DNA from: a bacterium
GTDB taxonomy: Bacteria > Planctomycetota > Planctomycetia > Kolteriales > Kolteriaceae
Direction of reading: 5' to 3'
Assembly: GCA_019753235.1 (NCBI GenBank)
Contig: JAIELF010000006.1
Location: 27,041 to 91,040 of the forward strand
DNA: 64,000 bases
Made by a program: the position numbers and the translations under genes. The notes under the pieces were generated by a model. The model did no database searches, had not been told where the DNA came from, and saw only the letters and a list, made by a program, of their open reading frames with translations. Of the stretch, positions 1-64,000 are shown in pieces (position 1 is the stretch's first letter; the number at the start of each line of letters is the position of its first letter).

Positions 1-2771
1 AGCGTATCTTCGAGAAGACGATCGATGCCACGGATGCCAACCCCGTCGAGCTGAGGACCGATCTTCGCTCCTTTGTTGGCGATCTGGTGACAGATCCCGC
101 AATTCTTGTTGAAGATCGCCTCGCCTCGGCCCGCCTCACCTGGCTGATTTTTCCATGCGTCGTTTCTCGAGGTAAGGATGCTTCTGACGGCCTCATCGGG
201 CGTTGGGATACTCGCCTTCAATCCTTCGATTCGTTCGTCTTTGCGAGGAGCCTGGCGAAATTTGAGTTCATGCCCCACGACGCCGTCATGCAGAAGTTCC
301 GCCGGGGCTTTGCCACTCTCCATCAGTGTTAACAATGCGTCCGCGCCGGCATCGCTCCACGATAGCCCGCGAGCGGCATAGACCGCGAGATTGCCCGTGG
401 CGATCGTGAGAAGCTGACTGAGAATCGGCGTCGAAGCAGGGTCCTTTAACTTCCCTAGAAGCTCGGCCGCCGGTTGCCGAACGTCGATACTGTCCGATGC
501 ATCGGGGACAATCGATGACAAGATCGCCGTCGCCCGTGCCGGGTCGATCTGTGCCAAGGCATCGAGCGCGGCCGTTCGACAGTCGGCATGACGAGAGTCT
601 TTCGGAGTCAGGGCGGCAATGGCCTCTTTGGCCGATGCCAATCGCAGGTCGCGAGCCAGTTCGATCCCTTGCCGACAGTTGTTGCTACTTCTACTTCGCA
701 GCAACTTGTCAACCACCTTCGATCCCCAGGTGCCCAACGTCGCCGTCGGCGTTTCGCCTCGTTCTTGCGAGGCATGAAAGAGAGCCCGCAGGACTTGCGA
801 TTGCCGAGGCGAATCGTCACCGACAATGTTCGGAGCTTGTTCGATCAATCGAGCAACGCCATCGGCATCGGCATAGCGGGCGGCATGATGAAACAACTCG
901 GCTTCGCGACTCTTCTCAAACTTGCCGGCGCCAATGCATTTCACGAGGAAGCCGGCGGCGTCGGATTGAGGAATTCCCAGGCAAACATCGGTCAATCGAG
1001 CAACCACTTCCTCGGAATCCCCCAGACTCTGGGCGATCGACTCGGTCGCGTTCAGATCGCGGAGGTTGTTTCGAAGAGCAATTCGTATCGCATGAATGAG
1101 ATGAGTGTCCTTCGTCGGCGTCTTTTTCCAAACATCAAGTAAGGGTTCGACGTTCAAACGATCTGCATGCCGAGCCAGCGCGTCGACCCCGGCATGAACC
1201 ACATGGGCGTTCTTATCCTCGGCGATCCGTTGAAGGATGAGCTCGCGGATGTTGATGGCGGATGTCTCGGCCCAGTCCTTTCTTTCGGCCAGGGCTTTGA
1301 GCAAATGTGTTCGAACGATCGGTTTTTCATCATGGGCCAGTCGATCGATCTCGGCTGCCGACAGTCCTCGAAGCCTTTCGACGACCCAGAGGGCATGAGC
1401 CCGCTGCACGTGAGAACCGTCCGAAGAAAGAATCGGTTCGACCGCCGAAAGTGCAGGCGGACCCAAGCGATCAACCAACTCGTTCGTTGCCAGCGTTCGG
1501 ACGGTGATGCTCGCATCGGACAGTTTCTTCGTCAGTGCAGTCGCATCGAGCTTCGTTAAGTCTGCCATCGGTCGCGGAGGATTCACCTTCTCGCCTGGCA
1601 AGCCTCGGTAACTGATCCGCCAGACTCGGCCATGCTCGCGATCGCGTCTTGGATGGGGCAGGGGTACTTCGTAATGACCGATGATGCAGTTGTAGAAGTC
1701 GGCCACATAAAGCGAGCCGTCCGGCGCGAGCGCTAAATCGACCGGGCGGAACCATCGGTCATCGCACGTAAGAAAGTCCGGTTGTTCGACGGCAGTGGGC
1801 GAGGCACCTTTCCAGGTGAAAGAGTCGCGATTGATTCGCCCCGTGACGGGGTTGCCTATGAAAAGGTCTTGTCTGAATTCCTTCGGAAAGTGCTTGTCTT
1901 CGTAGACGACGATGCCGCCAATCCCTGTTGAGCCGTGAAGATGCTCCATCATTTCTGGCCCGAAGCCGAGCCCGTCGTGAGGCTTGCCAAAACTGGGATA
2001 GTATGCTCCCGCTAGGAGCATGTATGCCGGCTTGGTGTGACAGTCCGATGAGAAAAGATCGCCCCAGGCATTGAACGCCAAACCATAGGGATTCACCTGT
2101 CCCCAAGTCCGCTGCTCGATGCGCGAGCCATCAGCCCGGAAGCGATAGGTGTTCCCCGAGTTCATCATGACCTCGGGCGTTTGCGATCCCTTAACGTGCG
2201 AATCATTATTGAATCCATGACAGGCATAGATCCAGCCATCGATCCATGGCCTGAAAGAACTTGCCATGCCGTGCGTGTCGCGGAAGCCAAACTCGCCATA
2301 GAGGACCGTTCGTTCGTCGGCCAAGCCGTCGCCGTTGGTGTCGCGGAATCGATCGATCGTCGGGATCGAGTACGCGATCAGCCCGTCGTTGATTTTCGCC
2401 AGGCCGATCGGAATGTTGAGTCCCTCGGCAAAAGTATGAATCGCGTCCGGCACGCCGTCACCGGTCGTGTCTTCCATGTATCGGGTGCGGTCGCGCGGCT
2501 TTCCTTGAGCTGGGTAGGGATACTCGAGGGTAGAGTTGATCCAGAGCCGGCCCGCTGCATCGAAGGCGATGTTGGTCGGCTGGCCGATTTCTGGCTCCGA
2601 AACGATGAGCTGTATTTCAAAGCCGGGCGGAAGATGGAACTGTTTGATCTGTTCGCTTGGGGGAAGAGGCTCGGTCGGAGCAATGAGATTGGGATCGTCG
2701 GCTGCTCGTATGTTGCTCGAAAAGAGCACTGACAAGAGAACGAGATAGCTTCCAATCGAATAGCGAATCAT
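1..2771 (-). CDS. PVC-type heme-binding CxxCH protein: signal peptide, membrane-bound (sorbosone/glucose) dehydrogenase-like beta-propeller domain, HEAT-like repeats and cytochrome c domain. The 3' end runs off the window.
   Basis: Absent from the ORF track because it has no in-window stop. My own translation of the minus strand from ATG 2771-2769 stays open to position 1. It reads MIRYSIGSYLVLLSVLFSSNIRAADD ... FHLPPGFEIQLIVSEPEIGQPTNIAFDAAGRLWI ... GLAFNAWGDLFSSDCHTKPAY ... LYVADFYNCIIGHYEVPLPHPRRD ... long helical repeat region ... GEAIFNKNCGICHQIANKG, with CGICH encoded at 101-87. All minus-strand ORFs listed in 1-2770 are in the other two frames. The architecture matches the Pirellula/Verrucomicrobium-type dehydrogenase and heme-binding domain families (TIGR02604/TIGR02603, from memory). 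Confidence 0.8.
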   Translation of the reverse strand, partial: MIRYSIGSYLVLLSVLFSSNIRAADDPNLIAPTEPLPPSEQIKQFHLPPGFEIQLIVSEPEIGQPTNIAFDAAGRLWINSTLEYPYPAQGKPRDRTRYMEDTTGDGVPDAIHTFAEGLNIPIGLAKINDGLIAYSIPTIDRFRDTNGDGLADERTVLYGEFGFRDTHGMASSFRPWIDGWIYACHGFNNDSHVKGSQTPEVMMNSGNTYRFRADGSRIEQRTWGQVNPYGLAFNAWGDLFSSDCHTKPAYMLLAGAYYPSFGKPHDGLGFGPEMMEHLHGSTGIGGIVVYEDKHFPKEFRQDLFIGNPVTGRINRDSFTWKGASPTAVEQPDFLTCDDRWFRPVDLALAPDGSLYVADFYNCIIGHYEVPLPHPRRDREHGRVWRISYRGLPGEKVNPPRPMADLTKLDATALTKKLSDASITVRTLATNELVDRLGPPALSAVEPILSSDGSHVQRAHALWVVERLRGLSAAEIDRLAHDEKPIVRTHLLKALAERKDWAETSAINIRELILQRIAEDKNAHVVHAGVDALARHADRLNVEPLLDVWKKTPTKDTHLIHAIRIALRNNLRDLNATESIAQSLGDSEEVVARLTDVCLGIPQSDAAGFLVKCIGAGKFEKSREAELFHHAARYADADGVARLIEQAPNIVGDDSPRQSQVLRALFHASQERGETPTATLGTWGSKVVDKLLRSRSSNNCRQGIELARDLRLASAKEAIAALTPKDSRHADCRTAALDALAQIDPARATAILSSIVPDASDSIDVRQPAAELLGKLKDPASTPILSQLLTIATGNLAVYAARGLSWSDAGADALLTLMESGKAPAELLHDGVVGHELKFRQAPRKDERIEGLKASIPTPDEAVRSILTSRNDAWKNQPGEAGRGEAIFNKNCGICHQIANKGAKIGPQLDGVGIRGIDRLLEDT

Positions 2772-2828
2772 GTTGGCATCTTTCCATTCGATAGGCCGAT
2801 GAGGAGTCGATCTTTCCCTTCGAGGAGA

Positions 2829-3014
2829 TTACGAGATCGGGACGATCTCTTCCCGCGATGGGCTTTCGTCCTGTTCCTTGGAGAATCCGTAAGGACAGTG
2901 TCGGCATCCCGATTGGCAGCAGTGGCCTCGACGAAGAAGATACTCGGCCGTGAAGACGAACATCCCATCTTCGACGACGTAGTCCCGGCCTTCTTCGAGT
3001 TTGCTTGGCGGCAT
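2829..3014 (-). CDS. DUF5522-like small cysteine-rich protein
   Basis: 61-aa ORF. DGMFVFTAEYLLRRGHCCQSGCRHCPYGF matches my memory of the DUF5522 signature (F.FT..Y.L.RGYCC..GC.HCPY). It lies about 57 nt upstream of the dehydrogenase gene on the same strand. Confidence 0.6.
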   Translation of the reverse strand: MPPSKLEEGRDYVVEDGMFVFTAEYLLRRGHCCQSGCRHCPYGFSKEQDESPSREEIVPIS

Positions 3015-3298
3015 CGGCTGGGTCTTCTCCTGGAGAACCGGTTTCCTCTCCGTGATTGATGGTAGTCAAACGAGCGGGCCCTCGTCACGCCTGGATCAGC
3101 CACTTCCTGAAATGAACGAGAGTTCGTTCCTGTTTTCACGATAGGAGCGTCAGGGCCGATTCAACTTGAAAAGAACCCGCGGGCGTCGCCAAGGTCCGGA
3201 TAGCCCGAATTTTCCGCTTTTTATGACCCTAGGGCTTTCCCCAGGGTCGTCTTTTGGCGGCCTGTCGCCAGAAGAGATGATCGCGCCGTGGTCGAAAA

Positions 3299-3598
3299 TC
3301 AAAGCAGATTGATCTCCTTTATCGCCGGCAAATACAAATCTTTGGTGAGGAGGAATGGACGATGTGGCGCCCGCCCTGTCCGTACGAAACCAACTGCCGA
3401 TTTCGGGTAGGTAAAACCTGTTGCATGAGCTTGGTACAAGATCCCATCCGCGACTGCGGCGGCAAAGGGGGGGAGGAAGTGCTTCGGGCCCAGTCCGTCC
3501 CCCTTTGGGAGAATCGGCACGTCGTTCTCCCCGTACCGCCGAGACGCCAAGCGGGTGGCTAGGGGGACCTTGAATCTCTTCTTGTCGACGCCGATCAA
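3299..3598 (-). CDS. hypothetical 99-aa protein (weak call)
   Basis: TTG-start ORF whose first codon overlaps the purH stop codon (3597-3595). No family recognised. It is the only candidate in the gap between purH and the DUF5522-like gene. Confidence 0.3.
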   Translation of the reverse strand: MIGVDKKRFKVPLATRLASRRYGENDVPILPKGDGLGPKHFLPPFAAAVADGILYQAHATGFTYPKSAVGFVRTGRAPHRPFLLTKDLYLPAIKEINLL

Positions 3599-5202
3599 TG
3601 CTTGAAGTGACGTTGACCAGTAAAGAGCATGGCAATCCCGAACTCGTCGCAGGCGGTGATCGAATCTTGATCTCGCTTGGATCCGCCCGGCTGGACGATT
3701 GCTTTGATACCCGCGGCGGCTGACAAATCGACGTTGTCCCGGAACGGAAAGAATGCATCCGAAGCAAGCACCGCCCCCTCGGCATGCTTGCCCGCTTTCT
3801 CGATGGCAATGTTGACCGAATCGACTCGACTCATCTGGCCAGCTCCGACCCCAAGAATCGCTTCGTTCTTCGCCAGCACAATCGCATTGCTGCGAACATG
3901 CTTGACAATGATCCAGCCGAAATAGAGATCCGCAAGCTGCGCTTCCGTCGGAGAGGTATGGGTGACAAGGGATCGATTCTGCCAGCCCGATTCACCCACG
4001 TCGGGAGTTTGAACCAGCAGTCCCCCTTCGAGGGAACGGAAGATCGGCGTCCGACCACGGAGGTCGGCATGAGCCCGAAGATCCCCCACTTCCAGAAGCC
4101 GAACACTCGTTTTCCAAGTGGGGCGTGTTGTCAAAAGCTCGAGCGCCGCCTCGTCGAATGCCGGCGCGACGATCGCTTCGACGAATCGGTTGGGCTCGGT
4201 GAGGAGCATCGCGGTCGATTCATCGACAGTCTTGTTAAATGCGATCACCGAACCAAAGGCGCTGACCGGATCGCCGGCATACGCCTTTTCAAACGCATCG
4301 ACGAGCCGATCGGCAAGGCTGGCGCCACAAGGATTGTTGTGCTTGATGATGGCCGCGGCCGGCCGATCGAACTCCCGCACGATGGCCAATGCCGAGTCTA
4401 GATCGAGCAGGTTGTTGTAAGAGAGTTCTTTGCCATGCCTTTTGGTCGCCCGGGCAAGCGATGCGGGCTGATATGCCTCGTCGATGTAGAACGCCCCTTG
4501 TTGATGAGGGTTCTCGCCGTAGCGAAGAACCGCATCTCGTTTGAAATAGAGACGAAGGTCGCTTGGGAAGAGAGTTGCATCCTCGCTTGGTTTCGATCGG
4601 GAAAAGAAAGAATGTATCGCCGCATCGTATCGGCTGGTCCGTTCAAATGCAGCCCAAGCGAAATCACGCAAAAGCGGGGTGGGAAGCGAGCCATCATGTT
4701 GATCGAGATGCTCGATCACAGTGGCGTACTGCGAGGGGTCGGTGATGACCGCGACATGCTCGTGGTTTTTGGCGGCAGAGCGAATCATGCTCGGGCCGCC
4801 GATGTCGATGTTTTCGATCGCCTCCTCTCGAGAAACATCGGCTTTCGCGACAGTGGCTTCAAAGGGATAAAGATTGACGACCACCATGTCGATCGGCTCG
4901 ATCCCATGTTCCTCGCATGCGGTTCGGTGCTCGGGCAAATCGCGCCGGTAGAGGATTCCGCCGTGCACTTTGGGATGGAGCGTTTTCACGCGTCCATCGA
5001 GCATCTCGGGAAAGCCGGTATGCTCGGAGACCTCTTTCACCGAGAGGCCCGCCTCGCGGAGGGTGCGATAGGTTCCGCCCGTCGACAGGAGTTCAATACC
5101 GTGCCGACAAAGAGTCTGCGCCAGTGCTATCAAGCCAGACTTATCACTGACGCTCAAAAGCGCCCGTCGAATTTTGATGGATTTCATGTCCCGGTTTCCC
5201 AT
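3595..5202 (-). CDS. purH: bifunctional AICAR transformylase / IMP cyclohydrolase
   Basis: 535-aa ORF with ALLSVSDKSGL, STGGTYRTL, RVKTLHPKVHGGIL and a C-terminal AICARFT region (SDAFFPFRD, QPGGSKRD). Alternative ATG at 5187 (MKSIKIRRALLS). Confidence 0.95.
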   Translation of the reverse strand: MGNRDMKSIKIRRALLSVSDKSGLIALAQTLCRHGIELLSTGGTYRTLREAGLSVKEVSEHTGFPEMLDGRVKTLHPKVHGGILYRRDLPEHRTACEEHGIEPIDMVVVNLYPFEATVAKADVSREEAIENIDIGGPSMIRSAAKNHEHVAVITDPSQYATVIEHLDQHDGSLPTPLLRDFAWAAFERTSRYDAAIHSFFSRSKPSEDATLFPSDLRLYFKRDAVLRYGENPHQQGAFYIDEAYQPASLARATKRHGKELSYNNLLDLDSALAIVREFDRPAAAIIKHNNPCGASLADRLVDAFEKAYAGDPVSAFGSVIAFNKTVDESTAMLLTEPNRFVEAIVAPAFDEAALELLTTRPTWKTSVRLLEVGDLRAHADLRGRTPIFRSLEGGLLVQTPDVGESGWQNRSLVTHTSPTEAQLADLYFGWIIVKHVRSNAIVLAKNEAILGVGAGQMSRVDSVNIAIEKAGKHAEGAVLASDAFFPFRDNVDLSAAAGIKAIVQPGGSKRDQDSITACDEFGIAMLFTGQRHFKH

Positions 5203-5374
5203 GTCTCGCCTGCAAGGGGACCTCGCGGTGTCCAGGCGGCTTAATATGGGTTCGTCAGGAGGGAAGAAAGGGGACAGGGTCCAGCGATTCTCATCGGACG
5301 AACACCTCCGCGCGATCCGCAGAGGATGCCCGCGAATATTCTCGGCCTTGACCGGCCCGAGGGAATTCAGAATG

Positions 5375-5803
5375 CTATCCGCGATAGACGACTTCGACCA
5401 ACCCCTCGGGAAAGAAGTTGATGACGACCTTCTGCTTGAACAAGCCGTAGTCGTAGGTGATCCGCGATCGCTGAATCACGATGCGGGGCTTTCCGACCGG
5501 CAAGGTCAGCGGAACAGAGATGGCCTTATTGGTGTAGGGGTGCAAAAAGGTCACGACTTGGTTTGGGACGCCGGAGCCGAAATTGGCGTCGGCGGTTCCG
5601 CCCGGAACGCAAGTGGGGCACGAGGCCGACAGATTGTTCGGGTCGGCTTGTGCAGGCAAACCTGCGTAGCCAGCCGATTGCCCGGTGGCCGACGCCATGG
5701 CAACCGCGTCAGAACCCTGGAACCAAATGCGGTACGGATTGCCGGCGAGCAGCGTTGAACTGCATGTCAATAAAGCCAGCCCGGCCCAATGATGGTGTCG
5801 CAT
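5375..5803 (-). CDS. hypothetical secreted protein
   Basis: 142-aa ORF with an N-terminal hydrophobic signal-like segment (WAGLALLTCSSTLLAG). No family recognised. It lies downstream of the Pro-rich lipoprotein gene on the same strand. Confidence 0.5.
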   Translation of the reverse strand: MRHHHWAGLALLTCSSTLLAGNPYRIWFQGSDAVAMASATGQSAGYAGLPAQADPNNLSASCPTCVPGGTADANFGSGVPNQVVTFLHPYTNKAISVPLTLPVGKPRIVIQRSRITYDYGLFKQKVVINFFPEGLVEVVYRG

Positions 5804-5942
5804 GGTGTATTCCCTTCAGTCTCACTTCGTATCCGCGGCGGCCAAAATGCTCGGCCGAAGACGCGTTTTCGATCTCATCTGTCCCGCTTCCGCTCCGATC
5901 AACAAGTGACGTAGCGGAAGGTCCTCTCATCCCGAGGGCCAA

Positions 5943-6416
5943 TTACGGTTCGGGGGGCAACTCGAGCCTTTGCGGGTCTGGTGATGGCAGACCGTTTGGC
6001 CCCGGTGCGATTGTTCGAAATCGGTCATCAGGGCGCGGCGGAAGATTACCCGCTCCTGGGGCTTGGCTTGGCACCAACTGCATCTGCCCTTGAACTTGCC
6101 CTTGGACCGGCTGGCCCTGGACGATGGTCGGAGCAGGAGATCCCGGAACGGCAACCACGGCTGGCTGGGTCGGGACAGCCACCGCCGTTGCTGGCACGGC
6201 CAGTGCCGCGACCACGGGCCGCGGGCTCGCCACCGGCGCGGTCGGCACCAGCACGGGTGTTCGATTGTTGATGGGCGGGGCCTGCATGCCGGCCGGCGCC
6301 CGCGTCGATCCGAGGATCTTCGGTGAGCGCGGCGGCGGCGCCTTGCAGCCGGCCACAATGGTCAGGGCGACCAAGGCCAAGCTCCACGCTCGCCATCGAA
6401 TGGGATGTTGTCTCAT
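5943..6416 (-). CDS. proline/glutamine-rich putative lipoprotein
   Basis: 157-aa ORF with a lipobox-like LTIVAGC after a basic N-terminus. It is low-complexity P/A/V/Q-rich (VQGQPVQGQVQGQMQ). Several overlapping ORFs occur here in all frames, and this is the only one with a signal/lipobox. Confidence 0.45.
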   Translation of the reverse strand: MRQHPIRWRAWSLALVALTIVAGCKAPPPRSPKILGSTRAPAGMQAPPINNRTPVLVPTAPVASPRPVVAALAVPATAVAVPTQPAVVAVPGSPAPTIVQGQPVQGQVQGQMQLVPSQAPGAGNLPPRPDDRFRTIAPGPNGLPSPDPQRLELPPEP

Positions 6417-6716
6417 CGCCTGTCACCTCGGTTCAACGTCACTGTCCGCACGTTCGTTTCGACCATTGCCTAAGGAACGATCGGCCTTGTCCTCACAAGC
6501 ATAGGAACCGTGTCAATAGGTGGTCAACGGCACGATCCCCCAGACTGCCTCGTTCATCAAAATCGGCACCGTCACAATCGGTACAACCATTAAACTCGAC
6601 ATTCAAACTGCCGACGCTATCTCTACTTGGGATTGATTTTTGCCCATTCTTCCTCGCCGAAATCAGCGGGATCGAGAGCGCGCAAGACAGTTTGCGACCT
6701 CATCCGCCGAGTCAGG

Positions 6717-7604
6717 ATGAAAAGGAGCCGAGGCGTGACAGCGAGATGGATCGATGGAAAAGCGATTGCCGACGAGATTCGTTTAGAGATTGCTCACCGC
6801 GTGAAGGAGTTCGTTTCGCAGACAAAGTACAAACCCCATTTGGCCGCCGTGCTGGTCGGAGAGAACCCCGCGAGCGAGGTCTACATTAAGAACAAAAGGC
6901 TCGCCTGCGAAAAGGTTGGCATGGAGAGCACGCTCCATCTGTTGCCTGCCGATATCAGAATGCCGGCTCTTCTCGATGTAATTGCGTCGCTCAATCGCGA
7001 CCCCACGGTTCACGGCATCTTGGTTCAGTTCCCTTTGCCGGGCGAGTTGGATGAAGGGACAGTGGTCCATGCGATCGATCCTGCCAAAGATGTCGATGCT
7101 TTTCACCCGCTGACGGTGGGCCTGCTCGTCGAGGGAAAGCCGCGATTTCTCCCCTGCACGCCCGAGGGGGTCCATCAGCTTCTACTTCGTTCGGGAATAG
7201 AGATCCCGCACAAACATGTGGTCGTCGTGGGACGAAGCAGTCTCGTCGGTCGACCTCTTTCGATCATGTTGAGTCAGAAAGGACCGCATGCCGACGCGAC
7301 AGTCACGCTTTGTCATAGCCGAACAAAAGATCTTGCTTATCACTGTAAGCAGGCGGATATCTTAGTCGCTGCACTGGGTAGGCCCGAAGCGATCACGGCC
7401 AACATGGTTCGACCCGGCGCAGTGGTGATCGATGTCGGTATCCATCGCACGAGCGCTGGGAAACTGATCGGCGATGTTGCTTTCGATGAAGTCGCCCGAG
7501 TGGCCTCGGCCATCACGCCCGTGCCAGGAGGCGTCGGCCCGATGACGGTCACCATGTTGCTTGAGAACACCCTGCGGGCGGCCATCTTTCAGCGGCAAGC
7601 ATGA
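6717..7604 (+). CDS. folD: bifunctional methylenetetrahydrofolate dehydrogenase / methenyl-THF cyclohydrolase
   Basis: Motifs: IDGKAIA, LAAVLVGENPASEVYIKNK, HGILVQFPLP, VVVVGRSSLVGRPL, PVPGGVGPMTV. The track ORF opens at 6627. I prefer ATG 6717 (MKRSRGVTARWIDGK) because the upstream 30 codons have no FolD counterpart. Confidence 0.93.
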   Translation: MKRSRGVTARWIDGKAIADEIRLEIAHRVKEFVSQTKYKPHLAAVLVGENPASEVYIKNKRLACEKVGMESTLHLLPADIRMPALLDVIASLNRDPTVHGILVQFPLPGELDEGTVVHAIDPAKDVDAFHPLTVGLLVEGKPRFLPCTPEGVHQLLLRSGIEIPHKHVVVVGRSSLVGRPLSIMLSQKGPHADATVTLCHSRTKDLAYHCKQADILVAALGRPEAITANMVRPGAVVIDVGIHRTSAGKLIGDVAFDEVARVASAITPVPGGVGPMTVTMLLENTLRAAIFQRQA

Positions 7605-7633
7605 CGATGCCCCGGTTTCGATGGGTTTGAACG

Positions 7634-7996
7634 CTACTTCTTCAGTGGACGATTTCGGCGGAGCTCGTCGGCAACCTCAGCCATCTTTTTTTCCAGCCGC
7701 TGAAGCCAGAACACGACCGGGCTGGTGACCAGAAGCAAATAGCCCAGCACCCCCCACAGGCCGATCAGCTCGGCCAAGGCTGTGAGAAGACCGCCCACCA
7801 CCAGCATGGTCGTCGGGACACCCAATTCGATGATCTGCGACCAACGACTCTTTTCCGTCTGCTTGGCTTGCTCGATCACCTTTGCTTCGTTCTCGGTGAT
7901 GGGGGCGGGGCCGGTGTTAACCCCGCTCGCTTCGTCGGCCGATCGGCGCGGCAAAAGCTGCTTCACCGTGCTAAAGATCTCTTGCAAGCTGGGCAT
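7634..7996 (-). CDS. hypothetical membrane protein
   Basis: 120-aa ORF with two adjacent hydrophobic helices (VPTTMLVVGGLLTALAELIGLWGVLGYLLLVTSPVVFWL). Convergent with folD. Confidence 0.55.
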   Translation of the reverse strand: MPSLQEIFSTVKQLLPRRSADEASGVNTGPAPITENEAKVIEQAKQTEKSRWSQIIELGVPTTMLVVGGLLTALAELIGLWGVLGYLLLVTSPVVFWLQRLEKKMAEVADELRRNRPLKK

Positions 7997-8112
7997 GGTT
8001 GTTCCCTGGTCGATGGATCGAGGGGCGTACGTTGGACTTCCTGCTCCTCATTGAGATACGTGTTGAGAGGTCGGACGAGGAGGCTTCTTTACAAGTCGGA
8101 TCGCAAAACCTT

Positions 8113-10098
8113 TCATCGACGGTCCACCATCGGGAGCCGATACATCGCGAGATGCCGACCGGCGAGGATCCAGAGGGCCCTTTCGCGGACAGCAAATTGG
8201 TGAATCACATCGATAGGACGCTGTCGCCAGACCAGCTTCCCCGCAAAGTCGGTCACGGTCATTGTCGGACCCGAAAGAAAGGCCCGCGCCACGATCGATC
8301 CGCCGCTCGACGGCAGGGAGAAGTAACTTGCCCCCTCTCGAGGTTCGGTGTTCTCCAGAACGCTTCCATCGGAGGGTTGGACGAGCAAGCTTTGACCGTT
8401 GGCTCGCGTGACGACGATTTGTGATCCTAAACGATAAATGCCCCACGGATCCCACGGCAACGTCGCGGTCGCTTTCACCCGGCCATCTGAATCGTGATAA
8501 CGAAGTTCTTGTTCGTCGATCGACGCAGTGACCCAGCCGCCAGAAATCGATGCAACCAAAAGCGGAGCGGACCGAGGAGCCTGAAATCGACCTCGCTTTT
8601 TTCCAACGGAATCGAGAATGATCATCTGCTGATCTTCCAGGATGACGGCAACGTTACTCTCGTGATCGACCGCCACGCTCGACGCTCGACCAGGAAGCCG
8701 CTCTTTCCACAGAAAAGAATCGGGCGTTCGAATTCGATGGATCGTATCGCATGACTCAATGATGATCGCCTCGCCGGGCGTTTGAAGAGGCAACAGATGG
8801 CTGATGTCGAAGAAATCTCCCGCGAAGAGTGCCGAGATACGGGTCCTCGCATCGTAAAACAGGAGGCGTCGATCGGTGGAAGCAAACAGACCTCCCGGCC
8901 CCGCCACCAGGAGCCGACCGGTCCCTTCCAATCGAGCCGACTCATGCAAGTCACGGCCGTCGGCATCCACGATCCGGATCGTTCGGCGGTTGGTCGAGAT
9001 GGCCAACTGCTGCGATTCGAAGAGAGGTTCTAGGATGGTCGATCGCGCTTCCTCTTCGTCGGCCGATATTAAGTTCGACCATGCCTCATGCGGATCGCGG
9101 GCCGTGCTCGAAGATACAGTAGAACGATCTTTGTTGTCGGTGGTTGCTGGCTCGGCACTGATGATGTTGGCCCAATCGAAAAAACGGATCTCGCCTGAAG
9201 CGAATCCCAGAATGGCGAATCGTCCGAGCGGATCGATGCAAATGCAGGATGCTTTCTCCGCCAAAGGCTTTTCCGCTAAAAGATGGCCGGCATGGTCGAC
9301 GGCAAAGAGAAAACCATCGACCGATCCCCCCACCATTCGCGACCCATCGAAATCAATCGCCACCAGATGCGGAGGACGAGGGAGTTGGTAGGCCCCCTCG
9401 CGCTTGCCGTTGGCATTGAACCGCACAATGCCATAGGCATGAGCCGCCAGCGCGATCGTGGTCCCCGCATGGTCGACACCCATGCCGCCGATGGTCGAAT
9501 ACATCGTCTCCTTCCAAAGAAGGTTCCCTCGCAAATCGTGGCTGGCGACGACTCCTTGCTCGGCCGCCGCGATGACTTGCCCCGATGCTGGAACGAAGGC
9601 GAGATGCCGATAGTTTTGCGGAGTCGACGTCTTATAGACCGTCTTTCCCTGTCGATCAAGCATGATCAATCGGGCATCTTTGGAAGCCAGCACGGCATAG
9701 TCGCCGAAAGGGTCGCTCGCCAATGCGATTGGTTCAAAAGGAAGCGAAATACGCGATCGTTCAGGGCCCTCTCGGGTTAGAACCGATAATGACGGGCCAG
9801 ACGTGACGACGAAGGTATGCTCGCCGGTATCGCTGCTGGCGATGAGGCGAATATCCTCGTCGCGACGAATCTCGCTTTGAAGTTGGCCGTGAACATTCAA
9901 GCGATACAGATGCCTGGCATCATCCCACGCGACAATGGAAAGAGATTCTCGTTCAAGAATCATACCGCGAAGCGGCCCATGCGAGAACCAGTTCCAACTG
10001 GATGGGATGCCGATCGAAGCTCTTGGGACGGGGGTCGGCCGACTTCGGGAAGACGATCCCATCGAAGAGAAACTCTCCCTTGGTCCATACCGATCCAT
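8113..10098 (-). CDS. beta-propeller repeat protein (PQQ/WD40-like repeats), function unknown
   Basis: 661-aa ORF with many roughly 40-aa units of alternating short strands (e.g. VLASKDARLIMLDRQGKTVYK, VAAAEQGVVASHDLRGNLLWK, VAVILEDQQMIILDSVGKK). No signal peptide seen. It starts 8 nt after the stop of the TraB-like gene. Confidence 0.7.
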   Translation of the reverse strand: MDRYGPRESFSSMGSSSRSRPTPVPRASIGIPSSWNWFSHGPLRGMILERESLSIVAWDDARHLYRLNVHGQLQSEIRRDEDIRLIASSDTGEHTFVVTSGPSLSVLTREGPERSRISLPFEPIALASDPFGDYAVLASKDARLIMLDRQGKTVYKTSTPQNYRHLAFVPASGQVIAAAEQGVVASHDLRGNLLWKETMYSTIGGMGVDHAGTTIALAAHAYGIVRFNANGKREGAYQLPRPPHLVAIDFDGSRMVGGSVDGFLFAVDHAGHLLAEKPLAEKASCICIDPLGRFAILGFASGEIRFFDWANIISAEPATTDNKDRSTVSSSTARDPHEAWSNLISADEEEARSTILEPLFESQQLAISTNRRTIRIVDADGRDLHESARLEGTGRLLVAGPGGLFASTDRRLLFYDARTRISALFAGDFFDISHLLPLQTPGEAIIIESCDTIHRIRTPDSFLWKERLPGRASSVAVDHESNVAVILEDQQMIILDSVGKKRGRFQAPRSAPLLVASISGGWVTASIDEQELRYHDSDGRVKATATLPWDPWGIYRLGSQIVVTRANGQSLLVQPSDGSVLENTEPREGASYFSLPSSGGSIVARAFLSGPTMTVTDFAGKLVWRQRPIDVIHQFAVRERALWILAGRHLAMYRLPMVDRR

Positions 10099-10106
10099 CG
10101 AATCAA

Positions 10107-11075
10107 TTAAGGCTTCGCGGTCGCAGGGGTCTTTTTCTTATCGAGCCCTCGCTCTTTGCGATTCTTCTCCAGGCGTTTGATGAAGTCGCTGGGCGGGGCT
10201 TGCTGATTCATATCCCATGCGACCAGCCAATCGGTGCCGGTTCGCTTCAGGTTAAAGTCCTGAAGTAGGTGTCGCTGCATGTCGTTCATGTGTGCCGCGC
10301 CGTAGAAGATGCCGATCTTCTTCTTTCCTTCGTCAATCTTCTTGCGAAGGACCGCGAGTGCCCGCTTGTTCCGGTCGGTCACAATGGCCGAGCCTGTCGG
10401 TCCATCCAAACCGGCCGAGATCGTTTCGAGTTGGCTGAACTGGTCGGCAAGGATGCGCTTGAGTGCCAGCGGTCGGTTGGGGCTCATCATCGCCATCAGC
10501 ATCCGTAGGTCTTCCCCTTCGGACGCAGCGTTTTCCCCTTGAGCCTTCATCCCCTCGAGAGCCATCCGAAAGAAGAGTGTCATAAACGACTCGCCTCGGT
10601 CCTTCATGGCTTTGGCAAACTCGTCAGGCGACATGTCGGCATGGACGAAGTTAGGCTTCTCGTAGTTCACGATGGCCAACTGATGATCGAGACCCAAAAG
10701 ATCCTTGAGCCCGTTCTGCATCAGCGCGACGGGGTGGCTGTCCGCTTCGGCTGGTCGATTGGCGGGGGTTGTGCCCTCGGGTGCCACCAATTCGTACAGC
10801 AGCGCATCATACGTCGCGAAGATCTCATTCAACTTTTCGTAGTAACCTCGATCCCCCACATGGATCGCGCTCAGCAAATCGACAGTGACAAGATCCGAAC
10901 CCTCTTTGCCATTGGAGTAGTGAGCCACCGACGTTTCCATCGCCATCGGGGTTCCCCGGTCACTCCGAACGATTCGAATGAAGGACTCTTCGCCGGATTC
11001 CTTCTTCGGAGGCTTATCTCCCCAAGAAGTTCGGGGCAAAACAAACAGAGCCAAGCAAGCCAGCGTCCAGCTCAT
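10107..11075 (-). CDS. TraB/GumN-family-like secreted protein
   Basis: I prefer ATG 11075 (MSWTLACLALFVLPRTSWG signal) over the track start at 11219. DLLSAIHVGD, YELVAPEG, IVTDRNKRALAVLRKKI and IFYGAAHM resemble the TraB/GumN family (PF01963, from memory). Confidence 0.65.
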   Translation of the reverse strand: MSWTLACLALFVLPRTSWGDKPPKKESGEESFIRIVRSDRGTPMAMETSVAHYSNGKEGSDLVTVDLLSAIHVGDRGYYEKLNEIFATYDALLYELVAPEGTTPANRPAEADSHPVALMQNGLKDLLGLDHQLAIVNYEKPNFVHADMSPDEFAKAMKDRGESFMTLFFRMALEGMKAQGENAASEGEDLRMLMAMMSPNRPLALKRILADQFSQLETISAGLDGPTGSAIVTDRNKRALAVLRKKIDEGKKKIGIFYGAAHMNDMQRHLLQDFNLKRTGTDWLVAWDMNQQAPPSDFIKRLEKNRKERGLDKKKTPATAKP

Positions 11076-11422
11076 CAGTCGGCGAGCATCCACGGTCGAT
11101 ATCCTTGTCCTACGTGGTCGGGATGGCTCGGAGGGAGAGCGAAGCCGACACTTGATGACACGCAACTCGGTATGGGAAAGGATCACCAAAACAGGCGGGA
11201 CGATTCCGCCTTTTCCCACCAGATATTCGTACGGGAGAAGTCTCCCTTGGCCTCCAACTCGGAAATCCGGATTTCGAATCTCCCCTGAGGGAATCGACGC
11301 TTTCCGAACATCCTCTCCACTATACCCGCTTGGCCGCGAGACGACAAAGAAATGCAGGCGATCGCGAGCCCTGCCTCCTTTGGAAACCGACCACGAAAGA
11401 GTTCAATCGGGTGAGCCATTTG

Positions 11423-11878
11423 TCACGGAGATGTCGGGGGGAAAAGAGAATCATTGTAATCAGGATCAGCAGGCCAGAGAGTGATGATGAAGCCAGCAAC
11501 GATTGCCGCGATCACGAGCGAAAACGTTTGTCCTTCGATCAGATAGGCCACCAGCGACTTAAGTGAACCCGCTTCGAGAATGGCGGCGGGGAGAACTTGC
11601 ATGATGAAGAACCGTTGGCTTGGATGATTGGAGTGTGCCGCTAGGCTCGACGGCTTCTGAGAAATGAGACGTCGAGCAATCCACGCGAAGGGAATCATCC
11701 CAAGAGAGATCCCCGAAAGAATGTACGAAAGGATGGGTTCTTCCTGGGGTCGCAACGGTTTGATAGGTGCGATGAAAACAATGACCACGGCATGGAAAAT
11801 CACGCCGAGCAAAAGACAACAAATGATGAGCCGAACTTGTCGTACGGCGTTGAGATCGATCGTCGCATTACTTGTCAT
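11423..11878 (-). CDS. hypothetical integral membrane protein
   Basis: 151-aa ORF with about 4 hydrophobic helices. It starts 6 nt downstream of the cysE stop on the same strand. Confidence 0.6.
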   Translation of the reverse strand: MTSNATIDLNAVRQVRLIICCLLLGVIFHAVVIVFIAPIKPLRPQEEPILSYILSGISLGMIPFAWIARRLISQKPSSLAAHSNHPSQRFFIMQVLPAAILEAGSLKSLVAYLIEGQTFSLVIAAIVAGFIITLWPADPDYNDSLFPPTSP

Positions 11879-11884
11879 GGTCGA

Positions 11885-12850
11885 TTAAGCAGTTCGAATC
11901 GAACTGTTGTTGCTGGCCGTTCCCGAGCCCTTAATTCGCAAATTGGGCTTTTCCAGCGTGACGACCATGTTCGGCGCGACACTGCTGGTCAACCAGACCG
12001 AAGAACCGATCACTGTATTCTCGCCGATGATTGTTTCGCCCCCCAGAATGGTGGCGTTCGCATAGACGACGACACCGTTCTTTAGCGTCGGATGCCGCTT
12101 GGAACCGCGAATGATGTTGCCTGCTTCATCCTTAGGAAAGCTAAGCGCGCCGAGCGTGACACCCTGATAGAGTTTGACATCATCGCCGATCTCGCATGTC
12201 TCTCCGATGACGACACCGGTGCCGTGATCGATGAAGAAACGCCTGCCGATCTTCGCGCCGGGATGAACATCGATCCCTGTTCGGCTATGGGCCTGTTCGG
12301 TCATCATTCTTGGAATGAGCGGGACGCCGAGCAAGTGGAGATGATGCGCCAAGCGATAGACGGTGATCGCATAAAGGCCCGGATAGCTGAAGACGATCTC
12401 GGTGGTATCGACCGCTGCCGGGTCGCCGTCAAAGGCTGCTTGGGCATCGTCGGCGAGGACTCGGCGAAGATCGGGAAGGGCTTCTAGAAAGAGAACCGCC
12501 TTCTTTTGACCCTCGTGTTCGTAGTCGGCTCTTTGGCTACCTCTGGTTTCGCAATCATGCTTCATCGCGCGAGAAATCTGTTCGGTCAACGTGTCGTGCA
12601 GATTCACCAGCAGCGCGCCAGCATGATACTCGACATTGGACAGATGCAGGTTCTGTCGCCGACCGAAGCCGGGATACATCAGTTCATACAGGTCGTCCAT
12701 CAGACGGATGATCACTTCGCGACTGGGAAGGGGACAATGATCCAGATGGTGAATCCCCCGGCATTCGACGTACGTCGCCACAATGCGATCGGTGATCGAA
12801 GGAAGAGAAGATTCCTTCAGCCGAATATCAGTCGCCATATTCATCTCCAC
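11885..12850 (-). CDS. cysE: serine O-acetyltransferase (long form)
   Basis: Left-handed beta-helix hexapeptide region ([42 protein letters not shown] ... [28 protein letters not shown]) preceded by a SATase N-terminal helical domain. GTG at 12850, with ATGs at 12844 and 12838. Confidence 0.9.
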
Positions 12851-13203
12851 CGGCGGGGGGAGAACGGGCCCTCTGGGCCGAAGTCCTCATCTTGCCGGGT
12901 TTACCGGATTTTACCGCGGATTCACTAGAACCATCATAGACAATCGGCTCCAAAGGAGGCCTTTGTCCCTTCTTTCCCTGACGAAGAAAGCGTTCCCGAC
13001 GAGCTTGTTGGGAAGATCGAGAGACTTTTCCGCAGAGTGGGAATGGGCGGATCCTATTCCGAAAGATCGGCGAGCGGGGCCATTTCGAGGCTTCTGATAA
13101 CCCGATTGTAAAAGCTACAATGCGTGCGCGAGGGAATCCTCCGCCTTAGCGACAGGTTGGTCTCGGCTTGTGGCATCATGGCAGATAGATTATCGCCCTC
13201 GCT

Positions 13204-13752
13204 TTGAAGCAGCGTGCGGGAAACGTTGGAAGGGGTGTGAGCGTGCGACAAGAGGTGGCGGCACCGACTCGACGATGTCACGCCACGGGGCGCGAGCTCT
13301 TGCCCGGCGAGGGGTATTACTCAGCCCTCGTCGAAACACTGGTCGGCACCCAACGCTGGGATTTTGCGATCGAAGCGTGGACGGGGCCCCCCGAGGGAAC
13401 CGTCGGTTACTGGCGCACGACGCTACCGATTTCGACGTCGCCCCCGCCGCCGAGGGAAGTTCCGACCGAGACGATGCTCGATTTTTTTGATCAGCTTTCG
13501 CAGCAGCCAGAGAAGCTTGGATCTCGGGAACGCCGACTTCGGTTTGTCCTGGCTTTGCTGTTAGTGCGGAAAAAGGTACTCAAATTGCACAGTGTTCGCC
13601 GAGAGGATTCGCAGGACTTTCTGGTCGTACGAAGGCCCTCTTCGAAAGAAACAATCGACGTCCTTGATCCTGGTCTTAACGAGGCGGAGACCTCCGAGGT
13701 TGAAAAGGAATTGGCTGACTGGATGCAGTCGGCCATGGGCGATCTGGTTTAA
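13204..13752 (+). CDS. hypothetical protein
   Basis: 182-aa ORF (TTG start). A GTG at 13243 preceded by GGAAGGGG is a plausible true start. No family recognised. It is followed 42 nt later by the lipoprotein gene. Confidence 0.5.
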   Translation: MKQRAGNVGRGVSVRQEVAAPTRRCHATGRELLPGEGYYSALVETLVGTQRWDFAIEAWTGPPEGTVGYWRTTLPISTSPPPPREVPTETMLDFFDQLSQQPEKLGSRERRLRFVLALLLVRKKVLKLHSVRREDSQDFLVVRRPSSKETIDVLDPGLNEAETSEVEKELADWMQSAMGDLV

Positions 13753-13794
13753 CAAGTTCCCAGGCACCAAGGTTGAATTAGGAAAAGAGAAGGT

Positions 13795-14979
13795 ATGCCT
13801 CTTCGCGGGATACTCTGGTTGACGGGGGTGATCGCGCTCGCGGGATGCACCTCTGTCCCGTTTCGCGAAACCGCGCAGCCGCGCGGCAGTCGCGAAGATC
13901 AAGAGATTGCCGACCGCTTCCTATCCCATTGGAATCAGAACGCCAAGCAGATCAACTCGGTTGTTTGCCGAGCCGTCGATGTCTCGGGAAGTTCCGAAGG
14001 TCAATCCTACACGCTTGATGCCATGCTCGCGTTTCAAGAGCCCAACAACTTTCGTCTGACGGGTAAGTTCCTGGGCAAACATGAAGCCGATCTCGGATCA
14101 AACAACCAAGAGGTTTGGTTTTGGATGGCGCGGGCGCAGCCGCCGGCCGTCTATTTCTGCAAGCGAGAAGACTTGCCTCGCGTGTCGTTGCCGATGCCCT
14201 TTCATCCGGATGACTTGATTCAGGTGCTCGGTTCGGTCCCGCTGGACCCGAGCCGATTCCGCTTTGAAAAAGGTTGGGACCGGTTCGTGACACTGATCGC
14301 TTCCGAGACGGCTCCGTCGGGTGATCCGGTGGTGAAGAGAATTGTTGTCGATCGCGAAACGGGTCGAGCGGCACGGTTCGAGGTCTGGGATCTGTACAGC
14401 AATCAACCCCGCAAGCTCGCCGAGGCGGAGATACTCCGATACCACGAGGATGCCAGCGGCGTCTTCGTGCCACAGAAGGTAAAACTTCGCTTTCCCGCGG
14501 CTCAGACTGATCTCATGCTGACCATGCGGTCGCGATCGATCGAAGTAAATCAGATCGACGACCAGTGGGCGGCCAATCTCTTTAGTCGCGGCAACTACGT
14601 CAATTCGCAGGTGGTCGATCTGGGTGAAGAGTTTCGTCGAAAACAAGCATCGCTGGACCGTCCGCCTTTGGCGATGAATCGTTCGTCGATGTTGCCCGCG
14701 AGCAGTTCCGCCCGCATCGAGCCAGCAGTCCTGCCGACGTCGGATCAACCTCGCGGCGAAACGATTGTTCGGCAATCGCCTACCAACGAAGAGACGTCGT
14801 CGACCGCCGTCCGATTGGATCCACAAGTTCAGCCGACCTCGGCATCGATGGATGTCCGCTTACCTGCCGAGATGTCCGACGGGACGGGCATTCCGAAGCC
14901 ATTCGAGGGAATTAAGCCCGGCGCTTACAAGCCGAAGATCCCGACCGGCCCTATCGCGCCCGCGGAACGATTCGATTAG
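13795..14979 (+). CDS. putative lipoprotein
   Basis: MPLRGILWLTGVIALAGC lipobox. AGAAGG lies 5 nt upstream of the ATG. 394 aa with a Pro/Ser-rich C-terminus. No secure family assignment. Confidence 0.65.
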   Translation: MPLRGILWLTGVIALAGCTSVPFRETAQPRGSREDQEIADRFLSHWNQNAKQINSVVCRAVDVSGSSEGQSYTLDAMLAFQEPNNFRLTGKFLGKHEADLGSNNQEVWFWMARAQPPAVYFCKREDLPRVSLPMPFHPDDLIQVLGSVPLDPSRFRFEKGWDRFVTLIASETAPSGDPVVKRIVVDRETGRAARFEVWDLYSNQPRKLAEAEILRYHEDASGVFVPQKVKLRFPAAQTDLMLTMRSRSIEVNQIDDQWAANLFSRGNYVNSQVVDLGEEFRRKQASLDRPPLAMNRSSMLPASSSARIEPAVLPTSDQPRGETIVRQSPTNEETSSTAVRLDPQVQPTSASMDVRLPAEMSDGTGIPKPFEGIKPGAYKPKIPTGPIAPAERFD

Positions 14980-16976
14980 TCGCGACCAACTCTTCGCCAA
15001 GGAATCCCCGTCACCAACATCGCCACGAAAATGGTGATGATCGCAATTGTTCGTCCCTGGAGCAGAGGGATCGATCGAAATCGCCACTCGATCCTATGCT
15101 TGCCCTGTTCTACTTGAACCGCTCTTCCCGCGGGCAACGCGATCGACTCGGCAGCGACTCCATCCACTGTTACCGACCAGCCGGGAAAGAGGAGATCGGT
15201 GAGAACCACTTCGCATGCCGATGGCCCGTCGGTTTCGATTAACACACGTTGCGGCTCGAGCGAAACGACGGTGGCGGAACCCTCGGCCAATGATCTATTC
15301 TCCCCCGCAACGCGGTAGGCCCGGCCAGGATCTCGATCGTACCGGTAGAGATAAAGAGGCTGGCTCGGCTCCCTTCCCCAACGAGGGTGGAGAAACGGAT
15401 CGTAGCCTGAAAAGAGAAGCGTTGTGGGCCAAGAGGCAGGGAGCGGTGCCAGCGTGAGAAGATGGCTAACACCCGTGCGACCAAGCGTCTTGCCGATCGA
15501 TTCATCGAATGGAACATTCCCTGGGAAAACATTCGGAAACGAATCCCAGGTCTTGTAGTAGTCTGCTGGACCCATGCCGAGATAGGGCGGGACACACGCC
15601 GCCCCGGAAAGCGCCAGCGTGTTCCCGTCAATGGCAAGAACGCGATCAATGGGCCGAAGCATTCGAAAGATGACGGATTGATCTCGGAGAGAAATCATCG
15701 GCGGATCGATGATCGTTACATACTGCACTTGATGACCCACGAAGGTGTACTCGGCCACGATCGCGCTGCCGATAAAAAGGGAGACCAGCCCCTTCGTCCA
15801 AGAGAGGCGCGTTGACCAGGCGTCGATCAACAGTCCGACGACGATCGCCACGGCCAGTTGAGTCACCATGCCGTATCGGCCGCAGTAGCGAAAGAAACCG
15901 AAGCCAGGTAATGACGCCAATCCAGGCATGGCGATTCCGGTCGCCAATAAAAAGGTTGTGATGGCGATTGCGATCCAGAACCACGTTCGCTCACGACATC
16001 GACCTGTCAGCAAGCCTACCATGGTCAATCCGATCACCAAAGGGCCGAAATAGAGATGGGCTTCGACCTTGTTTGATGGGGCCTGCATGTCGGCAAGAAC
16101 TTGGTCGCGATCGATAAGAAAATCCCAAGGCAATTGCGAGCGAACAAAGTAATGGATCGGCACGTTGCCACGAGCGATCTCCGCGACGAAGTCGGCTTTG
16201 TCGCGTTGACTTCGGGTCTTGAGTTCCCACGCGGGCAAGAGTTGTGGACTGGCCAGAAGATAGCCCACCATGATCGCCAGAATTGCCGATAGACGACGCG
16301 ACCAAGGGATCGCGATCGTCATGGGGGAAAGAAAAGATGCTGGCGTGATGGCGATCGTGACCGCGGCAAGCAGTGTGATCCACGCGAGATTAAAGTGACC
16401 GGCCAGAAGTTGCATCGTTACGCTGATCGCCATCGCCCACCAGGCGAGTCGTCCACCGAAGAATAAGAACCGGAGTTGCATCGCGAGGATGATCGGAAGC
16501 CAAGCCCCGGTGACGATCGCCCACTCCAGACAGGCTCGCGGCGGAAACCAACCGTAGACAAAGAGAAACGCGGACATGGCCGAGCTGGCGGGGTTCAGGC
16601 TAAGCGTCCGAGCAAGGAAATAGCAGCCGACACTGGCCATGATGTAGTGAAAGAGAAACACGAACGAGTACGCGGTGTTGAGATCGAAGAACCGATACGC
16701 GATGAGATAGATCGGATAGAAGACGCCGGTTTGGCTTTCGCCCAAGATCGGCACGCCGTTACCGATGCCAGGATGCCAAAGCCGAAATTCGTTCTGCAGA
16801 AGTCCTTGTTGATAAAAATCCCGAAGTGGAAAGAAGTAGTTGTAAGTGTCGCCGCCGATGAACCCCCCGCGCCAGGCGAGCGGCCACCAAAACCAAACCG
16901 CCATGATCGTCGCAACCAAAACAACAATGATTGCTTCGGCTTGCCGAGAACGCCAAACACCAAGCGTTCTGGGCAT
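14976..16976 (-). CDS. YfhO-like large polytopic membrane protein (GT-C-like?)
   Basis: 666 aa with more than 10 predicted TM helices followed by a soluble C-terminal domain. The N-terminus GGDTYNYFFPLRDFYQQGLLQNEFRLWHPGIGNGVPILGESQTGVFYP resembles the YfhO family (PF09586, from memory). Confidence 0.7.
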   Translation of the reverse strand: MPRTLGVWRSRQAEAIIVVLVATIMAVWFWWPLAWRGGFIGGDTYNYFFPLRDFYQQGLLQNEFRLWHPGIGNGVPILGESQTGVFYPIYLIAYRFFDLNTAYSFVFLFHYIMASVGCYFLARTLSLNPASSAMSAFLFVYGWFPPRACLEWAIVTGAWLPIILAMQLRFLFFGGRLAWWAMAISVTMQLLAGHFNLAWITLLAAVTIAITPASFLSPMTIAIPWSRRLSAILAIMVGYLLASPQLLPAWELKTRSQRDKADFVAEIARGNVPIHYFVRSQLPWDFLIDRDQVLADMQAPSNKVEAHLYFGPLVIGLTMVGLLTGRCRERTWFWIAIAITTFLLATGIAMPGLASLPGFGFFRYCGRYGMVTQLAVAIVVGLLIDAWSTRLSWTKGLVSLFIGSAIVAEYTFVGHQVQYVTIIDPPMISLRDQSVIFRMLRPIDRVLAIDGNTLALSGAACVPPYLGMGPADYYKTWDSFPNVFPGNVPFDESIGKTLGRTGVSHLLTLAPLPASWPTTLLFSGYDPFLHPRWGREPSQPLYLYRYDRDPGRAYRVAGENRSLAEGSATVVSLEPQRVLIETDGPSACEVVLTDLLFPGWSVTVDGVAAESIALPAGRAVQVEQGKHRIEWRFRSIPLLQGRTIAIITIFVAMLVTGIPWRRVGRD

Positions 16977-16994
16977 CGGTTCCTCTTGGCTAGC

Positions 16995-17801
16995 TTATTG
17001 CAGGTACGGTCGCGGCACCGTGGTGTCCGCAGAGACTTGATAGACGACGGGAAGAAAAGCCCGTTCCCCTGTACTGGATTGTATCGGAACAAAGTTCACG
17101 GCGCCCGTCACTTCGATCCACTCGGCCGGCTTCCAAGCATCGTTCGGTTTACCCAACACGGTGATACTCAGCGGAACAGCGTCGGCGGCGCAGCACGTGA
17201 TTTTGACCCGCATCAGTCGGTAGCGGTCGGCAAAGCCTCGATCGGGAACGGCCTGGCCGGCGATACGAACCGCTTGCGCCTGCCAACGTTCCCTCTTAAA
17301 CGGGTCATCCGCGGCCGCGACAAGAACCTTCCAGTCGGCATCGACGACATCCCCCTTGGGCTCAAAACCCGGAGGCATCGAGGCGTTTCCTAGATCGGCG
17401 AGCGCCTTTAAATCCTTCGCGGAGAGTTTGTTGGTGAGCCCCTGTGCGCTGAGTTGGCTCGGCGGAACCCCCATGAAGATTATCATGATCGGCAGGGCCA
17501 ATATGATCAATCGCCACAACGAAGGAGCATGCGTATGCTCGTCATGATCATGGCCATGATCGTCGCCGGCATGTTCGTGATCATGATGATGATGCGAGGT
17601 TCCGGTAAAAAGTGACGGCAACCGCAGAAGCACGATCAACCCCAGCAACACCCCACCGGCAAGAACCAGCAACTGAAACTTCGAATCCGCAAGATAAAAC
17701 TTAAGCGTGTCCTGCACCACCAGATTGATCATCGACCAACTGAAGAGGCCCGCCGCTGCCAGCGAAAGCGTTTGAGCAAGAAGAAGAGTGGCTCGGTCCA
17801 T
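16995..17801 (-). CDS. TIGR03943/DUF1980-family putative permease subunit with a His-rich loop
   Basis: Two N-terminal TM helices, His-rich loop HHHHDHEHAGDDHGHDHDEHTH (nt 17594-17529), third TM, and a C-terminal domain with the family hallmark KITCCAADA. ATG 17801 is 8 nt after GGAGG and overlaps the upstream stop (TGATG). Confidence 0.8.
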   Translation of the reverse strand: MDRATLLLAQTLSLAAAGLFSWSMINLVVQDTLKFYLADSKFQLLVLAGGVLLGLIVLLRLPSLFTGTSHHHHDHEHAGDDHGHDHDEHTHAPSLWRLIILALPIMIIFMGVPPSQLSAQGLTNKLSAKDLKALADLGNASMPPGFEPKGDVVDADWKVLVAAADDPFKRERWQAQAVRIAGQAVPDRGFADRYRLMRVKITCCAADAVPLSITVLGKPNDAWKPAEWIEVTGAVNFVPIQSSTGERAFLPVVYQVSADTTVPRPYLQ

Positions 17802-18907
17802 CACTTACCTCCTACCGGAAGTGTCGACGGTGGCATCAAAAGAAAGGGCTCGATCCGATCGTAAAGGTACGTCAGGCTGAAAATCATCACCAACATGATC
17901 GGCACCATCGTCATCACCATTCGACCCGTGAATACCCAGCGGTACATGATGAGTAGCTTCACATCAAGCATGGGACCGAGAACGATCATCGCGAGCTTGG
18001 ATCCGGTCGAAAGACCTGTGAAGTTTGCCGCGACGAAAGCGTCCGCTTCGCTGCACAACGACAACAGAAAAGCCAAGCCCATCATCGCGAGGATCGAAAG
18101 CTCTCGCTTATTGCCGAGATCTTCAAGTGTCGCTCGCGGAAGCATCGTGTTGATGGTGGCGGCTAAGAGTGCCCCGATCACGAGGAAGGCCGCAATGTCA
18201 ATGAAGTCCCCCAAGGCGATCTCGGCAATCGATTGCAAGCGATCGAGCAAAGTACGCTTCGCGGGAACCGACGCATGATGATGATGGTCATGGTGATGAT
18301 CATGATCGCATTGGGAATGGTCATGGTCGTGATGATCATGATGATGATGCGCGGTCGATATCAAGGCGGCCGGCTCGATGATGGTCAGGGTTGGGCTCCC
18401 CACCAGGCGGTCTCTTTTGACATCCTCTCGGACGAGCTTGACTCCTTTGGAGGCGAGTCGATCGACGACCAGGCCGATCGTGACCGCGGTGATGAAGGCG
18501 AATCCGCCGCGAAGTAGAACGATTCCCAATCCGCCGATCCCTGCCAAATCGTACGCTCCATCCTTGTATCCCCAGAAGGCAAGAGCCGTGCTCGACAGGA
18601 CGATAAAATTCATCCCCGGGGCCGACAGCATGTACGTGATCGCGCAGCTTGCCGGGACACCTTTTTTCAGCAGTCGCCGCATGACCGGCACGATGCCGCA
18701 CTCGCACATCGGCATCAAAATGCCCAACAGGCTGCTCATGATGACCGCCAGCCATCGACTTTTGGGAAGGAATCGCTGAAAAAATTGTTGCGGAAGAAGT
18801 TCTTCCAACATTCCCGAAACGATGGCGCCAATGACGATAAAGGGCATCGCCTCGAAGACGATGCTCATGAAGATGAGCCGAAAGTCGCTGAAGTTAAACG
18901 CCGACAC
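17801..18907 (-). CDS. DUF318/ArsP_1-type permease with a His-rich central loop
   Basis: 368 aa, polytopic, with a CECGIVPV motif typical of this permease family (PF03773, from memory). The central loop is HHHHDHHDHDHSQCDHDHHHDHHHH (nt 18349-18275). GTG start with AGGAG upstream. Confidence 0.85.
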   Translation of the reverse strand: MSAFNFSDFRLIFMSIVFEAMPFIVIGAIVSGMLEELLPQQFFQRFLPKSRWLAVIMSSLLGILMPMCECGIVPVMRRLLKKGVPASCAITYMLSAPGMNFIVLSSTALAFWGYKDGAYDLAGIGGLGIVLLRGGFAFITAVTIGLVVDRLASKGVKLVREDVKRDRLVGSPTLTIIEPAALISTAHHHHDHHDHDHSQCDHDHHHDHHHHASVPAKRTLLDRLQSIAEIALGDFIDIAAFLVIGALLAATINTMLPRATLEDLGNKRELSILAMMGLAFLLSLCSEADAFVAANFTGLSTGSKLAMIVLGPMLDVKLLIMYRWVFTGRMVMTMVPIMLVMIFSLTYLYDRIEPFLLMPPSTLPVGGK

Positions 18908-19149
18908 GCTCGGTCTTAGCTCCTACGAATCTTTTTTGCTGGCTTTGGCTGCTGGTGACAACGAATTCTGGGCCGGCCCCGGCGCGTCCGAGGTATTACG
19001 TCCCCGTGGACGGTTTGGTTCACAGCCGAACTCGCTGATAGGCTCCCTTTTTCGGCCGAGCTGCCGCCGAATCGCGGCAGCGGTGTTTGAATTATAGAAA
19101 AGAGTCGACACGCGGAAGGATCTCTCGCCGATTGTCCACGGGAGCAGGC

Positions 19150-19842
19150 ATGTCGATTGTCGTTCGATTCCTTCGCAAGATCTTGCACGCTCGGATCAGT
19201 CCCGGCGAGCCTTCGCTGGTCCTGGAACTTCCATCGCTTGAAATACCGACCGGTTCGTTCGCCGCAGTGATGGGGCCTAGCGGCTGTGGAAAGTCGCTGC
19301 TCATGGGGATCATGGCGGGGATTATCCCTGCTGACGAAGGGGAGATTGTGCTGGCCGATCACGCTCTTGACCTGCGCCAATCTGCGTTGAACGAGGCGTT
19401 TCGCCTGCGATCGATTGGCATTCTCTTGCAGGGCCGAAATCTCCTTGAATCGTTGACCGTGTTCGAGAACGTCGCGCTGGGCCTACGCTTCTCTCGGACA
19501 TATCCCAGATTGCAATGGCGAACTCGTTCGATGGAGATGCTTGCGCGGGTTGGTCTGGCTCATCTCGCTCGCGAATGGCCTTCCCGACTGTCGCCCGCCC
19601 AGCGGCAGAAAGTCTCCCTCGCGCGGTCTCTGGTTCATCATCCACGTGTCGTATTGCTGGATGAACCGACCGCACGCCTCGATCCGGCATCAGCGGCTCA
19701 GATGATTCAACTCGCCATCGAAACCACACGCGAAGGGGGTCAAACGTTGGTTCTCTTTACCGACGATCCCGCCATCGCGGGTCGATTCGAAACACGCTTT
19801 GATGCCAGTCATCTTCTGGTGCGGAGTGACTTTCCATCGTGA
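19150..19842 (+). CDS. ABC transporter ATP-binding protein
   Basis: Walker A GPSGCGKS, signature LSPAQRQK, Walker B VVLLDEP. I prefer ATG 19150 (GGAGCAGG upstream) over the track start at 19087. Confidence 0.85.
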   Translation: MSIVVRFLRKILHARISPGEPSLVLELPSLEIPTGSFAAVMGPSGCGKSLLMGIMAGIIPADEGEIVLADHALDLRQSALNEAFRLRSIGILLQGRNLLESLTVFENVALGLRFSRTYPRLQWRTRSMEMLARVGLAHLAREWPSRLSPAQRQKVSLARSLVHHPRVVLLDEPTARLDPASAAQMIQLAIETTREGGQTLVLFTDDPAIAGRFETRFDASHLLVRSDFPS

Positions 19843-20327
19843 GCACTTTTGTCTTGTTGATGAAACAGTTCTGGGCGCATGGCCGATTCCATGGACTGTT
19901 GATGATCGTTCTGGCTTTGAGTGGTTGGCGTCTGCGGACGCGCGAAGGAATCTGGTCCGAAGGTGTTGACGATCTGATCGGACCGTCGGCACTGCTGGTA
20001 GGCCTGTTCTACTTGCTCGGGTCTTACCTTGCCCGGGCCGGGGAGGAAGATTGGCTTCAGCTTCGACTGGTCGGGGCCAAGCCGATCGTCCTCTTTCTGA
20101 TCATGATCGGCCAAGCCATCCTCGTCGCCATTATCGGTGCGATCTTCTCGGAGTTAATTCATCAAGTGATGACGATGTTCTCGACCGCGCCCACCCGTCC
20201 GATGGAGAACCGATTCAACAGTCTTGGCGTGATGATCCTTTTCGGGATCAGCGCGATTCTGGGGTCGGCATATCCATCTTGGCGAGGTTGCCGCGTCGAT
20301 CTTTCTGAGCGAATCGGCCGACGTTAG
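19839..20327 (+). CDS. small FtsX-like membrane protein (mini-permease)
   Basis: 162 aa. The GTG start overlaps the ATPase stop (GTGA). It has 4 hydrophobic helices. LRLVGAKP and the C-terminal YPSWRGCRVDLSERI resemble FtsX/MacB-type permease motifs, but there is no large periplasmic domain. Confidence 0.55.
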   Translation: MSTFVLLMKQFWAHGRFHGLLMIVLALSGWRLRTREGIWSEGVDDLIGPSALLVGLFYLLGSYLARAGEEDWLQLRLVGAKPIVLFLIMIGQAILVAIIGAIFSELIHQVMTMFSTAPTRPMENRFNSLGVMILFGISAILGSAYPSWRGCRVDLSERIGRR

Positions 20328-20378
20328 AAGCTCGCTCGCGGTCATCGAAAGCATCGTGATCAGCTGATCGAAATAGAT

Positions 20379-21410
20379 TTACATTCGGGCCATGGCATCC
20401 AGGCATGCATCGATCTCGGCATCAGTTCCGACGGAGATTCGCAAACCTTCTTTGTTCGCTGCGAGATGGAAGTAACGAATCAAGATCTTTTGTTCCTTCA
20501 GGGACTCATAGATCGGGCGAAGCGGATCATTCCTTTCGATCCAGACGAAGTTCGCTTGCGAAGGGGTGACGGTAAAACCTAGCTTCGCCAGAGCGGTCTC
20601 CAACCGGTCTCGCGTGGCCAAGACCTTTTGTCGGCAGGTGTCGAAGTAAGTTCGGTCCTCGATGGCCGCGGTCGCCGCCGCGATCGAGATCGCGTCGACG
20701 TTGTAGGAGTCCTTCACCTTCATGAGAGTCGCAATCACTTTCGGGTCGGCGACGATAAAGCCAAACCGCAGGCCCGCAAGCGAATACGATTTGCTCAATG
20801 TCCGCGTCACGACCAACCGTTCGCATTGAGAGATATCCGGGACGGAGTTCACCGGCGCGAAGTCAGCGTACGCTTCGTCCGCAACGACCAAGCAGGAAGC
20901 TTGCTCGGCCATCTTCAAGAGCGTGGCCGGGGGAAGCATTGTGCCTGTCGGCGAGTTGGGATTGGTAATGAGTGCCAAGCTTGCCCCTGCCGTGAAATCG
21001 GAGGGAAGCGATCCATCTGGCTGCCAGGGAATACTCTTCAAGCAGCATCCCTGGATGTCGGCAAGGACGCCGTACAAACCATAACTGGGGAGAGGGGCGA
21101 CGACTTTTCGACCTTCGCCGACGCAGGCCCGCATCAAAATCGTGAGCGCTTCATCGGATCCATTGGTGGCCAGCACGCTGTCGGCCGACACACCGAGGAG
21201 TTTTCCCGCCGACTCGCAAAAGTTTCGAGCGACCGGGTCGGGATAAAGTCGAAGCCGATCGGTGGCGGTTTTGTGGATGGCTTCGATCACGCGGGGGGAG
21301 GGGGGATACGGGTTTTCGTTGGTGTTGAGCTTAATGAAGCCCGTCTGTTGGGGCTGCTCGCCTGGGATGTATCCCTGCATGGCGTCGATCGATGGCCTGA
21401 AGTAAGTCAT
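20379..21410 (-). CDS. hisC: histidinol-phosphate aminotransferase
   Basis: IKLNTNENPYPPSP, NPNSPTG, and TRTLSKSYSLAGLRFGF (PLP-lysine context). 343 aa. Confidence 0.92.
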   Translation of the reverse strand: MTYFRPSIDAMQGYIPGEQPQQTGFIKLNTNENPYPPSPRVIEAIHKTATDRLRLYPDPVARNFCESAGKLLGVSADSVLATNGSDEALTILMRACVGEGRKVVAPLPSYGLYGVLADIQGCCLKSIPWQPDGSLPSDFTAGASLALITNPNSPTGTMLPPATLLKMAEQASCLVVADEAYADFAPVNSVPDISQCERLVVTRTLSKSYSLAGLRFGFIVADPKVIATLMKVKDSYNVDAISIAAATAAIEDRTYFDTCRQKVLATRDRLETALAKLGFTVTPSQANFVWIERNDPLRPIYESLKEQKILIRYFHLAANKEGLRISVGTDAEIDACLDAMARM

Positions 21411-21562
21411 GTCCGCTGGCTGGTCCTTTGCCTATCAACTGATGGAGCGTATTGTGCGACCCTCTCTGCCGCTGACCAGTCGAGGGATTCGGTTCGTTCC
21501 GCGCGATGGTCCCAGAGCCCCAGGGTCCCCGAAAAGCGACAGCTAGGCTGCGAGGTAGGTTC

Positions 21563-22342
21563 ATGGGAATCGATTTGGTGCCGAGCTTGCGGACTCTACT
21601 TCTCGAAAAGCAGCAGATCCGCGTTTGCCGGTGGGCTTTTGCGCTCGTTATCATCGGCCTTCTGCTACAGCTTTCATCGCTGGTGCTGGTCTTTTCATCG
21701 ATGGGTGGCGAAGAAAAGCCGGTCGAACCTGAGCAAATCATCACCCGACAAAGCCTTTTCTTTTTGATGGCGATCACCGATTGGCCCCGGGCCGTCGTTC
21801 TCTTAATCGTGGGTGCGCTGCATGCCTGGGTAGGCCGATCCGAGCGATGGCGCTCGGCAGGTCTGGGACTGTTGCTGACGATCTTGGCGGAGTTGGCTTG
21901 CCATGCGATTGGACTGGCCGTGATGGGGGATTCTTACTCGGTGAAAGAGGGGATGCCTTTGGGCCTTCGCTTCGCGCTGGGTGTCGAGCAGATTCTTCGG
22001 ACGCTTGAGAATTGGTGGATTGCCGTGGCCCTGGCGGAATTTGCGCTGGCGTGTCATGACACCATTCTTCTGGGCCAGTCGGAAAGGCTGGGTTACGGCG
22101 TGTTGGCATCGCTGCTTTCGGTGATGGCGCTTGTGGGTTGGACGACGCCTCTCACCGAGCTTCCCGAAGACGACTTTTCGCAGATCCTGGTTGTTGCCGC
22201 ATTAGCCAGCAGTCTGTTGGTATTGGTTTGGCTGATACAAGGGATCTTTCGAGCGCTGCTCATCAGTCGATTGTTGATTGCTCATCTCGATCAAGCATCG
22301 CGCGATTCAGCTTCTGCTCATTCACCCGACTCCGGATCTTGA
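21563..22342 (+). CDS. hypothetical integral membrane protein
   Basis: About 7 hydrophobic segments. ATG 21563 is preceded by GAGGTAGG, and the track ORF opens at ATG 21506. No family recognised. Confidence 0.5.
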   Translation: MGIDLVPSLRTLLLEKQQIRVCRWAFALVIIGLLLQLSSLVLVFSSMGGEEKPVEPEQIITRQSLFFLMAITDWPRAVVLLIVGALHAWVGRSERWRSAGLGLLLTILAELACHAIGLAVMGDSYSVKEGMPLGLRFALGVEQILRTLENWWIAVALAEFALACHDTILLGQSERLGYGVLASLLSVMALVGWTTPLTELPEDDFSQILVVAALASSLLVLVWLIQGIFRALLISRLLIAHLDQASRDSASAHSPDSGS

Positions 22343-22381
22343 TCCCTGTTCAAATGAAATGATCGCGAGAAAATGGTAGGG

Positions 22382-22759
22382 CTACTTTTCGCGCGGCGCC
22401 CGTGTGTACGCCCATGCCCAGGCGACCAAAACTCCTTGTAGAAGAAGCCGACAAATGTGGGCGGCGGGCGGCGCCTGGATAATCTGTTGATTCATAAAGA
22501 CATGAATATTGGCAGGGAAAACCGCGATAAGAAACGCCACGAGCGACCATGCCGCCAGCCTCTGAAGGCGAGGAACCAGCAGGCAAATCCCCAGGATGAT
22601 TTCCATGACCCCCGTGACATAGACGATTTCGAGATGCCAAGGAAGGTAGGGGGGCATGATCTTGAGGAAGAAATCGGTCCGGACGAAATGCATGATGCCC
22701 GCCGCGATAAAGATGCTGGCGAAGGCATACTTGGCGAGACCGAGAGTTCGCTCCATCAT
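22382..22759 (-). CDS. DoxX-like small membrane protein
   Basis: The C-terminal 125 aa of track ORF 22382-23014 (MMERTLGLAKYAFASIFIAAGIMHF ... FPANIHVF) has 4 TM helices like the DoxX/DUF-type families. The upstream 85 codons overlap pyrC and are rejected. Confidence 0.65.
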   Translation of the reverse strand: MMERTLGLAKYAFASIFIAAGIMHFVRTDFFLKIMPPYLPWHLEIVYVTGVMEIILGICLLVPRLQRLAAWSLVAFLIAVFPANIHVFMNQQIIQAPPAAHICRLLLQGVLVAWAWAYTRAPREK

Positions 22760-22854
22760 GCCGCCGTTTCTATCTGTACCGAGTCTATGACTGAAAGAGT
22801 AAGCCCCGCCGGGCCTTGCCAAATCATTACCGTGGATCGTTTTTCGTCGAGATT

Positions 22855-24171
22855 CTATCGGCGTTCCAGAGAAGCTTCCGTCGCACGCCAACCGGGCCGA
22901 ACATATTTGGTATGGCCCGCGACCAGCACCATCGCGACTCGGCCTCGGACGGTCCAACCGTGAAAGGGGCTGTTGCGCGACCGAGAGCGAAATCGTTGGC
23001 AGTCGATCGTCCATTCTTCGTTCGGGTCGATGATCGTCACGTCGGCAGGCCGACCTTCCCGAAGCGTGCCACGATTAATGCCCAGGACGCGCGCCGGATT
23101 GAAGGCGAGCTTCTCGATCAATTGTGGCCAGGTAAGATGGCCGGGATGCACCAGATGTTTGATGCACAAGGGGAGCATCGTTTCAATACCGATAATGCCG
23201 AAGGGGGCTTCGTCGAGTTCACGGAGCTTTAACTCGGTCGCAAAGGGGGAGTGATCGGAAGCGATCACCGAAATCGTCCCATCCTTCAATCCTCGAATGA
23301 CCGCGCGAACATCCCGTTCGCTGCGAAGAGGAGGATTCACTTTGAAGTTGCTGTCGAACGAGCGAAGCTCGACGTCGGTAAGAATGAAATGATGCGGGTT
23401 AGCCTCGGCCGTGACCGGGACTTGTTCCGCCTGAGCCCGGCGAACGCTTTCGACGCTCCCCTCGCAACTGAGTGATTGCAAATGAAGCTTGGCCCCTGTC
23501 CACTTGGCCAGGTGCAGATCCCGATCGACTTGAATTTGCTCGGCAGCCGTGGGAATGCCGGGCATTCCTAGGGCGACGCTTGTGTTTCCTTCGTTCATGA
23601 TGCCGCGCCGGGTCAGCTCTTCGACCTCGGGCCGACTGAGGACGGCTTTGTTCAACATGGTGGCATACTCTAGCCCGCGGCGCATGATCTCGGCATTGGC
23701 GACCGGTCGATCACTGTCGCTAAAGGCGACCGCGCCCCCTTCGAGCAGCCCCCCCATCTCGGCGAGTTCCTCTCCTTTTCTACCTTTCGTGAGAGCGCCG
23801 ATGGGAAAGACATTCACATGACCCGCGCGTTTCGCCTGCGCGGTGATGAACTCGGCCGACGATTGCGTGTCAATGGCTGGTTCGGTGTCGGGCATCACGG
23901 CGAGGCTGGTGAAGCCGCTTTCGAGGGCGGCCTTCGTTCCGGTCTCGATGGTCTCGTTATTCTCATCGCCCGGTTCACAAAGATGGACGTGCATATCAAC
24001 CAGGCCGGGCACGACGATCATTCCTCGCGCGTCGATCACGTCGTATGGTTGGCCCGTCTGTTTGTTCCCGACCCCGCGGATTCGTTGATCCTCGATCCAG
24101 AGATCCCCCTCTTGATCGATCGACTGGCTGGGATCGATGATTCGTCCGCCGCGAATGCACCGCAGAGTCAT
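22855..24171 (-). CDS. pyrC: dihydroorotase
   Basis: [19 protein letters not shown], and an amidohydrolase fold throughout. The ATG overlaps the pyrB stop (ATGA). Confidence 0.93.
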
Positions 24172-25223
24172 GGCGAACCCTCCGTCGGCCGAGGCTGGCC
24201 CATGGTCAGATAAAGGCCTGCCATTCGGACTACCAATCCATTGGTCACTTGATCCAAGATTCGGCTATTCGGTCCGTCGGCAACCTCCGGACTGATTTCG
24301 ACGCCGCGATTGATTGGCCCGGGGGCGAGAATCAAGACGTCGGGCTTGGCCAACGCCATTCGGCGCGCGTCGACACAAAAGAGATGCCGATACTCGCGGA
24401 TCGATGGAAACAAGCCGGTTCGCTGACGTTCGAATTGGATTCGCAGAATGTTGATCACGTCGCATTCTGGAATCACTTCATCCAGGTCGTGACTGATTTG
24501 CACGCCCAGGTGCGAAATCTGCGGCGGAATCAGCGTCTTGGGACCACACACGACAACCTGCGCTCCGAGTTTCTTCAATCCCCAGATGTTGCTTCGCGCG
24601 ACTCGACTGTGGCTGATATCGCCTACTAAGCAGACTTTCAAACCGTCGACGCGCTTCTTCACTTCAAGGATGGTCAATATGTCCAGGAGGCCCTGCGTCG
24701 GGTGCTCATGCGCGCCGTCGCCGGCATTGATGACACTGGCGCGGAGATGTTTCGTGAGAAGATGAGGCGTCCCAGGTGTGTGATGACGAACGACCACGGC
24801 GTCAGCCCCGAGAGCTTCGAGGTTGCGAGCAGTGTCGACGAAGGATTCTCCTTTCGACATGCTCGAACCACGCGAGGTGAATTCGACGACGTTAGCCCCC
24901 AGCTTTCGCGCTGCGAGCGAGAAGCTGGTACGGGTCCGCGTCGAATCTTCGAAAAAGAGATTGCAGACGACTTTGCCACGAAGGATTTGCGACCATTCCA
25001 GGTCGCGATCTTCTTTGAAACAAGAGGCCGTCCGAAGGATCGCTTGGATCGCTTCCGGCGGTTTCTCCTCCAAATCGAGTAAATGCCGGCCGACCCAGCC
25101 TATTCCTGCCCGTGAAAGATCTTTGCTATCGACCATGCCATCCACGCCCGAACTAAACACCGCTTCCTGCGGCATCAATCCACCCAGCACCGGCCCGGTA
25201 CGACGAGATTCGCCCGAGAGCAA
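24168..25223 (-). CDS. pyrB: aspartate carbamoyltransferase catalytic subunit
   Basis: [20 protein letters not shown], and HPGPINRG-like [12 protein letters not shown]. Alternative starts at 25175 and 25136. Confidence 0.93.
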
Positions 25224-25356
25224 GCTCAGCCCAACGACCGCGCAACCACGTCATGTTACCGGTTGTGCCCGTGGGTTGCCAACCTTTTCCCCGTCAACAC
25301 CGATTCAAAAACCTACAGTCGAGAAGAAGATCGGTGGGAGTCGTCGGAGATGGAAA

Positions 25357-25857
25357 ATGTTCGTCCAGGTTTATCAACTTCGCCGAAAACAGGTCCTCGC
25401 GATGTCGCTTGAGGATTGCTGGGATTTCTTCGCTTCACCGATGAATCTCTCGACGATAACGCCTCCTTGGCTCGGCTTCGAAGTTCTCTCGATGGACTGG
25501 GACAAAATGTACCCGGGCATGATCCTGCAGTACTACGTTCGGCCTCTGCTGGGGATTCGGCTCCGTTGGGTCACCGAGATCACGCATGTCGAGCCGAGGA
25601 CCATGTTCGTCGATGAACAGCGTTTCGGGCCCTACAAGATGTGGCACCATCAACATCATTTTCGCCCCACGCCGAGCGGAATCGAGATGACCGACATCGT
25701 TCACTACGCAATTGGCTACGGACCGCTGGACCCGCTTATGAATAGCCTGGTCGTCCGAAATCGATTGGAAGAGATCTTCTCGTTTCGCTTTAACACTTTG
25801 GAAAAGATGTTTGGAGCCGGAAGCAGTAAGGTTGCCGCCAATCTTCCACTTTCCTGA
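25357..25857 (+). CDS. SRPBCC-superfamily (START/polyketide-cyclase-like fold) protein
   Basis: The last 166 aa of track ORF 24823-25857: CWDFFASPMNLSTITPPWLGFEVL ... LRWVTEITHVEPRTMFVDEQRFGPYKMWHHQHHF ... DIVHY. This is a conserved pattern of a widespread SRPBCC family. The upstream part of the ORF is antisense to pyrB. Confidence 0.75.
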   Translation: MFVQVYQLRRKQVLAMSLEDCWDFFASPMNLSTITPPWLGFEVLSMDWDKMYPGMILQYYVRPLLGIRLRWVTEITHVEPRTMFVDEQRFGPYKMWHHQHHFRPTPSGIEMTDIVHYAIGYGPLDPLMNSLVVRNRLEEIFSFRFNTLEKMFGAGSSKVAANLPLS

Positions 25858-25992
25858 GTGAGGAAAAGTGTGGGTAGTCGGCGAATCCGTTTCGTCGATC
25901 AGCGGAAGGCCTCCTTGAAAATAGAAACGATGAGAGTTCCACTACCGACTGCTCATAGAGTGGAGACATTTTTCTTCTAGAGGAACGAAAAC

Positions 25993-26790
25993 GTGTTCGA
26001 TTCTGGATCGCATTGGTCTGGCCGATGGGTGTTGAGTGGGTTGTTCATGTTTCTGGGCGGAGTTCAAGCAAAGGAGCCGCCTGGTCCTGATGCGTCGGTC
26101 ATGATTCAGCGAGGTGAACAGTTCCTTGTGCAGATGTTCGATCGTTCGATGGATTTGCTTCCCGAGTTTCCTGGTTCAACGACGTATTGGCTTTATCACG
26201 ATAATTACTTGGCTGCCAAAATGCTGGAGAAGGTCGATCCCATTTTGGCGGCAAAGATTCGCGCGAGAATCCAATCCTTTGGCGTGGCTACTTCGGGAAA
26301 GATTGAGATTCTTTTTGGCGAGTTGCAGGGGCCGCCGAGGTTTTGGCAATTCGATCTCTCGGTAGTGGATCAGATCGGCGACAAGGTCATCAAGACCGAA
26401 CGAGTGACCGACCGAGAATTGAAAGGTTGGGAAAAGTATGCCGACCTGTTGGCGATGCGTGTGATCGGTCAGCCTCGCGATGCCCAAGCGAACGATTCTT
26501 TCGAGAAGCTGGTATCGCTCTGGGACGGTCGGGGTTTTGCCGATCCCGCGACGAAGCTTCAAAGGATTTACGCGACTTACAAGCTTGCCCTTGCCCTCAT
26601 TGCATCACAAAAGATCGATCGACCCCTTCCGTTTCGGAAAGAACTTCTCTCTCGATTGCAGAGTCAGCAAGCGAGTTCAGGAGGTTGGATCACCGATTTT
26701 GATCCGGCCGGCAATCCGCGAGGCTTTGCCAACGTTGAAACGACGTGCATGGTTTTGCTCGCTCTTCAAGGCGTGACGATCAACGATTGA
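25993..26790 (+). CDS. secreted protein, possibly alpha/alpha-toroid (prenyltransferase/terpene-cyclase-repeat-like)
   Basis: GTG start, signal-like RWVLSGLFMFLGGVQA, helical repeat character, and a QQASSGGW motif resembling the Q..DGGW repeats of toroid proteins. The family assignment is tentative. Confidence 0.5.
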   Translation: MFDSGSHWSGRWVLSGLFMFLGGVQAKEPPGPDASVMIQRGEQFLVQMFDRSMDLLPEFPGSTTYWLYHDNYLAAKMLEKVDPILAAKIRARIQSFGVATSGKIEILFGELQGPPRFWQFDLSVVDQIGDKVIKTERVTDRELKGWEKYADLLAMRVIGQPRDAQANDSFEKLVSLWDGRGFADPATKLQRIYATYKLALALIASQKIDRPLPFRKELLSRLQSQQASSGGWITDFDPAGNPRGFANVETTCMVLLALQGVTIND

Positions 26791-26898
26791 CAGTGTTTGA
26801 TTCGACCTCTTCGTTTGAACGGTGCGAAGAAGGAAAGCGTTCGTAGATCGGCATCTTCATCCACAATCGAACGTCGGTCGCCGAGCGAAGGGGCCTTG

Positions 26899-27660
26899 TC
26901 ACGCGACGTCGTTGGCCCATTCTTTTCGGATCAGATCGAGCAAGACTTCGCGATTCTTCGGCTGATCCATGAAGAAGTGGTCGCCGGGAACGGTGTGGCA
27001 TTCGAATCCTCCCCCCGCGTGCATCGACCAGCCTTCGATTTCATTCTTCAAGACGTAGGCGTCGTCTTGTCCGGTGAAGGCGACGATGGGGCATGAAACA
27101 CCTTCGCCGGGCGAGAAAACGTATAGTCCATCGAGCTTCAAATCCGCTCGCAATGCGGGCAGCAGTAGTTGCATCAGTTCCTCATGGTCGAGAACCTCGC
27201 TCGGGAAAGCGCGTAAGCTGCGAAGGAACTCGCGAACTCTCTCAAGCGGTTGTTCGTGAAGCGTTTGATCTCTCGACACCATGTGCGGAGCGCGCCGGGC
27301 GGCCACGAAGAGCTGGTCAGGCTGCGTTCGAAACTCGCGGGCGAGTCTCTTCGTGACTTCGAACGCCACCAGCGATCCCATGCTGTGGCCATAGAAAGCG
27401 AACGGCACATCCGTGAGTGGTTCAATGGCTTCGACAATCGGCTCGACAAGATCGGCGAGCGAATCGACAGGGGATTCACTCATGCGACCGGGGCGCCCTG
27501 GAAGTTGAAGAGATTGGATCTCCACGGTTGGGGGGACAAGATCGACCCAGGGTTTGAAAATAGCCGAGGATCCGCCGGCATAGGGAAAGCAGAATAGCCG
27601 AGCCGCGGGCTCTTCCACCGTTTTGGGCGAGGTCAGCCATGCCTCGGGATGATGGGTCAT
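26899..27660 (-). CDS. type II (discrete) thioesterase
   Basis: RLFCFPYAGGSS, nucleophile elbow GHSMGS, C-terminal GDHFF. 253 aa. It begins 32 nt after the permease stop, so it is probably co-transcribed. Confidence 0.88.
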   Translation of the reverse strand: MTHHPEAWLTSPKTVEEPAARLFCFPYAGGSSAIFKPWVDLVPPTVEIQSLQLPGRPGRMSESPVDSLADLVEPIVEAIEPLTDVPFAFYGHSMGSLVAFEVTKRLAREFRTQPDQLFVAARRAPHMVSRDQTLHEQPLERVREFLRSLRAFPSEVLDHEELMQLLLPALRADLKLDGLYVFSPGEGVSCPIVAFTGQDDAYVLKNEIEGWSMHAGGGFECHTVPGDHFFMDQPKNREVLLDLIRKEWANDVA

Positions 27661-27692
27661 ATCCTTTTCCCTTTTTTCAGGCGTTTGCCGAC

Positions 27693-28808
27693 TTACCGCA
27701 GGAGTTCGGCAGGATCGACATTAAAGAGGGATCGCAGCGCGAGCAGACCGGACGCCAGCGCCACCCCTAGGACGATCGCCGCCGTCGCCGCCAGCAGTGA
27801 CATGGGTATGTCAATCTGCGTGCCGATGAGTATTCCCATCCACTGAAAAGCGACGGCCAATGGAAGCCCGATCGCCAAGCCGACCAATCCGATCACCAGC
27901 GATTGTTGCAGCACGAAGAGGTTCATTCGCCAGCCGGGCACGCCGAGAGACTTGAGGACTGCCAATTCTCGAAGCATGCTCGCGGTCGCGGAGTAGAGGG
28001 TTTGACTGGTGACGACGGCGCCGACGAGAAGGCCCAGTAGTGCAGTGAACCCGACCGCCAGGCCAGACTTGGTTTTCAGAATCCAGTACCATCGCGACTG
28101 CGCGGAGAATTCATTTTTGCTGAGGACGTCGATGTCAGGGATTTCACGAAGTGCATTCATGATGGGGGCGACTTTGTCCTCGCTGGTCGCGCGAGCGAGG
28201 ATGTAAGTTGCCTCGTAATCCTTGTAGAAGAGCATCTTCTTCGCGGTTGGGATAGAACAAAAGACGTAACAGCCAGTCATGCTTGGCATGTTGTTGAGGA
28301 AGCCGACCACGCGCACCTTGTAGCCATGAATCTCGGCCACGTCGCCGAGCTTCTCTACACCGAGTTTTTCTTTGTCGGTGCGATCGATGGCGACGGCGCC
28401 CGGTTCGGACAGAGCGACCATTAACTCCGGCGAAAGCTGGGCCAGCGGCCCCAATCCGCGATCGCTGAGGTTCTGCCCACAGAGAATCACCAGCACCGTC
28501 CCCGCACGAGGATTCCACCATCGCGTGAACTCTTGAACGTACTCATCGGTCTGAGCGACATCGGGAATCATCAGCAAGCGATTGCGAAACCGATTGCTGA
28601 TGGGTCCGCCGTTGTCAGCCGAGGGCGTGTGCTTGGCCGCGATCCAAATCTGCGCTTCTGAAACGTCGACAGGGGCGCTGACCGTCGCCACCAACCCAAC
28701 GAGGACACCTCCCTGGACCGCCATCAAGACCGCACTAAAGGCAACCGCGAGCATCCCCGCCATGTATCGGCGTCGCTCGAACCAGAGTGTCTGAATCGCG
28801 TACTGCAA
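27693..28808 (-). CDS. DevC-like (MacB/FtsX-type) ABC exporter permease
   Basis: 371 aa: N-terminal TM, about 200-aa periplasmic domain, C-terminal FtsX 3-TM bundle (LAVLKSLGVPGWRM ... LRSLFNVDPAELLR). TTG start. Confidence 0.85.
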   Translation of the reverse strand: MQYAIQTLWFERRRYMAGMLAVAFSAVLMAVQGGVLVGLVATVSAPVDVSEAQIWIAAKHTPSADNGGPISNRFRNRLLMIPDVAQTDEYVQEFTRWWNPRAGTVLVILCGQNLSDRGLGPLAQLSPELMVALSEPGAVAIDRTDKEKLGVEKLGDVAEIHGYKVRVVGFLNNMPSMTGCYVFCSIPTAKKMLFYKDYEATYILARATSEDKVAPIMNALREIPDIDVLSKNEFSAQSRWYWILKTKSGLAVGFTALLGLLVGAVVTSQTLYSATASMLRELAVLKSLGVPGWRMNLFVLQQSLVIGLVGLAIGLPLAVAFQWMGILIGTQIDIPMSLLAATAAIVLGVALASGLLALRSLFNVDPAELLR

Positions 28809-28902
28809 TTTAATTCAACCATTCCGCTAGCGTATGGTGCTCAGGGCATCACTTTTCGACGTCGGCGTCATCCATCGGGGGCGGGTAACCCTGCGGACCT
28901 GG

Positions 28903-29019
28903 TCAACGAGCCTTTCTTCGCGAGGGCCGATCTCCGACCAAACGACAGGCGAAGAAAAGGAACACCAGCATGATAGCCGTCACAAGCGAAGTCGCCAAAG
29001 AGCAGGATTCAACAGGCAT
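28903..29019 (-). CDS. candidate 38-aa transmembrane micro-protein (speculative)
   Basis: My own reading of the 262-nt gap between the MFP and permease genes gives ATG 29019 ... TGA 28905-28903, encoding MPVESCSLATSLVTAIMLVFLFFACRLVGDRPSRRKAR (one TM helix and a basic tail). It is below the ORF-track length cutoff and has no clear Shine-Dalgarno. Confidence 0.2.
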   Translation of the reverse strand: MPVESCSLATSLVTAIMLVFLFFACRLVGDRPSRRKAR

Positions 29020-29070
29020 GCTCGATGGAGCCGGCAGCGAGGCAGGCTCAACGAAGGGGAAGGATGTTTT

Positions 29071-30294
29071 CTAGGAGGACTTGGCGGGCGGACTCGTCGC
29101 GGCATGGGCGGCCGGCGGAGCCTGAAAGGTGACACGAACCCGCTGACCGATGCGAAGCATTTGCGGGTCTTTCGGAAGATCGACAATGCATTCGACCGTC
29201 GGAACATCGCTTACTTCGAAGACTTTGTTCCAAATGGTGCGACGCGGAGCAACCCAGGTAGAACAGCGACGGACTTGTCCGTCCCATTCCTTGCCATCAA
29301 AATTCTCGTTGTGAATCACCACCGAGGCACCCTCGGCAATCCGGTCTGCAAATTCCTGGTCGACTTCACAGCGAACAATGAACGGTTTATCGGGACAGAA
29401 CCAGATCGTCGGCGCCATCGTCGCGCTTAGAATCTGCCCCACACCAACTTGAATTCGAAGAACTCGGCCGTCCGAGGGAGCAGTCAGCGTGTGATTGGTA
29501 AGTTCCTCTTTCGCGATGGAAAGCTTCGCCAAAGCAGCGGACTCGGAGGCTTCAGCGGAACGAACCAGCAATTGCGGGTCGGCCGCTTCCGCCTCGGCAA
29601 GTTGTTCTTTGGAGATACGAAGCATCGCCTGCAATTCGATGAGTTGATCCTTAGCCGAGAGGAAAGTCTCCTCAGCAACACCTTGCTTGGGTCGAAGAGC
29701 TTCTAGCTTGTTGGTCTGACGCTCGGCCGACTGAAGGCGTGATTCGGCCGCCAATACCGACTGACGAAGTTGTTCGATCTTATGCTTGTGATTCTGCGCG
29801 CCCTCTTTGGAGCGAAGGACTTGAATGCCCGAATCTTTGACGGCAGCCTCGGCTTGTTCAACATGGAGCTTGGCAAGCGTCGAATCAAGGACGACGATCG
29901 CATCACCCTTCTTGACGCTGGCCCCCTCTTGCACGGGAATCAACGTCACCATGCCCGAAGCTCGCGGCGTCAGCGGAACCGTACCACCCTCTACGTCAAT
30001 CGAGCCCGTGGCAACGACGGCGTTTTCCTTCATGATGCCAGAATAGGCAACAGGCAATGAGCTCGCTCCGACACTGGCGGCCAGTGCCGGCTGCGGTCCA
30101 CCAGGAATTCCCTGGCGAAATTCGCTCATGCTTGCCGCGACGAGAATCGCCACCCCTAAAAGGGCGCTCGCCGATCCGGTGATTATCTTCCAGGTTGCCA
30201 ACCCGTTTTTCCTCATTTTGGCCCGTCGAGAGCCACGCTTCTGTTCTACTACTATGCCGCCGGCTTGCAACGCCGGGTCATTGTAGTCGGCCAT
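29071..30294 (-). CDS. HlyD/DevB-like membrane fusion protein
   Basis: 407 aa: N-terminal TM anchor, lipoyl-like half motifs (VKKGDAIVVLD), a long coiled-coil hairpin (AEAAVK ... LEALRPK ... LAEAEAA), and a beta-barrel C-terminus. Confidence 0.85.
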   Translation of the reverse strand: MADYNDPALQAGGIVVEQKRGSRRAKMRKNGLATWKIITGSASALLGVAILVAASMSEFRQGIPGGPQPALAASVGASSLPVAYSGIMKENAVVATGSIDVEGGTVPLTPRASGMVTLIPVQEGASVKKGDAIVVLDSTLAKLHVEQAEAAVKDSGIQVLRSKEGAQNHKHKIEQLRQSVLAAESRLQSAERQTNKLEALRPKQGVAEETFLSAKDQLIELQAMLRISKEQLAEAEAADPQLLVRSAEASESAALAKLSIAKEELTNHTLTAPSDGRVLRIQVGVGQILSATMAPTIWFCPDKPFIVRCEVDQEFADRIAEGASVVIHNENFDGKEWDGQVRRCSTWVAPRRTIWNKVFEVSDVPTVECIVDLPKDPQMLRIGQRVRVTFQAPPAAHAATSPPAKSS

Positions 30295-30469
30295 TCCGGA
30301 CGAATTTGCGCCACCCTCAAGTTTGATCGGTCCGGTTGTGCCAATTCTTCAGTCATCATCCTTTTAGTCGAGATGGTCATTCCGAAAAAGTGGTTATTGG
30401 CACCTCTACGTCCGAAAAACCTCCCGCTAGCGACCGACCCCGGTCCACCGGCCCGCCGCGAGCATTCTG

Positions 30470-30580
30470 TAAACCATTTTGCCATATGTGTTTATCAAAA
30501 TATCCACGATCCTGGTTAGGCGTCATCCAGGCGATTTCAGCAATGCGATGAAAGTGCATTAATATACACAGTTTGCGTCG
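30470..30580. promoter_or_regulatory. AT-rich core of the 610-nt divergent intergenic region (candidate promoters for the PKS and the exporter/TE operon)
   Basis: This is locally the most AT-rich stretch around the PKS: TTGCCATATGTGTTTATCAAAATATCC and TTTCAGCAATGCGATGAAAGTGCATTAATATACA, with TAATAT at 30560-30565. The hexamers are only partial matches to sigma70 consensus, and I cannot resolve the -35/-10 pairs. Confidence 0.25.
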
Positions 30581-30904
30581 ACTTGGGGGGATGTCGAGCT
30601 TGGATGGACTTCCGATGGGCGATTCCTAGACTTGGGCATGTCATTGTCCGGGAACTAACCCGTTTTGCTGATTAAACTGTGACGCCAGCGGATGTTGGAT
30701 TCGCGGTGGTCACGGGTGGGTCTTTGGCCGAGGTTGGTCTTCTCTTAGCAGACGCCTGCAATCGAGACTCGCCCAAGGATTGACCCGACTCGACAGACGG
30801 GCTCCAAAAGCGGAGCTTTCAGCCCCGTGACTGTCGGCGGCCGAGCCCCAGGGCCGGCCTTCTCGCCCGAGAGATCAACCGAGGGATTGAGGAATTGCCC
30901 CAAT

Positions 30905-33900
30905 ATGACTCCTACCAGCCGACCTCTTGAACAGATTCCCTTCCAGAACCTCGTCGAGGTATTGCGATTCCGGGCTCAGCAGCAGCCCGAGCGGATGGCG
31001 ATCAAGTTTCTTACCGATGGGGAAGAGGCTCATACTTCTTGGACGTACGAGCAACTTCAGCGTCGCTCGATGCAGATTGCCAATCATCTTTGCCGACATG
31101 CCGAGCCTGGTGACCGGGTCTTGTTGGTCTTTCCACCAGGGCTGGACTATATCGCCGCCTTCTATGGCTGCTTGTACGCAGGGTTGATCGCGGTGCCGAC
31201 CTATGCCGCCCGATTAACTCGTTCTTCATCGAAGCTCCTGAGCGTTCTCGAAGATAGTCAGGCACGCGTCGTTCTGACGACGGCTCGGCTGATGGAAGGT
31301 CTGCCGGCCGATTTGGCCGAGGTGGTGCACGGCACCCACTGGATGGCGGTCGAAGATGTTCCAGCGTCGGCAAGTGACTCGTTCGACTGCCCCGAGATCA
31401 CTCGTGACGATGTCGCCTTTCTGCAGTACACCTCCGGTTCTACCGCAGCCCCGCGCGGCGTGATGGTGACGCATGGCAACCTGTTGCACAATCAGTCGGT
31501 GATTGCAGAGAAGTTTCAGTCCACGGCCGACTCGGTCGGTGTCATCTGGCTTCCCCCTTATCACGACATGGGCTTAATCGGTGGAATCTTGCAGCCGGTC
31601 TACAGCGGCATGCCGGTCATCTTGATGCCGCCCCTCTCTTTCATTCAGCGACCTTTCCGCTGGTTGAAAGCGATTTCCGATCACCGCGCTTCCGCCAGCG
31701 GCGGGCCTAATTTCGCGTACGACTTGTGCGTCGAACGGATATCGCCCGAGCAGCGCGCCACGCTGGATCTGAGTTCTTGGAAGGTTGCATTCAACGGGGC
31801 CGAGCCGATCCGAAGCGAGTCCCTGCATCGCTTTGCTGAGACTTTCGCCGAGTGTGGCTTTCGGCGCGAGGCGTTTTATCCCTGTTATGGCTTGGCCGAG
31901 TCGACCCTTTTGGTCACCGGTGCAGACTGCCAACAAGGCGCCATCGAAGCAACGATCGATCCGGTTCGACTCGAACAAGCCGAGGCGGTTGCCGACCATT
32001 CACCCTCCGCTCGACGATTGGTTGCCAGCGGCACCGCGGCTCGCGGCCAAAGCGTCATCATCGTCGACCGGGCGACCGGCGGTCCCGCACCCGAGGGTCG
32101 CGTCGGCGAGATTTACATCAGTGGTCCAAGCGTCGCCAAAGGGTACTGGAATCGGCCCGAAGAGACTCGCGAAACGTTTGAAGCTCGTGTGGTCGGCCAA
32201 GAGGATTTGTTTCTTCGAACCGGGGATCTTGGTTTCTTTGCGGAAGGACAGCTCTACGTCACGGGTCGGCAAAAAGATCTGATCATCGTTCGTGGATCGA
32301 ATCATTATCCGCAGGATATCGAAGCGACGGCGACGCAGAGCCACGACTCGCTCAAGGGGGGACGCGGAGCGGCTTTCTCCGTCGATGGAACGGATCAAGA
32401 GCGGCTTGTTCTCGTCCATGAAGTCACATCGCGCGATGCATCCCAGTTCGACGAGATCCTCACCGCGATCACCCGAGCGATCGCCCTCGAACATGAATTA
32501 CAGGTCTCCGAGATTGTCCTCGTTGGTCAGCACCGAGTCCCGAAAACATCGAGCGGAAAAATTCAGCGAAGGGCTTGTCGCGAACAATTCTTAAAGGGTG
32601 AACTCTCGGGCGTCCTCGCTTCTTGGAAAACAGGACAAGCACCAACGTCTCTGCGTGACAGTCGACTGTCACTGCCGGCGGGCGAGAAGTCGGACGTGCT
32701 TGGTGCGGACTTTTACCGATTCGTTCTCGATCCTGATTACTTGGTCGATAGCGCCGCCCTCTGGGAGGGAGCCGACCAGTTGTCCGGGGCCCAGACCAAC
32801 AAGTTCGTTCGCTTGGCCGAGCTATCGGATCTACGTCCCGATACGGACGTTCTCGATGTCGGGTGCGGTTGGGGCGGATTCCTCAAGTATGCCGTCGATT
32901 CCCTTGGCTCGCGGTCGGTCGTCGGATTGACCCTCTCACCCGAAGAAGCCGCTCACGCCGGCAGCCTGATGGGCCCGCGCGGGAAGGTTCTTGTTTCCTC
33001 GTGGAGCGATTTCTCGGCCGATCAATCTTTTGATTCGGTTGTCTGCGCGGGGGCGATCGAGCATTTTGTGACCCTTGCCGATCGAGCTCGCGGCGAAGCG
33101 GTCAAACGATACCGATCGTTCTTCAAACGAGCACGACGCTGGATGCGCGGCACGGGTCGGCTCGCGATCGAAACGCTGATCAGTGTTCGCCGGGCCGACT
33201 CGCCCCAGGCGTACCAGGATGTTTCGACGCTGGCCAAAATGTTCCCGCATTCGTCGATTCCATCGATTGATGATCTGCGGGACGCATGCGAGGGTCTATT
33301 TGATCTGGTCGAGTCGGATTCGATTCGACGGGACTATCAACGGACGCTGGTCGCTTGGTTGGGAAGGCTTCACGAGCATCGATCCGAGATCCTCGAAAAG
33401 TTCGGCATGGAGACATTCGAAAAGTTCGACCGATACTTCGAAGCGAGCTTGCGACAAGCGAAAGAGGGTTATGTCGATCTGATCATGCTTTCTCTCCAGC
33501 CGTTGAATGTCAGCCCCGAGATGCTCGAGGAGGATGCCGACTCCCGCGTTACGCGCTCGCCTCTATCGGCCCGCTCCGCCACTCGATCGATGGTCGAGAT
33601 TCAAGAGTGGATCACTCAATCGCTGGCCCGGAAGCTTAGAGTCGAAACAAGTGATATCGACGCTCGCCAGCCTTTCTCGACTTTCGGTCTCGATTCGCTG
33701 GCGATGGTCAGCCTGGTCGGTGAACTGGAGACTTGGCTTGAACAGTCTCTCTCGCCGACGCTGGCGTGGGACTATCCTTCAATTGAGACGTTGTCGGCAT
33801 TCCTGGCCGGCGAGACGACCGGCGATCGGCAAAGCGAAGAGCCGGCCGCCTTGGCTGAGCCAATCGCGATCATCGGGATGGGATGTCGTTTCCCTGGAGC

Positions 33901-36900
33901 CCATTCGCTCGACGAGTACTGGAATCTCATGATGGATCGCGTCGATGCGATTCAAGAGATCCCCAAGGATCGATGGAACATCGACGAGTACTTTGACAAA
34001 GACCCTGATTCGCCTGGAAAAATGGTGACGCGATGGGGAGGATTCGTCGATCGAATCGATCAGTTTGATCCCCAGTTCTTCGGCATCTCGCCGCGCGAAG
34101 CGGCTCGGATGGATCCGCAGCAGCGAATGCTTTTGGAGACAACGTGGGAGGCTCTGGAACATGCCGGCCTCCCTTCCGATCGAGTTGCCGGGTCGAGAAC
34201 AGGAGTCTTCGTCGGCATCGGTGGCACCGACTACTCTCAGCTTTATCGACGATTTGACAACCCGACGGAGTACCTTGATGCCTACTGCGGGACGGGCAAC
34301 GCGCTGAGCATTGCGGCCAATCGGCTCTCGTACATTTTCGATCTGCGCGGACCAAGCCTGTCGGTCGATACAGCTTGTTCGTCGGCGCTTGTGGCGATTC
34401 ACTATGCCGCCCAGAGTCTTCGCCAACGCGATTGCGACATGGCCATTGCCGGCGGCGTCAATGCGATTCTGACCCCGGAAGTGACCATCGCCTTTTCCAA
34501 AGCGCGGATGCTTTCGCCCGATGGTCGATGCAAAACTTTCGATGCGGACGCCAATGGTTACGTTCGCGGCGAAGGTTGCGGCGTCGTGATTTTTAAACGA
34601 TTGGCCGATGCGGTTCGCGATGGGGATCCTGTCTTAGCCATCCTTCGGTCGACTGCAGTTAATCAGGACGGCAAGACGACCGGAATCACGGCCCCCAACG
34701 GCCCCGCTCAGAAGGAATGTGTCCGGACTGCTCTGGAACAGGCCGGCGTCAAGGCCAACGAACTGACCTACATCGAGGCACATGGCACGGGAACGCCGCT
34801 GGGCGATCCGATCGAAGTCAATGCTTTGCGTGATGTCGTTGCGGGTCGACCCGAATCGGAACCGGTCTGCTATCTCGGCTCGATCAAGGCGAACATCGGT
34901 CACCTGGAGACCGCTTCGGGTGTGGCCGGCTTGATTCGCGTGGTCCTGATGATGAAGCATGGCATCATTCCGCCTCAAAGAAACTTTCAGAAGCTGAACC
35001 CGCACATCAAGCTAGAGGGTTCGCCGCTGCGAATCACGACCGAGCCGGTTCGTTGGACTGGTTTGGCCGATCATCGTCGATTCGCGGGCGTGAGCGGTTT
35101 TGGATTCGGCGGAACCAATGCACATCTGATTCTCGAAGCTCCTCGGTTCTCGGCTGACCTCGAAGAGAATGAGAACGAGATTCCCGAGCGACCTCAGCAT
35201 GTCGTCGTTTGGTCGGCCCAGTCGGAAAATGCTCTTCGCGACTATGCAGCGAACTTTCTGGCCCTCCTAGATGCTCAGCCGGAAGCGACCGCCGCCGACT
35301 GGGCTTGGTCGACTGCTCGACTCCGGACGCCGTTCGATTTTCGCGCGACCGCGATCGTCGAATCGATCAACGACTTACGGGACCAATGGACGAGCTTCGT
35401 CGAGACGGGTCGGTCGCCGAATGTGGTGACCGGGCCGGTTCGCGTTCGATCGAAGCCCAAGATGGCGATGCTCTTTACGGGTCAGGGATCTCAATATGCC
35501 GGCATGGCCAAAGATCTCTTTGAGACTGAGCCGGTCTTTCGGTCGTATCTAGAAGAATCGGCTCGACTGCTGGCGGGTCGACTTCCTCGTCCACTTCTCG
35601 ATGTTCTTTTTGATGCCGACAGCAACGATGTGAATGAGACCACGTACACCCAGCCGGCGCTGTTTGCGGTCGAGTATAGTCTCGCCAAGTTATGGCAAAG
35701 CTGGGGAATCGAGCCGACAAGCTTGCTGGGACACAGTGTTGGAGAGATTGCCGCCGCCACCTTTGCCGAGGTGATGTCGCTGGAGGATGGCTTAGCGCTG
35801 ATTGCCAAGCGGGCAGAGTTGATGGGCAAGCTTCCGACGGGCGGCAAGATGGCCGTCATCTTTGCCAGCGAGGCCGATGTCCTCCGGTCGATCGCTGCCT
35901 TGAATGAAGGCGAACCGAGAAGGGGCTCTGCCAGGGTCGATATCGCTGCCATCAATGGACCCGAGAACACGGTGGTGTCGGGGCCCGAACAGGCCGTTGA
36001 TGAATTGCTCGCGCGGTTCGCCGAGGGAGATGTTCGGACGCAAGAACTGGTTGTTTCGCACGCGTTCCATTCATCGTTGCTCGAGCCGATGCTCGATGAG
36101 TTTGAACGATTTGCCCAAACGATCTCCTATCGTCCGGCGCGGATTCCGCTGGTTTCGAATGTCACCGGAGCGTTTTTCGCGGAGGGAGAAGCCCCTGATG
36201 CTCGGTATTGGCGGCGTCATGCTCGCGGCGCGGTTCGATTTGCGGATGGGATGTTGGCCCTTTCGAAATCGCGCGTCGATGTCTATCTAGAAGTCGGTCC
36301 GCATCCGAGCTTGGTGGCGATGGGACGTCGCTGTGTCAAGCCGGGCAAGCAACTCTGGTGTGGCTCTCTTCGGCGGGGTTCGGTCGATTCAACCGTGATG
36401 GCCCAGACCATCTCGAGTCTCTTTATCCATGGCACGCCGATCGATGTTGCCCGGCGAGATGCCGGTCGCCCGCGCCGCCGGCTCGAGCTTCCGACCTATC
36501 CATTCCAGCGACAACGATTTTGGATGGAAGAGGATGCCGACAAGAAGTCGACTCGTTGGCTGGCAACCAGCGATGCGACGGCGCATCCTCTCTTGGGTTC
36601 GCCTGTTCCTCTCGCGATGGCGACCCATGTCTTTGCCGGGGAACTCAGCACGCGCCGGGTTCCGTCGCTGGCGCATCACGTGGTGCAAGGGTCGATTGTG
36701 TTACCGGGCGCTGCCTATCTCGAAACCGCATTGGCCGCAGCGCACGCTGTCTTCGGGCCAGGCGTTCATCGTGTCGAGAATATCAATTTTCAGCAGGCTC
36801 TTTTTCTTCCGGAAGGCCGGCGTCAGGCCATTCAGGTTGTTGTTTCGCCGGAAGTCGCTGGTACCAGTACGTTCCAGTTCCTGAGTCTGCCCGCGGATGC

Positions 36901-39900
36901 ACCGGCGGGGACTTCATGGACCACGCACTCGGCCGGTGTTCTCGCGCGGGTAACCAGTGCCGACCCGGTGCAGGCGGTCCGCGAGATCCCGACCCATGTT
37001 CGCGATGAGGTCGACATCTATCACGATCGAGCCGACCTCTACACCAAACTTCGTGATCGCGGCATGGAGTACGGCGAGCTCTTTCAAGTCTCGCAGGAAA
37101 TCTGGAAAAAAGGGCAGGAGACACTTTCGCGGCTGGCACTCCCCGAGGCTTTGAAGGATGAGTTGACGAAGTTCCAACTCCACCCGGCGATCATGGATGC
37201 ATGCATTCAGATGCTGGGAGCAACCATCCCAGAAGAACTCGTCGCCAGCGGTACCGGCGAAACTTACCTTCCCACGGGTGTCGCGCAGCTTCGGCTTTTC
37301 TCCTCGCCGCAGCCCCAGATGTGGGTCCACGCGAAGCTTCACACCGATTTTGCCAAAGAAGGCCTTCGGCTCGCGCAGGGAGATATCTATCTTCTCGACG
37401 ATGCCGGTCGAGTCATCGCGGAGTTCCTAGGCGTCACCCTGACAAGAATCGGCGCTCGCCACAGTGGTGCCGAGGTCCACACCTCGGAGCAGTGGGTTCA
37501 TTCGGTCGTTTGGAATGAGAGCTCGCTGGCGGGTGATCAAGAATTATCGCGCGGGCCGTGGGTTCTGCTCGGCGATAATCAAGGGGTGACGATGTCGATG
37601 GCGTCGCTCCTGTCGCAGCGTGGAATCAAGCCGATCGTCGCGGTCCCAGGCCGTGAGTTTGCCCGAACCAACTCAGGCTACCGACTTCGCTGGAATAACC
37701 CGGCCGACTACCGCAAGCTGGTCGAAGCGGTCGGACCATCTCGGTTTGTCCATGCCTGGAGCTTGCGATCCGACCGAGGCGCTACCAAGCAAGAGGAGGT
37801 CCGTTCGTCGACGCTCAGTCTGCTGTATTTAGTGCAAGCAATCGATCAACCGACCAGCGAGCTCTTTGTGGTCACGCGCGGTTCGCAGTCTGTTCTTATC
37901 GAGGATGACACGGACCCGGCCGCGACGGCAGTCTGGGGTTTGGCCCGTGTTGTTGCCAATGAACGGCTCGACTTGCCGACGAGACTCATCGATCTCGATC
38001 CGGCCGCCGACGAAGGAGTCAATGCATCATCGCTGCTCGCGGAACTGGGCAGTAACGCCGGCGAGCGAGAGGTTTCTTATCGCGGCGAACAGCGCCGAGT
38101 TCCTCGACTTCGACGTGAAGGTTCTTTGATTCGTCAGGATGCGAAGGAAGAGAACCGTTCGCATACCACGCTCCCCGCGTCGGGCGCGTATCGGCTCGAA
38201 GTCGGTGCCACGCCGACGTTGGATCGACTGGCCTATCGATCGTTTGCGCGCTCGGCACCGGGGGAAGGGGAGATCGAGATCGAAGTTGCCGCCACGGGTT
38301 TGAACTTCTCCGACGTTCTGAAAGCCATGGGGCTTTATCCCGGCCTGAAGCCCGGCGCGGTGCCGATCGGCATCGAATGTTCTGGTCGAGTCGTGGCGAA
38401 GAGCCCCACGGTGAAGGAGTTCGAGATTGGCGACGAAGTGGTCGGCATCGCTCCCTTTAGCTTCGCCAGTCACACGACCACAAGCGCGATGGGTGTTGTT
38501 CGAAAGCCTGCGTCCATCTCGCATGAGGAAGCCGCCGCGGTGCCAATCGCGTACTTGACGGCTCATTATGCCCTTCGTTGGCTGGCTCGGGTGGAACCAG
38601 GCGAAAGAGTTCTCATTCACGCAGCCGCCGGCGGCGTCGGATTGGCGGCAATTCAGATTTGCCAAGCCATCGGTGCCGAAGTCTTCGCCACCGCGGGGAG
38701 CGACGAGAAGCGTGATTATCTCCGGTCGCTTGGGGTCAAGCATATCTTCAACTCGCGTTCGCTGGATTTTGCCGACCAGATTCGCGAGGTGACGCAGGGC
38801 AAGGGGGTCGATGTTGTTCTGAACTCTTTGCCGGGCGAGGCCATCACGAAGAGCATCGAATCGCTGGGGGCCTACGGTCGTTTCCTAGAGATCGGCAAGA
38901 CCGACATCTACCAGAATAAAGCGATCGGGCTCTATCCATTCCAAAATAACTTGTCGTACTTTGCCATCGATCTCGACAAGATGATGCGAGAAAAGCCGAC
39001 GCAAGTACGAAAGATGTTCCTCGAGGTCGTCGATCTCTTCGACCGCGGAATGTATCGGCCATTGCCCATGACGACGTTTGCAGCCGAGCAAACATCCTCG
39101 GCTTTCCGCTACATGGCACAGCGAAAAAATATCGGCAAGGTCGTTGTCTCCTACGCTCGGTCGACTTCCTCGCCCGAAGCTGCCGGCATGATACGTGCCG
39201 ACGGTGCCTACTGGATTACCGGGGGATTGGGGGCGCTGGGTCTAGAGATTGCCCAATGGCTCAGCCAACTCGGCGCTCGGCAACTCGTCCTCTTTGGACG
39301 GTCGGCACCCAGTCCATCGGCCGAGGAAGTGCTCGCTCGGCTTCGGCGTGATGGTGTCCAATCGACGATCGTGATGGCTGATGTTGGGGACCGCGAGTCG
39401 CTGCAGCAATCGGTCGCGAAGCTCCCGTCGCTGTTGGCTCGGCCGATCGGCGTATTCCATGTCGCTGGTGTGCTGGATGATGGTGTCCTCGCGCAGCAGA
39501 ACCGCGATCGATTCGAGAAGGTCCTTCGGTCTAAAGTCGACGGAGGCTGGAATCTTCACGAGATTACGCTCGATGCTCCGCTCGATCACTTTGTTCTCTT
39601 CTCTTCGGTCGCGAGCCTGCTCGGTTCGCCGGGCCAGGCGAACTACGCTGCTGGCAACGCCTTCCTGGATGGATTGGCCCAGCATCGTCGATCGATGGGT
39701 TTGCCAGCCTTGTCCATCAACTGGGGCCCCTGGGCCGAGGTGGGCATGGCTGCTCGATTAGGCGAGGACAAACTGACCGCTCGCGGCATCGCGCCGATGA
39801 AACCAGCTCAAGCGATCGAAGTCCTTGAGAAACTTCTCGAAACGTTTGCGACGCAGGTGACGGTGGCCGATATCGATTGGCCCACGATGCTGGCTCTCTA

Positions 39901-40297
39901 TCCCGACGGTCCGCCGGCCATGTTTTCGGAATTGGCGGGACAAGCCAGCAAGAAAGCCGAGGGAGATGACGAGCTTCGTCAACGACTTCTCGATACCCCT
40001 CACGAGGATCGTCTCGAAATGCTGCAGAGCTATTTCGTCGATCAGATCGCGCGGGTGATGGAACTCGATGCTGCCCGCATCAATCCCGAGCAGCCGATGA
40101 ACACGCTCGGTTTGGATTCATTGATGGCGATCGAACTGAAGAATGGAATCGAGTCTAGCCTCGGGGTGAATATCCCCATGGCCAAGTTCCTGGAAGGGCC
40201 CAGTGCTCACCAGTTGTCGAGGATCGTGCTTGAACTGATGACGGCGAGAATGCCCGCGCCGGGTTCCGATTCCGCCGGCGGCGGGAACGAAAAGTAA
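30905..40297 (+). CDS. type I polyketide synthase, single fully reducing module with FAAL loading: FAAL-CMAS(MT)-ACP-KS-AT-DH-ER-KR-ACP
   Basis: 3130 aa from ATG 30905 (the ORF opens at GTG 30827). Domains by motif, approximate nt coordinates: FAAL 30941-32606 (FLQYTSGSTAAPRGVMVTHGNL, YHDMGLI, GGPNFAYDL, TSSGKIQR). CMAS-family MTase 32702-33502 (VLDVGCGWGG, VVGLTLSPEE, GAIEHF, DYQRTLVAWL). ACP1 33590-33814 (FGLDSLA, Ser codon 33695-33697). KS 33857-35144 (DTACSS with Cys codon 34376-34378, EAHGTGT, NIGHLE). AT 35462-36523 (GHSVGE with Ser codon 35735-35737, HAFH 36059-36070). DH 36581-37453 (HPLLGSPVP, DACIQ). Linker/pseudo-KR about 37500-38170. ER 38187-39156 (HAAAGGVG). KR 39197-39760 (TGGLGALG, LDD, YAAGN). 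ACP2 40004-40240 (LGLDSLM, Ser codon 40118-40120). There is no TE/R/C domain after ACP2. Confidence 0.97.
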   Translation: MTPTSRPLEQIPFQNLVEVLRFRAQQQPERMAIKFLTDGEEAHTSWTYEQLQRRSMQIANHLCRHAEPGDRVLLVFPPGLDYIAAFYGCLYAGLIAVPTYAARLTRSSSKLLSVLEDSQARVVLTTARLMEGLPADLAEVVHGTHWMAVEDVPASASDSFDCPEITRDDVAFLQYTSGSTAAPRGVMVTHGNLLHNQSVIAEKFQSTADSVGVIWLPPYHDMGLIGGILQPVYSGMPVILMPPLSFIQRPFRWLKAISDHRASASGGPNFAYDLCVERISPEQRATLDLSSWKVAFNGAEPIRSESLHRFAETFAECGFRREAFYPCYGLAESTLLVTGADCQQGAIEATIDPVRLEQAEAVADHSPSARRLVASGTAARGQSVIIVDRATGGPAPEGRVGEIYISGPSVAKGYWNRPEETRETFEARVVGQEDLFLRTGDLGFFAEGQLYVTGRQKDLIIVRGSNHYPQDIEATATQSHDSLKGGRGAAFSVDGTDQERLVLVHEVTSRDASQFDEILTAITRAIALEHELQVSEIVLVGQHRVPKTSSGKIQRRACREQFLKGELSGVLASWKTGQAPTSLRDSRLSLPAGEKSDVLGADFYRFVLDPDYLVDSAALWEGADQLSGAQTNKFVRLAELSDLRPDTDVLDVGCGWGGFLKYAVDSLGSRSVVGLTLSPEEAAHAGSLMGPRGKVLVSSWSDFSADQSFDSVVCAGAIEHFVTLADRARGEAVKRYRSFFKRARRWMRGTGRLAIETLISVRRADSPQAYQDVSTLAKMFPHSSIPSIDDLRDACEGLFDLVESDSIRRDYQRTLVAWLGRLHEHRSEILEKFGMETFEKFDRYFEASLRQAKEGYVDLIMLSLQPLNVSPEMLEEDADSRVTRSPLSARSATRSMVEIQEWITQSLARKLRVETSDIDARQPFSTFGLDSLAMVSLVGELETWLEQSLSPTLAWDYPSIETLSAFLAGETTGDRQSEEPAALAEPIAIIGMGCRFPGAHSLDEYWNLMMDRVDAIQEIPKDRWNIDEYFDKDPDSPGKMVTRWGGFVDRIDQFDPQFFGISPREAARMDPQQRMLLETTWEALEHAGLPSDRVAGSRTGVFVGIGGTDYSQLYRRFDNPTEYLDAYCGTGNALSIAANRLSYIFDLRGPSLSVDTACSSALVAIHYAAQSLRQRDCDMAIAGGVNAILTPEVTIAFSKARMLSPDGRCKTFDADANGYVRGEGCGVVIFKRLADAVRDGDPVLAILRSTAVNQDGKTTGITAPNGPAQKECVRTALEQAGVKANELTYIEAHGTGTPLGDPIEVNALRDVVAGRPESEPVCYLGSIKANIGHLETASGVAGLIRVVLMMKHGIIPPQRNFQKLNPHIKLEGSPLRITTEPVRWTGLADHRRFAGVSGFGFGGTNAHLILEAPRFSADLEENENEIPERPQHVVVWSAQSENALRDYAANFLALLDAQPEATAADWAWSTARLRTPFDFRATAIVESINDLRDQWTSFVETGRSPNVVTGPVRVRSKPKMAMLFTGQGSQYAGMAKDLFETEPVFRSYLEESARLLAGRLPRPLLDVLFDADSNDVNETTYTQPALFAVEYSLAKLWQSWGIEPTSLLGHSVGEIAAATFAEVMSLEDGLALIAKRAELMGKLPTGGKMAVIFASEADVLRSIAALNEGEPRRGSARVDIAAINGPENTVVSGPEQAVDELLARFAEGDVRTQELVVSHAFHSSLLEPMLDEFERFAQTISYRPARIPLVSNVTGAFFAEGEAPDARYWRRHARGAVRFADGMLALSKSRVDVYLEVGPHPSLVAMGRRCVKPGKQLWCGSLRRGSVDSTVMAQTISSLFIHGTPIDVARRDAGRPRRRLELPTYPFQRQRFWMEEDADKKSTRWLATSDATAHPLLGSPVPLAMATHVFAGELSTRRVPSLAHHVVQGSIVLPGAAYLETALAAAHAVFGPGVHRVENINFQQALFLPEGRRQAIQVVVSPEVAGTSTFQFLSLPADAPAGTSWTTHSAGVLARVTSADPVQAVREIPTHVRDEVDIYHDRADLYTKLRDRGMEYGELFQVSQEIWKKGQETLSRLALPEALKDELTKFQLHPAIMDACIQMLGATIPEELVASGTGETYLPTGVAQLRLFSSPQPQMWVHAKLHTDFAKEGLRLAQGDIYLLDDAGRVIAEFLGVTLTRIGARHSGAEVHTSEQWVHSVVWNESSLAGDQELSRGPWVLLGDNQGVTMSMASLLSQRGIKPIVAVPGREFARTNSGYRLRWNNPADYRKLVEAVGPSRFVHAWSLRSDRGATKQEEVRSSTLSLLYLVQAIDQPTSELFVVTRGSQSVLIEDDTDPAATAVWGLARVVANERLDLPTRLIDLDPAADEGVNASSLLAELGSNAGEREVSYRGEQRRVPRLRREGSLIRQDAKEENRSHTTLPASGAYRLEVGATPTLDRLAYRSFARSAPGEGEIEIEVAATGLNFSDVLKAMGLYPGLKPGAVPIGIECSGRVVAKSPTVKEFEIGDEVVGIAPFSFASHTTTSAMGVVRKPASISHEEAAAVPIAYLTAHYALRWLARVEPGERVLIHAAAGGVGLAAIQICQAIGAEVFATAGSDEKRDYLRSLGVKHIFNSRSLDFADQIREVTQGKGVDVVLNSLPGEAITKSIESLGAYGRFLEIGKTDIYQNKAIGLYPFQNNLSYFAIDLDKMMREKPTQVRKMFLEVVDLFDRGMYRPLPMTTFAAEQTSSAFRYMAQRKNIGKVVVSYARSTSSPEAAGMIRADGAYWITGGLGALGLEIAQWLSQLGARQLVLFGRSAPSPSAEEVLARLRRDGVQSTIVMADVGDRESLQQSVAKLPSLLARPIGVFHVAGVLDDGVLAQQNRDRFEKVLRSKVDGGWNLHEITLDAPLDHFVLFSSVASLLGSPGQANYAAGNAFLDGLAQHRRSMGLPALSINWGPWAEVGMAARLGEDKLTARGIAPMKPAQAIEVLEKLLETFATQVTVADIDWPTMLALYPDGPPAMFSELAGQASKKAEGDDELRQRLLDTPHEDRLEMLQSYFVDQIARVMELDAARINPEQPMNTLGLDSLMAIELKNGIESSLGVNIPMAKFLEGPSAHQLSRIVLELMTARMPAPGSDSAGGGNEK
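32702..33502 (+). other. CMAS-family (cyclopropane-fatty-acyl / mycolic acid synthase-like) SAM methyltransferase domain embedded in the PKS
   Basis: DVLDVGCGWGGFLKY (SAM motif I as in CFA synthases), VVGLTLSPEE, FDSVVCAGAIEHF, GRLAIETLI, MFPHSSIPSIDDL, RRDYQRTLVAWLGRL, FDRYFEASL. The order and spacing follow E. coli Cfa and mycobacterial CmaA-type enzymes (PF02353, from memory). Confidence 0.8.
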
Positions 40298-40325
40298 GGC
40301 GACACCTCTCTGGCAAGAAACAGAT

Positions 40326-40372
40326 GATCCCCTGCGGGAGAAGCCTCTCGTCAGGGGATCTTCGCTTTTATT
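40326..40372. terminator. bidirectional rho-independent terminator between the convergent PKS and glutathione peroxidase genes
   Basis: GATCCCCTG (40326-40334) pairs with CAGGGGATC (40352-40360), giving a 9-bp stem and 17-nt loop. It is followed by TTCGCTTTTATT on the plus strand and by a T-rich ATCTGTTTCTTG on the minus strand. Confidence 0.6.
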
Positions 40373-40390
40373 GCTGATTGCGAATCAGGT

Positions 40391-40951
40391 TTACTTGCCG
40401 AGTTCGGTTTCAATCGCCTTAGTCAGCTCGGTCGATTCCGGTTTAACAGCCGACCGATATCGGCCGACAATTTTGCCATCCTTCGAGATGAGAAACTTTT
40501 CAAAGTTCCATTTCACGGGGCCAGCAAAGTCAGGGTCGCTCTCTTTGCTCGTCAGATGCTTGTAGAGATCACAGGCCTCGTCGCCGTTGACATCGACTTT
40601 AGAGAACATATCGAAACCGACTTTGAACTTCGTCTTGCAGAACTCCTGAATCTCGCCTTCCGATTTGGGCTCTTGTTTACCGAACTGGTTGCAAGGGAAG
40701 CCGAGAACTGCCAAGCCCTTATCTCCATACTTCTCATGGAGGGCTTGCAGGCCTTCGTACTGATTGGTGTAGCCGCAATAGCTGGCCACATTGACGACCA
40801 GCAGAACCTTTCCCTTGTACTTGGTCAGGTCGACGTTCTCGCCGGTAATGGTTTTCGCAGAAAAACTGAGCACTTTGGGGGTCTCCTCCGCCAGAACGGC
40901 GGTAGCAACCAGACCCAGCATCGCCGTTGAAAGTAGCTTTCTCATCCGCAT
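40391..40951 (-). CDS. glutathione peroxidase, secreted/periplasmic form (Cys type)
   Basis: VNVASYCGYT (Cys codon TGC at 40777-40775, not TGA), LGFPCNQFGKQEP, WNFEKFL. N-terminal signal MRMRKLLSTAMLGLVATAVLA. AGGAG precedes ATGs at 40951 and 40945. The track ORF opens at 41020. Confidence 0.9.
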   Translation of the reverse strand: MRMRKLLSTAMLGLVATAVLAEETPKVLSFSAKTITGENVDLTKYKGKVLLVVNVASYCGYTNQYEGLQALHEKYGDKGLAVLGFPCNQFGKQEPKSEGEIQEFCKTKFKVGFDMFSKVDVNGDEACDLYKHLTSKESDPDFAGPVKWNFEKFLISKDGKIVGRYRSAVKPESTELTKAIETELGK

Positions 40952-41222
40952 TCTCCTGTTGAACTGATTTCCCGCCCATTCAAACTGATTCCACCGTATG
41001 GTAGTGCAACCTATCCACATCGCCAGCCAACCGAGGGGTGAATTTTTGGGGCGATAACCGCCAAAGCGCGCTCGGTCGATGGCTTATCGGCGGATGTTCA
41101 TGAAACCTTCGTCGTTTCACGCGGCGGCGACGAGCCCGGATTTATGGGGCGACAGTCGGGTCGGTCCTGTTGGTGACATCGCCCGTTTGCTATTGGACGC
41201 GAACTCCCGGTGGCCGTCGGGA

Positions 41223-42260
41223 TCAGGTTAAACGATCTCGCTCGACGCCGAGGGTTTGCCGGACACTCCAGAGTGGTCGCCTCATGACGTTTTCATGAAT
41301 CCGACCGACGTAAGCTCCGATGATTCCCATGCAAAAGAGCTGTACGCCGCCGATGAATAGGAGGGAAATAATCACCGAGGCGGTCCCGGGGACGTATTCG
41401 ACTCCCCATTGCTTGAAGGTTGCCGGCGCCATTCGAATGGCCAGCGTTAGGACCGCACCGAGGAACGCGATCACCGAAACCAGCGCCCCGAACACGGTGG
41501 CGAAATGGAGTGGAATTCGGGAGTTGCTCAGGACACCGTCGGCAGCAAGCTTCATCAACTTCCAATACGAGTACTTCGTTTGGCCGGCTTGACGGGCGGC
41601 TCGTTCGTACGGAAAAAGCGATTGACGAAACCCGACCCAACTTCGCAAGCCACGAATGAAAGGCCGACTCTCGGGCATCTGCACGATCACATCGACCACT
41701 TGCCTATCCATCACGCAGAAATCCCCCGCGTCCAGCGGCAGATCAAGCTCGGCAATCAGCGACAAGAGCCGATAAAATGAGAAATACAGCGAGCGTTTAA
41801 GCGGGCCTTCTTTTCGGTGACGCCGCACGCCAACGACAACATCGAATCCCTCTTTCCATTGACCGATCATCTGGCCCGCAACCTCGGGTGGGTCTTGGAG
41901 GTCGGCATCAAGGACCGCGACGACATCGCCGCTTGATGCTTGTAGCCCCGCTCGAAGCGCTAACTGATGCCCGAAATTGCGACCGAGGCGAATCCCTTTC
42001 CAGCGAGGATTGCGAGCATGGATATTTTGAATGATCGACCAGGTTTCGTCCGTCGATCCATCGTCGACGAGAATCACTTCATAGTTTTCACACCAATGAG
42101 CGATCTCCTTCTCGAGCCGATCGAAAAGCTTGAACAGTACCTCCATCTCATTGAGGCATGGAATTACCACCGACACACTCCGAAGCATCCGGCCAGACGG
42201 GTCGGGTAGCTTGTGGGTCGCGGCAAGTTCCGCAGTGGGGCCGGCAGTAGGTTGATTCAA
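41223..42260 (-). CDS. GT2 glycosyltransferase of the polyprenyl-phosphate sugar transferase type (ArnC/GtrB/DPM1-like)
   Basis: VSVVIPCLNE, VDDGSTDET, LDADLQDPPE, RGLRSWVGF, plus two C-terminal TM helices. TTG 42260 (AGGAAA upstream) or ATG 42188 (MLRSVSVVIP). Confidence 0.88.
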   Translation of the reverse strand: MNQPTAGPTAELAATHKLPDPSGRMLRSVSVVIPCLNEMEVLFKLFDRLEKEIAHWCENYEVILVDDGSTDETWSIIQNIHARNPRWKGIRLGRNFGHQLALRAGLQASSGDVVAVLDADLQDPPEVAGQMIGQWKEGFDVVVGVRRHRKEGPLKRSLYFSFYRLLSLIAELDLPLDAGDFCVMDRQVVDVIVQMPESRPFIRGLRSWVGFRQSLFPYERAARQAGQTKYSYWKLMKLAADGVLSNSRIPLHFATVFGALVSVIAFLGAVLTLAIRMAPATFKQWGVEYVPGTASVIISLLFIGGVQLFCMGIIGAYVGRIHENVMRRPLWSVRQTLGVERDRLT

Positions 42261-42412
42261 CCGACAGTTTCCTGAAAGATTGGTGTAGCGGCGTCAAACA
42301 GATCCGCTCTCTTAAGTTTACAGCATTGCCGATGCGATCGAAAGATCGACCGGTTCGCGACAGGCCCGAGAAAACATCTGATAACGATCGATTTATCGAT
42401 TCAATCGGTTTC

Positions 42413-43180
42413 TCAGGATGCGTCGGCCGAGCGGATTGCGCTTCCCAGAACTCTTTTCCCGACGGCCGTCACGTTGTCCGGGGAGACTTCCGTGATGCAT
42501 GCCAGGAGGTTCCCGGAGAGGAAATCGGGGTTTTGCGAGGCAAAGAACCGGGCGACGCGATCATCGCGGGACCAAGTTCGGGCGACAAGTTCGGGGTTGC
42601 GGTACGGCGTGCAGGCGGGGCCCGAGATGATGCCGCGAACGGGGTCGTATCCCTCGGGGAACTTCTGCGCGATGAACTGTTGCAAGATCCGCCGAATCGG
42701 CACGGGGGTCGGCCGATCTGGGTGCGGATAATATTCTCGAAAAAAACCTGGAAGAAACTGGTAAGCACGGTGGGAGGAGGCGGCAAAGACCCAATAGACA
42801 TGCTCGGCCGAGAGCTGGCGTGCCAATCCAAAGGTGTGCTTTGCCCACGTCGATAGCCAAGCCCTTTCACCCATGTAGTCTGGTGACAGGAGGGTGTCAC
42901 CCGAGTAGACGGCGGCGACGGGCGGGTCCTCGTCGACACTCCACAGCACGCGTGACGTGGTGAAGCCTTGGATCCTCTGCAGATCATCCTCGATCAAGAC
43001 GACCGAGTCTTTATCGTCGAGATCCGCTTCGAACTTGGTCGGAGAGACGTTCTCGTAGTGATGCGATAGAAGTTCATACATTCGCGCCCGCTGCGACGGC
43101 TCGATCTGCGTCGGCGTCACAATTCGAGAAAGCGTTGGTCGGCGAGCCGGCCGAGCGTCGTCGGTGAGAAATTCATTCAT
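42413..43180 (-). CDS. hypothetical 255-aa cytoplasmic protein, possibly a GNAT-fold acyltransferase relative (unverified)
   Basis: Clean ATG ORF. MYELLSHHYENVSPTKFEADLDDKDSVVLIEDDLQRIQGFTT and HRAYQFLPGFFREYYP remind me of a family annotated as GNAT-like N-acyltransferases. I cannot confirm this without an HMM search. Confidence 0.6.
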   Translation of the reverse strand: MNEFLTDDARPARRPTLSRIVTPTQIEPSQRARMYELLSHHYENVSPTKFEADLDDKDSVVLIEDDLQRIQGFTTSRVLWSVDEDPPVAAVYSGDTLLSPDYMGERAWLSTWAKHTFGLARQLSAEHVYWVFAASSHRAYQFLPGFFREYYPHPDRPTPVPIRRILQQFIAQKFPEGYDPVRGIISGPACTPYRNPELVARTWSRDDRVARFFASQNPDFLSGNLLACITEVSPDNVTAVGKRVLGSAIRSADAS

Positions 43181-43308
43181 GGAGAGCGCCTAGCCCCGGG
43201 GCGAATGGGAGTGCACACCAGTCACAAGGGAATTCCCTCGATCCCTCTTTCTGAGTTCAACTCGCTTCAAGTATAGCCGAGCGGGAAAGAGGTCGCTTGT
43301 ATCTCTTC

Positions 43309-43332
43309 GAAAAGGGATGATCGGGTCATCCT
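43309..43332 (-). terminator. weak candidate terminator after the devA-like gene
   Basis: On the minus strand, GGATGA-CCCGA-TCATCC (6-bp stem, plus-strand 43316-43332) is followed by CTTTTCG. The stem is short and the T-tract is only 4 nt. Confidence 0.3.
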
Positions 43333-43351
43333 ATGGACGATTTTCGACGTT

Positions 43352-44506
43352 TTACCGCAATGGGATATCGATTCCACCTTGGAAGCGCCGACTGAAGAAG
43401 ACTTGCAGCAGGCGGTCCTTGAACGACTGGCTGGTGTCCATCGCTTTATCGAAGTCCTCCTTCGTGAGCGAAAGACAATGAATGTCGTTGACCGCTCGAA
43501 CCGACGCGGTGCGCGGACGGTTGGTGATAAGAGAAATTTCGCCGAACACATCGCCGGGGGTCAATTGGCGAAGTGTCTGCATCTTGCCGAGTTCCTCTTT
43601 GACAACCTCGGCGGATCCAGACTTCATCAAATAGAGCTTATCCCCCTCATTTCCTTGACGAATGATCCAGGATCCCGCAGGAAATCGTTCTTCCATCATT
43701 TTCTGCGAGAGCTCGGCCAGCGTGGCTGGGGGAAGCTTCGAAAGAACATCGACGCGCGAAAGGAATTCACAAGTGGCCATCGAGTTCTGCACGTCGATAT
43801 CGGTGGCGACGCGCCCATCGACCATATTCACGATCCGGCTGGCAACATCAAGGATTCGATTGTCATGGGTGACGAGCAAGATCGAACAACCATCCTTGTG
43901 AGCCAATTCTTGCAACAGGTCGACCACGTCTCGGCTTCGTTCTTTATCGAGCGCCGCCGTCGGTTCGTCGGCAAGGATCAGCTTGGGTTTGGCGACGAGC
44001 GCCCGTGCGATGGCCACCCGTTGACGCTGCCCGCCCGAAAGTGCCTCTGGCTTGTATTGGAGTCGATGACCCATTCCGAGCCGATCGAGTATCTCACTTG
44101 CTCGGCGGACCTTTTCTTCTTTCGGAATCTCTAACAAATCAAGCGGTAAGCAAACGTTCTGCAACGCCGTGAGTGATTCAAAAAGATTATGCGCTTGGAA
44201 GATAAAGCCGATCCCTCGGCGAACGGCGACTAACTCGTTTCGCGATAAGCCGGTCATCTGTCGCGACAGGACCGTCATACGCCCATCTTGAGCTGACCTG
44301 AGTCCACCGATGAGCGTTAAGAGCGTCGTTTTTCCCGAACCGGACGGCCCGGTCATGATGACCAGTTCACCCGGCCAGACACGCAGTCGTACATCGTACA
44401 AGACTTGTTTGCGATTCTCGCCCGAGCCGAAATGATGGTTGACCTGGTCGCACCAGACGAGCGGCGCTCCATCAAATTCGGGCACAAAATCAGTCGATGG
44501 ATTCAT
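43352..44506 (-). CDS. DevA-like ABC exporter ATPase fused to a C-terminal cyclic-nucleotide-binding domain
   Basis: I prefer ATG 44506 (MNPSTDF), which overlaps the upstream stop by 1 nt (TGATG). The track ORF opens at 44572. Walker A GPSGSGKTT, LTLIGGLRS (DevA-like), LSGGQRQR, ILADEP, VTHD. These are followed by a cNMP domain with FGEISLITNRPRTASVRAV. Confidence 0.9.
   Translation of the reverse strand: MNPSTDFVPEFDGAPLVWCDQVNHHFGSGENRKQVLYDVRLRVWPGELVIMTGPSGSGKTTLLTLIGGLRSAQDGRMTVLSRQMTGLSRNELVAVRRGIGFIFQAHNLFESLTALQNVCLPLDLLEIPKEEKVRRASEILDRLGMGHRLQYKPEALSGGQRQRVAIARALVAKPKLILADEPTAALDKERSRDVVDLLQELAHKDGCSILLVTHDNRILDVASRIVNMVDGRVATDIDVQNSMATCEFLSRVDVLSKLPPATLAELSQKMMEERFPAGSWIIRQGNEGDKLYLMKSGSAEVVKEELGKMQTLRQLTPGDVFGEISLITNRPRTASVRAVNDIHCLSLTKEDFDKAMDTSQSFKDRLLQVFFSRRFQGGIDIPLR
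43370..43775 (-). other. cNMP-binding (CAP/PKA-type) domain at the C-terminus of the ABC ATPase
   Basis: FLSRVDVLSKLPPATLAELSQKMMEERFPAGSWIIRQGNEGDKLYLMKSGSAEV ... GDVFGEISLITNRPRTASVRAV. This is a canonical beta-barrel with a phosphate-binding cassette FGE..L....PR(T)A(S)V, encoded at about 43550-43493. Confidence 0.85.
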
Positions 44507-45651
44507 CAGAAGACCTCCGCGGGGTCTGCTTTCATGACGCGACCGACGGCGATCAATCCAGAGATGACGCACATCACGACGGTCAACACCGAGACTAAGA
44601 CGATTCGCATAAGGGTGAGTTCCATGTGAAGCCCCGTCAGTTGCGTCATGATCGAATAGAAGGCCTGGCTGGCGAAAAGAGCGGGGACAAGTCCCAAAAC
44701 CGCCAACAGGATCGCTTCTTTCAAGACGACGCCGACAAGGTAACCATTGCTAAAACCGATTGCCTTGAGCGTGGCGAATTGAGGCAAGTGGTCGTTGATC
44801 TCGTTGTAAAGAATCTGGTAGCAGATCATCACGCCGATGGCGAACCCAACGATCAGCCCCAGCGTGAAAATGAAACCGGTTGGCGTCATCTTCGACCAGA
44901 ATCTTCGCTCGATCTGATCGTACTCGTCAATCGTGAAGACGTCGATGTCGCTGGGCAAGGCGTCGCGAATGGCTTGCTGAACCTTGGCCGGTGACTCGCC
45001 CGATTTCAATCGGATCAAGCCGACAGAGATCTGGTCGGGCGCCGATAGTGGGAACAGCGCACGGTAGGTTGATTGACTAGCCAGAACGTTTCCGTCCATC
45101 TTAAAGTCGGCTCCGAGATTGAACGTTCCTAGAACGCGAACCCGGCGAGCACCAAGCTCGGCCTCGTTGCCGGCGACCGGCGTTCCAAAGAAACTTCGAG
45201 AGCCCCGGTCGAATAGAATCGTCATCGGCTCGTGCAGCAAGCTTGACTGCGCAACAACTTCGTCCAAAAGAAAGGGTGGATGATCTGGATCGATGCCGAT
45301 CACGCGAATGACATCTTGTCGACCGGTCTGAGGATGTCGCCAAAGCGTGCTGTCCATCGAGACGCCTGTCGTGCGGGCGACGCCCGGAACATCGCGGGCT
45401 TGGATGATCCTTTTTTCCAGAAAGAATTCTTCCAGTGTCAGGTTGTGCTTCGTTCGATTCACCATGAGGAGGTCGGCATCGAACAGGCGAATGCCTAGGG
45501 TTTGACTGTCGAAGAGCCCGGTTAAAAATCCGAGCTGCATGAACATCAAAAGAACCGCGAACGCGATCCCCATCATCGCTAAGAGAAGTCTGCTCTTGCG
45601 ATGGGTCAGCATGTACCACGTCAGTGGGACGCGGTTGGCGTTACCGATCAT
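44506..45651 (-). CDS. DevC-like ABC exporter permease (paralog 2 of the tandem pair)
   Basis: 381 aa from ATG 45651, which overlaps the upstream stop (ATGA). It has an N-terminal TM, a periplasmic domain and a C-terminal FtsX bundle (FATLKAIGFSNGYL ... GRVMKADPAEVF). Confidence 0.88.
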   Translation of the reverse strand: MIGNANRVPLTWYMLTHRKSRLLLAMMGIAFAVLLMFMQLGFLTGLFDSQTLGIRLFDADLLMVNRTKHNLTLEEFFLEKRIIQARDVPGVARTTGVSMDSTLWRHPQTGRQDVIRVIGIDPDHPPFLLDEVVAQSSLLHEPMTILFDRGSRSFFGTPVAGNEAELGARRVRVLGTFNLGADFKMDGNVLASQSTYRALFPLSAPDQISVGLIRLKSGESPAKVQQAIRDALPSDIDVFTIDEYDQIERRFWSKMTPTGFIFTLGLIVGFAIGVMICYQILYNEINDHLPQFATLKAIGFSNGYLVGVVLKEAILLAVLGLVPALFASQAFYSIMTQLTGLHMELTLMRIVLVSVLTVVMCVISGLIAVGRVMKADPAEVF

Positions 45652-46778
45652 GCGAAGAGCTCCGCGGGGTCGGCGGTTCGAACTCGCCTGGCGGCGAGAA
45701 TGCTGGAGGCGGCACACATCACCAGCGTCAGCGTGAGGACCAATGCAGCTCGGTCGAACGTCATCCAGACGGGAACCTTGGCGGCATCGCGAAGAATCTT
45801 GTACAGCAGCAAGCCCCCCACGTACGCCGGCACGAAACCGACCAGGGCATAAATGAACCCTTCAGTCACCACCAACAAGTACACGGCCGAGTCGCTATAT
45901 CCCATCGCTTTCATCGTGGCGAGTTCTTTGATATGGCTTGAAACCTGGGTCGAGAGGATCTGATAGAGAGTCACCGCGCCGACAATGAAACCGACGACTG
46001 CCCCTGCACGGAACATGATGCCGATCGGCTTGATGTTGACGAAGTAATTGACCTCAGCGGCGGTGATTTGTGGACGGGTCCAAACACGAACGTCGGGTCC
46101 CAATGCCACGCTCAGGCGATGCGCCACCCGGTCGATCTCTTGGCCAGGCTTCACGCGAAGGAAGATCAGGTTGGGGCGATCGACCTGCCGACCAGGAAGC
46201 AGTCGACAATAGGTCAAGTCGCTCACGAGGGCGTCGGCTCCCGCGATGAACCCGGTGCCGAGCTTATAACTTCCCACGATATCGGCGTGGCCCGAGCCGA
46301 TATCGACAGTGGAACCAACCTCGCGCGGGCCGAATTCGCCGCGAGCTTCGCTATCCATTAAGACGGTGTCTGGACGTTGCAGCAGACTGGCTTGCTGTTG
46401 GATCGCCGGGTCAAGCATCGGCGGATCATCAGGATCGATGCCGAGCACAAGAATACCCCGCCTGAGCTTGTCCTCGAGACTTCGAATCAGCGTGAAACTT
46501 GCAAACAAAGGCTTGGCCGACTCGATGCCTGGAACATCTTTGACGCGCTCGGCAACATCGCGAGAAAGGGTCCCGGCGTTGACCATGAAAACGTATTGTG
46601 GACTGGTTAGGACGAGATCAAAATCAATCGCGCGATAGACAATGTCCGCGCTATTCTCGGCGGCGGAGAAGATTCCAAATTGCATGAACATCAGCAGGAT
46701 AGAGAACGCGACCCCTCCCAAGGAAGCAAGGGCGCGCCACTTTTTGTGCGTCACGTTCTGCCAAGCAATTTTTAGCAT
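45648..46778 (-). CDS. DevC-like ABC exporter permease (paralog 1 of the tandem pair)
   Basis: 376 aa with the same architecture (LATMKAMGYSDSAV ... ARRVRTADPAELFA). Its ATG 46778 overlaps the devB-like stop by 1 nt. Confidence 0.88.
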   Translation of the reverse strand: MLKIAWQNVTHKKWRALASLGGVAFSILLMFMQFGIFSAAENSADIVYRAIDFDLVLTSPQYVFMVNAGTLSRDVAERVKDVPGIESAKPLFASFTLIRSLEDKLRRGILVLGIDPDDPPMLDPAIQQQASLLQRPDTVLMDSEARGEFGPREVGSTVDIGSGHADIVGSYKLGTGFIAGADALVSDLTYCRLLPGRQVDRPNLIFLRVKPGQEIDRVAHRLSVALGPDVRVWTRPQITAAEVNYFVNIKPIGIMFRAGAVVGFIVGAVTLYQILSTQVSSHIKELATMKAMGYSDSAVYLLVVTEGFIYALVGFVPAYVGGLLLYKILRDAAKVPVWMTFDRAALVLTLTLVMCAASSILAARRVRTADPAELFA

Positions 46779-47989
46779 CAGGGACTCGCGGCCGGTGTCG
46801 CGATCATGACATCGACTTGCATTCCGATCCGCTGCGGCGCGACGCCCGGCTTATCGAGACGCAGGCGAACTTCGACGACGCGCGTATCCAGTCGAGCGGT
46901 CGGATCCAGGCCCAGGACCTCGTTCCGTTTGACCATCGAACCAATGCGATCGACCGTCGCTTCGAGAGGCTCCGCCAGGGCCAAGCTGGTGATGGTCGCC
47001 TTCTGGCCAACCTTTACCCGAGCGATGTCTGCTTCGTAGACCTCCGCGATGACGTAGAAGACATCATTTTGTCCGAGTGTGATCATGGGACGCTGCCCGA
47101 TGGTTTCACCCGCTTGAATGTTGACTTCGAGAATCTGTCCATCGACGGGGGATAGCACGGTGGCCCGGGCGAGTTCGGCCTCGATGAGGGAAACTTGTCG
47201 CTCGGCTCCACTGACATCGATCAGTGCCAGCGACTTATCCAGGCCAGCCTTGGTGCTGTCGTATTTTTTTTCCGCTGCCAGTTGGTTGATCTCTTTTTCT
47301 TTCTCCATGACGCGAAGCTTCGCGCGAAAGCCCCGGAGTTGTTCGCGATATCGATCGACCACGAGCGTTTGCCGATCGATCTCTGCTTGGGGCAAGTTCT
47401 TCGGGAGTTTCTCGAGATCCCGCTCGGCCTGCTGTAACTGATTCTCGGCAACCTTGATCTCGGCATCCTGAGCTTCAATCTGGATGGGGACGATCTCGGC
47501 GGGGCGTCGCTTCGCCAATTCCGTCTCGGCCAGCAGGGCCTGAGCGTGCTTTTTCTCTTTGTCGACCATGTCGCGAGCCTGTTCGAGTTTTCCGCGAGCG
47601 ACTTCCAACTGTTTGGAAAGGACGCCTTCGCCGAGGCATTCGACGACCTGTTCGCCGGCTCGCACGATTTGGCCTGGCTTGACTAGAACCTTTTTGACTC
47701 GGTCGCCGATGGTGCCGGTGATGATGATGACCCCTTCGCCCGGTTCGATGCGTCCCAGGGCCGAGACGGTATCGCGATGGGGTGGTTTGACTGGCTTGCC
47801 CGTGTCGCTTGCCGGTGCGGGACTGGCAGGGCTACAACCTGTGGTCAGTCCCGCGAACAACACCGGCAAGGTGATCATTCTCCAAGTCATTCCCGAATGG
47901 GATCGGCGTGCGCTCGTTGCCGACGATATCGAACAAGTCCGATGATTGATCAACGGTTGGTCCTTCTGCAATGTCACATCTCGCGTCAT
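46778..47989 (-). CDS. DevB/HlyD-like membrane fusion protein
   Basis: GRIEPGEGVIIITG, VKPGQIVRAGEQV, a long coiled-coil (LEVARGKLEQ ... LQQAERDLEK ... ), and a beta-barrel C-terminus. A lipobox-like LFAGLTTGC follows internal Met codons at 47890 and 47878, which are possible alternative starts. Confidence 0.88.
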   Translation of the reverse strand: MTRDVTLQKDQPLINHRTCSISSATSARRSHSGMTWRMITLPVLFAGLTTGCSPASPAPASDTGKPVKPPHRDTVSALGRIEPGEGVIIITGTIGDRVKKVLVKPGQIVRAGEQVVECLGEGVLSKQLEVARGKLEQARDMVDKEKKHAQALLAETELAKRRPAEIVPIQIEAQDAEIKVAENQLQQAERDLEKLPKNLPQAEIDRQTLVVDRYREQLRGFRAKLRVMEKEKEINQLAAEKKYDSTKAGLDKSLALIDVSGAERQVSLIEAELARATVLSPVDGQILEVNIQAGETIGQRPMITLGQNDVFYVIAEVYEADIARVKVGQKATITSLALAEPLEATVDRIGSMVKRNEVLGLDPTARLDTRVVEVRLRLDKPGVAPQRIGMQVDVMIATPAASP

Positions 47990-48001
47990 CGGTAAGTTTT
48001 C

Positions 48002-48187
48002 TTAGCAGTGATGGCAGCGAATGGTGTCGAAGATGTCCTTCTCTTGCTCGGCTTTCTCTTTGGCGTGATTGACCAAACAACGCACGGCTTTGCCGATGTC
48101 GGCCAGGTTGTACTTCACGACCATTTCTTTCAAGTAAGCGATGTCATCTTCATAGAGTTCAAGCGATTCGTTTCTCTTGGGAGACAT
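48002..48187 (-). CDS. 61-aa ribbon-helix-helix-like protein with a C-terminal CHHC tail (putative regulator)
   Basis: MSPKRNESLELYEDDIAYLKEMVVKYNLADIGKAVRCLVNHAKEKAEQEKDIFDTIRCHHC. The strand-helix-helix spacing is as in CopG/Arc/MetJ-type proteins. Its stop is 12 nt before the devB-like ATG. Confidence 0.5.
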   Translation of the reverse strand: MSPKRNESLELYEDDIAYLKEMVVKYNLADIGKAVRCLVNHAKEKAEQEKDIFDTIRCHHC

Positions 48188-48241
48188 GGTTTTCCTCTAG
48201 GTTCGACCACGGGACTTGTTGCCGACGTTAACGAGGGGAAC

Positions 48242-48331
48242 GAGATGGAAACCATCTCTTCCAGTCCTTGGCGTTTTCCATCATGGGATGATGCCGGAAT
48301 CGGACCAATAGGTCCATGGAATTCATTCCAT
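48242..48331. promoter_or_regulatory. cluster of four short inverted repeats upstream of the RHH-devBCCA operon
   Basis: GAGATGG-AAA-CCATCTC (48242-48258), CATCAT-GGG-ATGATG (48279-48293), GGACC-AATA-GGTCC (48302-48315), ATGGAAT-TC-ATTCCAT (48316-48331). All lie 55-145 nt upstream of the RHH start. Confidence 0.3.
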
Positions 48332-48481
48332 CCTAGGGAGGGAGAATTTCGCCCGGAAGCGGACAGTCCGGCTGAGACGTCGCCATGGCGCGAGAAAAAA
48401 CAAGGAGGAACGATCGAATCGAGTCGGCAACCCACGCCCGTACCGGTCGGCATCGGCGTTGGGAGCCTTTGAAGGGGCGAC

Positions 48482-48934
48482 TTAGAATTCGGGCTCGGGG
48501 GTGATGCCCAGCTCGATGAGAAGTTCATGAAAACGGGGATCCTGGCGAAGTGCTGTCAGGTCATCGTCGTACTGCATGTACTTGAATTCGCAGTAGCCCG
48601 AGTCGATCGATCGGCGGAGATACTCGAGGGAGAGATCAATCATCCCGACCATCGAGAAGCTGCACGCCAAGTTATAGAGAGCGACTTGATCGTGAGGCCG
48701 AAGACGAACAAGCCTTTGATCAATTTCGAGACTCTCTTCGTGCAGGGACTTGGCGGCTAGATTGCTGGCCAGCACCCGCAAAACCTCGGCATAGTTCGGG
48801 TCAGCTTCGAGGATGCTGCGATAAAAGTTGATCTCGAAATCGACCTGGCTTTCTCGCGAGAATTCCCGCACCAGATTGACCGGCCATTCAGGAAGCAGAC
48901 CTTCGGGACCGCTGATTTCCTCGTATTGACTCAT
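48482..48934 (-). CDS. TPR-repeat protein
   Basis: 150 aa with helical hairpin repeats and TPR-like spacing (NYAEVLRVLASNLAAKSLHEESLEIDQRLVRLRPHDQVALYNLACSFSMVGMIDLSLEYLRRSI). Confidence 0.65.
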   Translation of the reverse strand: MSQYEEISGPEGLLPEWPVNLVREFSRESQVDFEINFYRSILEADPNYAEVLRVLASNLAAKSLHEESLEIDQRLVRLRPHDQVALYNLACSFSMVGMIDLSLEYLRRSIDSGYCEFKYMQYDDDLTALRQDPRFHELLIELGITPEPEF

Positions 48935-49075
48935 CGATCAATCCTCCGGGGTCGGGGGTAGAGTGTCCACCCCCTGTCATATGCCATGCGCGAGTATAGG
49001 GCAGGGAGAAGGCAAATTCCAAGGGGGGAAAGCTTCTCTAGGCGAGTCTCACCTTATCGAGAACCGGCAAACAGG

Positions 49076-49921
49076 TCACAAGACCTCTAACTTATCCGAC
49101 TTGTCCCACCGGCTCAGTCGGAAGATCGCGATCTCGGGCCGAACCCGAAACCGAAACCGGAGCGTGTAGCCGATTCCCTTGTGAACATAAAGGTATCCTG
49201 AGTCATGATAAAACAGGCCCGAACCGAGCTGAGGCTTAAATCGGCTCCAGGGACCTTCCCCCAGTTCCACCTGACCACCGTGCGTATGTCCACTCAAGAT
49301 GAGATCGCACCGCTTCCCCGCCGCCTGGTCGACTGTTCGCGGGTGATGGGCCAAAACAATTCGCGGGACATCTGGCGAGATGCCTCGGATGGCCTTGGGT
49401 AAATCCGCTTCGCCGCTCCAGAGATCGCAGACGCCGGCCACCGCGAGCGTCGCCCCTTGATAGGTCCTAAGTCGGTGCTCGTTACGCAACACCTCGATCC
49501 CATGCTGGGTTAAAGCGGATTCGACGGCCTCCTTCAGACGAGGAAACCGAGGCTTGCCCCCATAAACCCGGATCGAGTAGTCGTGATTTCCCAGGACCGC
49601 AAATACCCCCAGCGGGGCGCGGAGCTGCCCCACCAATTGAGCCACCGCATCGACATAATGAAAACCCGCGTGGACGTAATCCCCCGTCAAGGCGATCAGA
49701 TCGGGTTTCAAACGAAGCGTTCGGTCGATGGCTTGGCGAAGGTGAGAAGCGGGGACGGCTCGGCAAAGGTGCAGGTCGCTGAGTTGGCAGACCGTCAGAC
49801 CCTCGAGTCGAGGATCCAGGCCAGGGATTCGAATATCGATGTGATTGGTTTCTAGCCAAAAGGGTTCGACCATCCGAGCATAGCTGAGCCTGGCCCAGTT
49901 GCGACCCAGCCAGCGTGCCAA
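49076..49921 (-). CDS. metallophosphoesterase (calcineurin-like)
   Basis: QLSDLHL, LTGDYVH, VLGNHDY, LSGHTHGGQV. Confidence 0.88.
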   Translation of the reverse strand: MARWLGRNWARLSYARMVEPFWLETNHIDIRIPGLDPRLEGLTVCQLSDLHLCRAVPASHLRQAIDRTLRLKPDLIALTGDYVHAGFHYVDAVAQLVGQLRAPLGVFAVLGNHDYSIRVYGGKPRFPRLKEAVESALTQHGIEVLRNEHRLRTYQGATLAVAGVCDLWSGEADLPKAIRGISPDVPRIVLAHHPRTVDQAAGKRCDLILSGHTHGGQVELGEGPWSRFKPQLGSGLFYHDSGYLYVHKGIGYTLRFRFRVRPEIAIFRLSRWDKSDKLEVL

Positions 49922-50131
49922 CAGCGGTCGGCGTTTCAGCGGAGGATCTCCTCTGGTCCCATTTCCTGCCCCGGGTCCACGATCACCCTCGGAGCTGGAT
50001 ACGGGGCGAAACGAAAGGACCGTTTCGACCCCGTGTAAGTCTCGTAAGGACCTTTAGGCCCGCACATCGGCATGATTTTGTCATGTCGACCGCGAATGCT
50101 CCGACGCAAGCTCGCCGAATCAACGGCCAAG

Positions 50132-50503
50132 CTAGTCGGCTTCGTCTGCTTCTTCATCTTCGTCGAATTCGTCGTCGTCATCGAAAGAGTCGTCGAATTC
50201 GCGATCTAATTCCTCGTCTTCTTCGAAGAGTTCGTCTTCATCTTCGAAGTCATCGACCTCTTCATCGTCGTCGGCATCGTCATCATCGTCGTCTTCTTCA
50301 TCATCGAAGTCGTCGAATTCGTCTTCGTCGGCGTCTCCCTCTAACTCTTCGGGCTCTTCGTCTTCGTCATCGGGATGACGAGCCCAGGGTGAACCGACCG
50401 TTTGGACGGGCACGGTTCTACCAAGACGGGCCCAATGCCCGGCGACGGTGCTTGCCCTAAGACCGTCGGAAGATCGTCGAATCCATTTCATCGCAACCGT
50501 CAT
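50132..50503 (-). CDS. hyper-acidic protein (basic 42-aa N-terminus and an Asp/Glu tail of about 80 aa)
   Basis: ATG ORF. The tail is DDEDEEPEELEGDADEDEFDDFDDEEDDDDDDADDDEEVDDFEDEDELFEEDEELDREFDDSFDDDDEFDEDEEADEAD. The mirror plus-strand ORF (Arg/His-rich) is judged to be an artefact. Confidence 0.45.
   Translation of the reverse strand: MTVAMKWIRRSSDGLRASTVAGHWARLGRTVPVQTVGSPWARHPDDEDEEPEELEGDADEDEFDDFDDEEDDDDDDADDDEEVDDFEDEDELFEEDEELDREFDDSFDDDDEFDEDEEADEAD
50135..50375. repeat. low-complexity GAN/GTC-TTC-rich tract encoding the acidic tail
   Basis: On the plus strand it is a run of TCGTC/TTCGTC/ATCGTC units (gtcgtcgtcatcg, ttcgtcttcatcttcg, gtcatcatcgtcgtcttcttc). Confidence 0.6.
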
Positions 50504-50784
50504 TGGCGACCCTCATCCCATCGACAACGCGTGGATCCACACGAATCCCGTCGTTGACTAACCCGTGACGCACCGATTTCCTATTCGCACCATGGACTGT
50601 TTGCCAGTCACGAAAAAATGACAAAAGCCCATTTTTTGTTGCCCGATAGATCAGTTGACTACGCAATTGGCCGAAGGGGGTCAAGAGATCCCCGCGACCA
50701 CGTGAAGGTTCGGCCGGGCGACCGGCTCACTTGTCCCGGCTGCGTCGTGGCGATCCGGTCCAAACGGACCCGTGACAATTCCGT

Positions 50785-52302
50785 TTATGGACTCAGCACG
50801 ACAGGGAGAAGAGGTTCGACCCAACCTAAAAGAACGAGTGTGCCGACCATCGCGAACAAGATCAACACCACCCTCATGGCGAGAGCGCCTGCCGAGCCCG
50901 ATTGCCCCCCCCAGCACGCACTGGCGACCGGGACCACAGGGGTGAGGAACAGCCATAATCGGGCTGCTTCGCTGCGGTTGCGGCCACTGAGATCCAGTGC
51001 GATTAAAACCACCAGCCAGATCGTCACCAACCGATCTGGACTGGTCGGCCCGAAGTGCCACCCGCTTCGAAAACCCCATGCCAGCGCCACGACGAACAGG
51101 CTCGGGCCGGTCATCATCGCCAATTCCACGAGGTTGATCCCCAGCCAGGGGAAGTACGACCTCGGCATGGCCGTGTAGAAGCCGGCATGTTTGGCCAGGT
51201 TGATCTGCCAGACCTCGATCATCGAGATTTTGTAGTTCTCGAAAAGAGCTTCCATGGGAAGCGCAAGCCCAGCAAGCAGGCAGGCGATCGTGATGATGCC
51301 TCGGCGATACTCTTTTTTGGCGACCGCTTCGCTCAACACGATGGCGCCGGCGATGGCGCCGACCACCACAAAGGCGAGGCTCAGAAAAAGACCGACACTT
51401 CCGATCGCCCCCGCAAGGATTGCGAGCAATCCGATCCGGGCGCGAAACGAGAGGATCACCAAAAGCCAAGTCAGCATCGCTAAGAAAGGAAAAAGCACAT
51501 CCGCCAAGGGAAGGAAGAATAGGCCAGCAGGCAAGACCGACCAAAGGGCCGCCCCCCACCAGCCGGCTCGCGGAGAATATCCCTGTCGAATCGTCGCATA
51601 AATCAACGGCCCGGTTGCCAGCGAAAGGGCCCAAGTGAGAAGGCTGGCGAAAAGAAGTGTCGCGCGATCGGCCGGAGCGAGTGGTTGGCCGATCGCTTCG
51701 AGTCCATCGCGAAGTCTGGCGGGCGACCATTGTTCGATCGTGTCGGCCAGCGCGGGTTCGCGCTGAAACCAAGTCAGCAGCCCGCGAAAGAAAAGGATCA
51801 ATCCTGGGGGATGGGTTCCTTGATGAAAGGAATCAGCCTTCGAAACCCATTCTTTGTAGCCACGAAGAAACTCGTCGGGTCGATCGATCTGTCGGGCCCG
51901 CGCGAAGTATCCCGATGTTGATTCAAAAAAAAGCGCAGGGGCGAATCGCTCCATGCCCAGTGGAGGTGAAGGAAGATCCATCGCGGCTCGCTGCCAACAA
52001 GCCGCGACTCCCAACAACATCAACAGAAGAGCCGCCCGCCCGATCCACCATGCGCGATCGATCAGACGGTCACCCGCGACAAAAACGACCAAATAGAGTC
52101 CTGACGCGATTGCCGGTATCAACCAGGAAGTAAGGCTTGTCGGAGGGACGGGGGAGCGGTTCCAAACCCATTCCCCGACGATCCCAAGCGGGATCGCGGT
52201 CGCCGTCAGAAAGAGGATCGAGCCCGCCGCGAGAACCAAACCGATCCCGGCCAGGACGAATGGCCAACGAACAACAGGGGGTGACGCGAGGGCTCGATTC
52301 AT
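50785..52302 (-). CDS. large polytopic membrane protein (GT-C-like?), function unknown
   Basis: 505 aa with at least 10 hydrophobic helices. The loop with HQGTHPPGLILF is reminiscent of ArnT/PMT-like lipid-carrier glycosyltransferases (tentative). It begins 15 nt after the glgC stop. Confidence 0.7.
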   Translation of the reverse strand: MNRALASPPVVRWPFVLAGIGLVLAAGSILFLTATAIPLGIVGEWVWNRSPVPPTSLTSWLIPAIASGLYLVVFVAGDRLIDRAWWIGRAALLLMLLGVAACWQRAAMDLPSPPLGMERFAPALFFESTSGYFARARQIDRPDEFLRGYKEWVSKADSFHQGTHPPGLILFFRGLLTWFQREPALADTIEQWSPARLRDGLEAIGQPLAPADRATLLFASLLTWALSLATGPLIYATIRQGYSPRAGWWGAALWSVLPAGLFFLPLADVLFPFLAMLTWLLVILSFRARIGLLAILAGAIGSVGLFLSLAFVVVGAIAGAIVLSEAVAKKEYRRGIITIACLLAGLALPMEALFENYKISMIEVWQINLAKHAGFYTAMPRSYFPWLGINLVELAMMTGPSLFVVALAWGFRSGWHFGPTSPDRLVTIWLVVLIALDLSGRNRSEAARLWLFLTPVVPVASACWGGQSGSAGALAMRVVLILFAMVGTLVLLGWVEPLLPVVLSP

Positions 52303-52317
52303 CGTGACCCTGTCCCG

Positions 52318-53700
52318 TTAGGAAACACGCCGGCGACTGACATCTCCCAGAAACGCCTCGATTGCTTCTCCCTTTGGAACCACCACCAAACCATTATCAG
52401 AGAGGGTGAAGCCTCGTTGGCGATCGAACACCGGATCGTAGCCGATCTGCGTTCCAGGAGGGATGACGTTGTCTTTATCGATGATGGCCCGACGGATTCG
52501 GCAATGTTCGCCGATCTCGACATTCTCGAAGATGATCGAGTCTTCAATGATCGAGCCGCGTCCGACACGAACATGTCGTGAGAGGATGCTTCGCTCGATT
52601 TGTCCACCATCCACGACGCTACCCGGACAAACCATGCTGTCGATCGCCTGCCCGCGAGAGATTCGTTGGCCATCCTCGGCCGGCGAAGAGATGAATTTGG
52701 GTGGGGCGGCGTGCGTGGGCGAAGTCCGGAAAGGCCAAGCCGGATCGTATAGGTCAAGTCGAGGGCTTGATTGCAATAGATCCATGCTTGTTTGGTAATA
52801 GCTGTCGATGGTGCCGACATCTTTCCAGTAGCCTCCCTGACCACCCTCCTCGGTGAAGGGGTAAGAAAAGACCCGCGACTCGCGAATCATGTTGGGGATG
52901 ATGTCTTTGCCGAAATCATGCGAGCTCGTCTGTTTGATGGCATCCTGGCAAAGGCGTTCGAACATCACCGAAGTCGTGAAGATGTAGATTCCCATTGATG
53001 CCAACGCCATGTCGTGCTGGCCCGGGATGGTCTTCGGGCGGACGGGCTTCTCTTCGAAGCCGACGACGCGCGACTGGTTGTCGCATTCCAGAACGCCGAA
53101 CCCGCGGGCCTCCGCGATCTGTACCGGCAGCGTCGCGATGGTCAGGTCGGCTTTGTTCTCTAGGTGCTGTTCAATCATCGGGCGGTAATCCATCCGATAG
53201 ATGTGATCACCACTTAGAATCAAGGTGTAATCGCTGCACTCTTGCTCGATCGAATAAATGTTCTGGTAGATGGCGTCGGCGGTGCCGAGATACCACTGTT
53301 CGCCAACTCGTTGTTGAGGGGGAATGACGTCGACGTACTCTCCCAGTTCTCGGCAAAGAAACCGCCAGCCAAGATTCACATGCCGATCGAGGCTGGCTCC
53401 CTTGTATTGCGTGAGGAGCAAAATCCTTCGCAGGCCGCTGTTGATGCAGTTCGAAAGGACAAAATCGATGATGCGGTATTGGCCGCCGAACGGGACGCCC
53501 GGTTTCGCGCGGTCGCGCGTCAACGGCTCGAGCCGAGTTCCTTTTCCACCAGCGAGCACCATCGCCAAGACACTCGGCATCGGGCGGTTCCCCCTGGCCG
53601 AACCGACCGGTTCCGGAAGATTGTTTCTTCCCACCCCGTTGATTTCTTCCGCCGCATGAAGACGAATCGTGGAATCGCCTGGCAAGCCGTTCGGTTTCAT
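52318..53700 (-). CDS. glgC: glucose-1-phosphate adenylyltransferase
   Basis: LAGGKGTRLEPLTRDRAKPGVPFGG, YRIIDFVLSNC, a left-handed beta-helix C-terminus. Candidate starts are ATG 53700 (GAGGTGGG upstream) or ATG 53580 (MPSVLAMVLAGG). The track ORF opens at 53838. Confidence 0.92.
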   Translation of the reverse strand: MKPNGLPGDSTIRLHAAEEINGVGRNNLPEPVGSARGNRPMPSVLAMVLAGGKGTRLEPLTRDRAKPGVPFGGQYRIIDFVLSNCINSGLRRILLLTQYKGASLDRHVNLGWRFLCRELGEYVDVIPPQQRVGEQWYLGTADAIYQNIYSIEQECSDYTLILSGDHIYRMDYRPMIEQHLENKADLTIATLPVQIAEARGFGVLECDNQSRVVGFEEKPVRPKTIPGQHDMALASMGIYIFTTSVMFERLCQDAIKQTSSHDFGKDIIPNMIRESRVFSYPFTEEGGQGGYWKDVGTIDSYYQTSMDLLQSSPRLDLYDPAWPFRTSPTHAAPPKFISSPAEDGQRISRGQAIDSMVCPGSVVDGGQIERSILSRHVRVGRGSIIEDSIIFENVEIGEHCRIRRAIIDKDNVIPPGTQIGYDPVFDRQRGFTLSDNGLVVVPKGEAIEAFLGDVSRRRVS

Positions 53701-53933
53701 CAGCCCAACCCACCTCTGCGAGTATAGACAACTTCGTGAGTTTCCTTCAGCCCCTGTTTCAACAAAAGTCTGAAAGGGAACTCGGCCCGGTAAACTCGAA
53801 GCCTTCTTCTGGAGAAAACCCCGCGCTGGCGTCTCCATTGAATGAGACTGTCAACCCGCCCACCAAGATGCTACTCTCATCGGCAACTGACGCTTCCACC
53901 GTGCGTCAACGCTCGATGAAAGGAGAGCTGGAC

Positions 53934-55172
53934 ATGGGCCGATTCCCATCAGTGCTAGCGACTATGACGGTCCTGATCTTCTGTGCCAGCTTTTCCAGTT
54001 GGGCAAGCGCGGAAGATTGGCCCGGCTGGCGAGGCCCACGGGCCGACGGCGTTAGTGCAGAGAGTAAACTTCCTACCCATTGGTCACCCACCGACGGAAT
54101 TCGCTGGAAGTCGGCGATTCCCGGCCGCGGGCATTCCTCTCCCATCGTCGTCGGCGACGCGATCTTTCTCCTCTCGGCCGACGAGACTGCCCAAGATCGA
54201 CTGCTGCTCCGGATCGATCGGAAGACCGGCCAAATCGTTTGGACCCAAATAGTGATTCATGCACCGCTGGAACCGATTCATCATCTCAACACATTTGCCT
54301 CCTCGACCCCGCTCTGCGACGGGACCAGAGTATTTGTGACGTTTCTCGATCAGGACGAAACGTACGTGGCGGCTTACGACTTTAACGGTCAGCAAATCTG
54401 GGAGAGCCGGCCGGGTCCGTTCTCCTCGAAACATGGATTCTGCTTGAGCCCGGTCCTCTACAAAGACTGGATCATCATTAACGGCGACCACGACGGCGAA
54501 TCGTTCCTGGCGGCGCTCGATCGTGCCACCGGAAAAGTCGTCTGGCGAGTTCCCCGTGTCAACAAGACCCGTTCCTACTCGGTGCCTAGAATCCTTTCGA
54601 TTCAGGGACGCGACCAGATCATCCTGACGGGCAGCTTGCTGACCAGCGGCTTCGACGCTCAGACCGGCGAAAGAATTTGGTGGGCCGACGGGCCGAGCGA
54701 ACAGATGGTCGCCAGCATCGTTGAAAAAGGAGATCTTCTTTTCGCGCTGGGGGGATACCCCGAAAGGCATCTTCTCGCCATTCGGAAGGGGGGTTCGGGC
54801 AATATCACCGATTCGCACATCGTCTGGCGGACGCACCGCGGCATTCCCTACGTTCCCTCGCCCCTGATGTACGGCGATTGGCTTCACATCGTGTCCGATG
54901 ACGGAATGTATTCCTGCTACGAGCCGATCACCGGAAAGCTTCTCTCGCAAAAGAGGGTTTCAAGCCATGTGTCCGGATCGATCGTCGGTGGGGATGGACA
55001 TGTCTACATATCCGACGATGAAGGAAAGACCATCGTCCTTCAGAACGCCGGCGAATTTCAAATCACCGCGAACAACGAACTCGGCGAGGGGGTTTTCTCG
55101 AGCATGGCAATCTCGCAGGGGAATCTCTTCCTGCGAGGGGAGAAACATCTTTTCTCGATTGGCCAGCCGTGA
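53934..55172 (+). CDS. PQQ-like beta-propeller repeat protein, secreted
   Basis: ATG 53934 lies 9 nt after AAGGAG. Signal MGRFPSVLATMTVLIFCASFSSWASA. EDWPGWRGP and repeated W..........G.SSP.V motifs. Confidence 0.85.
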   Translation: MGRFPSVLATMTVLIFCASFSSWASAEDWPGWRGPRADGVSAESKLPTHWSPTDGIRWKSAIPGRGHSSPIVVGDAIFLLSADETAQDRLLLRIDRKTGQIVWTQIVIHAPLEPIHHLNTFASSTPLCDGTRVFVTFLDQDETYVAAYDFNGQQIWESRPGPFSSKHGFCLSPVLYKDWIIINGDHDGESFLAALDRATGKVVWRVPRVNKTRSYSVPRILSIQGRDQIILTGSLLTSGFDAQTGERIWWADGPSEQMVASIVEKGDLLFALGGYPERHLLAIRKGGSGNITDSHIVWRTHRGIPYVPSPLMYGDWLHIVSDDGMYSCYEPITGKLLSQKRVSSHVSGSIVGGDGHVYISDDEGKTIVLQNAGEFQITANNELGEGVFSSMAISQGNLFLRGEKHLFSIGQP

Positions 55173-55209
55173 TGCCGTGAGCCGAGAAGGCCCCGGCCGG
55201 CGCGAGACA

Positions 55210-55632
55210 TTATTGGAACTCTTTGAGGCCCGGACCTTTTCCTTCGGAAGGAACGCTGAGATCTTCATCGGCGAACGGTACGATCGCGTACGTGAAGATG
55301 ACGTAAACGCCGAGACCCACGAGGACCATTAAGAAGATCACGGTCAACCAAAACCAAACTTGCCTCATGGCGTCGACCAGTTTCTTTTTCTTCTTTTCTT
55401 TGATGCGGGCTTCGATTTCCTCTTCGGTCGGTTCGGGTTCCACCTCGGGTTCGGGCGCCGCTTCGACGCCGTAAGAGATGTGAGCATCTTCGTCGGGCGT
55501 CACAACATCAATTTTCTTTTTGCACTTAGGGCAGTTGATTCGCGTCCCCACGAGATTCGGCGCCTTGATCTTCAGCGGAGCCTTGCATTTGGGGCAGTGC
55601 ATCGTGTAGGGAAACTTGATCTTGGTCGCCAT
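55210..55632 (-). CDS. zinc-ribbon (MJ0042-type) protein with a C-terminal TM anchor
   Basis: MATKIKFPYTMHCPKCKAPLKI ... INCPKCKKKIDV (two CxxC pairs), an acidic/Pro linker, a KKKKK stretch and TM WFWLTVIFLMVLVGLGVYVIF. Confidence 0.7.
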   Translation of the reverse strand: MATKIKFPYTMHCPKCKAPLKIKAPNLVGTRINCPKCKKKIDVVTPDEDAHISYGVEAAPEPEVEPEPTEEEIEARIKEKKKKKLVDAMRQVWFWLTVIFLMVLVGLGVYVIFTYAIVPFADEDLSVPSEGKGPGLKEFQ

Positions 55633-55840
55633 GGCGGCCTCTTTACCAGGGGGTGATCTTTTCAAAGGTACACGGTTCGGCAGGAGCGAACTCTCGATTT
55701 TCAGAGTACGAAAGCCGCTCACCGCGGAGGCAAGGGGTCGAGTTCAACTCGCGAATCGGCCCCGCTGGTCGAATCGCCCGCAGCTTTCCCCGCGGGAACA
55801 TCAGCATCTCTGTCTATTGGTAGTGCAGCCGGTCGTTGCT

Positions 55841-56431
55841 TCAACTCCGACCGACCGCTTGGCGAGCAGTCGAAAGCAGCTCGGCCAGCCGCTCCATGGG
55901 CAAACCGACCACGTTGCTTCCGCTTCCTGAAGAAAGGGTGACGAAGGGATCATTTCGATCCTGGATTCCGTAGGCACCTGCCTTCCCTTCCCATCGCCCG
56001 GAGTCTAGATGCTCGCGAAGTTGTTCAGGCGTCAGCATCTTCATGTGGACCCAACTGGTGACCGCGTCGACAAGCGAACCCTTACTCTGAGGGAGCACGA
56101 TGCACAGACCCGTGATGACACGGTGATCGGTCCCCATGAGCGACCGCAGAATGTTCTCCGCATCGTCGCGGTCGAAGGGCTTCCCTACAATTCGTTGTTC
56201 GCCGACCACGATGGTGTCGGCCCCGACGACCCATTCGTCGGGATGGCGCTCCGCGACATCGCGAGCTTTCACCCACGCGGTCAGCATGGCGTACCCCTCG
56301 GGGTCATCATGGGCGTTGGGCCTCGGCTCATCAACTTGGCTAGCATCGACGAGAAACTGATAGCCCGCCTCTTCGCAGAGGGCTCGTCGCCGAGGGGAAG
56401 AACTGGCAAGGACGAAATCGAACGAAGGCAT
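55841..56431 (-). CDS. maf: Maf-like nucleoside triphosphate pyrophosphatase
   Basis: FVLASSSPRR, GADTIVV, GKAGAYGIQ. ATG 56431 (AAGGA upstream) is preferred. The track start GTG 56452 would overlap the upstream stop. Confidence 0.9.
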   Translation of the reverse strand: MPSFDFVLASSSPRRRALCEEAGYQFLVDASQVDEPRPNAHDDPEGYAMLTAWVKARDVAERHPDEWVVGADTIVVGEQRIVGKPFDRDDAENILRSLMGTDHRVITGLCIVLPQSKGSLVDAVTSWVHMKMLTPEQLREHLDSGRWEGKAGAYGIQDRNDPFVTLSSGSGSNVVGLPMERLAELLSTARQAVGRS

Positions 56432-56448
56432 CACGCCGATCCTTTGCT

Positions 56449-57507
56449 TCACGAGGGGAGGGCTATGAGTTGCCGAAGCTCTTGGCGCTGCCGATCCGTG
56501 AAGGGGATGGCTTGCCCCGGGCTTGGTTCTACCGGAATGAGCCGCTTGACGATCATCCGAATCAACTCGTCGAGACTTTCACCTGTTCGAGCGGAGACAA
56601 TCCCGTCGAGCGAATCCCGCTGCTTGGCATTCCAATGAGAGGGGGCATCCCCTTTACCCCCAATGACGAGGTCCGCCTGGGTCGATTTGAACCGATCGGG
56701 GTCCTCCGTGAGATCAACGACTTCGATTCGCAGGTCCGCCAGTTCTATTTCCGCAAGGATTCGCTGGACCCCTTCTTTCTCGATGGGGTCATCCGTGTCG
56801 CGAAGCCCCGCGCCATCGAGAAGCCGAAACGGCCAGCCCTCGAAAGTCACGTCGACCGAAAGGAGATCGCGGGTCGTGCCCGCCGTCGCGCTGACGATGG
56901 CGCGCTCGAAGCCCGCGAGTGCATTGACGAGCGAACTCTTACCGACGTTCGGTTTCCCAAAGAAGACGACTCGCCAGGGTTCCGCGAGATGCGCCCCGAG
57001 CTTTTCCCACGCGAAGAGTTCATGGAGAAGTTTCTGATCGCGCGTTTGGCGAAGGAAGGTGAAGGCTCTATCGAGAGATCCTTGCCATTGATCGACGAGG
57101 AGATCCGCCCCCTTGGGCGCTGTCACCTGGCCAAGAGCTTCCATGGCTTCCACTTGGATCATCGAATAGCCGGCGGCTCTTTCGAATTCCTGCCAAGGGA
57201 CTCGGACGGCGCCGCGGGCGATGAGCTGTTCGATCAGTGCCGATACCATCGCGGTTCCGCCATGACAGTGGATCTCGACGATCAGCTCGGCCGACCCGGG
57301 TCGCTGCGTGACAACGACATCGTCAGACAGTCCGATGCCGAAGTGGCCGTAACGGGGTCGGAAATCTCGTTCATCGATCGGCGGACCTTTGGCCGATCGA
57401 AAGAGTTGATTCGCCAGCGAGACAGAGCCCGGTCCGATCAATGCGAAGGTCGCCAATGCCGACTTACCCATGGGGGTCAAGAGAGCGACACGCGTCGCGG
57501 GCGTCAT
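56449..57507 (-). CDS. MnmE (TrmE)-like GTPase, short form lacking the C-terminal CIGK segment
   Basis: 352 aa with an MnmE-like N-terminal domain (EIHCHGG). The G domain has GKPNVGKSSLVNAL, ATAGTTRD and DGAG, but no clear NKxD. The protein ends ...RQELRQLIALPS without the FCIGK motif. Confidence 0.75.
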   Translation of the reverse strand: MTPATRVALLTPMGKSALATFALIGPGSVSLANQLFRSAKGPPIDERDFRPRYGHFGIGLSDDVVVTQRPGSAELIVEIHCHGGTAMVSALIEQLIARGAVRVPWQEFERAAGYSMIQVEAMEALGQVTAPKGADLLVDQWQGSLDRAFTFLRQTRDQKLLHELFAWEKLGAHLAEPWRVVFFGKPNVGKSSLVNALAGFERAIVSATAGTTRDLLSVDVTFEGWPFRLLDGAGLRDTDDPIEKEGVQRILAEIELADLRIEVVDLTEDPDRFKSTQADLVIGGKGDAPSHWNAKQRDSLDGIVSARTGESLDELIRMIVKRLIPVEPSPGQAIPFTDRQRQELRQLIALPS

Positions 57508-58352
57508 CGGTGCCTCGCGAAGGCGATCTCGCGCAGTCCCTCAAGGACCAAGGCGGGCTGATTTTGATGGGAGGCCTTTAGCCCGCGGGAAAGCAGGTCT
57601 GCATCGCCACCGGTCAGAAAGACTTCCGCTTTTGGATGGATGATCAGGAGTTCGTGAATCAGTCGATCAATGGCGCCGACGCCGGCGTAATAGATTCCCA
57701 GTCTCATGGCCGAGATAGTGCTTCGGCCGGGTACGGTCGGGAGAAATCGGTCCGTCCCATCCACGCCTTGCGATTCGGGTGGGGGAGGACACGTGATGCG
57801 GGGGAGGGCGGCGGTTCCCTCGTGGAGTGATCTGGCCATCAAGCCGAGCCCGGGCAGGATTGCTCCTCCCTGAAATGCCCCGTCACGAGTCATCAAGTTC
57901 ACGGTGATCGCCGATCCACAGGTGACCACAATCACATCTTGGCCGGGCGATTGGCAAAGGGCGGCCAAGCTAGCAAGGATGCGATCGACACCCGTTGTGC
58001 GCGGGGTATCAACGCCGCAACCAACGAGGCCTTCTTCAAAAAGAGACCCATCACTTTCGTACACGCGACCAACGTCGATCGATCGCGAGAGAAGGACTTC
58101 TCGAAGTCGATCCGAGGCCGTTTTGTTCACGGTGGCGATGAAAGCTCGGCGGAAGGGACGTTCGCTGAGGGCTAAGTCGACGAACTCTTCGACCGTTTCG
58201 GAAGAGTGGTGCCGTGCGACGCGAACGCCGTCGACAGAGCCTTTACCGAACCAACCCGCCTTAATGGTGGAGTTGCCGACATCAAAACCCACCGAATCTG
58301 TCGGCACGTTCATCCCCGCGATCACTCCCGCAATAATGGCAACGCGGGCCAT
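57504..58352 (-). CDS. coaX: type III pantothenate kinase
   Basis: GFDVGNSTIK, TGVDRILA, CGSAITVN, GGAILPG, LTGGDA. Alternative ATG at 58313. Its stop overlaps the MnmE-like ATG (ATGA). Confidence 0.9.
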   Translation of the reverse strand: MARVAIIAGVIAGMNVPTDSVGFDVGNSTIKAGWFGKGSVDGVRVARHHSSETVEEFVDLALSERPFRRAFIATVNKTASDRLREVLLSRSIDVGRVYESDGSLFEEGLVGCGVDTPRTTGVDRILASLAALCQSPGQDVIVVTCGSAITVNLMTRDGAFQGGAILPGLGLMARSLHEGTAALPRITCPPPPESQGVDGTDRFLPTVPGRSTISAMRLGIYYAGVGAIDRLIHELLIIHPKAEVFLTGGDADLLSRGLKASHQNQPALVLEGLREIAFARHR

Positions 58353-58472
58353 TCTATGGAAGAAGCCTGCGAGATCGGATGGCGCTTCAAAAAGCGACGC
58401 GAGCGAAGCCGATCGGCCCCGCCCACGTCTTTTTCAACCTGTTCACCCCCCCGGGCGGACAAGGCTTCCCTT

Positions 58473-58784
58473 TTACGATTCGAAATCAGATTCGGATTGG
58501 TCCTCAATAGGCATCTGGCGTCGTCGGCGGGGCCGACGAGTCTTGGCCCAGACTTCGGTGAGGGCCGCGTACGCGTCGGGCGCTTCATATCGGACGACCG
58601 CCGGGCCGTCGGAAATCGGCCCGATCAGTCCCTTGAAGACCGGCTCGCCGTGCAGCCGAAGGGTGTAGCTGTCCTCTTCAACGCCAATCTGCTCGAATTG
58701 ATGGGCCAACTCGACAGGCTCCTGGAAATCCTGCTCCACAAACTTGCCTGCCTTGGTCATGGTCACCACGCGGTAGACGGGCAT
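58473..58784 (-). CDS. hypothetical 103-aa protein
   Basis: ATG ORF with coding-like composition and a basic/acidic C-terminal tail (RRPRRRRQMPIEDQSESDFES). No family recognised. Confidence 0.5.
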   Translation of the reverse strand: MPVYRVVTMTKAGKFVEQDFQEPVELAHQFEQIGVEEDSYTLRLHGEPVFKGLIGPISDGPAVVRYEAPDAYAALTEVWAKTRRPRRRRQMPIEDQSESDFES

Positions 58785-59085
58785 TTTTCGATTACCTCGC
58801 TCGTGTGGGTATCGGGGCCACGGATCGTGATCGACGGAATTCTTTCCCGCCGATCGGTCCCGGACAACCCTGTTATTGAGTTATCGACAACCTTTCTTCC
58901 CGGATCGATCCTCAGAAGTGCTTCGCTCGTTTCCAACGGAGACGAGTCGACCGATTCTCGGGGCGTTCCTTGCGAACGTCCAAATCTAGAACAAGACCTC
59001 GACTGGGTGCGGTCGGGAAAAATGCATTTCTCGAAATCACCGAATCTATTCGAAGCGAGGGAATTCGAAACGAGGATTCGCTCCC

Positions 59086-60165
59086 TCACTTAATCCACGC
59101 GCCGCCGAGCACTTGTGCGTTGCGATAAAAGACAACTGCTTGGCCCGGGGTGACCGCCTGCTGAGGAGTATCAAAAGCGATCTCAATCTCTCCTTGATCG
59201 CGCGGCCTGATGTTGGCGGCAGCGGGTTGATGCAAGTATCGGATCTTTACGTCGGCACGGATCGACTCGCTCGGCTCGGGTTCGATCAACCAATTCACTC
59301 GCTCGGCTTCGAGCCTATCCTGAGCGAGCAACTCTCGCGGGCCGATCACGACCTGATTCGTTTCTGTTTTCAATTCGACGACGTAGCGAGGCTCGCCGAA
59401 CGCCAGGCCGAGCCCCTTGCGTTGACCGATCGTGTAGTGGCTTAGCCCCGCGTGCTGGCCCAATTTGTTCCCGGCCGGATCGACGACGTCTCCCGCGGAT
59501 TCCTGACGATTCGGGCGATGCTTTTGGAGAAAATCCTGATAATTCCCGCTCGGGACGAAGCAGATCTCTTGGCTGTCGGGCTTCTGAGCCAGGGGCAATT
59601 GGTACTCGGTGGCAAGCTGCCGAACTCTCTCTTTCTGCAAATGACCGACCGGCATCAAGATCCGCGACAACAAGTCCGGCCGGATGCCAAACAGAAAGTA
59701 GGACTGGTCCTTCGTGAGGTCGGCCCCGCGAAACAGCCCGGGCCGGCCAGCCGCGTCGGGAAGGACCTGCGCATAGTGCCCCGTGGCGATAAACTCGGCA
59801 TCGACGGACTCAGCATATTCCCACAATTTGCCAAACTTTAGCCAGGTGTTGCAGACGACGCACGGATTGGGTGTTCGGCCGCGAAGGTATTCGTCCGCAA
59901 AGTAGTCCTTGATGCGACCGAACTCTTCCGAGAAGTTCAACGAGTAAAAGGGAATACCAAGCCGATCCGCGACCCGACGCGCGTCGGCAGCGTCGATGGC
60001 GCTGCAGCAACCCCGAATCTTATTGCTGGTGGCGGGGGCATCATCATGAGCCCCGGTTCGCATGAAGAGACCGACAACGTCGTAGCCCTCGTCCGCTAGC
60101 AGACAGGCGCTCACGGAACTATCGACCCCGCCACTCATGGCCAGGACCACGCGTCCCTTTCCCAT
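59086..60165 (-). CDS. mnmA: tRNA 2-thiouridine(34) synthase
   Basis: 359 aa from ATG 60165 (MGKGRVVLAMSGGVDSSVSA PP-loop). NPCVVCN, ATGHYA. The 92 upstream codons of the track ORF overlap the epimerase gene and are rejected. Confidence 0.92.
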   Translation of the reverse strand: MGKGRVVLAMSGGVDSSVSACLLADEGYDVVGLFMRTGAHDDAPATSNKIRGCCSAIDAADARRVADRLGIPFYSLNFSEEFGRIKDYFADEYLRGRTPNPCVVCNTWLKFGKLWEYAESVDAEFIATGHYAQVLPDAAGRPGLFRGADLTKDQSYFLFGIRPDLLSRILMPVGHLQKERVRQLATEYQLPLAQKPDSQEICFVPSGNYQDFLQKHRPNRQESAGDVVDPAGNKLGQHAGLSHYTIGQRKGLGLAFGEPRYVVELKTETNQVVIGPRELLAQDRLEAERVNWLIEPEPSESIRADVKIRYLHQPAAANIRPRDQGEIEIAFDTPQQAVTPGQAVVFYRNAQVLGGAWIK

Positions 60166-60182
60166 CTTTGATGCTACCTCAT

Positions 60183-61202
60183 CTACTTGGAATGGGAGAC
60201 CGGTCGAGCTGTGCCGGTCACCTTCCCCTGTTGCCTGAGCCAATCGATTGTTTTGGCCATCCCCTCGTCGAAACTGGTTTGGCCGACGTAGCCCAGTGTT
60301 TTCTTTGCCTTGGCGATACTGTAGTCGAGATTCAGGCCCATGAATTTTAGCCGAGCCATGCTCAGGACCGGCTGAAAGTTCAAGGCCTTGCCTGCCGCCT
60401 CGAAGGTGCTGCACATGAACCGCGCGAACCACATCGGCCAAGTCGCCAATGGTCGAGGCAAGCCCGCCAGGTCGGCAATCCGTTCGAAAAAGACCTTTTT
60501 CGTCACCGTCTCCGGATCGGTGATGTTGAAGGCTTCGCCCAATGGCGACCGAGGGTCGAGCGCCAACTCGATCGCTTCCACGACATTGCCGACGTAGACG
60601 TTATTGAGCCTCTTCTCTCTGCTGCCGAAATAAGTCACGAGCCGAGCCTTCAGGTTCGCGAGAATGCGCGGCATGACGGTTTCGTCGCGCGGGCCGTAGA
60701 TGAATCCGGGCCGAATGATGATCAACGGTAGTTTCTTCTCGCGGTAGTAGGTCATCGCGAGATTTTCCGCTTCGACTTTCGTCTGTGTGTATCCGTCGAT
60801 ATGAGCGGCGGGCAACGGGGTGGCTTCGTCCGTGCCATGATGATCGCGTGCCTCGTAAACACCCAGCGAGCTGACCAGCACGAAACGAGCGACGCCCTCG
60901 GCAAGGGCCGCATCCATCAGCACCCGCAGGGCATCGACATTTATCTTGCGGTACTCATCGACAGGGCCCCAATCCCCCACTTTTGCGGCACAATGAACGA
61001 CGGCATTGACCCCGACGCAGGATCGCCTGACCGCGGTCGCGTCGGCAAGGTCGCCCGCGATGATATCCACGCCCCAGCCCTGCAGAAGTCTTGTCTTGCC
61101 GGCCGATCGAGCGATGGCTCGGACCTGCCAACCTTTGCCTGCGAGAGTCTCCGCCACGTGGCTGCCAAGAAATCCCGTCGCACCCGTCACCAATACTCTC
61201 AT
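60183..61202 (-). CDS. NAD-dependent epimerase/dehydratase (extended SDR, 3-beta-HSD-like)
   Basis: MRVLVTGATGFLGSH Rossmann motif and a YTQTK catalytic Y..K. 339 aa. Confidence 0.88.
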   Translation of the reverse strand: MRVLVTGATGFLGSHVAETLAGKGWQVRAIARSAGKTRLLQGWGVDIIAGDLADATAVRRSCVGVNAVVHCAAKVGDWGPVDEYRKINVDALRVLMDAALAEGVARFVLVSSLGVYEARDHHGTDEATPLPAAHIDGYTQTKVEAENLAMTYYREKKLPLIIIRPGFIYGPRDETVMPRILANLKARLVTYFGSREKRLNNVYVGNVVEAIELALDPRSPLGEAFNITDPETVTKKVFFERIADLAGLPRPLATWPMWFARFMCSTFEAAGKALNFQPVLSMARLKFMGLNLDYSIAKAKKTLGYVGQTSFDEGMAKTIDWLRQQGKVTGTARPVSHSK

Positions 61203-61316
61203 GCAGACCTCTTGCGTGTGGCCTTCATCCCTCTCACGGAGTCGTTTTATAAACGATCAAGGCGAAGCTTGCCCGCGGGATGTAGGTTGGGTGAAGGAAC
61301 ATGGGGCAAGGGGGGG

Positions 61317-62213
61317 TTAGGAACCGGGGGATTCGCTCGAATCGACCGTCGCGAGGCGAATCCGCTGAGCGCCGGCTTCACTGGCAGCATCGTAGGCCCG
61401 GACGACAGTCTCATGATGAGCGGCGCCGGCCGCCTTGATGATCACCTCGTTCATGCCCGTCTCGTTGATCTCGCGACGCAAAAGTTCATCGAGTTCTGAG
61501 GGGGGGACGGTCCGATCGTTGAGCAAAACCGAGTTATCGGCAAGAACCTCCACGATCACATTATCATCGCGAAGATCTTCCATCGTCGGGGCCTGTTTGG
61601 CGGATTGCTCTTGAGAACTGGGCGGGGGCGTCTCGATCGACTTTTGCGGTGCGTACGCGAGTGTCACCATGAAAAAGAAGATCAACAGAAAGGTGACGTC
61701 GGCCATCGCCGTCAGATCGAGATCCTCGTCGTGACGCTTTCGCGATCGGATGGGACTCGATGCATCGTACTCGACCGGCTTGGCTTTTCGCAGGGGAGGG
61801 GGCTGAACCCGCGAACGCCGAGCGGAATCTCTGGATGATGCATCTGGAGAGGGCTCCATCGAGAGCCCATGGCTTGGCAACTGGGGCCAACGGCCTTGAT
61901 CCATCTCGACGGGAACAGTCTCGGAGAGTGGGTTGGCCGGGCGAAGGAGTCGGCTCGGCGGCTTCAGCGGGGTCGGCTCGGCTTGCGTGGGATTCTCTTC
62001 GCGAAGTTTTTTTCGCGTCGCCGAGTCGGGCATCTCGTCGCGCCAGACATTGTTGGGCAAGTCGGCAATTCGCGTCCATTCGGATTGGCCAGTAGGTCGA
62101 ATCGAATCGTTCGGAAGAAGTTTTCCCTTTTCGATCATCCTTCGAATGCGATACTCTTCGACGCGATAGGCAACCTGATTCGTTTCACTTTTGAGAACAT
62201 CCCACAACGTCAT
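61317..62213 (-). CDS. ExbD/TolR-family protein with an N-terminal GYF_2-like domain and a long Pro/Ser-rich linker
   Basis: N-terminus WDVLKSETNQVAYRVEEYRIRRMIEKGKLLPNDSIRPTGQSEWTRIADLP (GYF_2/DUF4339-like pattern). TM MADVTFLLIFFFMV. C-terminal ExbD fold (VIVEVLADNSVLLNDRTV ... IIKAAGAAHHETVVRAYDAASEAG). Confidence 0.8.
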   Translation of the reverse strand: MTLWDVLKSETNQVAYRVEEYRIRRMIEKGKLLPNDSIRPTGQSEWTRIADLPNNVWRDEMPDSATRKKLREENPTQAEPTPLKPPSRLLRPANPLSETVPVEMDQGRWPQLPSHGLSMEPSPDASSRDSARRSRVQPPPLRKAKPVEYDASSPIRSRKRHDEDLDLTAMADVTFLLIFFFMVTLAYAPQKSIETPPPSSQEQSAKQAPTMEDLRDDNVIVEVLADNSVLLNDRTVPPSELDELLRREINETGMNEVIIKAAGAAHHETVVRAYDAASEAGAQRIRLATVDSSESPGS

Positions 62214-62662
62214 TCCCTTTCTCCTTGAACCGCAATGACGAAGCGGGACACTTCCCCCTGTCGCGCAACCAGTTGAGCGACTTCATTGACGAATCGGTGA
62301 GGGACAAGCCGCTCGGCTTTGACCATCACATCTTTTCTGCCGGCCTTCATGCCGGCCGCGATGTACGTCGCGACTTCATCGATGCTCCCCTTGTTGCCGA
62401 ACCCGTTCCCCAAAACAAATCGCGCCGGCTCGCGGGCAACATCCTCGGCCAAGATCGTGACAATCGTCGATCGATCGGGATCAACGCCCATGAAGTGCCG
62501 GGCCGAGGGAGTGTCGACCTGTGTTCGGCTATTGAGAGCGGTCGAGTAAATCAGAAAGATGAGGAGCAAAAGGACGACGTCGATCAAGTTGGTGAAGTCG
62601 ATCTCACCCCGATCGCGAGTTTGCGGTCGCGTGAAGAAATCGTCGTCGGTCCAACCTGGCAT
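62210..62662 (-). CDS. exbD: ExbD/TolR-family biopolymer transport protein
   Basis: ATG 62662 lies 7 nt after AAGGAG. TM LIDVVLLLLIFLI. C-terminal VMVKAERLVPHRFVNEVAQLV. Its stop overlaps the next ExbD ATG (ATGA). Confidence 0.85.
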   Translation of the reverse strand: MPGWTDDDFFTRPQTRDRGEIDFTNLIDVVLLLLIFLIYSTALNSRTQVDTPSARHFMGVDPDRSTIVTILAEDVAREPARFVLGNGFGNKGSIDEVATYIAAGMKAGRKDVMVKAERLVPHRFVNEVAQLVARQGEVSRFVIAVQGERE

Positions 62663-62773
62663 CGCCGGCTCCTTTCGCGAACAGTGTTTCGAAACAGGCA
62701 GGCCGCTTTCTCGCAATCAAGCCATTATCCCCGTAATCGCTCGGCGCGGCATCGATCCTCTTTCTTCGCTCCC

Positions 62774-63421
62774 TCATGCGGCGTTACTGGTGCTTTCGAC
62801 ATCATCGAGGACGACTTGCAATCCTTCGATGGTGCTGTCTTCAAGGTTGCGCATGCGCACTTCGATGATGCTTTGAATCACTGTCATGGGAAAGGCGACG
62901 ATTAGACCGATCGCCGTCGCCACCAGAGCCAAACTGATGTCGGCCCCGAGTGCCGATGGATCGACCTGCTCGGCCGAGCCTATTTTGCCGAAGGCCCCGA
63001 TCATGCCCGAGACCGTTCCCAACAAGCCCAGCATCGGTTCTCCTTTCGCGACCGTGCCGATTGTGGCTCGCTGATTTTCGATGGAACTGCGAACTTCCCG
63101 GTCGAACGTTGCTGCGAGCGTTTGCCGAAGCTTGACAGGAGGAAGATGCCGCTTGCCGATCGCGGTTTTCGCGAGAATGGGGACCGCCCGGGCAAGGTGA
63201 TTGGGGTCATCACAAAGTTGGCTGGCGGCATCGAAATCCCCCTCTTCAATCTGCGTCCGAACCGTGTCGAGAAAACTATCACGAGCTTGCTCGGTTGGAA
63301 AACGCCGACGACGAAATTGGCGAAAGACGAAGTAGACCGCATAGATCCCCCACACCGCCAGCGCGAGTTGCGCGATGTAGACGAAGTTGTGCAGTTGATG
63401 CAGGATGGAGCTGATCTCCAT
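62774..63421 (-). CDS. exbB: MotA/TolQ/ExbB proton-channel family protein
   Basis: 215 aa, 3 TM, GLLGTVSGMIGAF and LALVATAIGLIVAFP motifs. Confidence 0.9.
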   Translation of the reverse strand: MEISSILHQLHNFVYIAQLALAVWGIYAVYFVFRQFRRRRFPTEQARDSFLDTVRTQIEEGDFDAASQLCDDPNHLARAVPILAKTAIGKRHLPPVKLRQTLAATFDREVRSSIENQRATIGTVAKGEPMLGLLGTVSGMIGAFGKIGSAEQVDPSALGADISLALVATAIGLIVAFPMTVIQSIIEVRMRNLEDSTIEGLQVVLDDVESTSNAA

Positions 63422-63437
63422 AGTCTTCCCCTCGCTG

Positions 63438-64000
63438 TTAGCGAATGTAGGTGATGCCGATCACATAAAACTCGAACGTCTTGTTTTCGGACGATCGAAC
63501 GCCGAACTCGGTTTTTCGAATTCGCGCGATCGGTTGTTTCGCCTCTTGCTTTTCTAGGGCGGCAAGCTGTTGTTCCACTTGAGTGCTGAAGAATTGAACG
63601 ACGATAGCCCCCGCGGTGGCGACCCCTTTCTCGCGTAAGAGATCGATATCTGCCTTCCGCCGAGCGTTGTCCTGCCACTGAAAGAAAAGTCGGCTTTCCG
63701 TCGCGGCTCCCTTGCGAATGACCGCGTTTCCTCGGGCGAGTTGGGAGACCAGCGTCAACTCTTTGCCACGAACGACGCCCAGTTCGATTCCAAAAAAGTC
63801 GAGGGCGGCGGCGTACTCCGAAAGACTCTGACTTGGATAGCGAATGTCCCAACGTGAATGATTCGGGATCCCCCCTTTGCCCCGACCCGACCCTTCTTTC
63901 CCTTCGCCACCAGGCAATCCAGGCCGCCCCGAGCCGGGCTGGCCAGAACGCTGACTCGGATCTGATAGGTCGATCTCACTGTTGGCGGCGGCATCGAGCA
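63438..64000 (-). CDS. hypothetical protein, 5' end outside the window
   Basis: The track gives a TTG start at 63917, but my translation shows the frame stays open to position 64000 (…LDAAANSEIDLSDPSQRSGQPGSGRPG-LPGGEGKEGSGRGKGG…). It has a Gly-rich linker and then a globular C-terminal domain. It is 16 nt upstream of exbB. Confidence 0.55.
   Translation of the reverse strand, partial: LDAAANSEIDLSDPSQRSGQPGSGRPGLPGGEGKEGSGRGKGGIPNHSRWDIRYPSQSLSEYAAALDFFGIELGVVRGKELTLVSQLARGNAVIRKGAATESRLFFQWQDNARRKADIDLLREKGVATAGAIVVQFFSTQVEQQLAALEKQEAKQPIARIRKTEFGVRSSENKTFEFYVIGITYIR

What the first reader, a model, noticed from the sequence alone, without database searches (positions are those of the whole stretch)
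32702..33502. CMAS-family (cyclopropane/mycolate-type) methyltransferase domain between the FAAL loading domain and the first ACP
Seen in sequence: about 267 aa between the FAAL C-terminus (…SSGKIQRRACREQFLKGEL) and ACP1 carry the CFA-synthase-type motif series VLDVGCGWGG / VVGLTLSPEE / GAIEHF / PHSSIPS / DYQRTLVAWL / FDRYFEASL. Established knowledge: PKS C-methyltransferase domains normally sit after AT/DH inside the reducing loop and belong to a different MT clade. CMAS enzymes act on cis double bonds of long acyl chains, and the mycobacterial members are thought to act on carrier-protein-bound meromycolates. Inference: the domain may modify (cyclopropanate, methyl-branch or methylenate) an unsaturated fatty-acyl starter while it is tethered to ACP1, before one fully reducing C2 extension. 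That would be an unusual in-cis starter-unit tailoring logic.
Basis: partly seen in the sequence, partly recalled or inferred. Interest (0 to 1): 0.75.

Follow-up and report, generated by a model that had tools for sequence, protein, structure and literature searches.

The report
Lipid methyltransferase fused into PKS loader
A single giant polyketide synthase of a planctomycete-like bacterium carries, between its fatty-acid-activating domain and its first carrier domain, an intact relative of the enzymes that put cyclopropane rings or methyl branches on fatty-acid double bonds. This suggests the fatty-acid starter is methylated while tethered to the enzyme, a rare fused version of a logic first shown with separate proteins in 2026.

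Summary
Window 32699-33484 (aa 625-886 of ORF 30827-40297) matches Pfam CMAS PF02353 (E 3e-41 in the whole protein, 4e-43 alone; 142-148 bits against a cut-off of 27) and far outscores generic MT models.

The predicted fold (pLDDT 91) matches PcaA, MmaA2 and CmaA1 at TM 0.80-0.85. The domain is a clean ~290-aa insertion in the FAAL-ACP linker of an otherwise standard FAAL-ACP-KS-AT-DH-ER-KR-ACP module, and all PKS motifs are intact.

It is not a canonical cyclopropane synthase. The SAM motif and two bicarbonate ligands (Glu745, Tyr837) are kept. The His ligand is Glu782 (Gln in orthologs), and Tyr-Ser-Cys is Asp-Ser-Ala. Purifying selection (dN/dS ~0.11; linkers diverge freely) argues against a dead spacer.

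The fusion is rare. I found four full loci, counting the window, plus one fragment. The one named relative is a Pirellulales MAG.

The domain nests in a large uncharacterised "Gln" clade of free-standing ~290-aa enzymes. Of six neighbourhoods examined, five hold desaturases, four a stand-alone ACP and one a FAAL.

FshF (Angew 2026) is an in-trans precedent: a CMAS-type MT acting on a FAAL-loaded, ACP-tethered olefin.

Verdict: a new in-cis variant of a newly known kind. The product chemistry is unresolved.

The parts
30827..40297 (+). Single-module, fully reducing type I PKS gene of 3156 aa as an ORF. The probable true start is ATG 30905. Domain order is FAAL-CMAS-ACP1-KS-AT-DH-ER-KR-ACP2, with no TE or R domain.
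   Evidence: ORF list and translation; Pfam domains; orthologs align from aa 27.
30971..32608 (+). Fatty acyl-AMP ligase (FAAL) loading domain, aa 49-594.
   Evidence: PF00501 plus PF23024. The closest solved structures are an entry deposited as 'Polyketide synthase' (7R7E-G, E 1e-172), a chain deposited as 'Saframycin Mx1 synthetase B' (3KXW), FadD32/23/28 and a chain deposited as 'Fatty Acyl-Adenylate Ligase' (3PBK). The A3 motif YTSGST and A10 motif SSGKI are present.
32699..33484 (+). CMAS-superfamily SAM-dependent methyltransferase domain, aa 625-886. This is the finding.
   Evidence: PF02353 at 142-148 bits. AF2 model pLDDT 91.3, with Foldseek top hits PcaA, MmaA2, CmaA1 and UmaA at TM 0.80-0.85. 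dN/dS ~0.11 against L128.
32852..32878 (+). SAM-binding motif I, LDVGCGWGG.
   Evidence: Motif search. Invariant in four fused orthologs and in PDB relatives.
32747..32755 (+). Asp641-Ser642-Ala643, which replaces the Tyr33-Ser34-Cys35 element of canonical CMAS/CFAS enzymes.
   Evidence: HMMER alignments to MmaA2, PcaA, CmaA1 and EcCfa. MAFFT table. YL[VA]DS[AG] is conserved in the fused orthologs.
33059..33064 (+). Glu745-His746 of GAIEHF. Glu745 corresponds to bicarbonate ligand Glu140 of CmaA1 and Glu239 of E. coli CFAS. Retained.
   Evidence: Ligand identity from PMC11387697.
33170..33172 (+). Glu782 at the position of bicarbonate ligand His167 (CmaA1) and His266 (E. coli CFAS). It is Glu in the window and L001, and Gln in L128, L129, P0313 and nearly all of the surrounding clade.
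33335..33337 (+). Tyr837, corresponding to bicarbonate ligand Tyr232 (CmaA1) and Tyr317 (E. coli CFAS). Retained.
33605..33805 (+). ACP1 (aa 927-993) with GLDSL phosphopantetheine site. It is the presumed tether of the starter during methylation.
   Evidence: PF00550; DSL motif at aa 954-958.
33857..40240 (+). Extension module KS-AT-DH-ER-KR-ACP2 with all catalytic motifs intact. The AT carries HAFH, the malonyl-type signature.
   Evidence: Pfam; motif check.
26899..27660 (-). Free-standing thioesterase (PF00975). It is a candidate release enzyme for the TE-less PKS and is syntenic in L128 and L001.
   Evidence: synteny.
27693..30294 (-). FtsX/MacB-type permease (27693-28808) and HlyD-type adaptor (29071-30294), transcribed divergently from the PKS. 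Both are weakly DevC/DevB-like, and the permease is syntenic in L128 and L001. They are a candidate product exporter.
   Evidence: Pfam. NCBIfam devC 75.9 bits and DevB 51.9 bits, both below cut-off. Synteny; in L128 only the FtsX permease carries a Pfam call.

Best explanation
The domain is a catalytically competent, non-canonical CMAS-superfamily methyltransferase. It has been inserted into the FAAL-ACP linker of a one-module, fully reducing PKS.

Proposed mechanism. The FAAL adenylates a free long-chain cis-unsaturated fatty acid and loads it on ACP1 (inferred). The adjacent MT domain transfers the SAM methyl group onto the isolated double bond of the ACP1-tethered chain (inferred). The resulting carbocation is then resolved to a cyclopropane or to a methylene, vinyl or methyl-branched olefin. 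Which product forms cannot be called, because the canonical His/Cys/Tyr33 set is replaced.

KS-AT(malonyl)-DH-ER-KR then add one fully reduced C2 unit on ACP2 (inferred from intact motifs). The neighbouring free-standing thioesterase releases the modified fatty acid, and the adjacent FtsX/HlyD-type transporter may export it as an envelope lipid (speculative).

Shown here: domain identity, fold, insertion point, conservation, rarity and clade membership. Inferred: activity, substrate, timing and product.
For: - Family and fold: PF02353 at 142-148 bits. The AF2 model has pLDDT 91 and TM 0.80-0.85 to the mycolic-acid MTs.
- Insertion point: against four cyanobacterial FAAL-ACP-KS-AT PKSs, the window aligns at aa 30-600 and from about aa 891-925 on. 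Roughly 290 extra residues sit where P0192 and P0305 have 2-6.
- Catalytic residues: the SAM motif, Glu745/His746 and Tyr837 are invariant in four orthologs that are 41-73% identical.
- Selection: CMAS dN is 0.22 and dN/dS ~0.11, similar to the FAAL, while the two flanking linkers have dN 0.56-0.76.
- Phylogeny: the fused domains are monophyletic inside a clade of free-standing ~290-aa enzymes.
- Neighbourhoods of six free-standing relatives examined: five hold desaturases, four a stand-alone ACP, and one a FAAL plus P450.
- No lipid-binding domain: the match to the Cfa model starts at position 113 of 383. [quoted passage not shown]
- Biochemical precedent: the CMAS/CFAS-family MT FshF methylates FAAL(FshA)-loaded, ACP(FshE)-tethered cis-hexadecenoyl. 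It gives vinyl and cyclopropane products (PMC13548996).
- The rest of the module is intact, and the TE and transporter are syntenic in L128 and L001.
Against: - There are no experimental data for this protein.
- One of the three side-chain bicarbonate ligands is replaced (His to Glu or Gln), and the Tyr33/Cys35 element is lost. The chemistry may therefore differ from olefin methylation.
- No desaturase is encoded anywhere in the 64-kb window. This differs from most free-standing relatives, so the olefin would have to come from the general fatty-acid pool.
- In three relatives the PKS is broken by frameshifts. These are probably assembly errors, but pseudogenisation there cannot be excluded.
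- dS is saturated, so the dN/dS values are rough.
Confidence: 0.6

Rival explanations
1. The domain is an active methyltransferase with a different nucleophile or different timing. It could be an O-methyltransferase on a hydroxy, keto-enol or carboxyl group, as MmaA3 is within the CMAS family. It could also act as a substitute C-MT on beta-keto or enoyl intermediates carried by ACP2 rather than on the ACP1-bound starter.
For: The canonical olefin-cyclopropanation set is incomplete (His to Glu/Gln; Tyr33 and Cys35 lost). The CMAS fold also supports N-methylation, since plant N-methyltransferases appear among the sequence and fold hits. From my own knowledge, it also supports O-methylation (MmaA3). 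No desaturase lies in the window. An independent PKS fusion, P0102, places a CMAS domain after the module's ACP and before the TE, so such domains can serve module-end carrier proteins.
Against: The insertion lies exactly between the FAAL and ACP1. The nearest free-standing relatives are linked to desaturases in five of six neighbourhoods examined. A fully reducing loop removes beta-oxygen functions. PKS cMT-type models score far lower.
Confidence: 0.17
2. The domain is an active lipid methyltransferase that works in trans on non-tethered lipids, such as membrane phospholipids or free fatty acids. The fusion would then only ensure co-expression or localisation.
For: The classical CFAS enzymes act on phospholipid-bound chains (PMC11387697). 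At least one clade member, P0359 of Methylotenera, has no adjacent ACP or desaturase.
Against: The domain lacks the CFAS N-terminal lipid-binding domain. Its position in a linker of about 2-35 residues between the loader and its carrier is hard to explain without a functional link. The fusion is conserved across orthologs 41-73% identical, and a fifth fragment (P0313) keeps the CMAS-ACP junction.
Confidence: 0.08
3. The domain is a catalytically dead structural spacer or scaffold derived from a methyltransferase.
For: One bicarbonate ligand and the Tyr-Ser-Cys element are replaced. Inactive MT-like domains are known in PKSs (my own knowledge).
Against: The SAM motif I, Glu-His and Tyr are invariant in four orthologs. 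dN/dS is ~0.11 while the true linkers diverge freely. The same Gln/Glu substitution characterises a whole large clade of free-standing enzymes, which would not persist if it were inactivating. The model is a confident full fold.
Confidence: 0.07

Closest known systems
FshA (FAAL) / FshE (ACP) / FshF (CMAS/CFAS-family MT) of fischerazole biosynthesis, Fischerella sp. PCC 9431 (PMC13548996, 2026)
   Same: The three functions are the same: a FAAL, a carrier protein and a CMAS-family methyltransferase feeding a PKS. FshF was shown in vitro to methylate a FAAL-loaded, ACP-tethered cis-hexadecenoyl chain. The paper places FshF apart from characterised CMAS/CFAS enzymes, among many uncharacterised homologs, and the window's domain sits in a comparable position.
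   Different: In the fsh cluster the three are separate proteins in a cluster with a desaturase, halogenases and an NRPS. Here they are fused in one polypeptide, followed by one fully reducing module, with no desaturase, halogenase or NRPS nearby. Sequence relatedness to FshF was not tested. The product (vinyl, cyclopropane or other) is unknown here.
Mycobacterial mycolic-acid methyltransferases CmaA1, CmaA2, PcaA, MmaA2, Hma and UmaA
   Same: They share the fold (TM 0.80-0.85) and are the best PDB sequence matches (E 1e-23 to 1e-21, 27-29% identity). Both are single catalytic domains without the CFAS N-terminal lipid-binding domain. SAM motif I, Glu140 and Tyr232 are shared.
   Different: His167 is Glu782 here, and Tyr33-Ser-Cys35 is Asp-Ser-Ala. 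The domain forms a separate clade and falls below the NCBIfam mycolic_MTase cut-off (106 against 390). It is fused into a PKS rather than free-standing.
E. coli / Pseudomonas cyclopropane fatty acyl phospholipid synthase (CFAS)
   Same: Same superfamily. Glu239 and Tyr317 equivalents are kept.
   Different: [quoted passage not shown] It scores 123 bits against a cut-off of 400 for PRK11705. The presumed substrate is a carrier-protein thioester rather than a membrane phospholipid.
FAAL-ACP-KS-AT... loading architectures of cyanobacterial PKSs (e.g. P0192 Calothrix, P0305 Fortiea; FAAL review PMC11837247)
   Same: They are colinear at 46-51% identity on both sides of the insertion. The FAAL-initiated logic is the same.
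   Different: Those proteins have a short FAAL-ACP linker (2-6 residues in P0192 and P0305, up to about 35 in P0225) where the window has a ~290-aa MT domain. The review lists stand-alone, didomain and multidomain FAALs and mentions no FAAL-MT-ACP arrangement.
JamABC and polyyne-type cassettes (FAAL + ACP + membrane desaturase acting on the tethered chain)
   Same: The general principle is the same: remote functionalisation of a fatty acyl chain while it is held on a dedicated ACP loaded by a FAAL. Free-standing relatives of the window's MT sit in such cassettes.
   Different: Those systems desaturate; here the tailoring function is a methyltransferase and it is fused. The comparison rests partly on my own knowledge of JamABC and on the polyyne papers listed.

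Membership tests
CMAS/CFAS superfamily (Pfam PF02353) | HMM match above the Pfam gathering score over most of the profile | tested here: met
   141.8-148 bits against a cut-off of 27, covering profile positions 16-271 of 273.
CMAS/CFAS superfamily (Pfam PF02353) | Class I MT SAM-binding motif (V/L)LD(I/V)GCGWG and a CmaA-like fold | tested here: met
   LDVGCGWGG at aa 676-684. AF2 model pLDDT 91.3. Foldseek top 26 hits are all CMAS/CFAS-family structures at TM 0.77-0.84.
Canonical bicarbonate-dependent cyclopropane synthases (CFAS, CmaA1/2, PcaA) | Bicarbonate side-chain ligands Glu239/His266/Tyr317 (E. coli numbering) all present | tested here: not met
   The Glu (E745) and Tyr (Y837) are present. 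The His is Glu782, and Gln in orthologs. Ligand set from PMC11387697.
Canonical bicarbonate-dependent cyclopropane synthases (CFAS, CmaA1/2, PcaA) | Tyr33-Ser34-Cys35 (CmaA1 numbering) N-terminal active-site element | tested here: not met
   Replaced by Asp641-Ser642-Ala643, and by YL[VA]DS[AG] across the fused orthologs.
Canonical bicarbonate-dependent cyclopropane synthases (CFAS, CmaA1/2, PcaA) | NCBIfam equivalog score (PRK11705 Cfa; mycolic_MTase) | tested here: not met
   123.1 against 400, and 106 against 390.
Canonical bicarbonate-dependent cyclopropane synthases (CFAS, CmaA1/2, PcaA) | Formation of a cyclopropane ring from a cis double bond and SAM | not testable with these tools
   This needs an enzyme assay with GC-MS or NMR of the product.
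FshF-like carrier-protein-dependent CMAS-type methyltransferases | Genetic coupling to a FAAL and an ACP that carries the substrate | tested here: met
   Covalent fusion as FAAL-MT-ACP1, conserved in L001, L128 and L129. P0313 keeps the CMAS-ACP junction.
FshF-like carrier-protein-dependent CMAS-type methyltransferases | Sequence or phylogenetic grouping with FshF | not tested
   The FshF sequence and accession are not in the held text, and no supplements are held. I can only show that the domain lies outside the characterised CFAS and CmaA clades.
FshF-like carrier-protein-dependent CMAS-type methyltransferases | Methyl transfer to an ACP-tethered cis-olefinic acyl chain | not testable with these tools
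   This needs an in vitro Ppant-ejection MS assay.
Canonical PKS C-methyltransferase domains | Position inside the reducing loop (after AT/DH, before ER/KR), with PKS cMT-type models as best match | tested here: not met
   The domain lies before ACP1 and upstream of the KS. Methyltransf_12 scores 33-34 bits against 142-148 for CMAS.
FAAL-initiated type I PKS loading module | A FAAL-type adenylation domain followed by an ACP with a DSL serine and a KS | tested here: met
   PF00501 plus PF23024. The closest PDB matches include chains named as long-chain-fatty-acid--AMP ligases (FadD32/23/28) and a 'Fatty Acyl-Adenylate Ligase'. GLDSL at aa 954 and KS Cys-His-His are present.
Olefin synthase (Ols) type PKS | C-terminal sulfotransferase and thioesterase after KR-ACP | tested here: not met
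   The PKS ends at ACP2 with no ST or TE domain, and DH and ER are present.

The most novel reading that the evidence does not exclude
The FAAL-MT-ACP tridomain is a self-contained 'activate, tether, methylate' unit. Its Gln/Glu-type CMAS domain does not make a cyclopropane. Instead it resolves the carbocation differently, giving a methylene, vinyl or methyl-branched olefin, possibly with Glu782 replacing or repositioning the bicarbonate base. The product would be a previously undescribed C1-branched long-chain fatty acid of the planctomycete cell envelope, exported by the adjacent DevBC-like transporter. The wider Gln clade would then be a large family of carrier-protein-dependent alkene methyltransferases with product outcomes beyond cyclopropanation.
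Probability: 0.3. Interest if true: 0.72.

Novelty: new variant of a known kind. Interest (0 to 1): 0.55.

Why it matters
First, the substrate form used by CMAS-type enzymes has long been hard to pin down. CFAS needs membranes, and the mycolic MTs are thought to use AcpM-bound meromycolates. A natural covalent FAAL-MT-ACP fusion is strong genetic evidence for carrier-protein-tethered substrates. It also offers a soluble, self-loading system for studying the carbocation chemistry.

Second, the domain belongs to a large uncharacterised clade lacking the His ligand: 60 representatives at E<=1e-30 and about 800 at E<=1e-10. It is therefore a handle on what determines cyclopropane versus methylene, vinyl or methyl outcomes.

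Third, a loading module that installs a mid-chain C1 modification on a fatty-acid starter would be a useful part for PKS engineering.

Fourth, it points to an unknown modified lipid in Pirellulales-type planctomycetes.

The finding is not a new principle, because FshF (2026) established the in-trans logic.

Tried and rejected
- Close orthologs via genome and metagenome scans with the CMAS domain: only relatives at or below about 33% identity across the domain, none fused. The window's own genome is not in those collections.
- Exhaustive representative search: no hit above 39% identity. The only megasynthase in the top 150 is P0102, which has a different architecture.
- The fused relatives surfaced only with the three-domain query and a four-sequence profile.
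- Literature searches for FAAL + cyclopropane + MT domain, and for CMAS + loading module: nothing relevant.
- FshF sequence or accession: not available, so I could not test direct relatedness.
- Cluster-member names for the top relatives: only generic 'cyclopropane-fatty-acyl-phospholipid synthase' labels.
- Desaturase search across the whole window: none found.
- Two neighbouring ORFs without Pfam hits, 25993-26790 and 42413-43180: no family match, and neither looks like a desaturase.
- Ordinary PKS cMT: considered and rejected on model scores and position.
- Dead spacer: considered and rejected on selection and motif conservation.
- Ols-type olefin synthase: considered and rejected because there is no ST-TE and the module is fully reducing.
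Full report

Yes. The stretch lies inside one long ORF, 30827-40297 on the + strand, 3156 aa.

Pfam places these domains along the protein:

| Domain | Residues |
|---|---|
| AMP-binding + DIP2-like C-terminal domain | 49-594 |
| CMAS PF02353 | 625-886 |
| PP-binding | 927-993 |
| KS | 1011-1387 |
| AT | 1549-1852 |
| DH | 1920-2213 |
| ER | 2479-2774 |
| KR | 2793-2971 |
| second ACP | 3063-3138 |

CMAS scores E 3.3e-41 and 141.8 bits in the whole protein. Scanned alone it scores E 4.4e-43 and 148 bits. The cut-off is 27, and profile positions 16-271 of 273 are covered.

Orthologs align only from residue 27. The real start is therefore probably ATG 30905.

**2. What kind of CMAS domain is it?**

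The best solved relatives by sequence are MmaA2, PcaA, CmaA2, CmaA1 and E. coli CFAS, at E 1e-23 to 1e-21. An AlphaFold2 model built on 35 sequences is confident (pLDDT 91.3, pTM 0.90). Its top 26 Foldseek matches are all CMAS/CFAS-family structures. TM is 0.80-0.85 to the single-domain mycobacterial enzymes.

The match to the E. coli-type Cfa model starts at position 113 of 383. [quoted passage not shown] A recent CFAS study links that absence to substrates not embedded in the membrane (PMC11387697).

It is a superfamily member but not an equivalog of any named enzyme. It scores 123 against 400 bits for Cfa, and 106 against 390 for the mycolic MTases.

**3. Catalytic residues.**

The CFAS bicarbonate ion is held by the side chains of Glu239, His266 and Tyr317 in E. 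coli numbering (PMC11387697). In CmaA1 numbering these are Glu140, His167 and Tyr232. HMMER and MAFFT alignments give the following for the window:

| Canonical element | Window residue | Status |
|---|---|---|
| SAM motif I | LDVGCGWGG | intact |
| Glu140 / His141 | Glu745-His746 (GAIEHF) | kept |
| Tyr232 | Tyr837 | kept |
| His167 | Glu782 | replaced |
| Tyr33-Ser34-Cys35 | Asp641-Ser642-Ala643 | replaced |

The domain therefore does not meet the definition of a canonical bicarbonate-dependent cyclopropane synthase.

These are not random losses. Nearly all of the closest ~290-aa free-standing relatives carry Gln at the His position, while keeping YSC and GAFEHF. Among the fused orthologs the position is Glu (window, L001) or Gln (L128, L129, P0313).

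**4. Is it a degenerate spacer?**

No. Against the 72%-identical ortholog L128:

| Region | aa identity | dN | dN/dS |
|---|---|---|---|
| CMAS domain | 73% | 0.22 | ~0.11 |
| FAAL | 75% | 0.18 | 0.07 |
| two flanking linkers | 43-51% | 0.56-0.76 | not reliable |

dS is saturated, so the ratios are rough, but the contrast with the linkers is clear. Eighty-six columns, including all the motifs above, are invariant across four orthologs down to 41% identity.

**5. How the domain sits in the synthase.**

Four cyanobacterial FAAL-ACP-KS-AT PKSs were compared (P0192, P0246, P0305, P0225). They align colinearly with window residues about 30-600, and again from about 891-925 onward. The gap between the two segments is only 2-6 residues in P0192 and P0305, and up to about 35 in P0225.

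The CMAS domain is therefore a clean ~290-aa insertion into the FAAL-ACP linker of a standard chassis.

The FAAL assignment rests on two results:
- the PF23024 hit;
- the nearest structures: an entry deposited as 'Polyketide synthase' (7R7E-G, E 1e-172), 3KXW, FadD32/23/28 and a 'Fatty Acyl-Adenylate Ligase' (3PBK).

The extension module looks fully functional:
- KS Cys-His-His;
- AT GHSVG with HAFH, the malonyl signature;
- DH HxxxGxxxxP;
- the ER and KR nucleotide motifs;
- KR YAAGN;
- both ACPs with GLDSL.

There is no TE or reductase domain.

**6. How common is the architecture?**

It is rare.
- An exhaustive HMMER pass over 1.84 billion representatives gave no hit above 39% identity. Among the best 150 hits there is only one megasynthase, P0102. 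Its order is KS-AT-DH-ER-KR-ACP-CMAS-TE-SnoaL, an independent fusion at the other end of a module.
- Genome and metagenome scans found no fused relative.
- A three-domain query found two proteins combining AMP-binding with PF02353 among the best 120. P0188 is 72% identical. P0212 is 49% identical and is named as a Pirellulales MAG.
- With L001 (found via P0002) there are three relatives colinear with the PKS. L128 and L129 match to the second ACP; the L001 match stops in the ER. All three are broken by frameshifts typical of error-prone assemblies.
- A profile of the four fused domains found a fifth instance, a CMAS-ACP fragment (P0313).

A 2025 review of FAALs lists stand-alone, FAAL-ACP and FAAL-PKS/NRPS forms, and mentions no FAAL-MT-ACP form.

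**7. What do the relatives say about substrate?**

In an NJ tree the four fused domains are monophyletic. They sit inside the large Gln clade of free-standing enzymes, apart from the His-bearing mycobacterial CmaA and CFAS groups.

I read six neighbourhoods of close free-standing members:

| Protein | Neighbourhood |
|---|---|
| P0001 | di-iron desaturase-like, MT, 4HBT thioesterase, ACP, membrane desaturase, hydrolase |
| P0004 | desaturase, ACP, MT, P450, FAAL |
| P0007 | MT, acyl-ACP-desaturase family |
| P0316 | AurF-like di-iron, MT, ACP, hydrolase, desaturase |
| P0323 | desaturase-like, MT, 4HBT, ACP, hydrolase, FA hydroxylase, desaturase |
| P0359 | no such operon |

Five of six are next to desaturases and four of six next to a dedicated ACP. 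This is good guilt-by-association evidence that the clade methylates double bonds of carrier-protein-tethered acyl chains.

**8. Literature precedent.**

A July 2026 paper (PMC13548996) shows that FshF is a free-standing CMAS/CFAS-family MT. It methylates cis-8/9-hexadecenoyl loaded by the FAAL FshA onto the ACP FshE. Two deuterons are retained from d3-SAM.

[quoted passage not shown] The authors place FshF apart from characterised CMAS/CFAS enzymes, near many uncharacterised homologs from several phyla.

This is the in-trans counterpart of what the window encodes in cis. I could not obtain the FshF sequence, so direct relatedness is untested.

**9. Surroundings.**

Divergently upstream lie a HlyD-type adaptor (29071-30294), an FtsX/MacB-type permease (27693-28808) and a free-standing PF00975 thioesterase (26899-27660). 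The thioesterase and the permease are syntenic in L128 and L001. The adaptor and permease are weakly DevB/DevC-like.

Further out are housekeeping genes: pyrB, pyrC, an aminotransferase, purH, folD, coaX and mnmA.

Downstream are a glutathione peroxidase, a GT2 and a bona fide DevBCA-family exporter. No desaturase is present anywhere in the 64 kb.

L129 has a different neighbourhood, with an A-T-reductase gene after the PKS.

**10. Most likely mechanism (confidence about 0.6).**

1. The FAAL adenylates a pre-existing cis-unsaturated long-chain fatty acid and loads ACP1.
2. The inserted MT methylates the tethered olefin with SAM.
3. The carbocation is resolved to a cyclopropane or an olefinic C1 branch. 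Which one cannot be called, given the Glu/Gln-for-His and Asp-Ser-Ala-for-Tyr-Ser-Cys replacements.
4. One malonyl-derived C2 unit is added and fully reduced.
5. The trans thioesterase releases the acid, which may be exported.

Shown here are identity, fold, insertion point, selection, rarity and clade context. Activity, substrate, timing and product are inferred.

Rivals:
- a different nucleophile or timing (0.17);
- action in trans on free or membrane lipids (0.08);
- a dead scaffold (0.07).

**11. Novelty and score.**

The principle of a CMAS-type MT acting on a FAAL-loaded, ACP-tethered olefin is now known. The fused FAAL-MT-ACP loading module is undescribed, rare and lineage-restricted, and it belongs to an uncharacterised Gln/Glu clade. 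I rate it a new variant of a known kind, with interest 0.55.

Noticed in passing
window 43352-47989 (-): A complete DevBCA-family ABC exporter, the family that exports heterocyst glycolipids in cyanobacteria (that role is from my own knowledge). DevA scores 325 bits against a cut-off of 296 and carries a C-terminal cyclic-nucleotide-binding domain. There are two DevC permeases (338 and 267 bits; cut-off 290) and a DevB (204 against 129). It lies 3 kb downstream of the PKS, after a glutathione peroxidase, a GT2 (PgfS-like) and an unassigned 255-aa ORF.
   Followed up: partly
L046 2034-6436; L131 5153-8975; L132 5100-11546; L048 6610-12156: A recurring, apparently uncharacterised cassette surrounds the free-standing Gln-type CMAS relatives. 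It comprises a di-iron desaturase-like or AurF-like protein, the CMAS MT, a 4HBT thioesterase, a stand-alone ACP, an alpha/beta hydrolase and a membrane FA desaturase. One version adds a P450 and a FAAL. It looks like a JamABC/polyyne-style 'tailor on ACP' system with a methyltransferase.
   Followed up: partly
P0102 (2988 aa, NCBI metagenome contig of 20 kb): An independent PKS fusion of a Gln-type CMAS domain, with the order KS-AT-DH-ER-KR-ACP-CMAS-TE-SnoaL. Here the MT sits after the module's ACP rather than in the loading region.
   Followed up: partly
P0038, P0040, P0041, P0042, P0055 (580-645 aa); P0077 (669 aa): These are the best-scoring representatives overall. P0038 and P0055 are confirmed tandem CMAS-CMAS proteins by Pfam, and the other three match the query in two stretches. 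P0077 fuses a CMAS domain to a SABATH-type carboxyl methyltransferase (PF03492). Their functions are unknown.
   Followed up: no
window 30827-30907: The ORF as listed starts at GTG 30827, but all orthologs align only from residue 27. ATG 30905 is the more likely start, which shifts residue numbering by 26.
   Followed up: partly
L001 7454-15715; L128 10001-19358; L129 10001-19850: In all three related loci the PKS is split into several ORFs by frameshifts, whereas the window has one intact 9.5-kb ORF. This is probably long-read assembly error, but pseudogenisation was not excluded. In L001 similarity stops in the ER, at about aa 2685.
   Followed up: partly
window 25993-26790 (+) and L128 5264-6052: A 262-265-aa protein with an N-terminal hydrophobic, signal-like segment and no Pfam or NCBIfam match. 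An unassigned ORF of matching size sits at the same position (between pyrB and the thioesterase gene) in L128; I did not compare the two sequences. Its relation to the PKS is unknown.
   Followed up: partly
window 42413-43180 (-): A 255-aa ORF with no family match, next to the PgfS-like GT2 (41223-42260). It is not conserved next to the PKS in L128, where a B12-binding radical SAM gene lies downstream instead.
   Followed up: no
L129 21211-22229+: In the Pirellulales MAG the orthologous PKS is followed by an AMP-binding, ACP and NAD_binding_4 reductase gene (carboxylic-acid-reductase-like). This hints that in that lineage the product may be reduced to an aldehyde or alcohol rather than released by a thioesterase.
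   Followed up: no

Follow-up and report, generated by a model that had tools for sequence, protein, structure and literature searches.

We propose that devA::CNB, a gene of the 64,000-nucleotide stretch of bacterial DNA analyzed here (the window), encodes the ATPase of a tripartite DevBCA/MacB-type exporter gated by a cyclic nucleotide monophosphate (cNMP), in which a cyclic-nucleotide-binding (CNB) tail at the C terminus would tune dimerization of the nucleotide-binding domains (NBDs); we put the probability of this overall picture at roughly 60%. The value of the case lies in this putative gating mechanism and not in the domain architecture, which is common among genomes: devA::CNB is one member of a large family already catalogued.

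Domain architecture of devA::CNB and its distribution

The longest open reading frame (ORF) at this locus, 43352..44572 on the minus strand, begins with GTG and encodes 406 residues, according to the ORF listing. We take the ATG at 44506 to be the real start of devA::CNB (43352..44506, minus strand), since it overlaps the devC2 stop codon by one base (TGATG) and the resulting protein of 384 aa is the form found in the database (P0001). Residues are numbered below according to this 384-aa form, with the exception of the Pfam domain positions, which follow the numbering of the 406-aa ORF.

When the ORF was searched against Pfam, ABC_tran (PF00005) was matched at residues 60-206 (E 7e-34) and cNMP_binding (PF00027) at residues 295-380 (E 1.2e-23), the latter with a score of 83.3 bits against a gathering cutoff of 27.5 and a match spanning profile positions 2-88 of 89. 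The N-terminal 220 residues belong to the DevA family TIGR02982 of NCBIfam, with a score of 325.1 bits compared to the curated cutoff of 295.8 and a match spanning model positions 5-219 of 220. The first-pass annotation, made from the sequence, had described a DevA/MacB-type ABC ATPase with a cNMP domain placed C-terminal to a complete NBD, and had suggested a check with the profiles PF00005 and PF00027; both profiles matched, and the family assignment as well as the order of the two domains was borne out. The region it had singled out, 43370..43775, corresponds to residues ~245-379, i.e., the linker helix and the entire cNMP domain. The NBD-then-CNB architecture is thus confirmed as real and lies far above a chance match.

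The NBD (residues 17-238; 43793..44458, minus strand) contains all catalytic motifs, namely Walker A GPSGSGKT (residues 53-60), the Q-loop with Q104, the signature LSGGQRQR (156-163), Walker B D180 with the catalytic E181, and the H-loop VTHD (212-215) with H214. Across 119 sequences, Walker A, Q104, LSGGQ, D180/E181, and H214 were invariant or nearly so. With all motifs of an active ABC NBD present, the domain is predicted to be a catalytically competent MacB-type ATPase. As for the MacB-type (type VII) class, FtsX is found in both permeases encoded with devA::CNB and MacB_PCD in one of them, DevC2, and the NBD is nearest to those of MacB and LolD, which were the best PDB matches by sequence as well as by fold; in Foldseek comparisons with the MacB NBD, LolD, MJ0796, and YbbA, the NBD gave TM-scores of ~0.9, normalized to the target.

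From 119 sequences, AF2 modeled the monomer with confidence as two domains (mean pLDDT 87.2, pTM 0.72). After the NBD (17-238) come two helices, spanning 239-251 and 260-269, then a beta-barrel (271-348) that includes the short helix of the phosphate-binding cassette (PBC) at 323-328, and last the C-terminal helices at 349-375. Residues 239-375 fit the CNB fold, i.e., an eight-stranded beta-barrel with A and B/C helices, and the predicted topology is that of a canonical CNB domain; pLDDT in this domain exceeded 80 to approximately residue 360 and was lower toward the end of the C-helix. On the minus strand of the window, residues 239-270, which make up the linker and the helices at the N terminus of the CNB domain, are encoded at 43697..43792, and the beta-barrel with the B/C helices (residues 271-375), which accounts for the 83-bit PF00027 match and has PKG and PKA as relatives, at 43382..43696. 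Comparison of the full model with the PDB by Foldseek yielded matches to the NBD only, and no solved chain combining NBD and CNB was found.

The fusion had been considered unusual, a view that the homology searches overturned. In a search of a collection of 5.8 billion proteins, the best 120 clusters all carried PF00005 and PF00027 (120/120); their proteins were ~360-400 aa in length, apart from one fragment of 301 aa, and the named members among these clusters were MAGs of Gemmatales, Gemmataceae, and Pirellulales. GTDB, with one genome per species, was then scanned with a profile that covered the tail of the NBD, the linker, and the CNB domain, giving at least 600 pattern matches, of which at least 534 encode a relative. 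The NBD-CNB junction was the same in 80 of 80 loci examined, with query residue 1 to at least 146 aligned collinearly; by tblastn, the NBD and CNB segments were contiguous in essentially all of 85 related loci, and the two-domain architecture was kept in every relative examined. These loci represent Planctomycetota (Gemmatales, Pirellulales, and Planctomycetaceae), Verrucomicrobiota (Opitutaceae, Puniceicoccaceae, Cephaloticoccus, and Rariglobus), and Acidobacteriota (Blastocatellia and Vicinamibacteria), and in these three phyla a large family regularly carries the fusion. Furthermore, a MacB-type ATPase of Mycobacterium tuberculosis, Rv2564, has already been listed with the cyclic-nucleotide-binding domain PF00027 (PMC4886424). 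A few MAG loci in our set were labeled proteobacterial or other.

The devB-devC-devC'-devA::CNB cassette

In the window, devA::CNB is the last gene of a run of four on the minus strand, with a stop/start overlap at every junction. The first gene, devB (46778..47989), encodes a membrane-fusion (periplasmic adaptor) protein scoring 204 bits with TIGR02971 DevB, above the cutoff of 129. It is followed by devC1 (45648..46778), coding for a second FtsX permease paralog whose best NCBIfam match was devC at 267 bits, below the cutoff, and by devC2 (44506..45651), the product of which is an FtsX/MacB_PCD permease with Pfam matches to both domains and a score of 338 bits with TIGR01185 devC, above the cutoff of 290. 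The devB stop codon overlaps the devC1 start as TGATG, and ATGA joins the end of devC1 to the beginning of devC2; judged by these overlaps, the genes of the cassette appear to be translationally coupled.

To place this arrangement among its relatives, window proteins were searched by tblastn against the 85 related loci, 64 of which had enough upstream sequence to be assessable. Two DevC-like genes were located directly upstream of the fusion gene on the same strand in 56 of these 64 loci, a DevB-like gene was located upstream in 55/64, and the two DevC-like genes and DevB occurred together in 53/64. The conserved unit is a cassette of four genes, two of which code for different permeases. By analogy to LolC/LolE, DevC1 and DevC2 are presumably heterodimer partners. 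No TolC-like gene was seen near the cassette.

Among the closest known systems is the characterized heterocyst-glycolipid exporter DevBCA-HgdD of Anabaena/Nostoc, likewise a tripartite MacB-type pump; the likeness is evident from DevA, DevB, and DevC2 passing TIGR02982, TIGR02971, and TIGR01185, respectively. The two systems differ in several respects. Canonical DevA, as represented by the 220-position model of TIGR02982, has no C-terminal domain, whereas the DevA of the window carries a CNB tail of 145 residues; there is one DevC in DevBCA-HgdD compared to two paralogs here, and the host here is not a cyanobacterium.

Neighboring genes and the substrate of the pump

Cyanobacterial DevBCA exports glycolipids made by PKS-like enzymes, and the window pump, as is the case for the dev/hgl genes, is located near a PKS and a glycosyltransferase. 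Directly downstream of devA::CNB is a lineage-specific orphan gene (42413..43180, minus strand) whose 255-aa product had no match in Pfam, NCBIfam, or the PDB by sequence; only 8 homologs were found, and its AF2 model (mean pLDDT 84.6) gave GNAT acetyltransferases as best Foldseek matches (E ~1e-5), pointing to a GNAT-like fold. Next are a family-2 glycosyltransferase (GT2; 41223..42260, minus strand; Pfam Glycos_transf_2, E 3e-33) and a glutathione peroxidase (GPx; 40391..41020), the latter separating the devA operon from a convergent type I PKS of 3156 aa (30827..40297, plus strand; ORF listing). On the other side of the PKS and divergent from it are genes for a second MacB-like adaptor (MFP; 29071..30294) and a second MacB-like permease (27693..28808), together with a type II thioesterase (26899..27660). 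Because this second MacB-like pump and the thioesterase flank the PKS, handling of the PKS product by the devA::CNB pump is only one possibility.

The first-pass annotation had tied the pump to deposition of a putative lipid, and in the comparison of loci the link to the adjacent PKS holds for the closest relatives only. In its favor, the full orphan-GT2-GPx-PKS arrangement is kept at 70-88% protein identity in two related loci (L003 and L004), where the syntenic PKS orthologs contain AMP-binding, CMAS, PP-binding, and KS domains. Against it, in a third locus with a C-terminal region 76% identical (L006), the cassette is still accompanied by the GNAT-fold orphan and by GPx, but there is no tblastn match to GT2 or the PKS in the following 4.4 kb; a PKS match was also absent by tblastn from most other loci, distant loci having different neighbors altogether. 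These observations, together with the second pump on the promoter side of the PKS and the GPx gene standing between the operon and the PKS, would agree with an alternative in which the pump binds a cNMP and is unrelated to the PKS, acting as a general housekeeping pump that exports, for instance, a component of the envelope, a toxin, or a drug, while the PKS uses the MFP/FtsX/thioesterase operon. We regard this alternative as quite possible, though less likely than not in view of the PKS and GT2 synteny in L003 and L004, the established export of glycolipids by characterized DevBCA, and the lipid-synthesis genes that recur beside the cassette in unrelated lineages. Were the pump indeed unrelated to the PKS, only the substrate part of our interpretation would be touched.

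This recurrence is seen in Opitutaceae and Vicinamibacteria. Four Opitutaceae loci have a KS-containing gene at the same convergent position ~5 kb downstream. In the one Opitutaceae locus that was annotated (L048), a GNAT-like gene and a KS-ACP-DH-like-aminotransferase (KS-ACP-AONS) synthase, the C terminus of which resembles BioF/Kbl/serine palmitoyltransferase, are located downstream of the cassette, and a PAP2_3 protein encoded there had phosphoinositol dihydroceramide synthase as its best NCBIfam match, below the cutoff. Upstream of the cassette, a Vicinamibacteria locus contains a KS fragment and another locus (L019) a FAAL-like AMP-binding gene. Recurrent lipid-synthesis neighbors in unrelated lineages fit glycolipid export of the DevBCA kind, without proving it. 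That the substrate of the pump is an envelope lipid or glycolipid, a proposal drawn by analogy to DevBCA, is the least certain step of the gated-exporter picture and close to an even bet. A broader proposal, with somewhat less than an even chance of being right, is that of an ancient devB-devC-devC'-devA::CNB pump common to the three phyla, through which cAMP or cGMP would gate the delivery of unusual envelope lipids (polyketide glycolipids, sphingolipid-like) to the outer membrane.

Two smaller points concern the Opitutaceae genes. The PAP2_3 protein of L048 resembles inositol-phosphoceramide synthase. The 255-aa orphan of the window was considered as a homolog of the Opitutaceae GNAT-like protein and rejected as such, the two having no sequence similarity and sharing a GNAT-type fold or a weak GNAT-family match only.

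The CNB domain and gating of the ATPase

The PBC, FGEISLITNRPRTASVRA, comprises residues 321-338 (43493..43546, minus strand); the string quoted in the first-pass annotation, FGEISLITNRPRTASVRAV, corresponds to residues 321-339 and had been proposed to be an intact cassette. Gly-Glu followed by Arg-x-Ala-Thr/Ser is indeed found here, in the form FGEISLITNRPRTASV. F321, G322, E323, R332, and A334 were invariant in 120/120 homologs (52-88% identity), and position 335 was Thr or Ser in all 120. Among proteins that had been reconstructed from 78 species-representative genomes of three phyla or more, G322, R332, A334, and T/S335 were present in 78/78 and E323 in 77/78, so that the cassette can be called intact well beyond the window. 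R373 of the C-helix was kept in 119/120 homologs and 75/78 species genomes. In PKA, PKG, and CAP, the PBC residues conserved here touch the ligand at its ribose 2'-OH and at its cyclic phosphate. Judging from this pattern, the ligand-contact residues of the CNB domain are under strict purifying selection.

Since the key PBC residues are invariant in 120 homologs and, apart from Glu at 77/78, in 78 genomes, the domain is predicted to be ligand-competent, and we infer that it very probably binds cAMP or cGMP. The PBC Arg is followed by Thr in devA::CNB but by Asn in the majority of relatives and by Ser in the remainder, and given this variability, selectivity for cAMP versus cGMP is not readable from the sequence. 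By sequence, the solved CNB domains nearest to it are the cGMP- or cAMP-binding ones of PKG and of the regulatory subunits of PKA, with E-values from 1e-24 to 1e-29, followed in the PDB sequence search by MloK1, Epac, and CRP.

Conceivably, the CNB-like domain senses neither cAMP nor cGMP, having another ligand or none, and acts as a constitutive dimerization or docking module for the ATPase. Domains of the CRP/FNR superfamily that bind ligands other than cNMPs are known, and the long conserved C-terminal helices of the AF2 model could make a dimer interface. The genomic context may be read in the same direction: no nucleotide cyclase was found among the ~35 window ORFs scanned, nor was a class III phosphodiesterase found among them, and the surroundings of the cassette showed no enrichment of cyclases. 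Of the 85 loci, 6 encode a class III cyclase domain at a distance of up to ~6 kb, which by a rough estimate is near background; one of the six is a receiver-cyclase adjoining a hybrid histidine kinase in L005. Because cyclases are abundant in these phyla, we do not take the co-localization in 6/85 loci as evidence. We nevertheless consider such a repurposed module unlikely, as repurposed domains normally lose the Gly-Glu and Arg-x-Ala-Thr/Ser elements of the PBC, which are (nearly) invariant here in the 120 homologs and 78 genomes, and as the nearest solved relatives are genuine binders of cAMP or cGMP. Separately, the product of the upstream metallophosphoesterase gene (49076..49921) was considered as a cNMP phosphodiesterase and rejected, being YaeI/LpxG-like, below both cutoffs, and not CpdA-like.

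The cNMP-gated exporter that we favor would be a type VII ABC exporter made up of the DevB adaptor, a probable DevC heterodimer, and two copies of DevA, each bearing a PKA/PKG-like CNB domain attached to the last NBD strand via a short helix. In the proposed mechanism, E323 and R332-T333-A334-S335 of the PBC would bind cAMP or cGMP, and F371 and R373 of the conserved C-helix would cap the bound cNMP. Ligand binding would reposition the hinge and lid helices, and the short helical linker would transmit this movement to the NBD. Since the CNB domain is attached directly to the C terminus of the NBD, we infer that such a cNMP-induced change may make closure of the two NBDs on ATP easier or harder, thereby gating the mechanotransmission cycle; the level of the second messenger would thus set pump activity, by activation or by inhibition. 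A role of the cNMP in assembly, localization, or stability of the pump (e.g., recruitment of DevA to DevC/C'), and not in the ATPase cycle, seems quite improbable. In its favor, DevA is a separate subunit that has to be docked onto the permeases, and other CNB domains work by partner release, as in PKA R/C. Nothing specific speaks against it, but direct allostery accords at least equally with a CNB domain that is covalently attached right behind the final NBD strand via a short and conserved linker.

Control of an ABC ATPase from its C terminus has precedents among importers: in MetNI and ModBC, C-terminal regulatory domains that have bound ligand keep the NBDs separated (PMC10710835). It is by analogy to MetN C2, ModC, and MalK, in which a ligand domain on the C terminus of the NBD controls NBD closure, that the present mechanism is proposed. 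The ligand in those systems is the transported substrate itself (trans-inhibition), and their regulatory domains have a fold other than CNB; with its CNB fold, the C-terminal domain of devA::CNB falls outside the MetN/ModC/MalK regulatory-domain group (C2, TOBE, and MalK-RD fold), and Foldseek matches to MetN covered the NBD alone, with a high rmsd over the full length.

Among exporters, a CNB-type domain fused to an ABC protein has been discussed for HetC (PMC10986499). In HetC/NHLP-type peptidase-containing or bacteriocin exporters, the CNB-like domain is N-terminal on a full-length type IV transporter, whereas here it follows the NBD of a MacB-type ATPase that stands alone. MloK1, HCN/CNG, PKA R, and PKG belong to the same domain family, with the PBC consensus FGE...PR[TSA]A[TS]V, and were the best PDB sequence matches; their output is a pore or a kinase, in contrast to the ABC ATPase here. 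In our literature search, no paper characterizing an NBD-CNB ABC ATPase was found, and in a review from 2023 on how transporters are regulated post-translationally, MFS transporters are the only ones for which CNBD fusions are mentioned (PMC10710835).

The M. tuberculosis pairs Rv2563/Rv2564 (GlnQ) and Rv0072/Rv0073 have been described as MacB-like type VII systems, and the drawing of their ATPase shows an additional regulatory domain, "NBDr" (PMC7761784). They belong to a different phylum, have a single permease gene, and are likened here to devA::CNB by literature descriptions only. Both Rv0073 and Rv2564 were reportedly listed by McCue et al. in 2000 among the cNMP-binding proteins of M. 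tuberculosis, and these related proteins lend the question some medical relevance.

If cNMP gating is true, ABC exporters would join the short list of direct bacterial effectors of cAMP and cGMP, which comprises CRP-type regulators, channels, and acetyltransferases, and Planctomycetota, Verrucomicrobiota, and Acidobacteriota would possess a post-translational switch on the export of envelope lipids or metabolites. Should the reading as gated lipid export also be true, this would be the first direct control of an ABC transporter by a cyclic mononucleotide, and it would provide a handle on envelope-lipid trafficking in poorly understood phyla. With a PBC strictly conserved in hundreds of genomes and a simple cassette, the system is a clean biochemical target. 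A query with the CNB domain alone returned 52,591 relatives at E <= 1e-3 from a representative library, with giant multi-CNB proteins dominating the top matches.

Permease pair of the cassette

The cassette encodes two distinct DevC-type permeases (in the window, 44506..46778 on the minus strand; likewise in related loci L006-L085), and the genes for DevC1 and DevC2 cross-match each other at only about 29-38% identity. Such divergence suggests that the permease is a heterodimer, like LolC/LolE; in this the cassette differs from cyanobacteria, which have a single DevC. Stop and start codons overlap across all four cassette genes. A Gemmatales metagenome-assembled genome carries the devC-devC'-devA cassette twice in tandem (L018, 1906..9468), with the second copy interrupted by the contig end.

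The giant polyketide synthase and a second MacB-like set

The window also encodes a giant type I polyketide synthase (PKS) of 3156 aa as a single open reading frame (ORF) (30827..40297, plus strand). In the orthologues from two close relatives, L003 and L004, FAAL-like AMP-binding, CMAS-type methyltransferase, ACP, KS and further PKS domains were detected, and the Pfam families listed for them include no integrated thioesterase. Upstream of and divergent from the PKS, a second MacB-like set spans 26899..30294 on the minus strand. Its adaptor is of the HlyD type (29071..30294) and its permease of the FtsX/MacB_PCD type (27693..28808), and the third gene encodes a type II thioesterase (26899..27660). 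The set has no neighbouring ATPase gene, the nearest lone ABC ATPase being encoded at 19087..19842 on the plus strand. The MacB-like set is a rival candidate for exporter of the PKS product.

Genes 3' of the cassette

Directly 3' of devA::CNB, the gene for the DevA-family ATPase with a C-terminal cNMP-binding (CNB) domain, lies a gene for a 255-aa orphan protein (42413..43180, minus strand), a position that its homologue keeps in all three close-relative loci examined (L003, L004 and L006). Sequence searches of Pfam, NCBIfam and the PDB gave no match for the orphan, and only 8 homologues were found among 5.8 billion proteins. Since its AF2 model (mean pLDDT, 84.6) matches GNAT acyltransferases in Foldseek (E about 1e-5), the protein could be an acyltransferase specific to this lineage.

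On the 3' side of the cassette, Opitutaceae have a convergent gene set (L048, 6449..12455) that looks like one for sphingolipid biosynthesis. Its products are a PAP2_3 protein similar to phosphoinositol dihydroceramide synthase, a GNAT-like protein of 381 aa, and a fusion of a KS-ACP-DH-like synthase with a BioF/Kbl/Spt-like aminotransferase; a KS match occupies the equivalent position in L024, L068 and L073. In two Planctomycetia loci, a further CNB-domain-encoding ORF lies 1-1.5 kb 3' of devA::CNB (L057, 5280..5681; L058, 3881..4282).

Cyclase neighbours, unassigned ORFs and multi-CNB proteins

On the metagenomic contig L005, a hybrid histidine kinase with MCP-like, GAF, PAS, HisKA and receiver domains and a receiver-class III cyclase are encoded some 5 kb upstream of the cassette, in divergent orientation (252..5734, minus strand), and the cyclase is a possible local source of cNMP. 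Only 6 of the 85 loci, however, have cyclase-type neighbours of this kind.

Elsewhere in the window, long ORFs of 394, 666, 505 and 370 aa (13795..16976, 50785..52302 and 10107..11219) lack a Pfam match at E <= 1e-4. Among the proteins of the representative library are giants of 1551-3779 aa that carry 9-16 CNB domains in tandem (P0121-P0124); these giants scored above the true devA::CNB family when the CNB domain alone served as the query.
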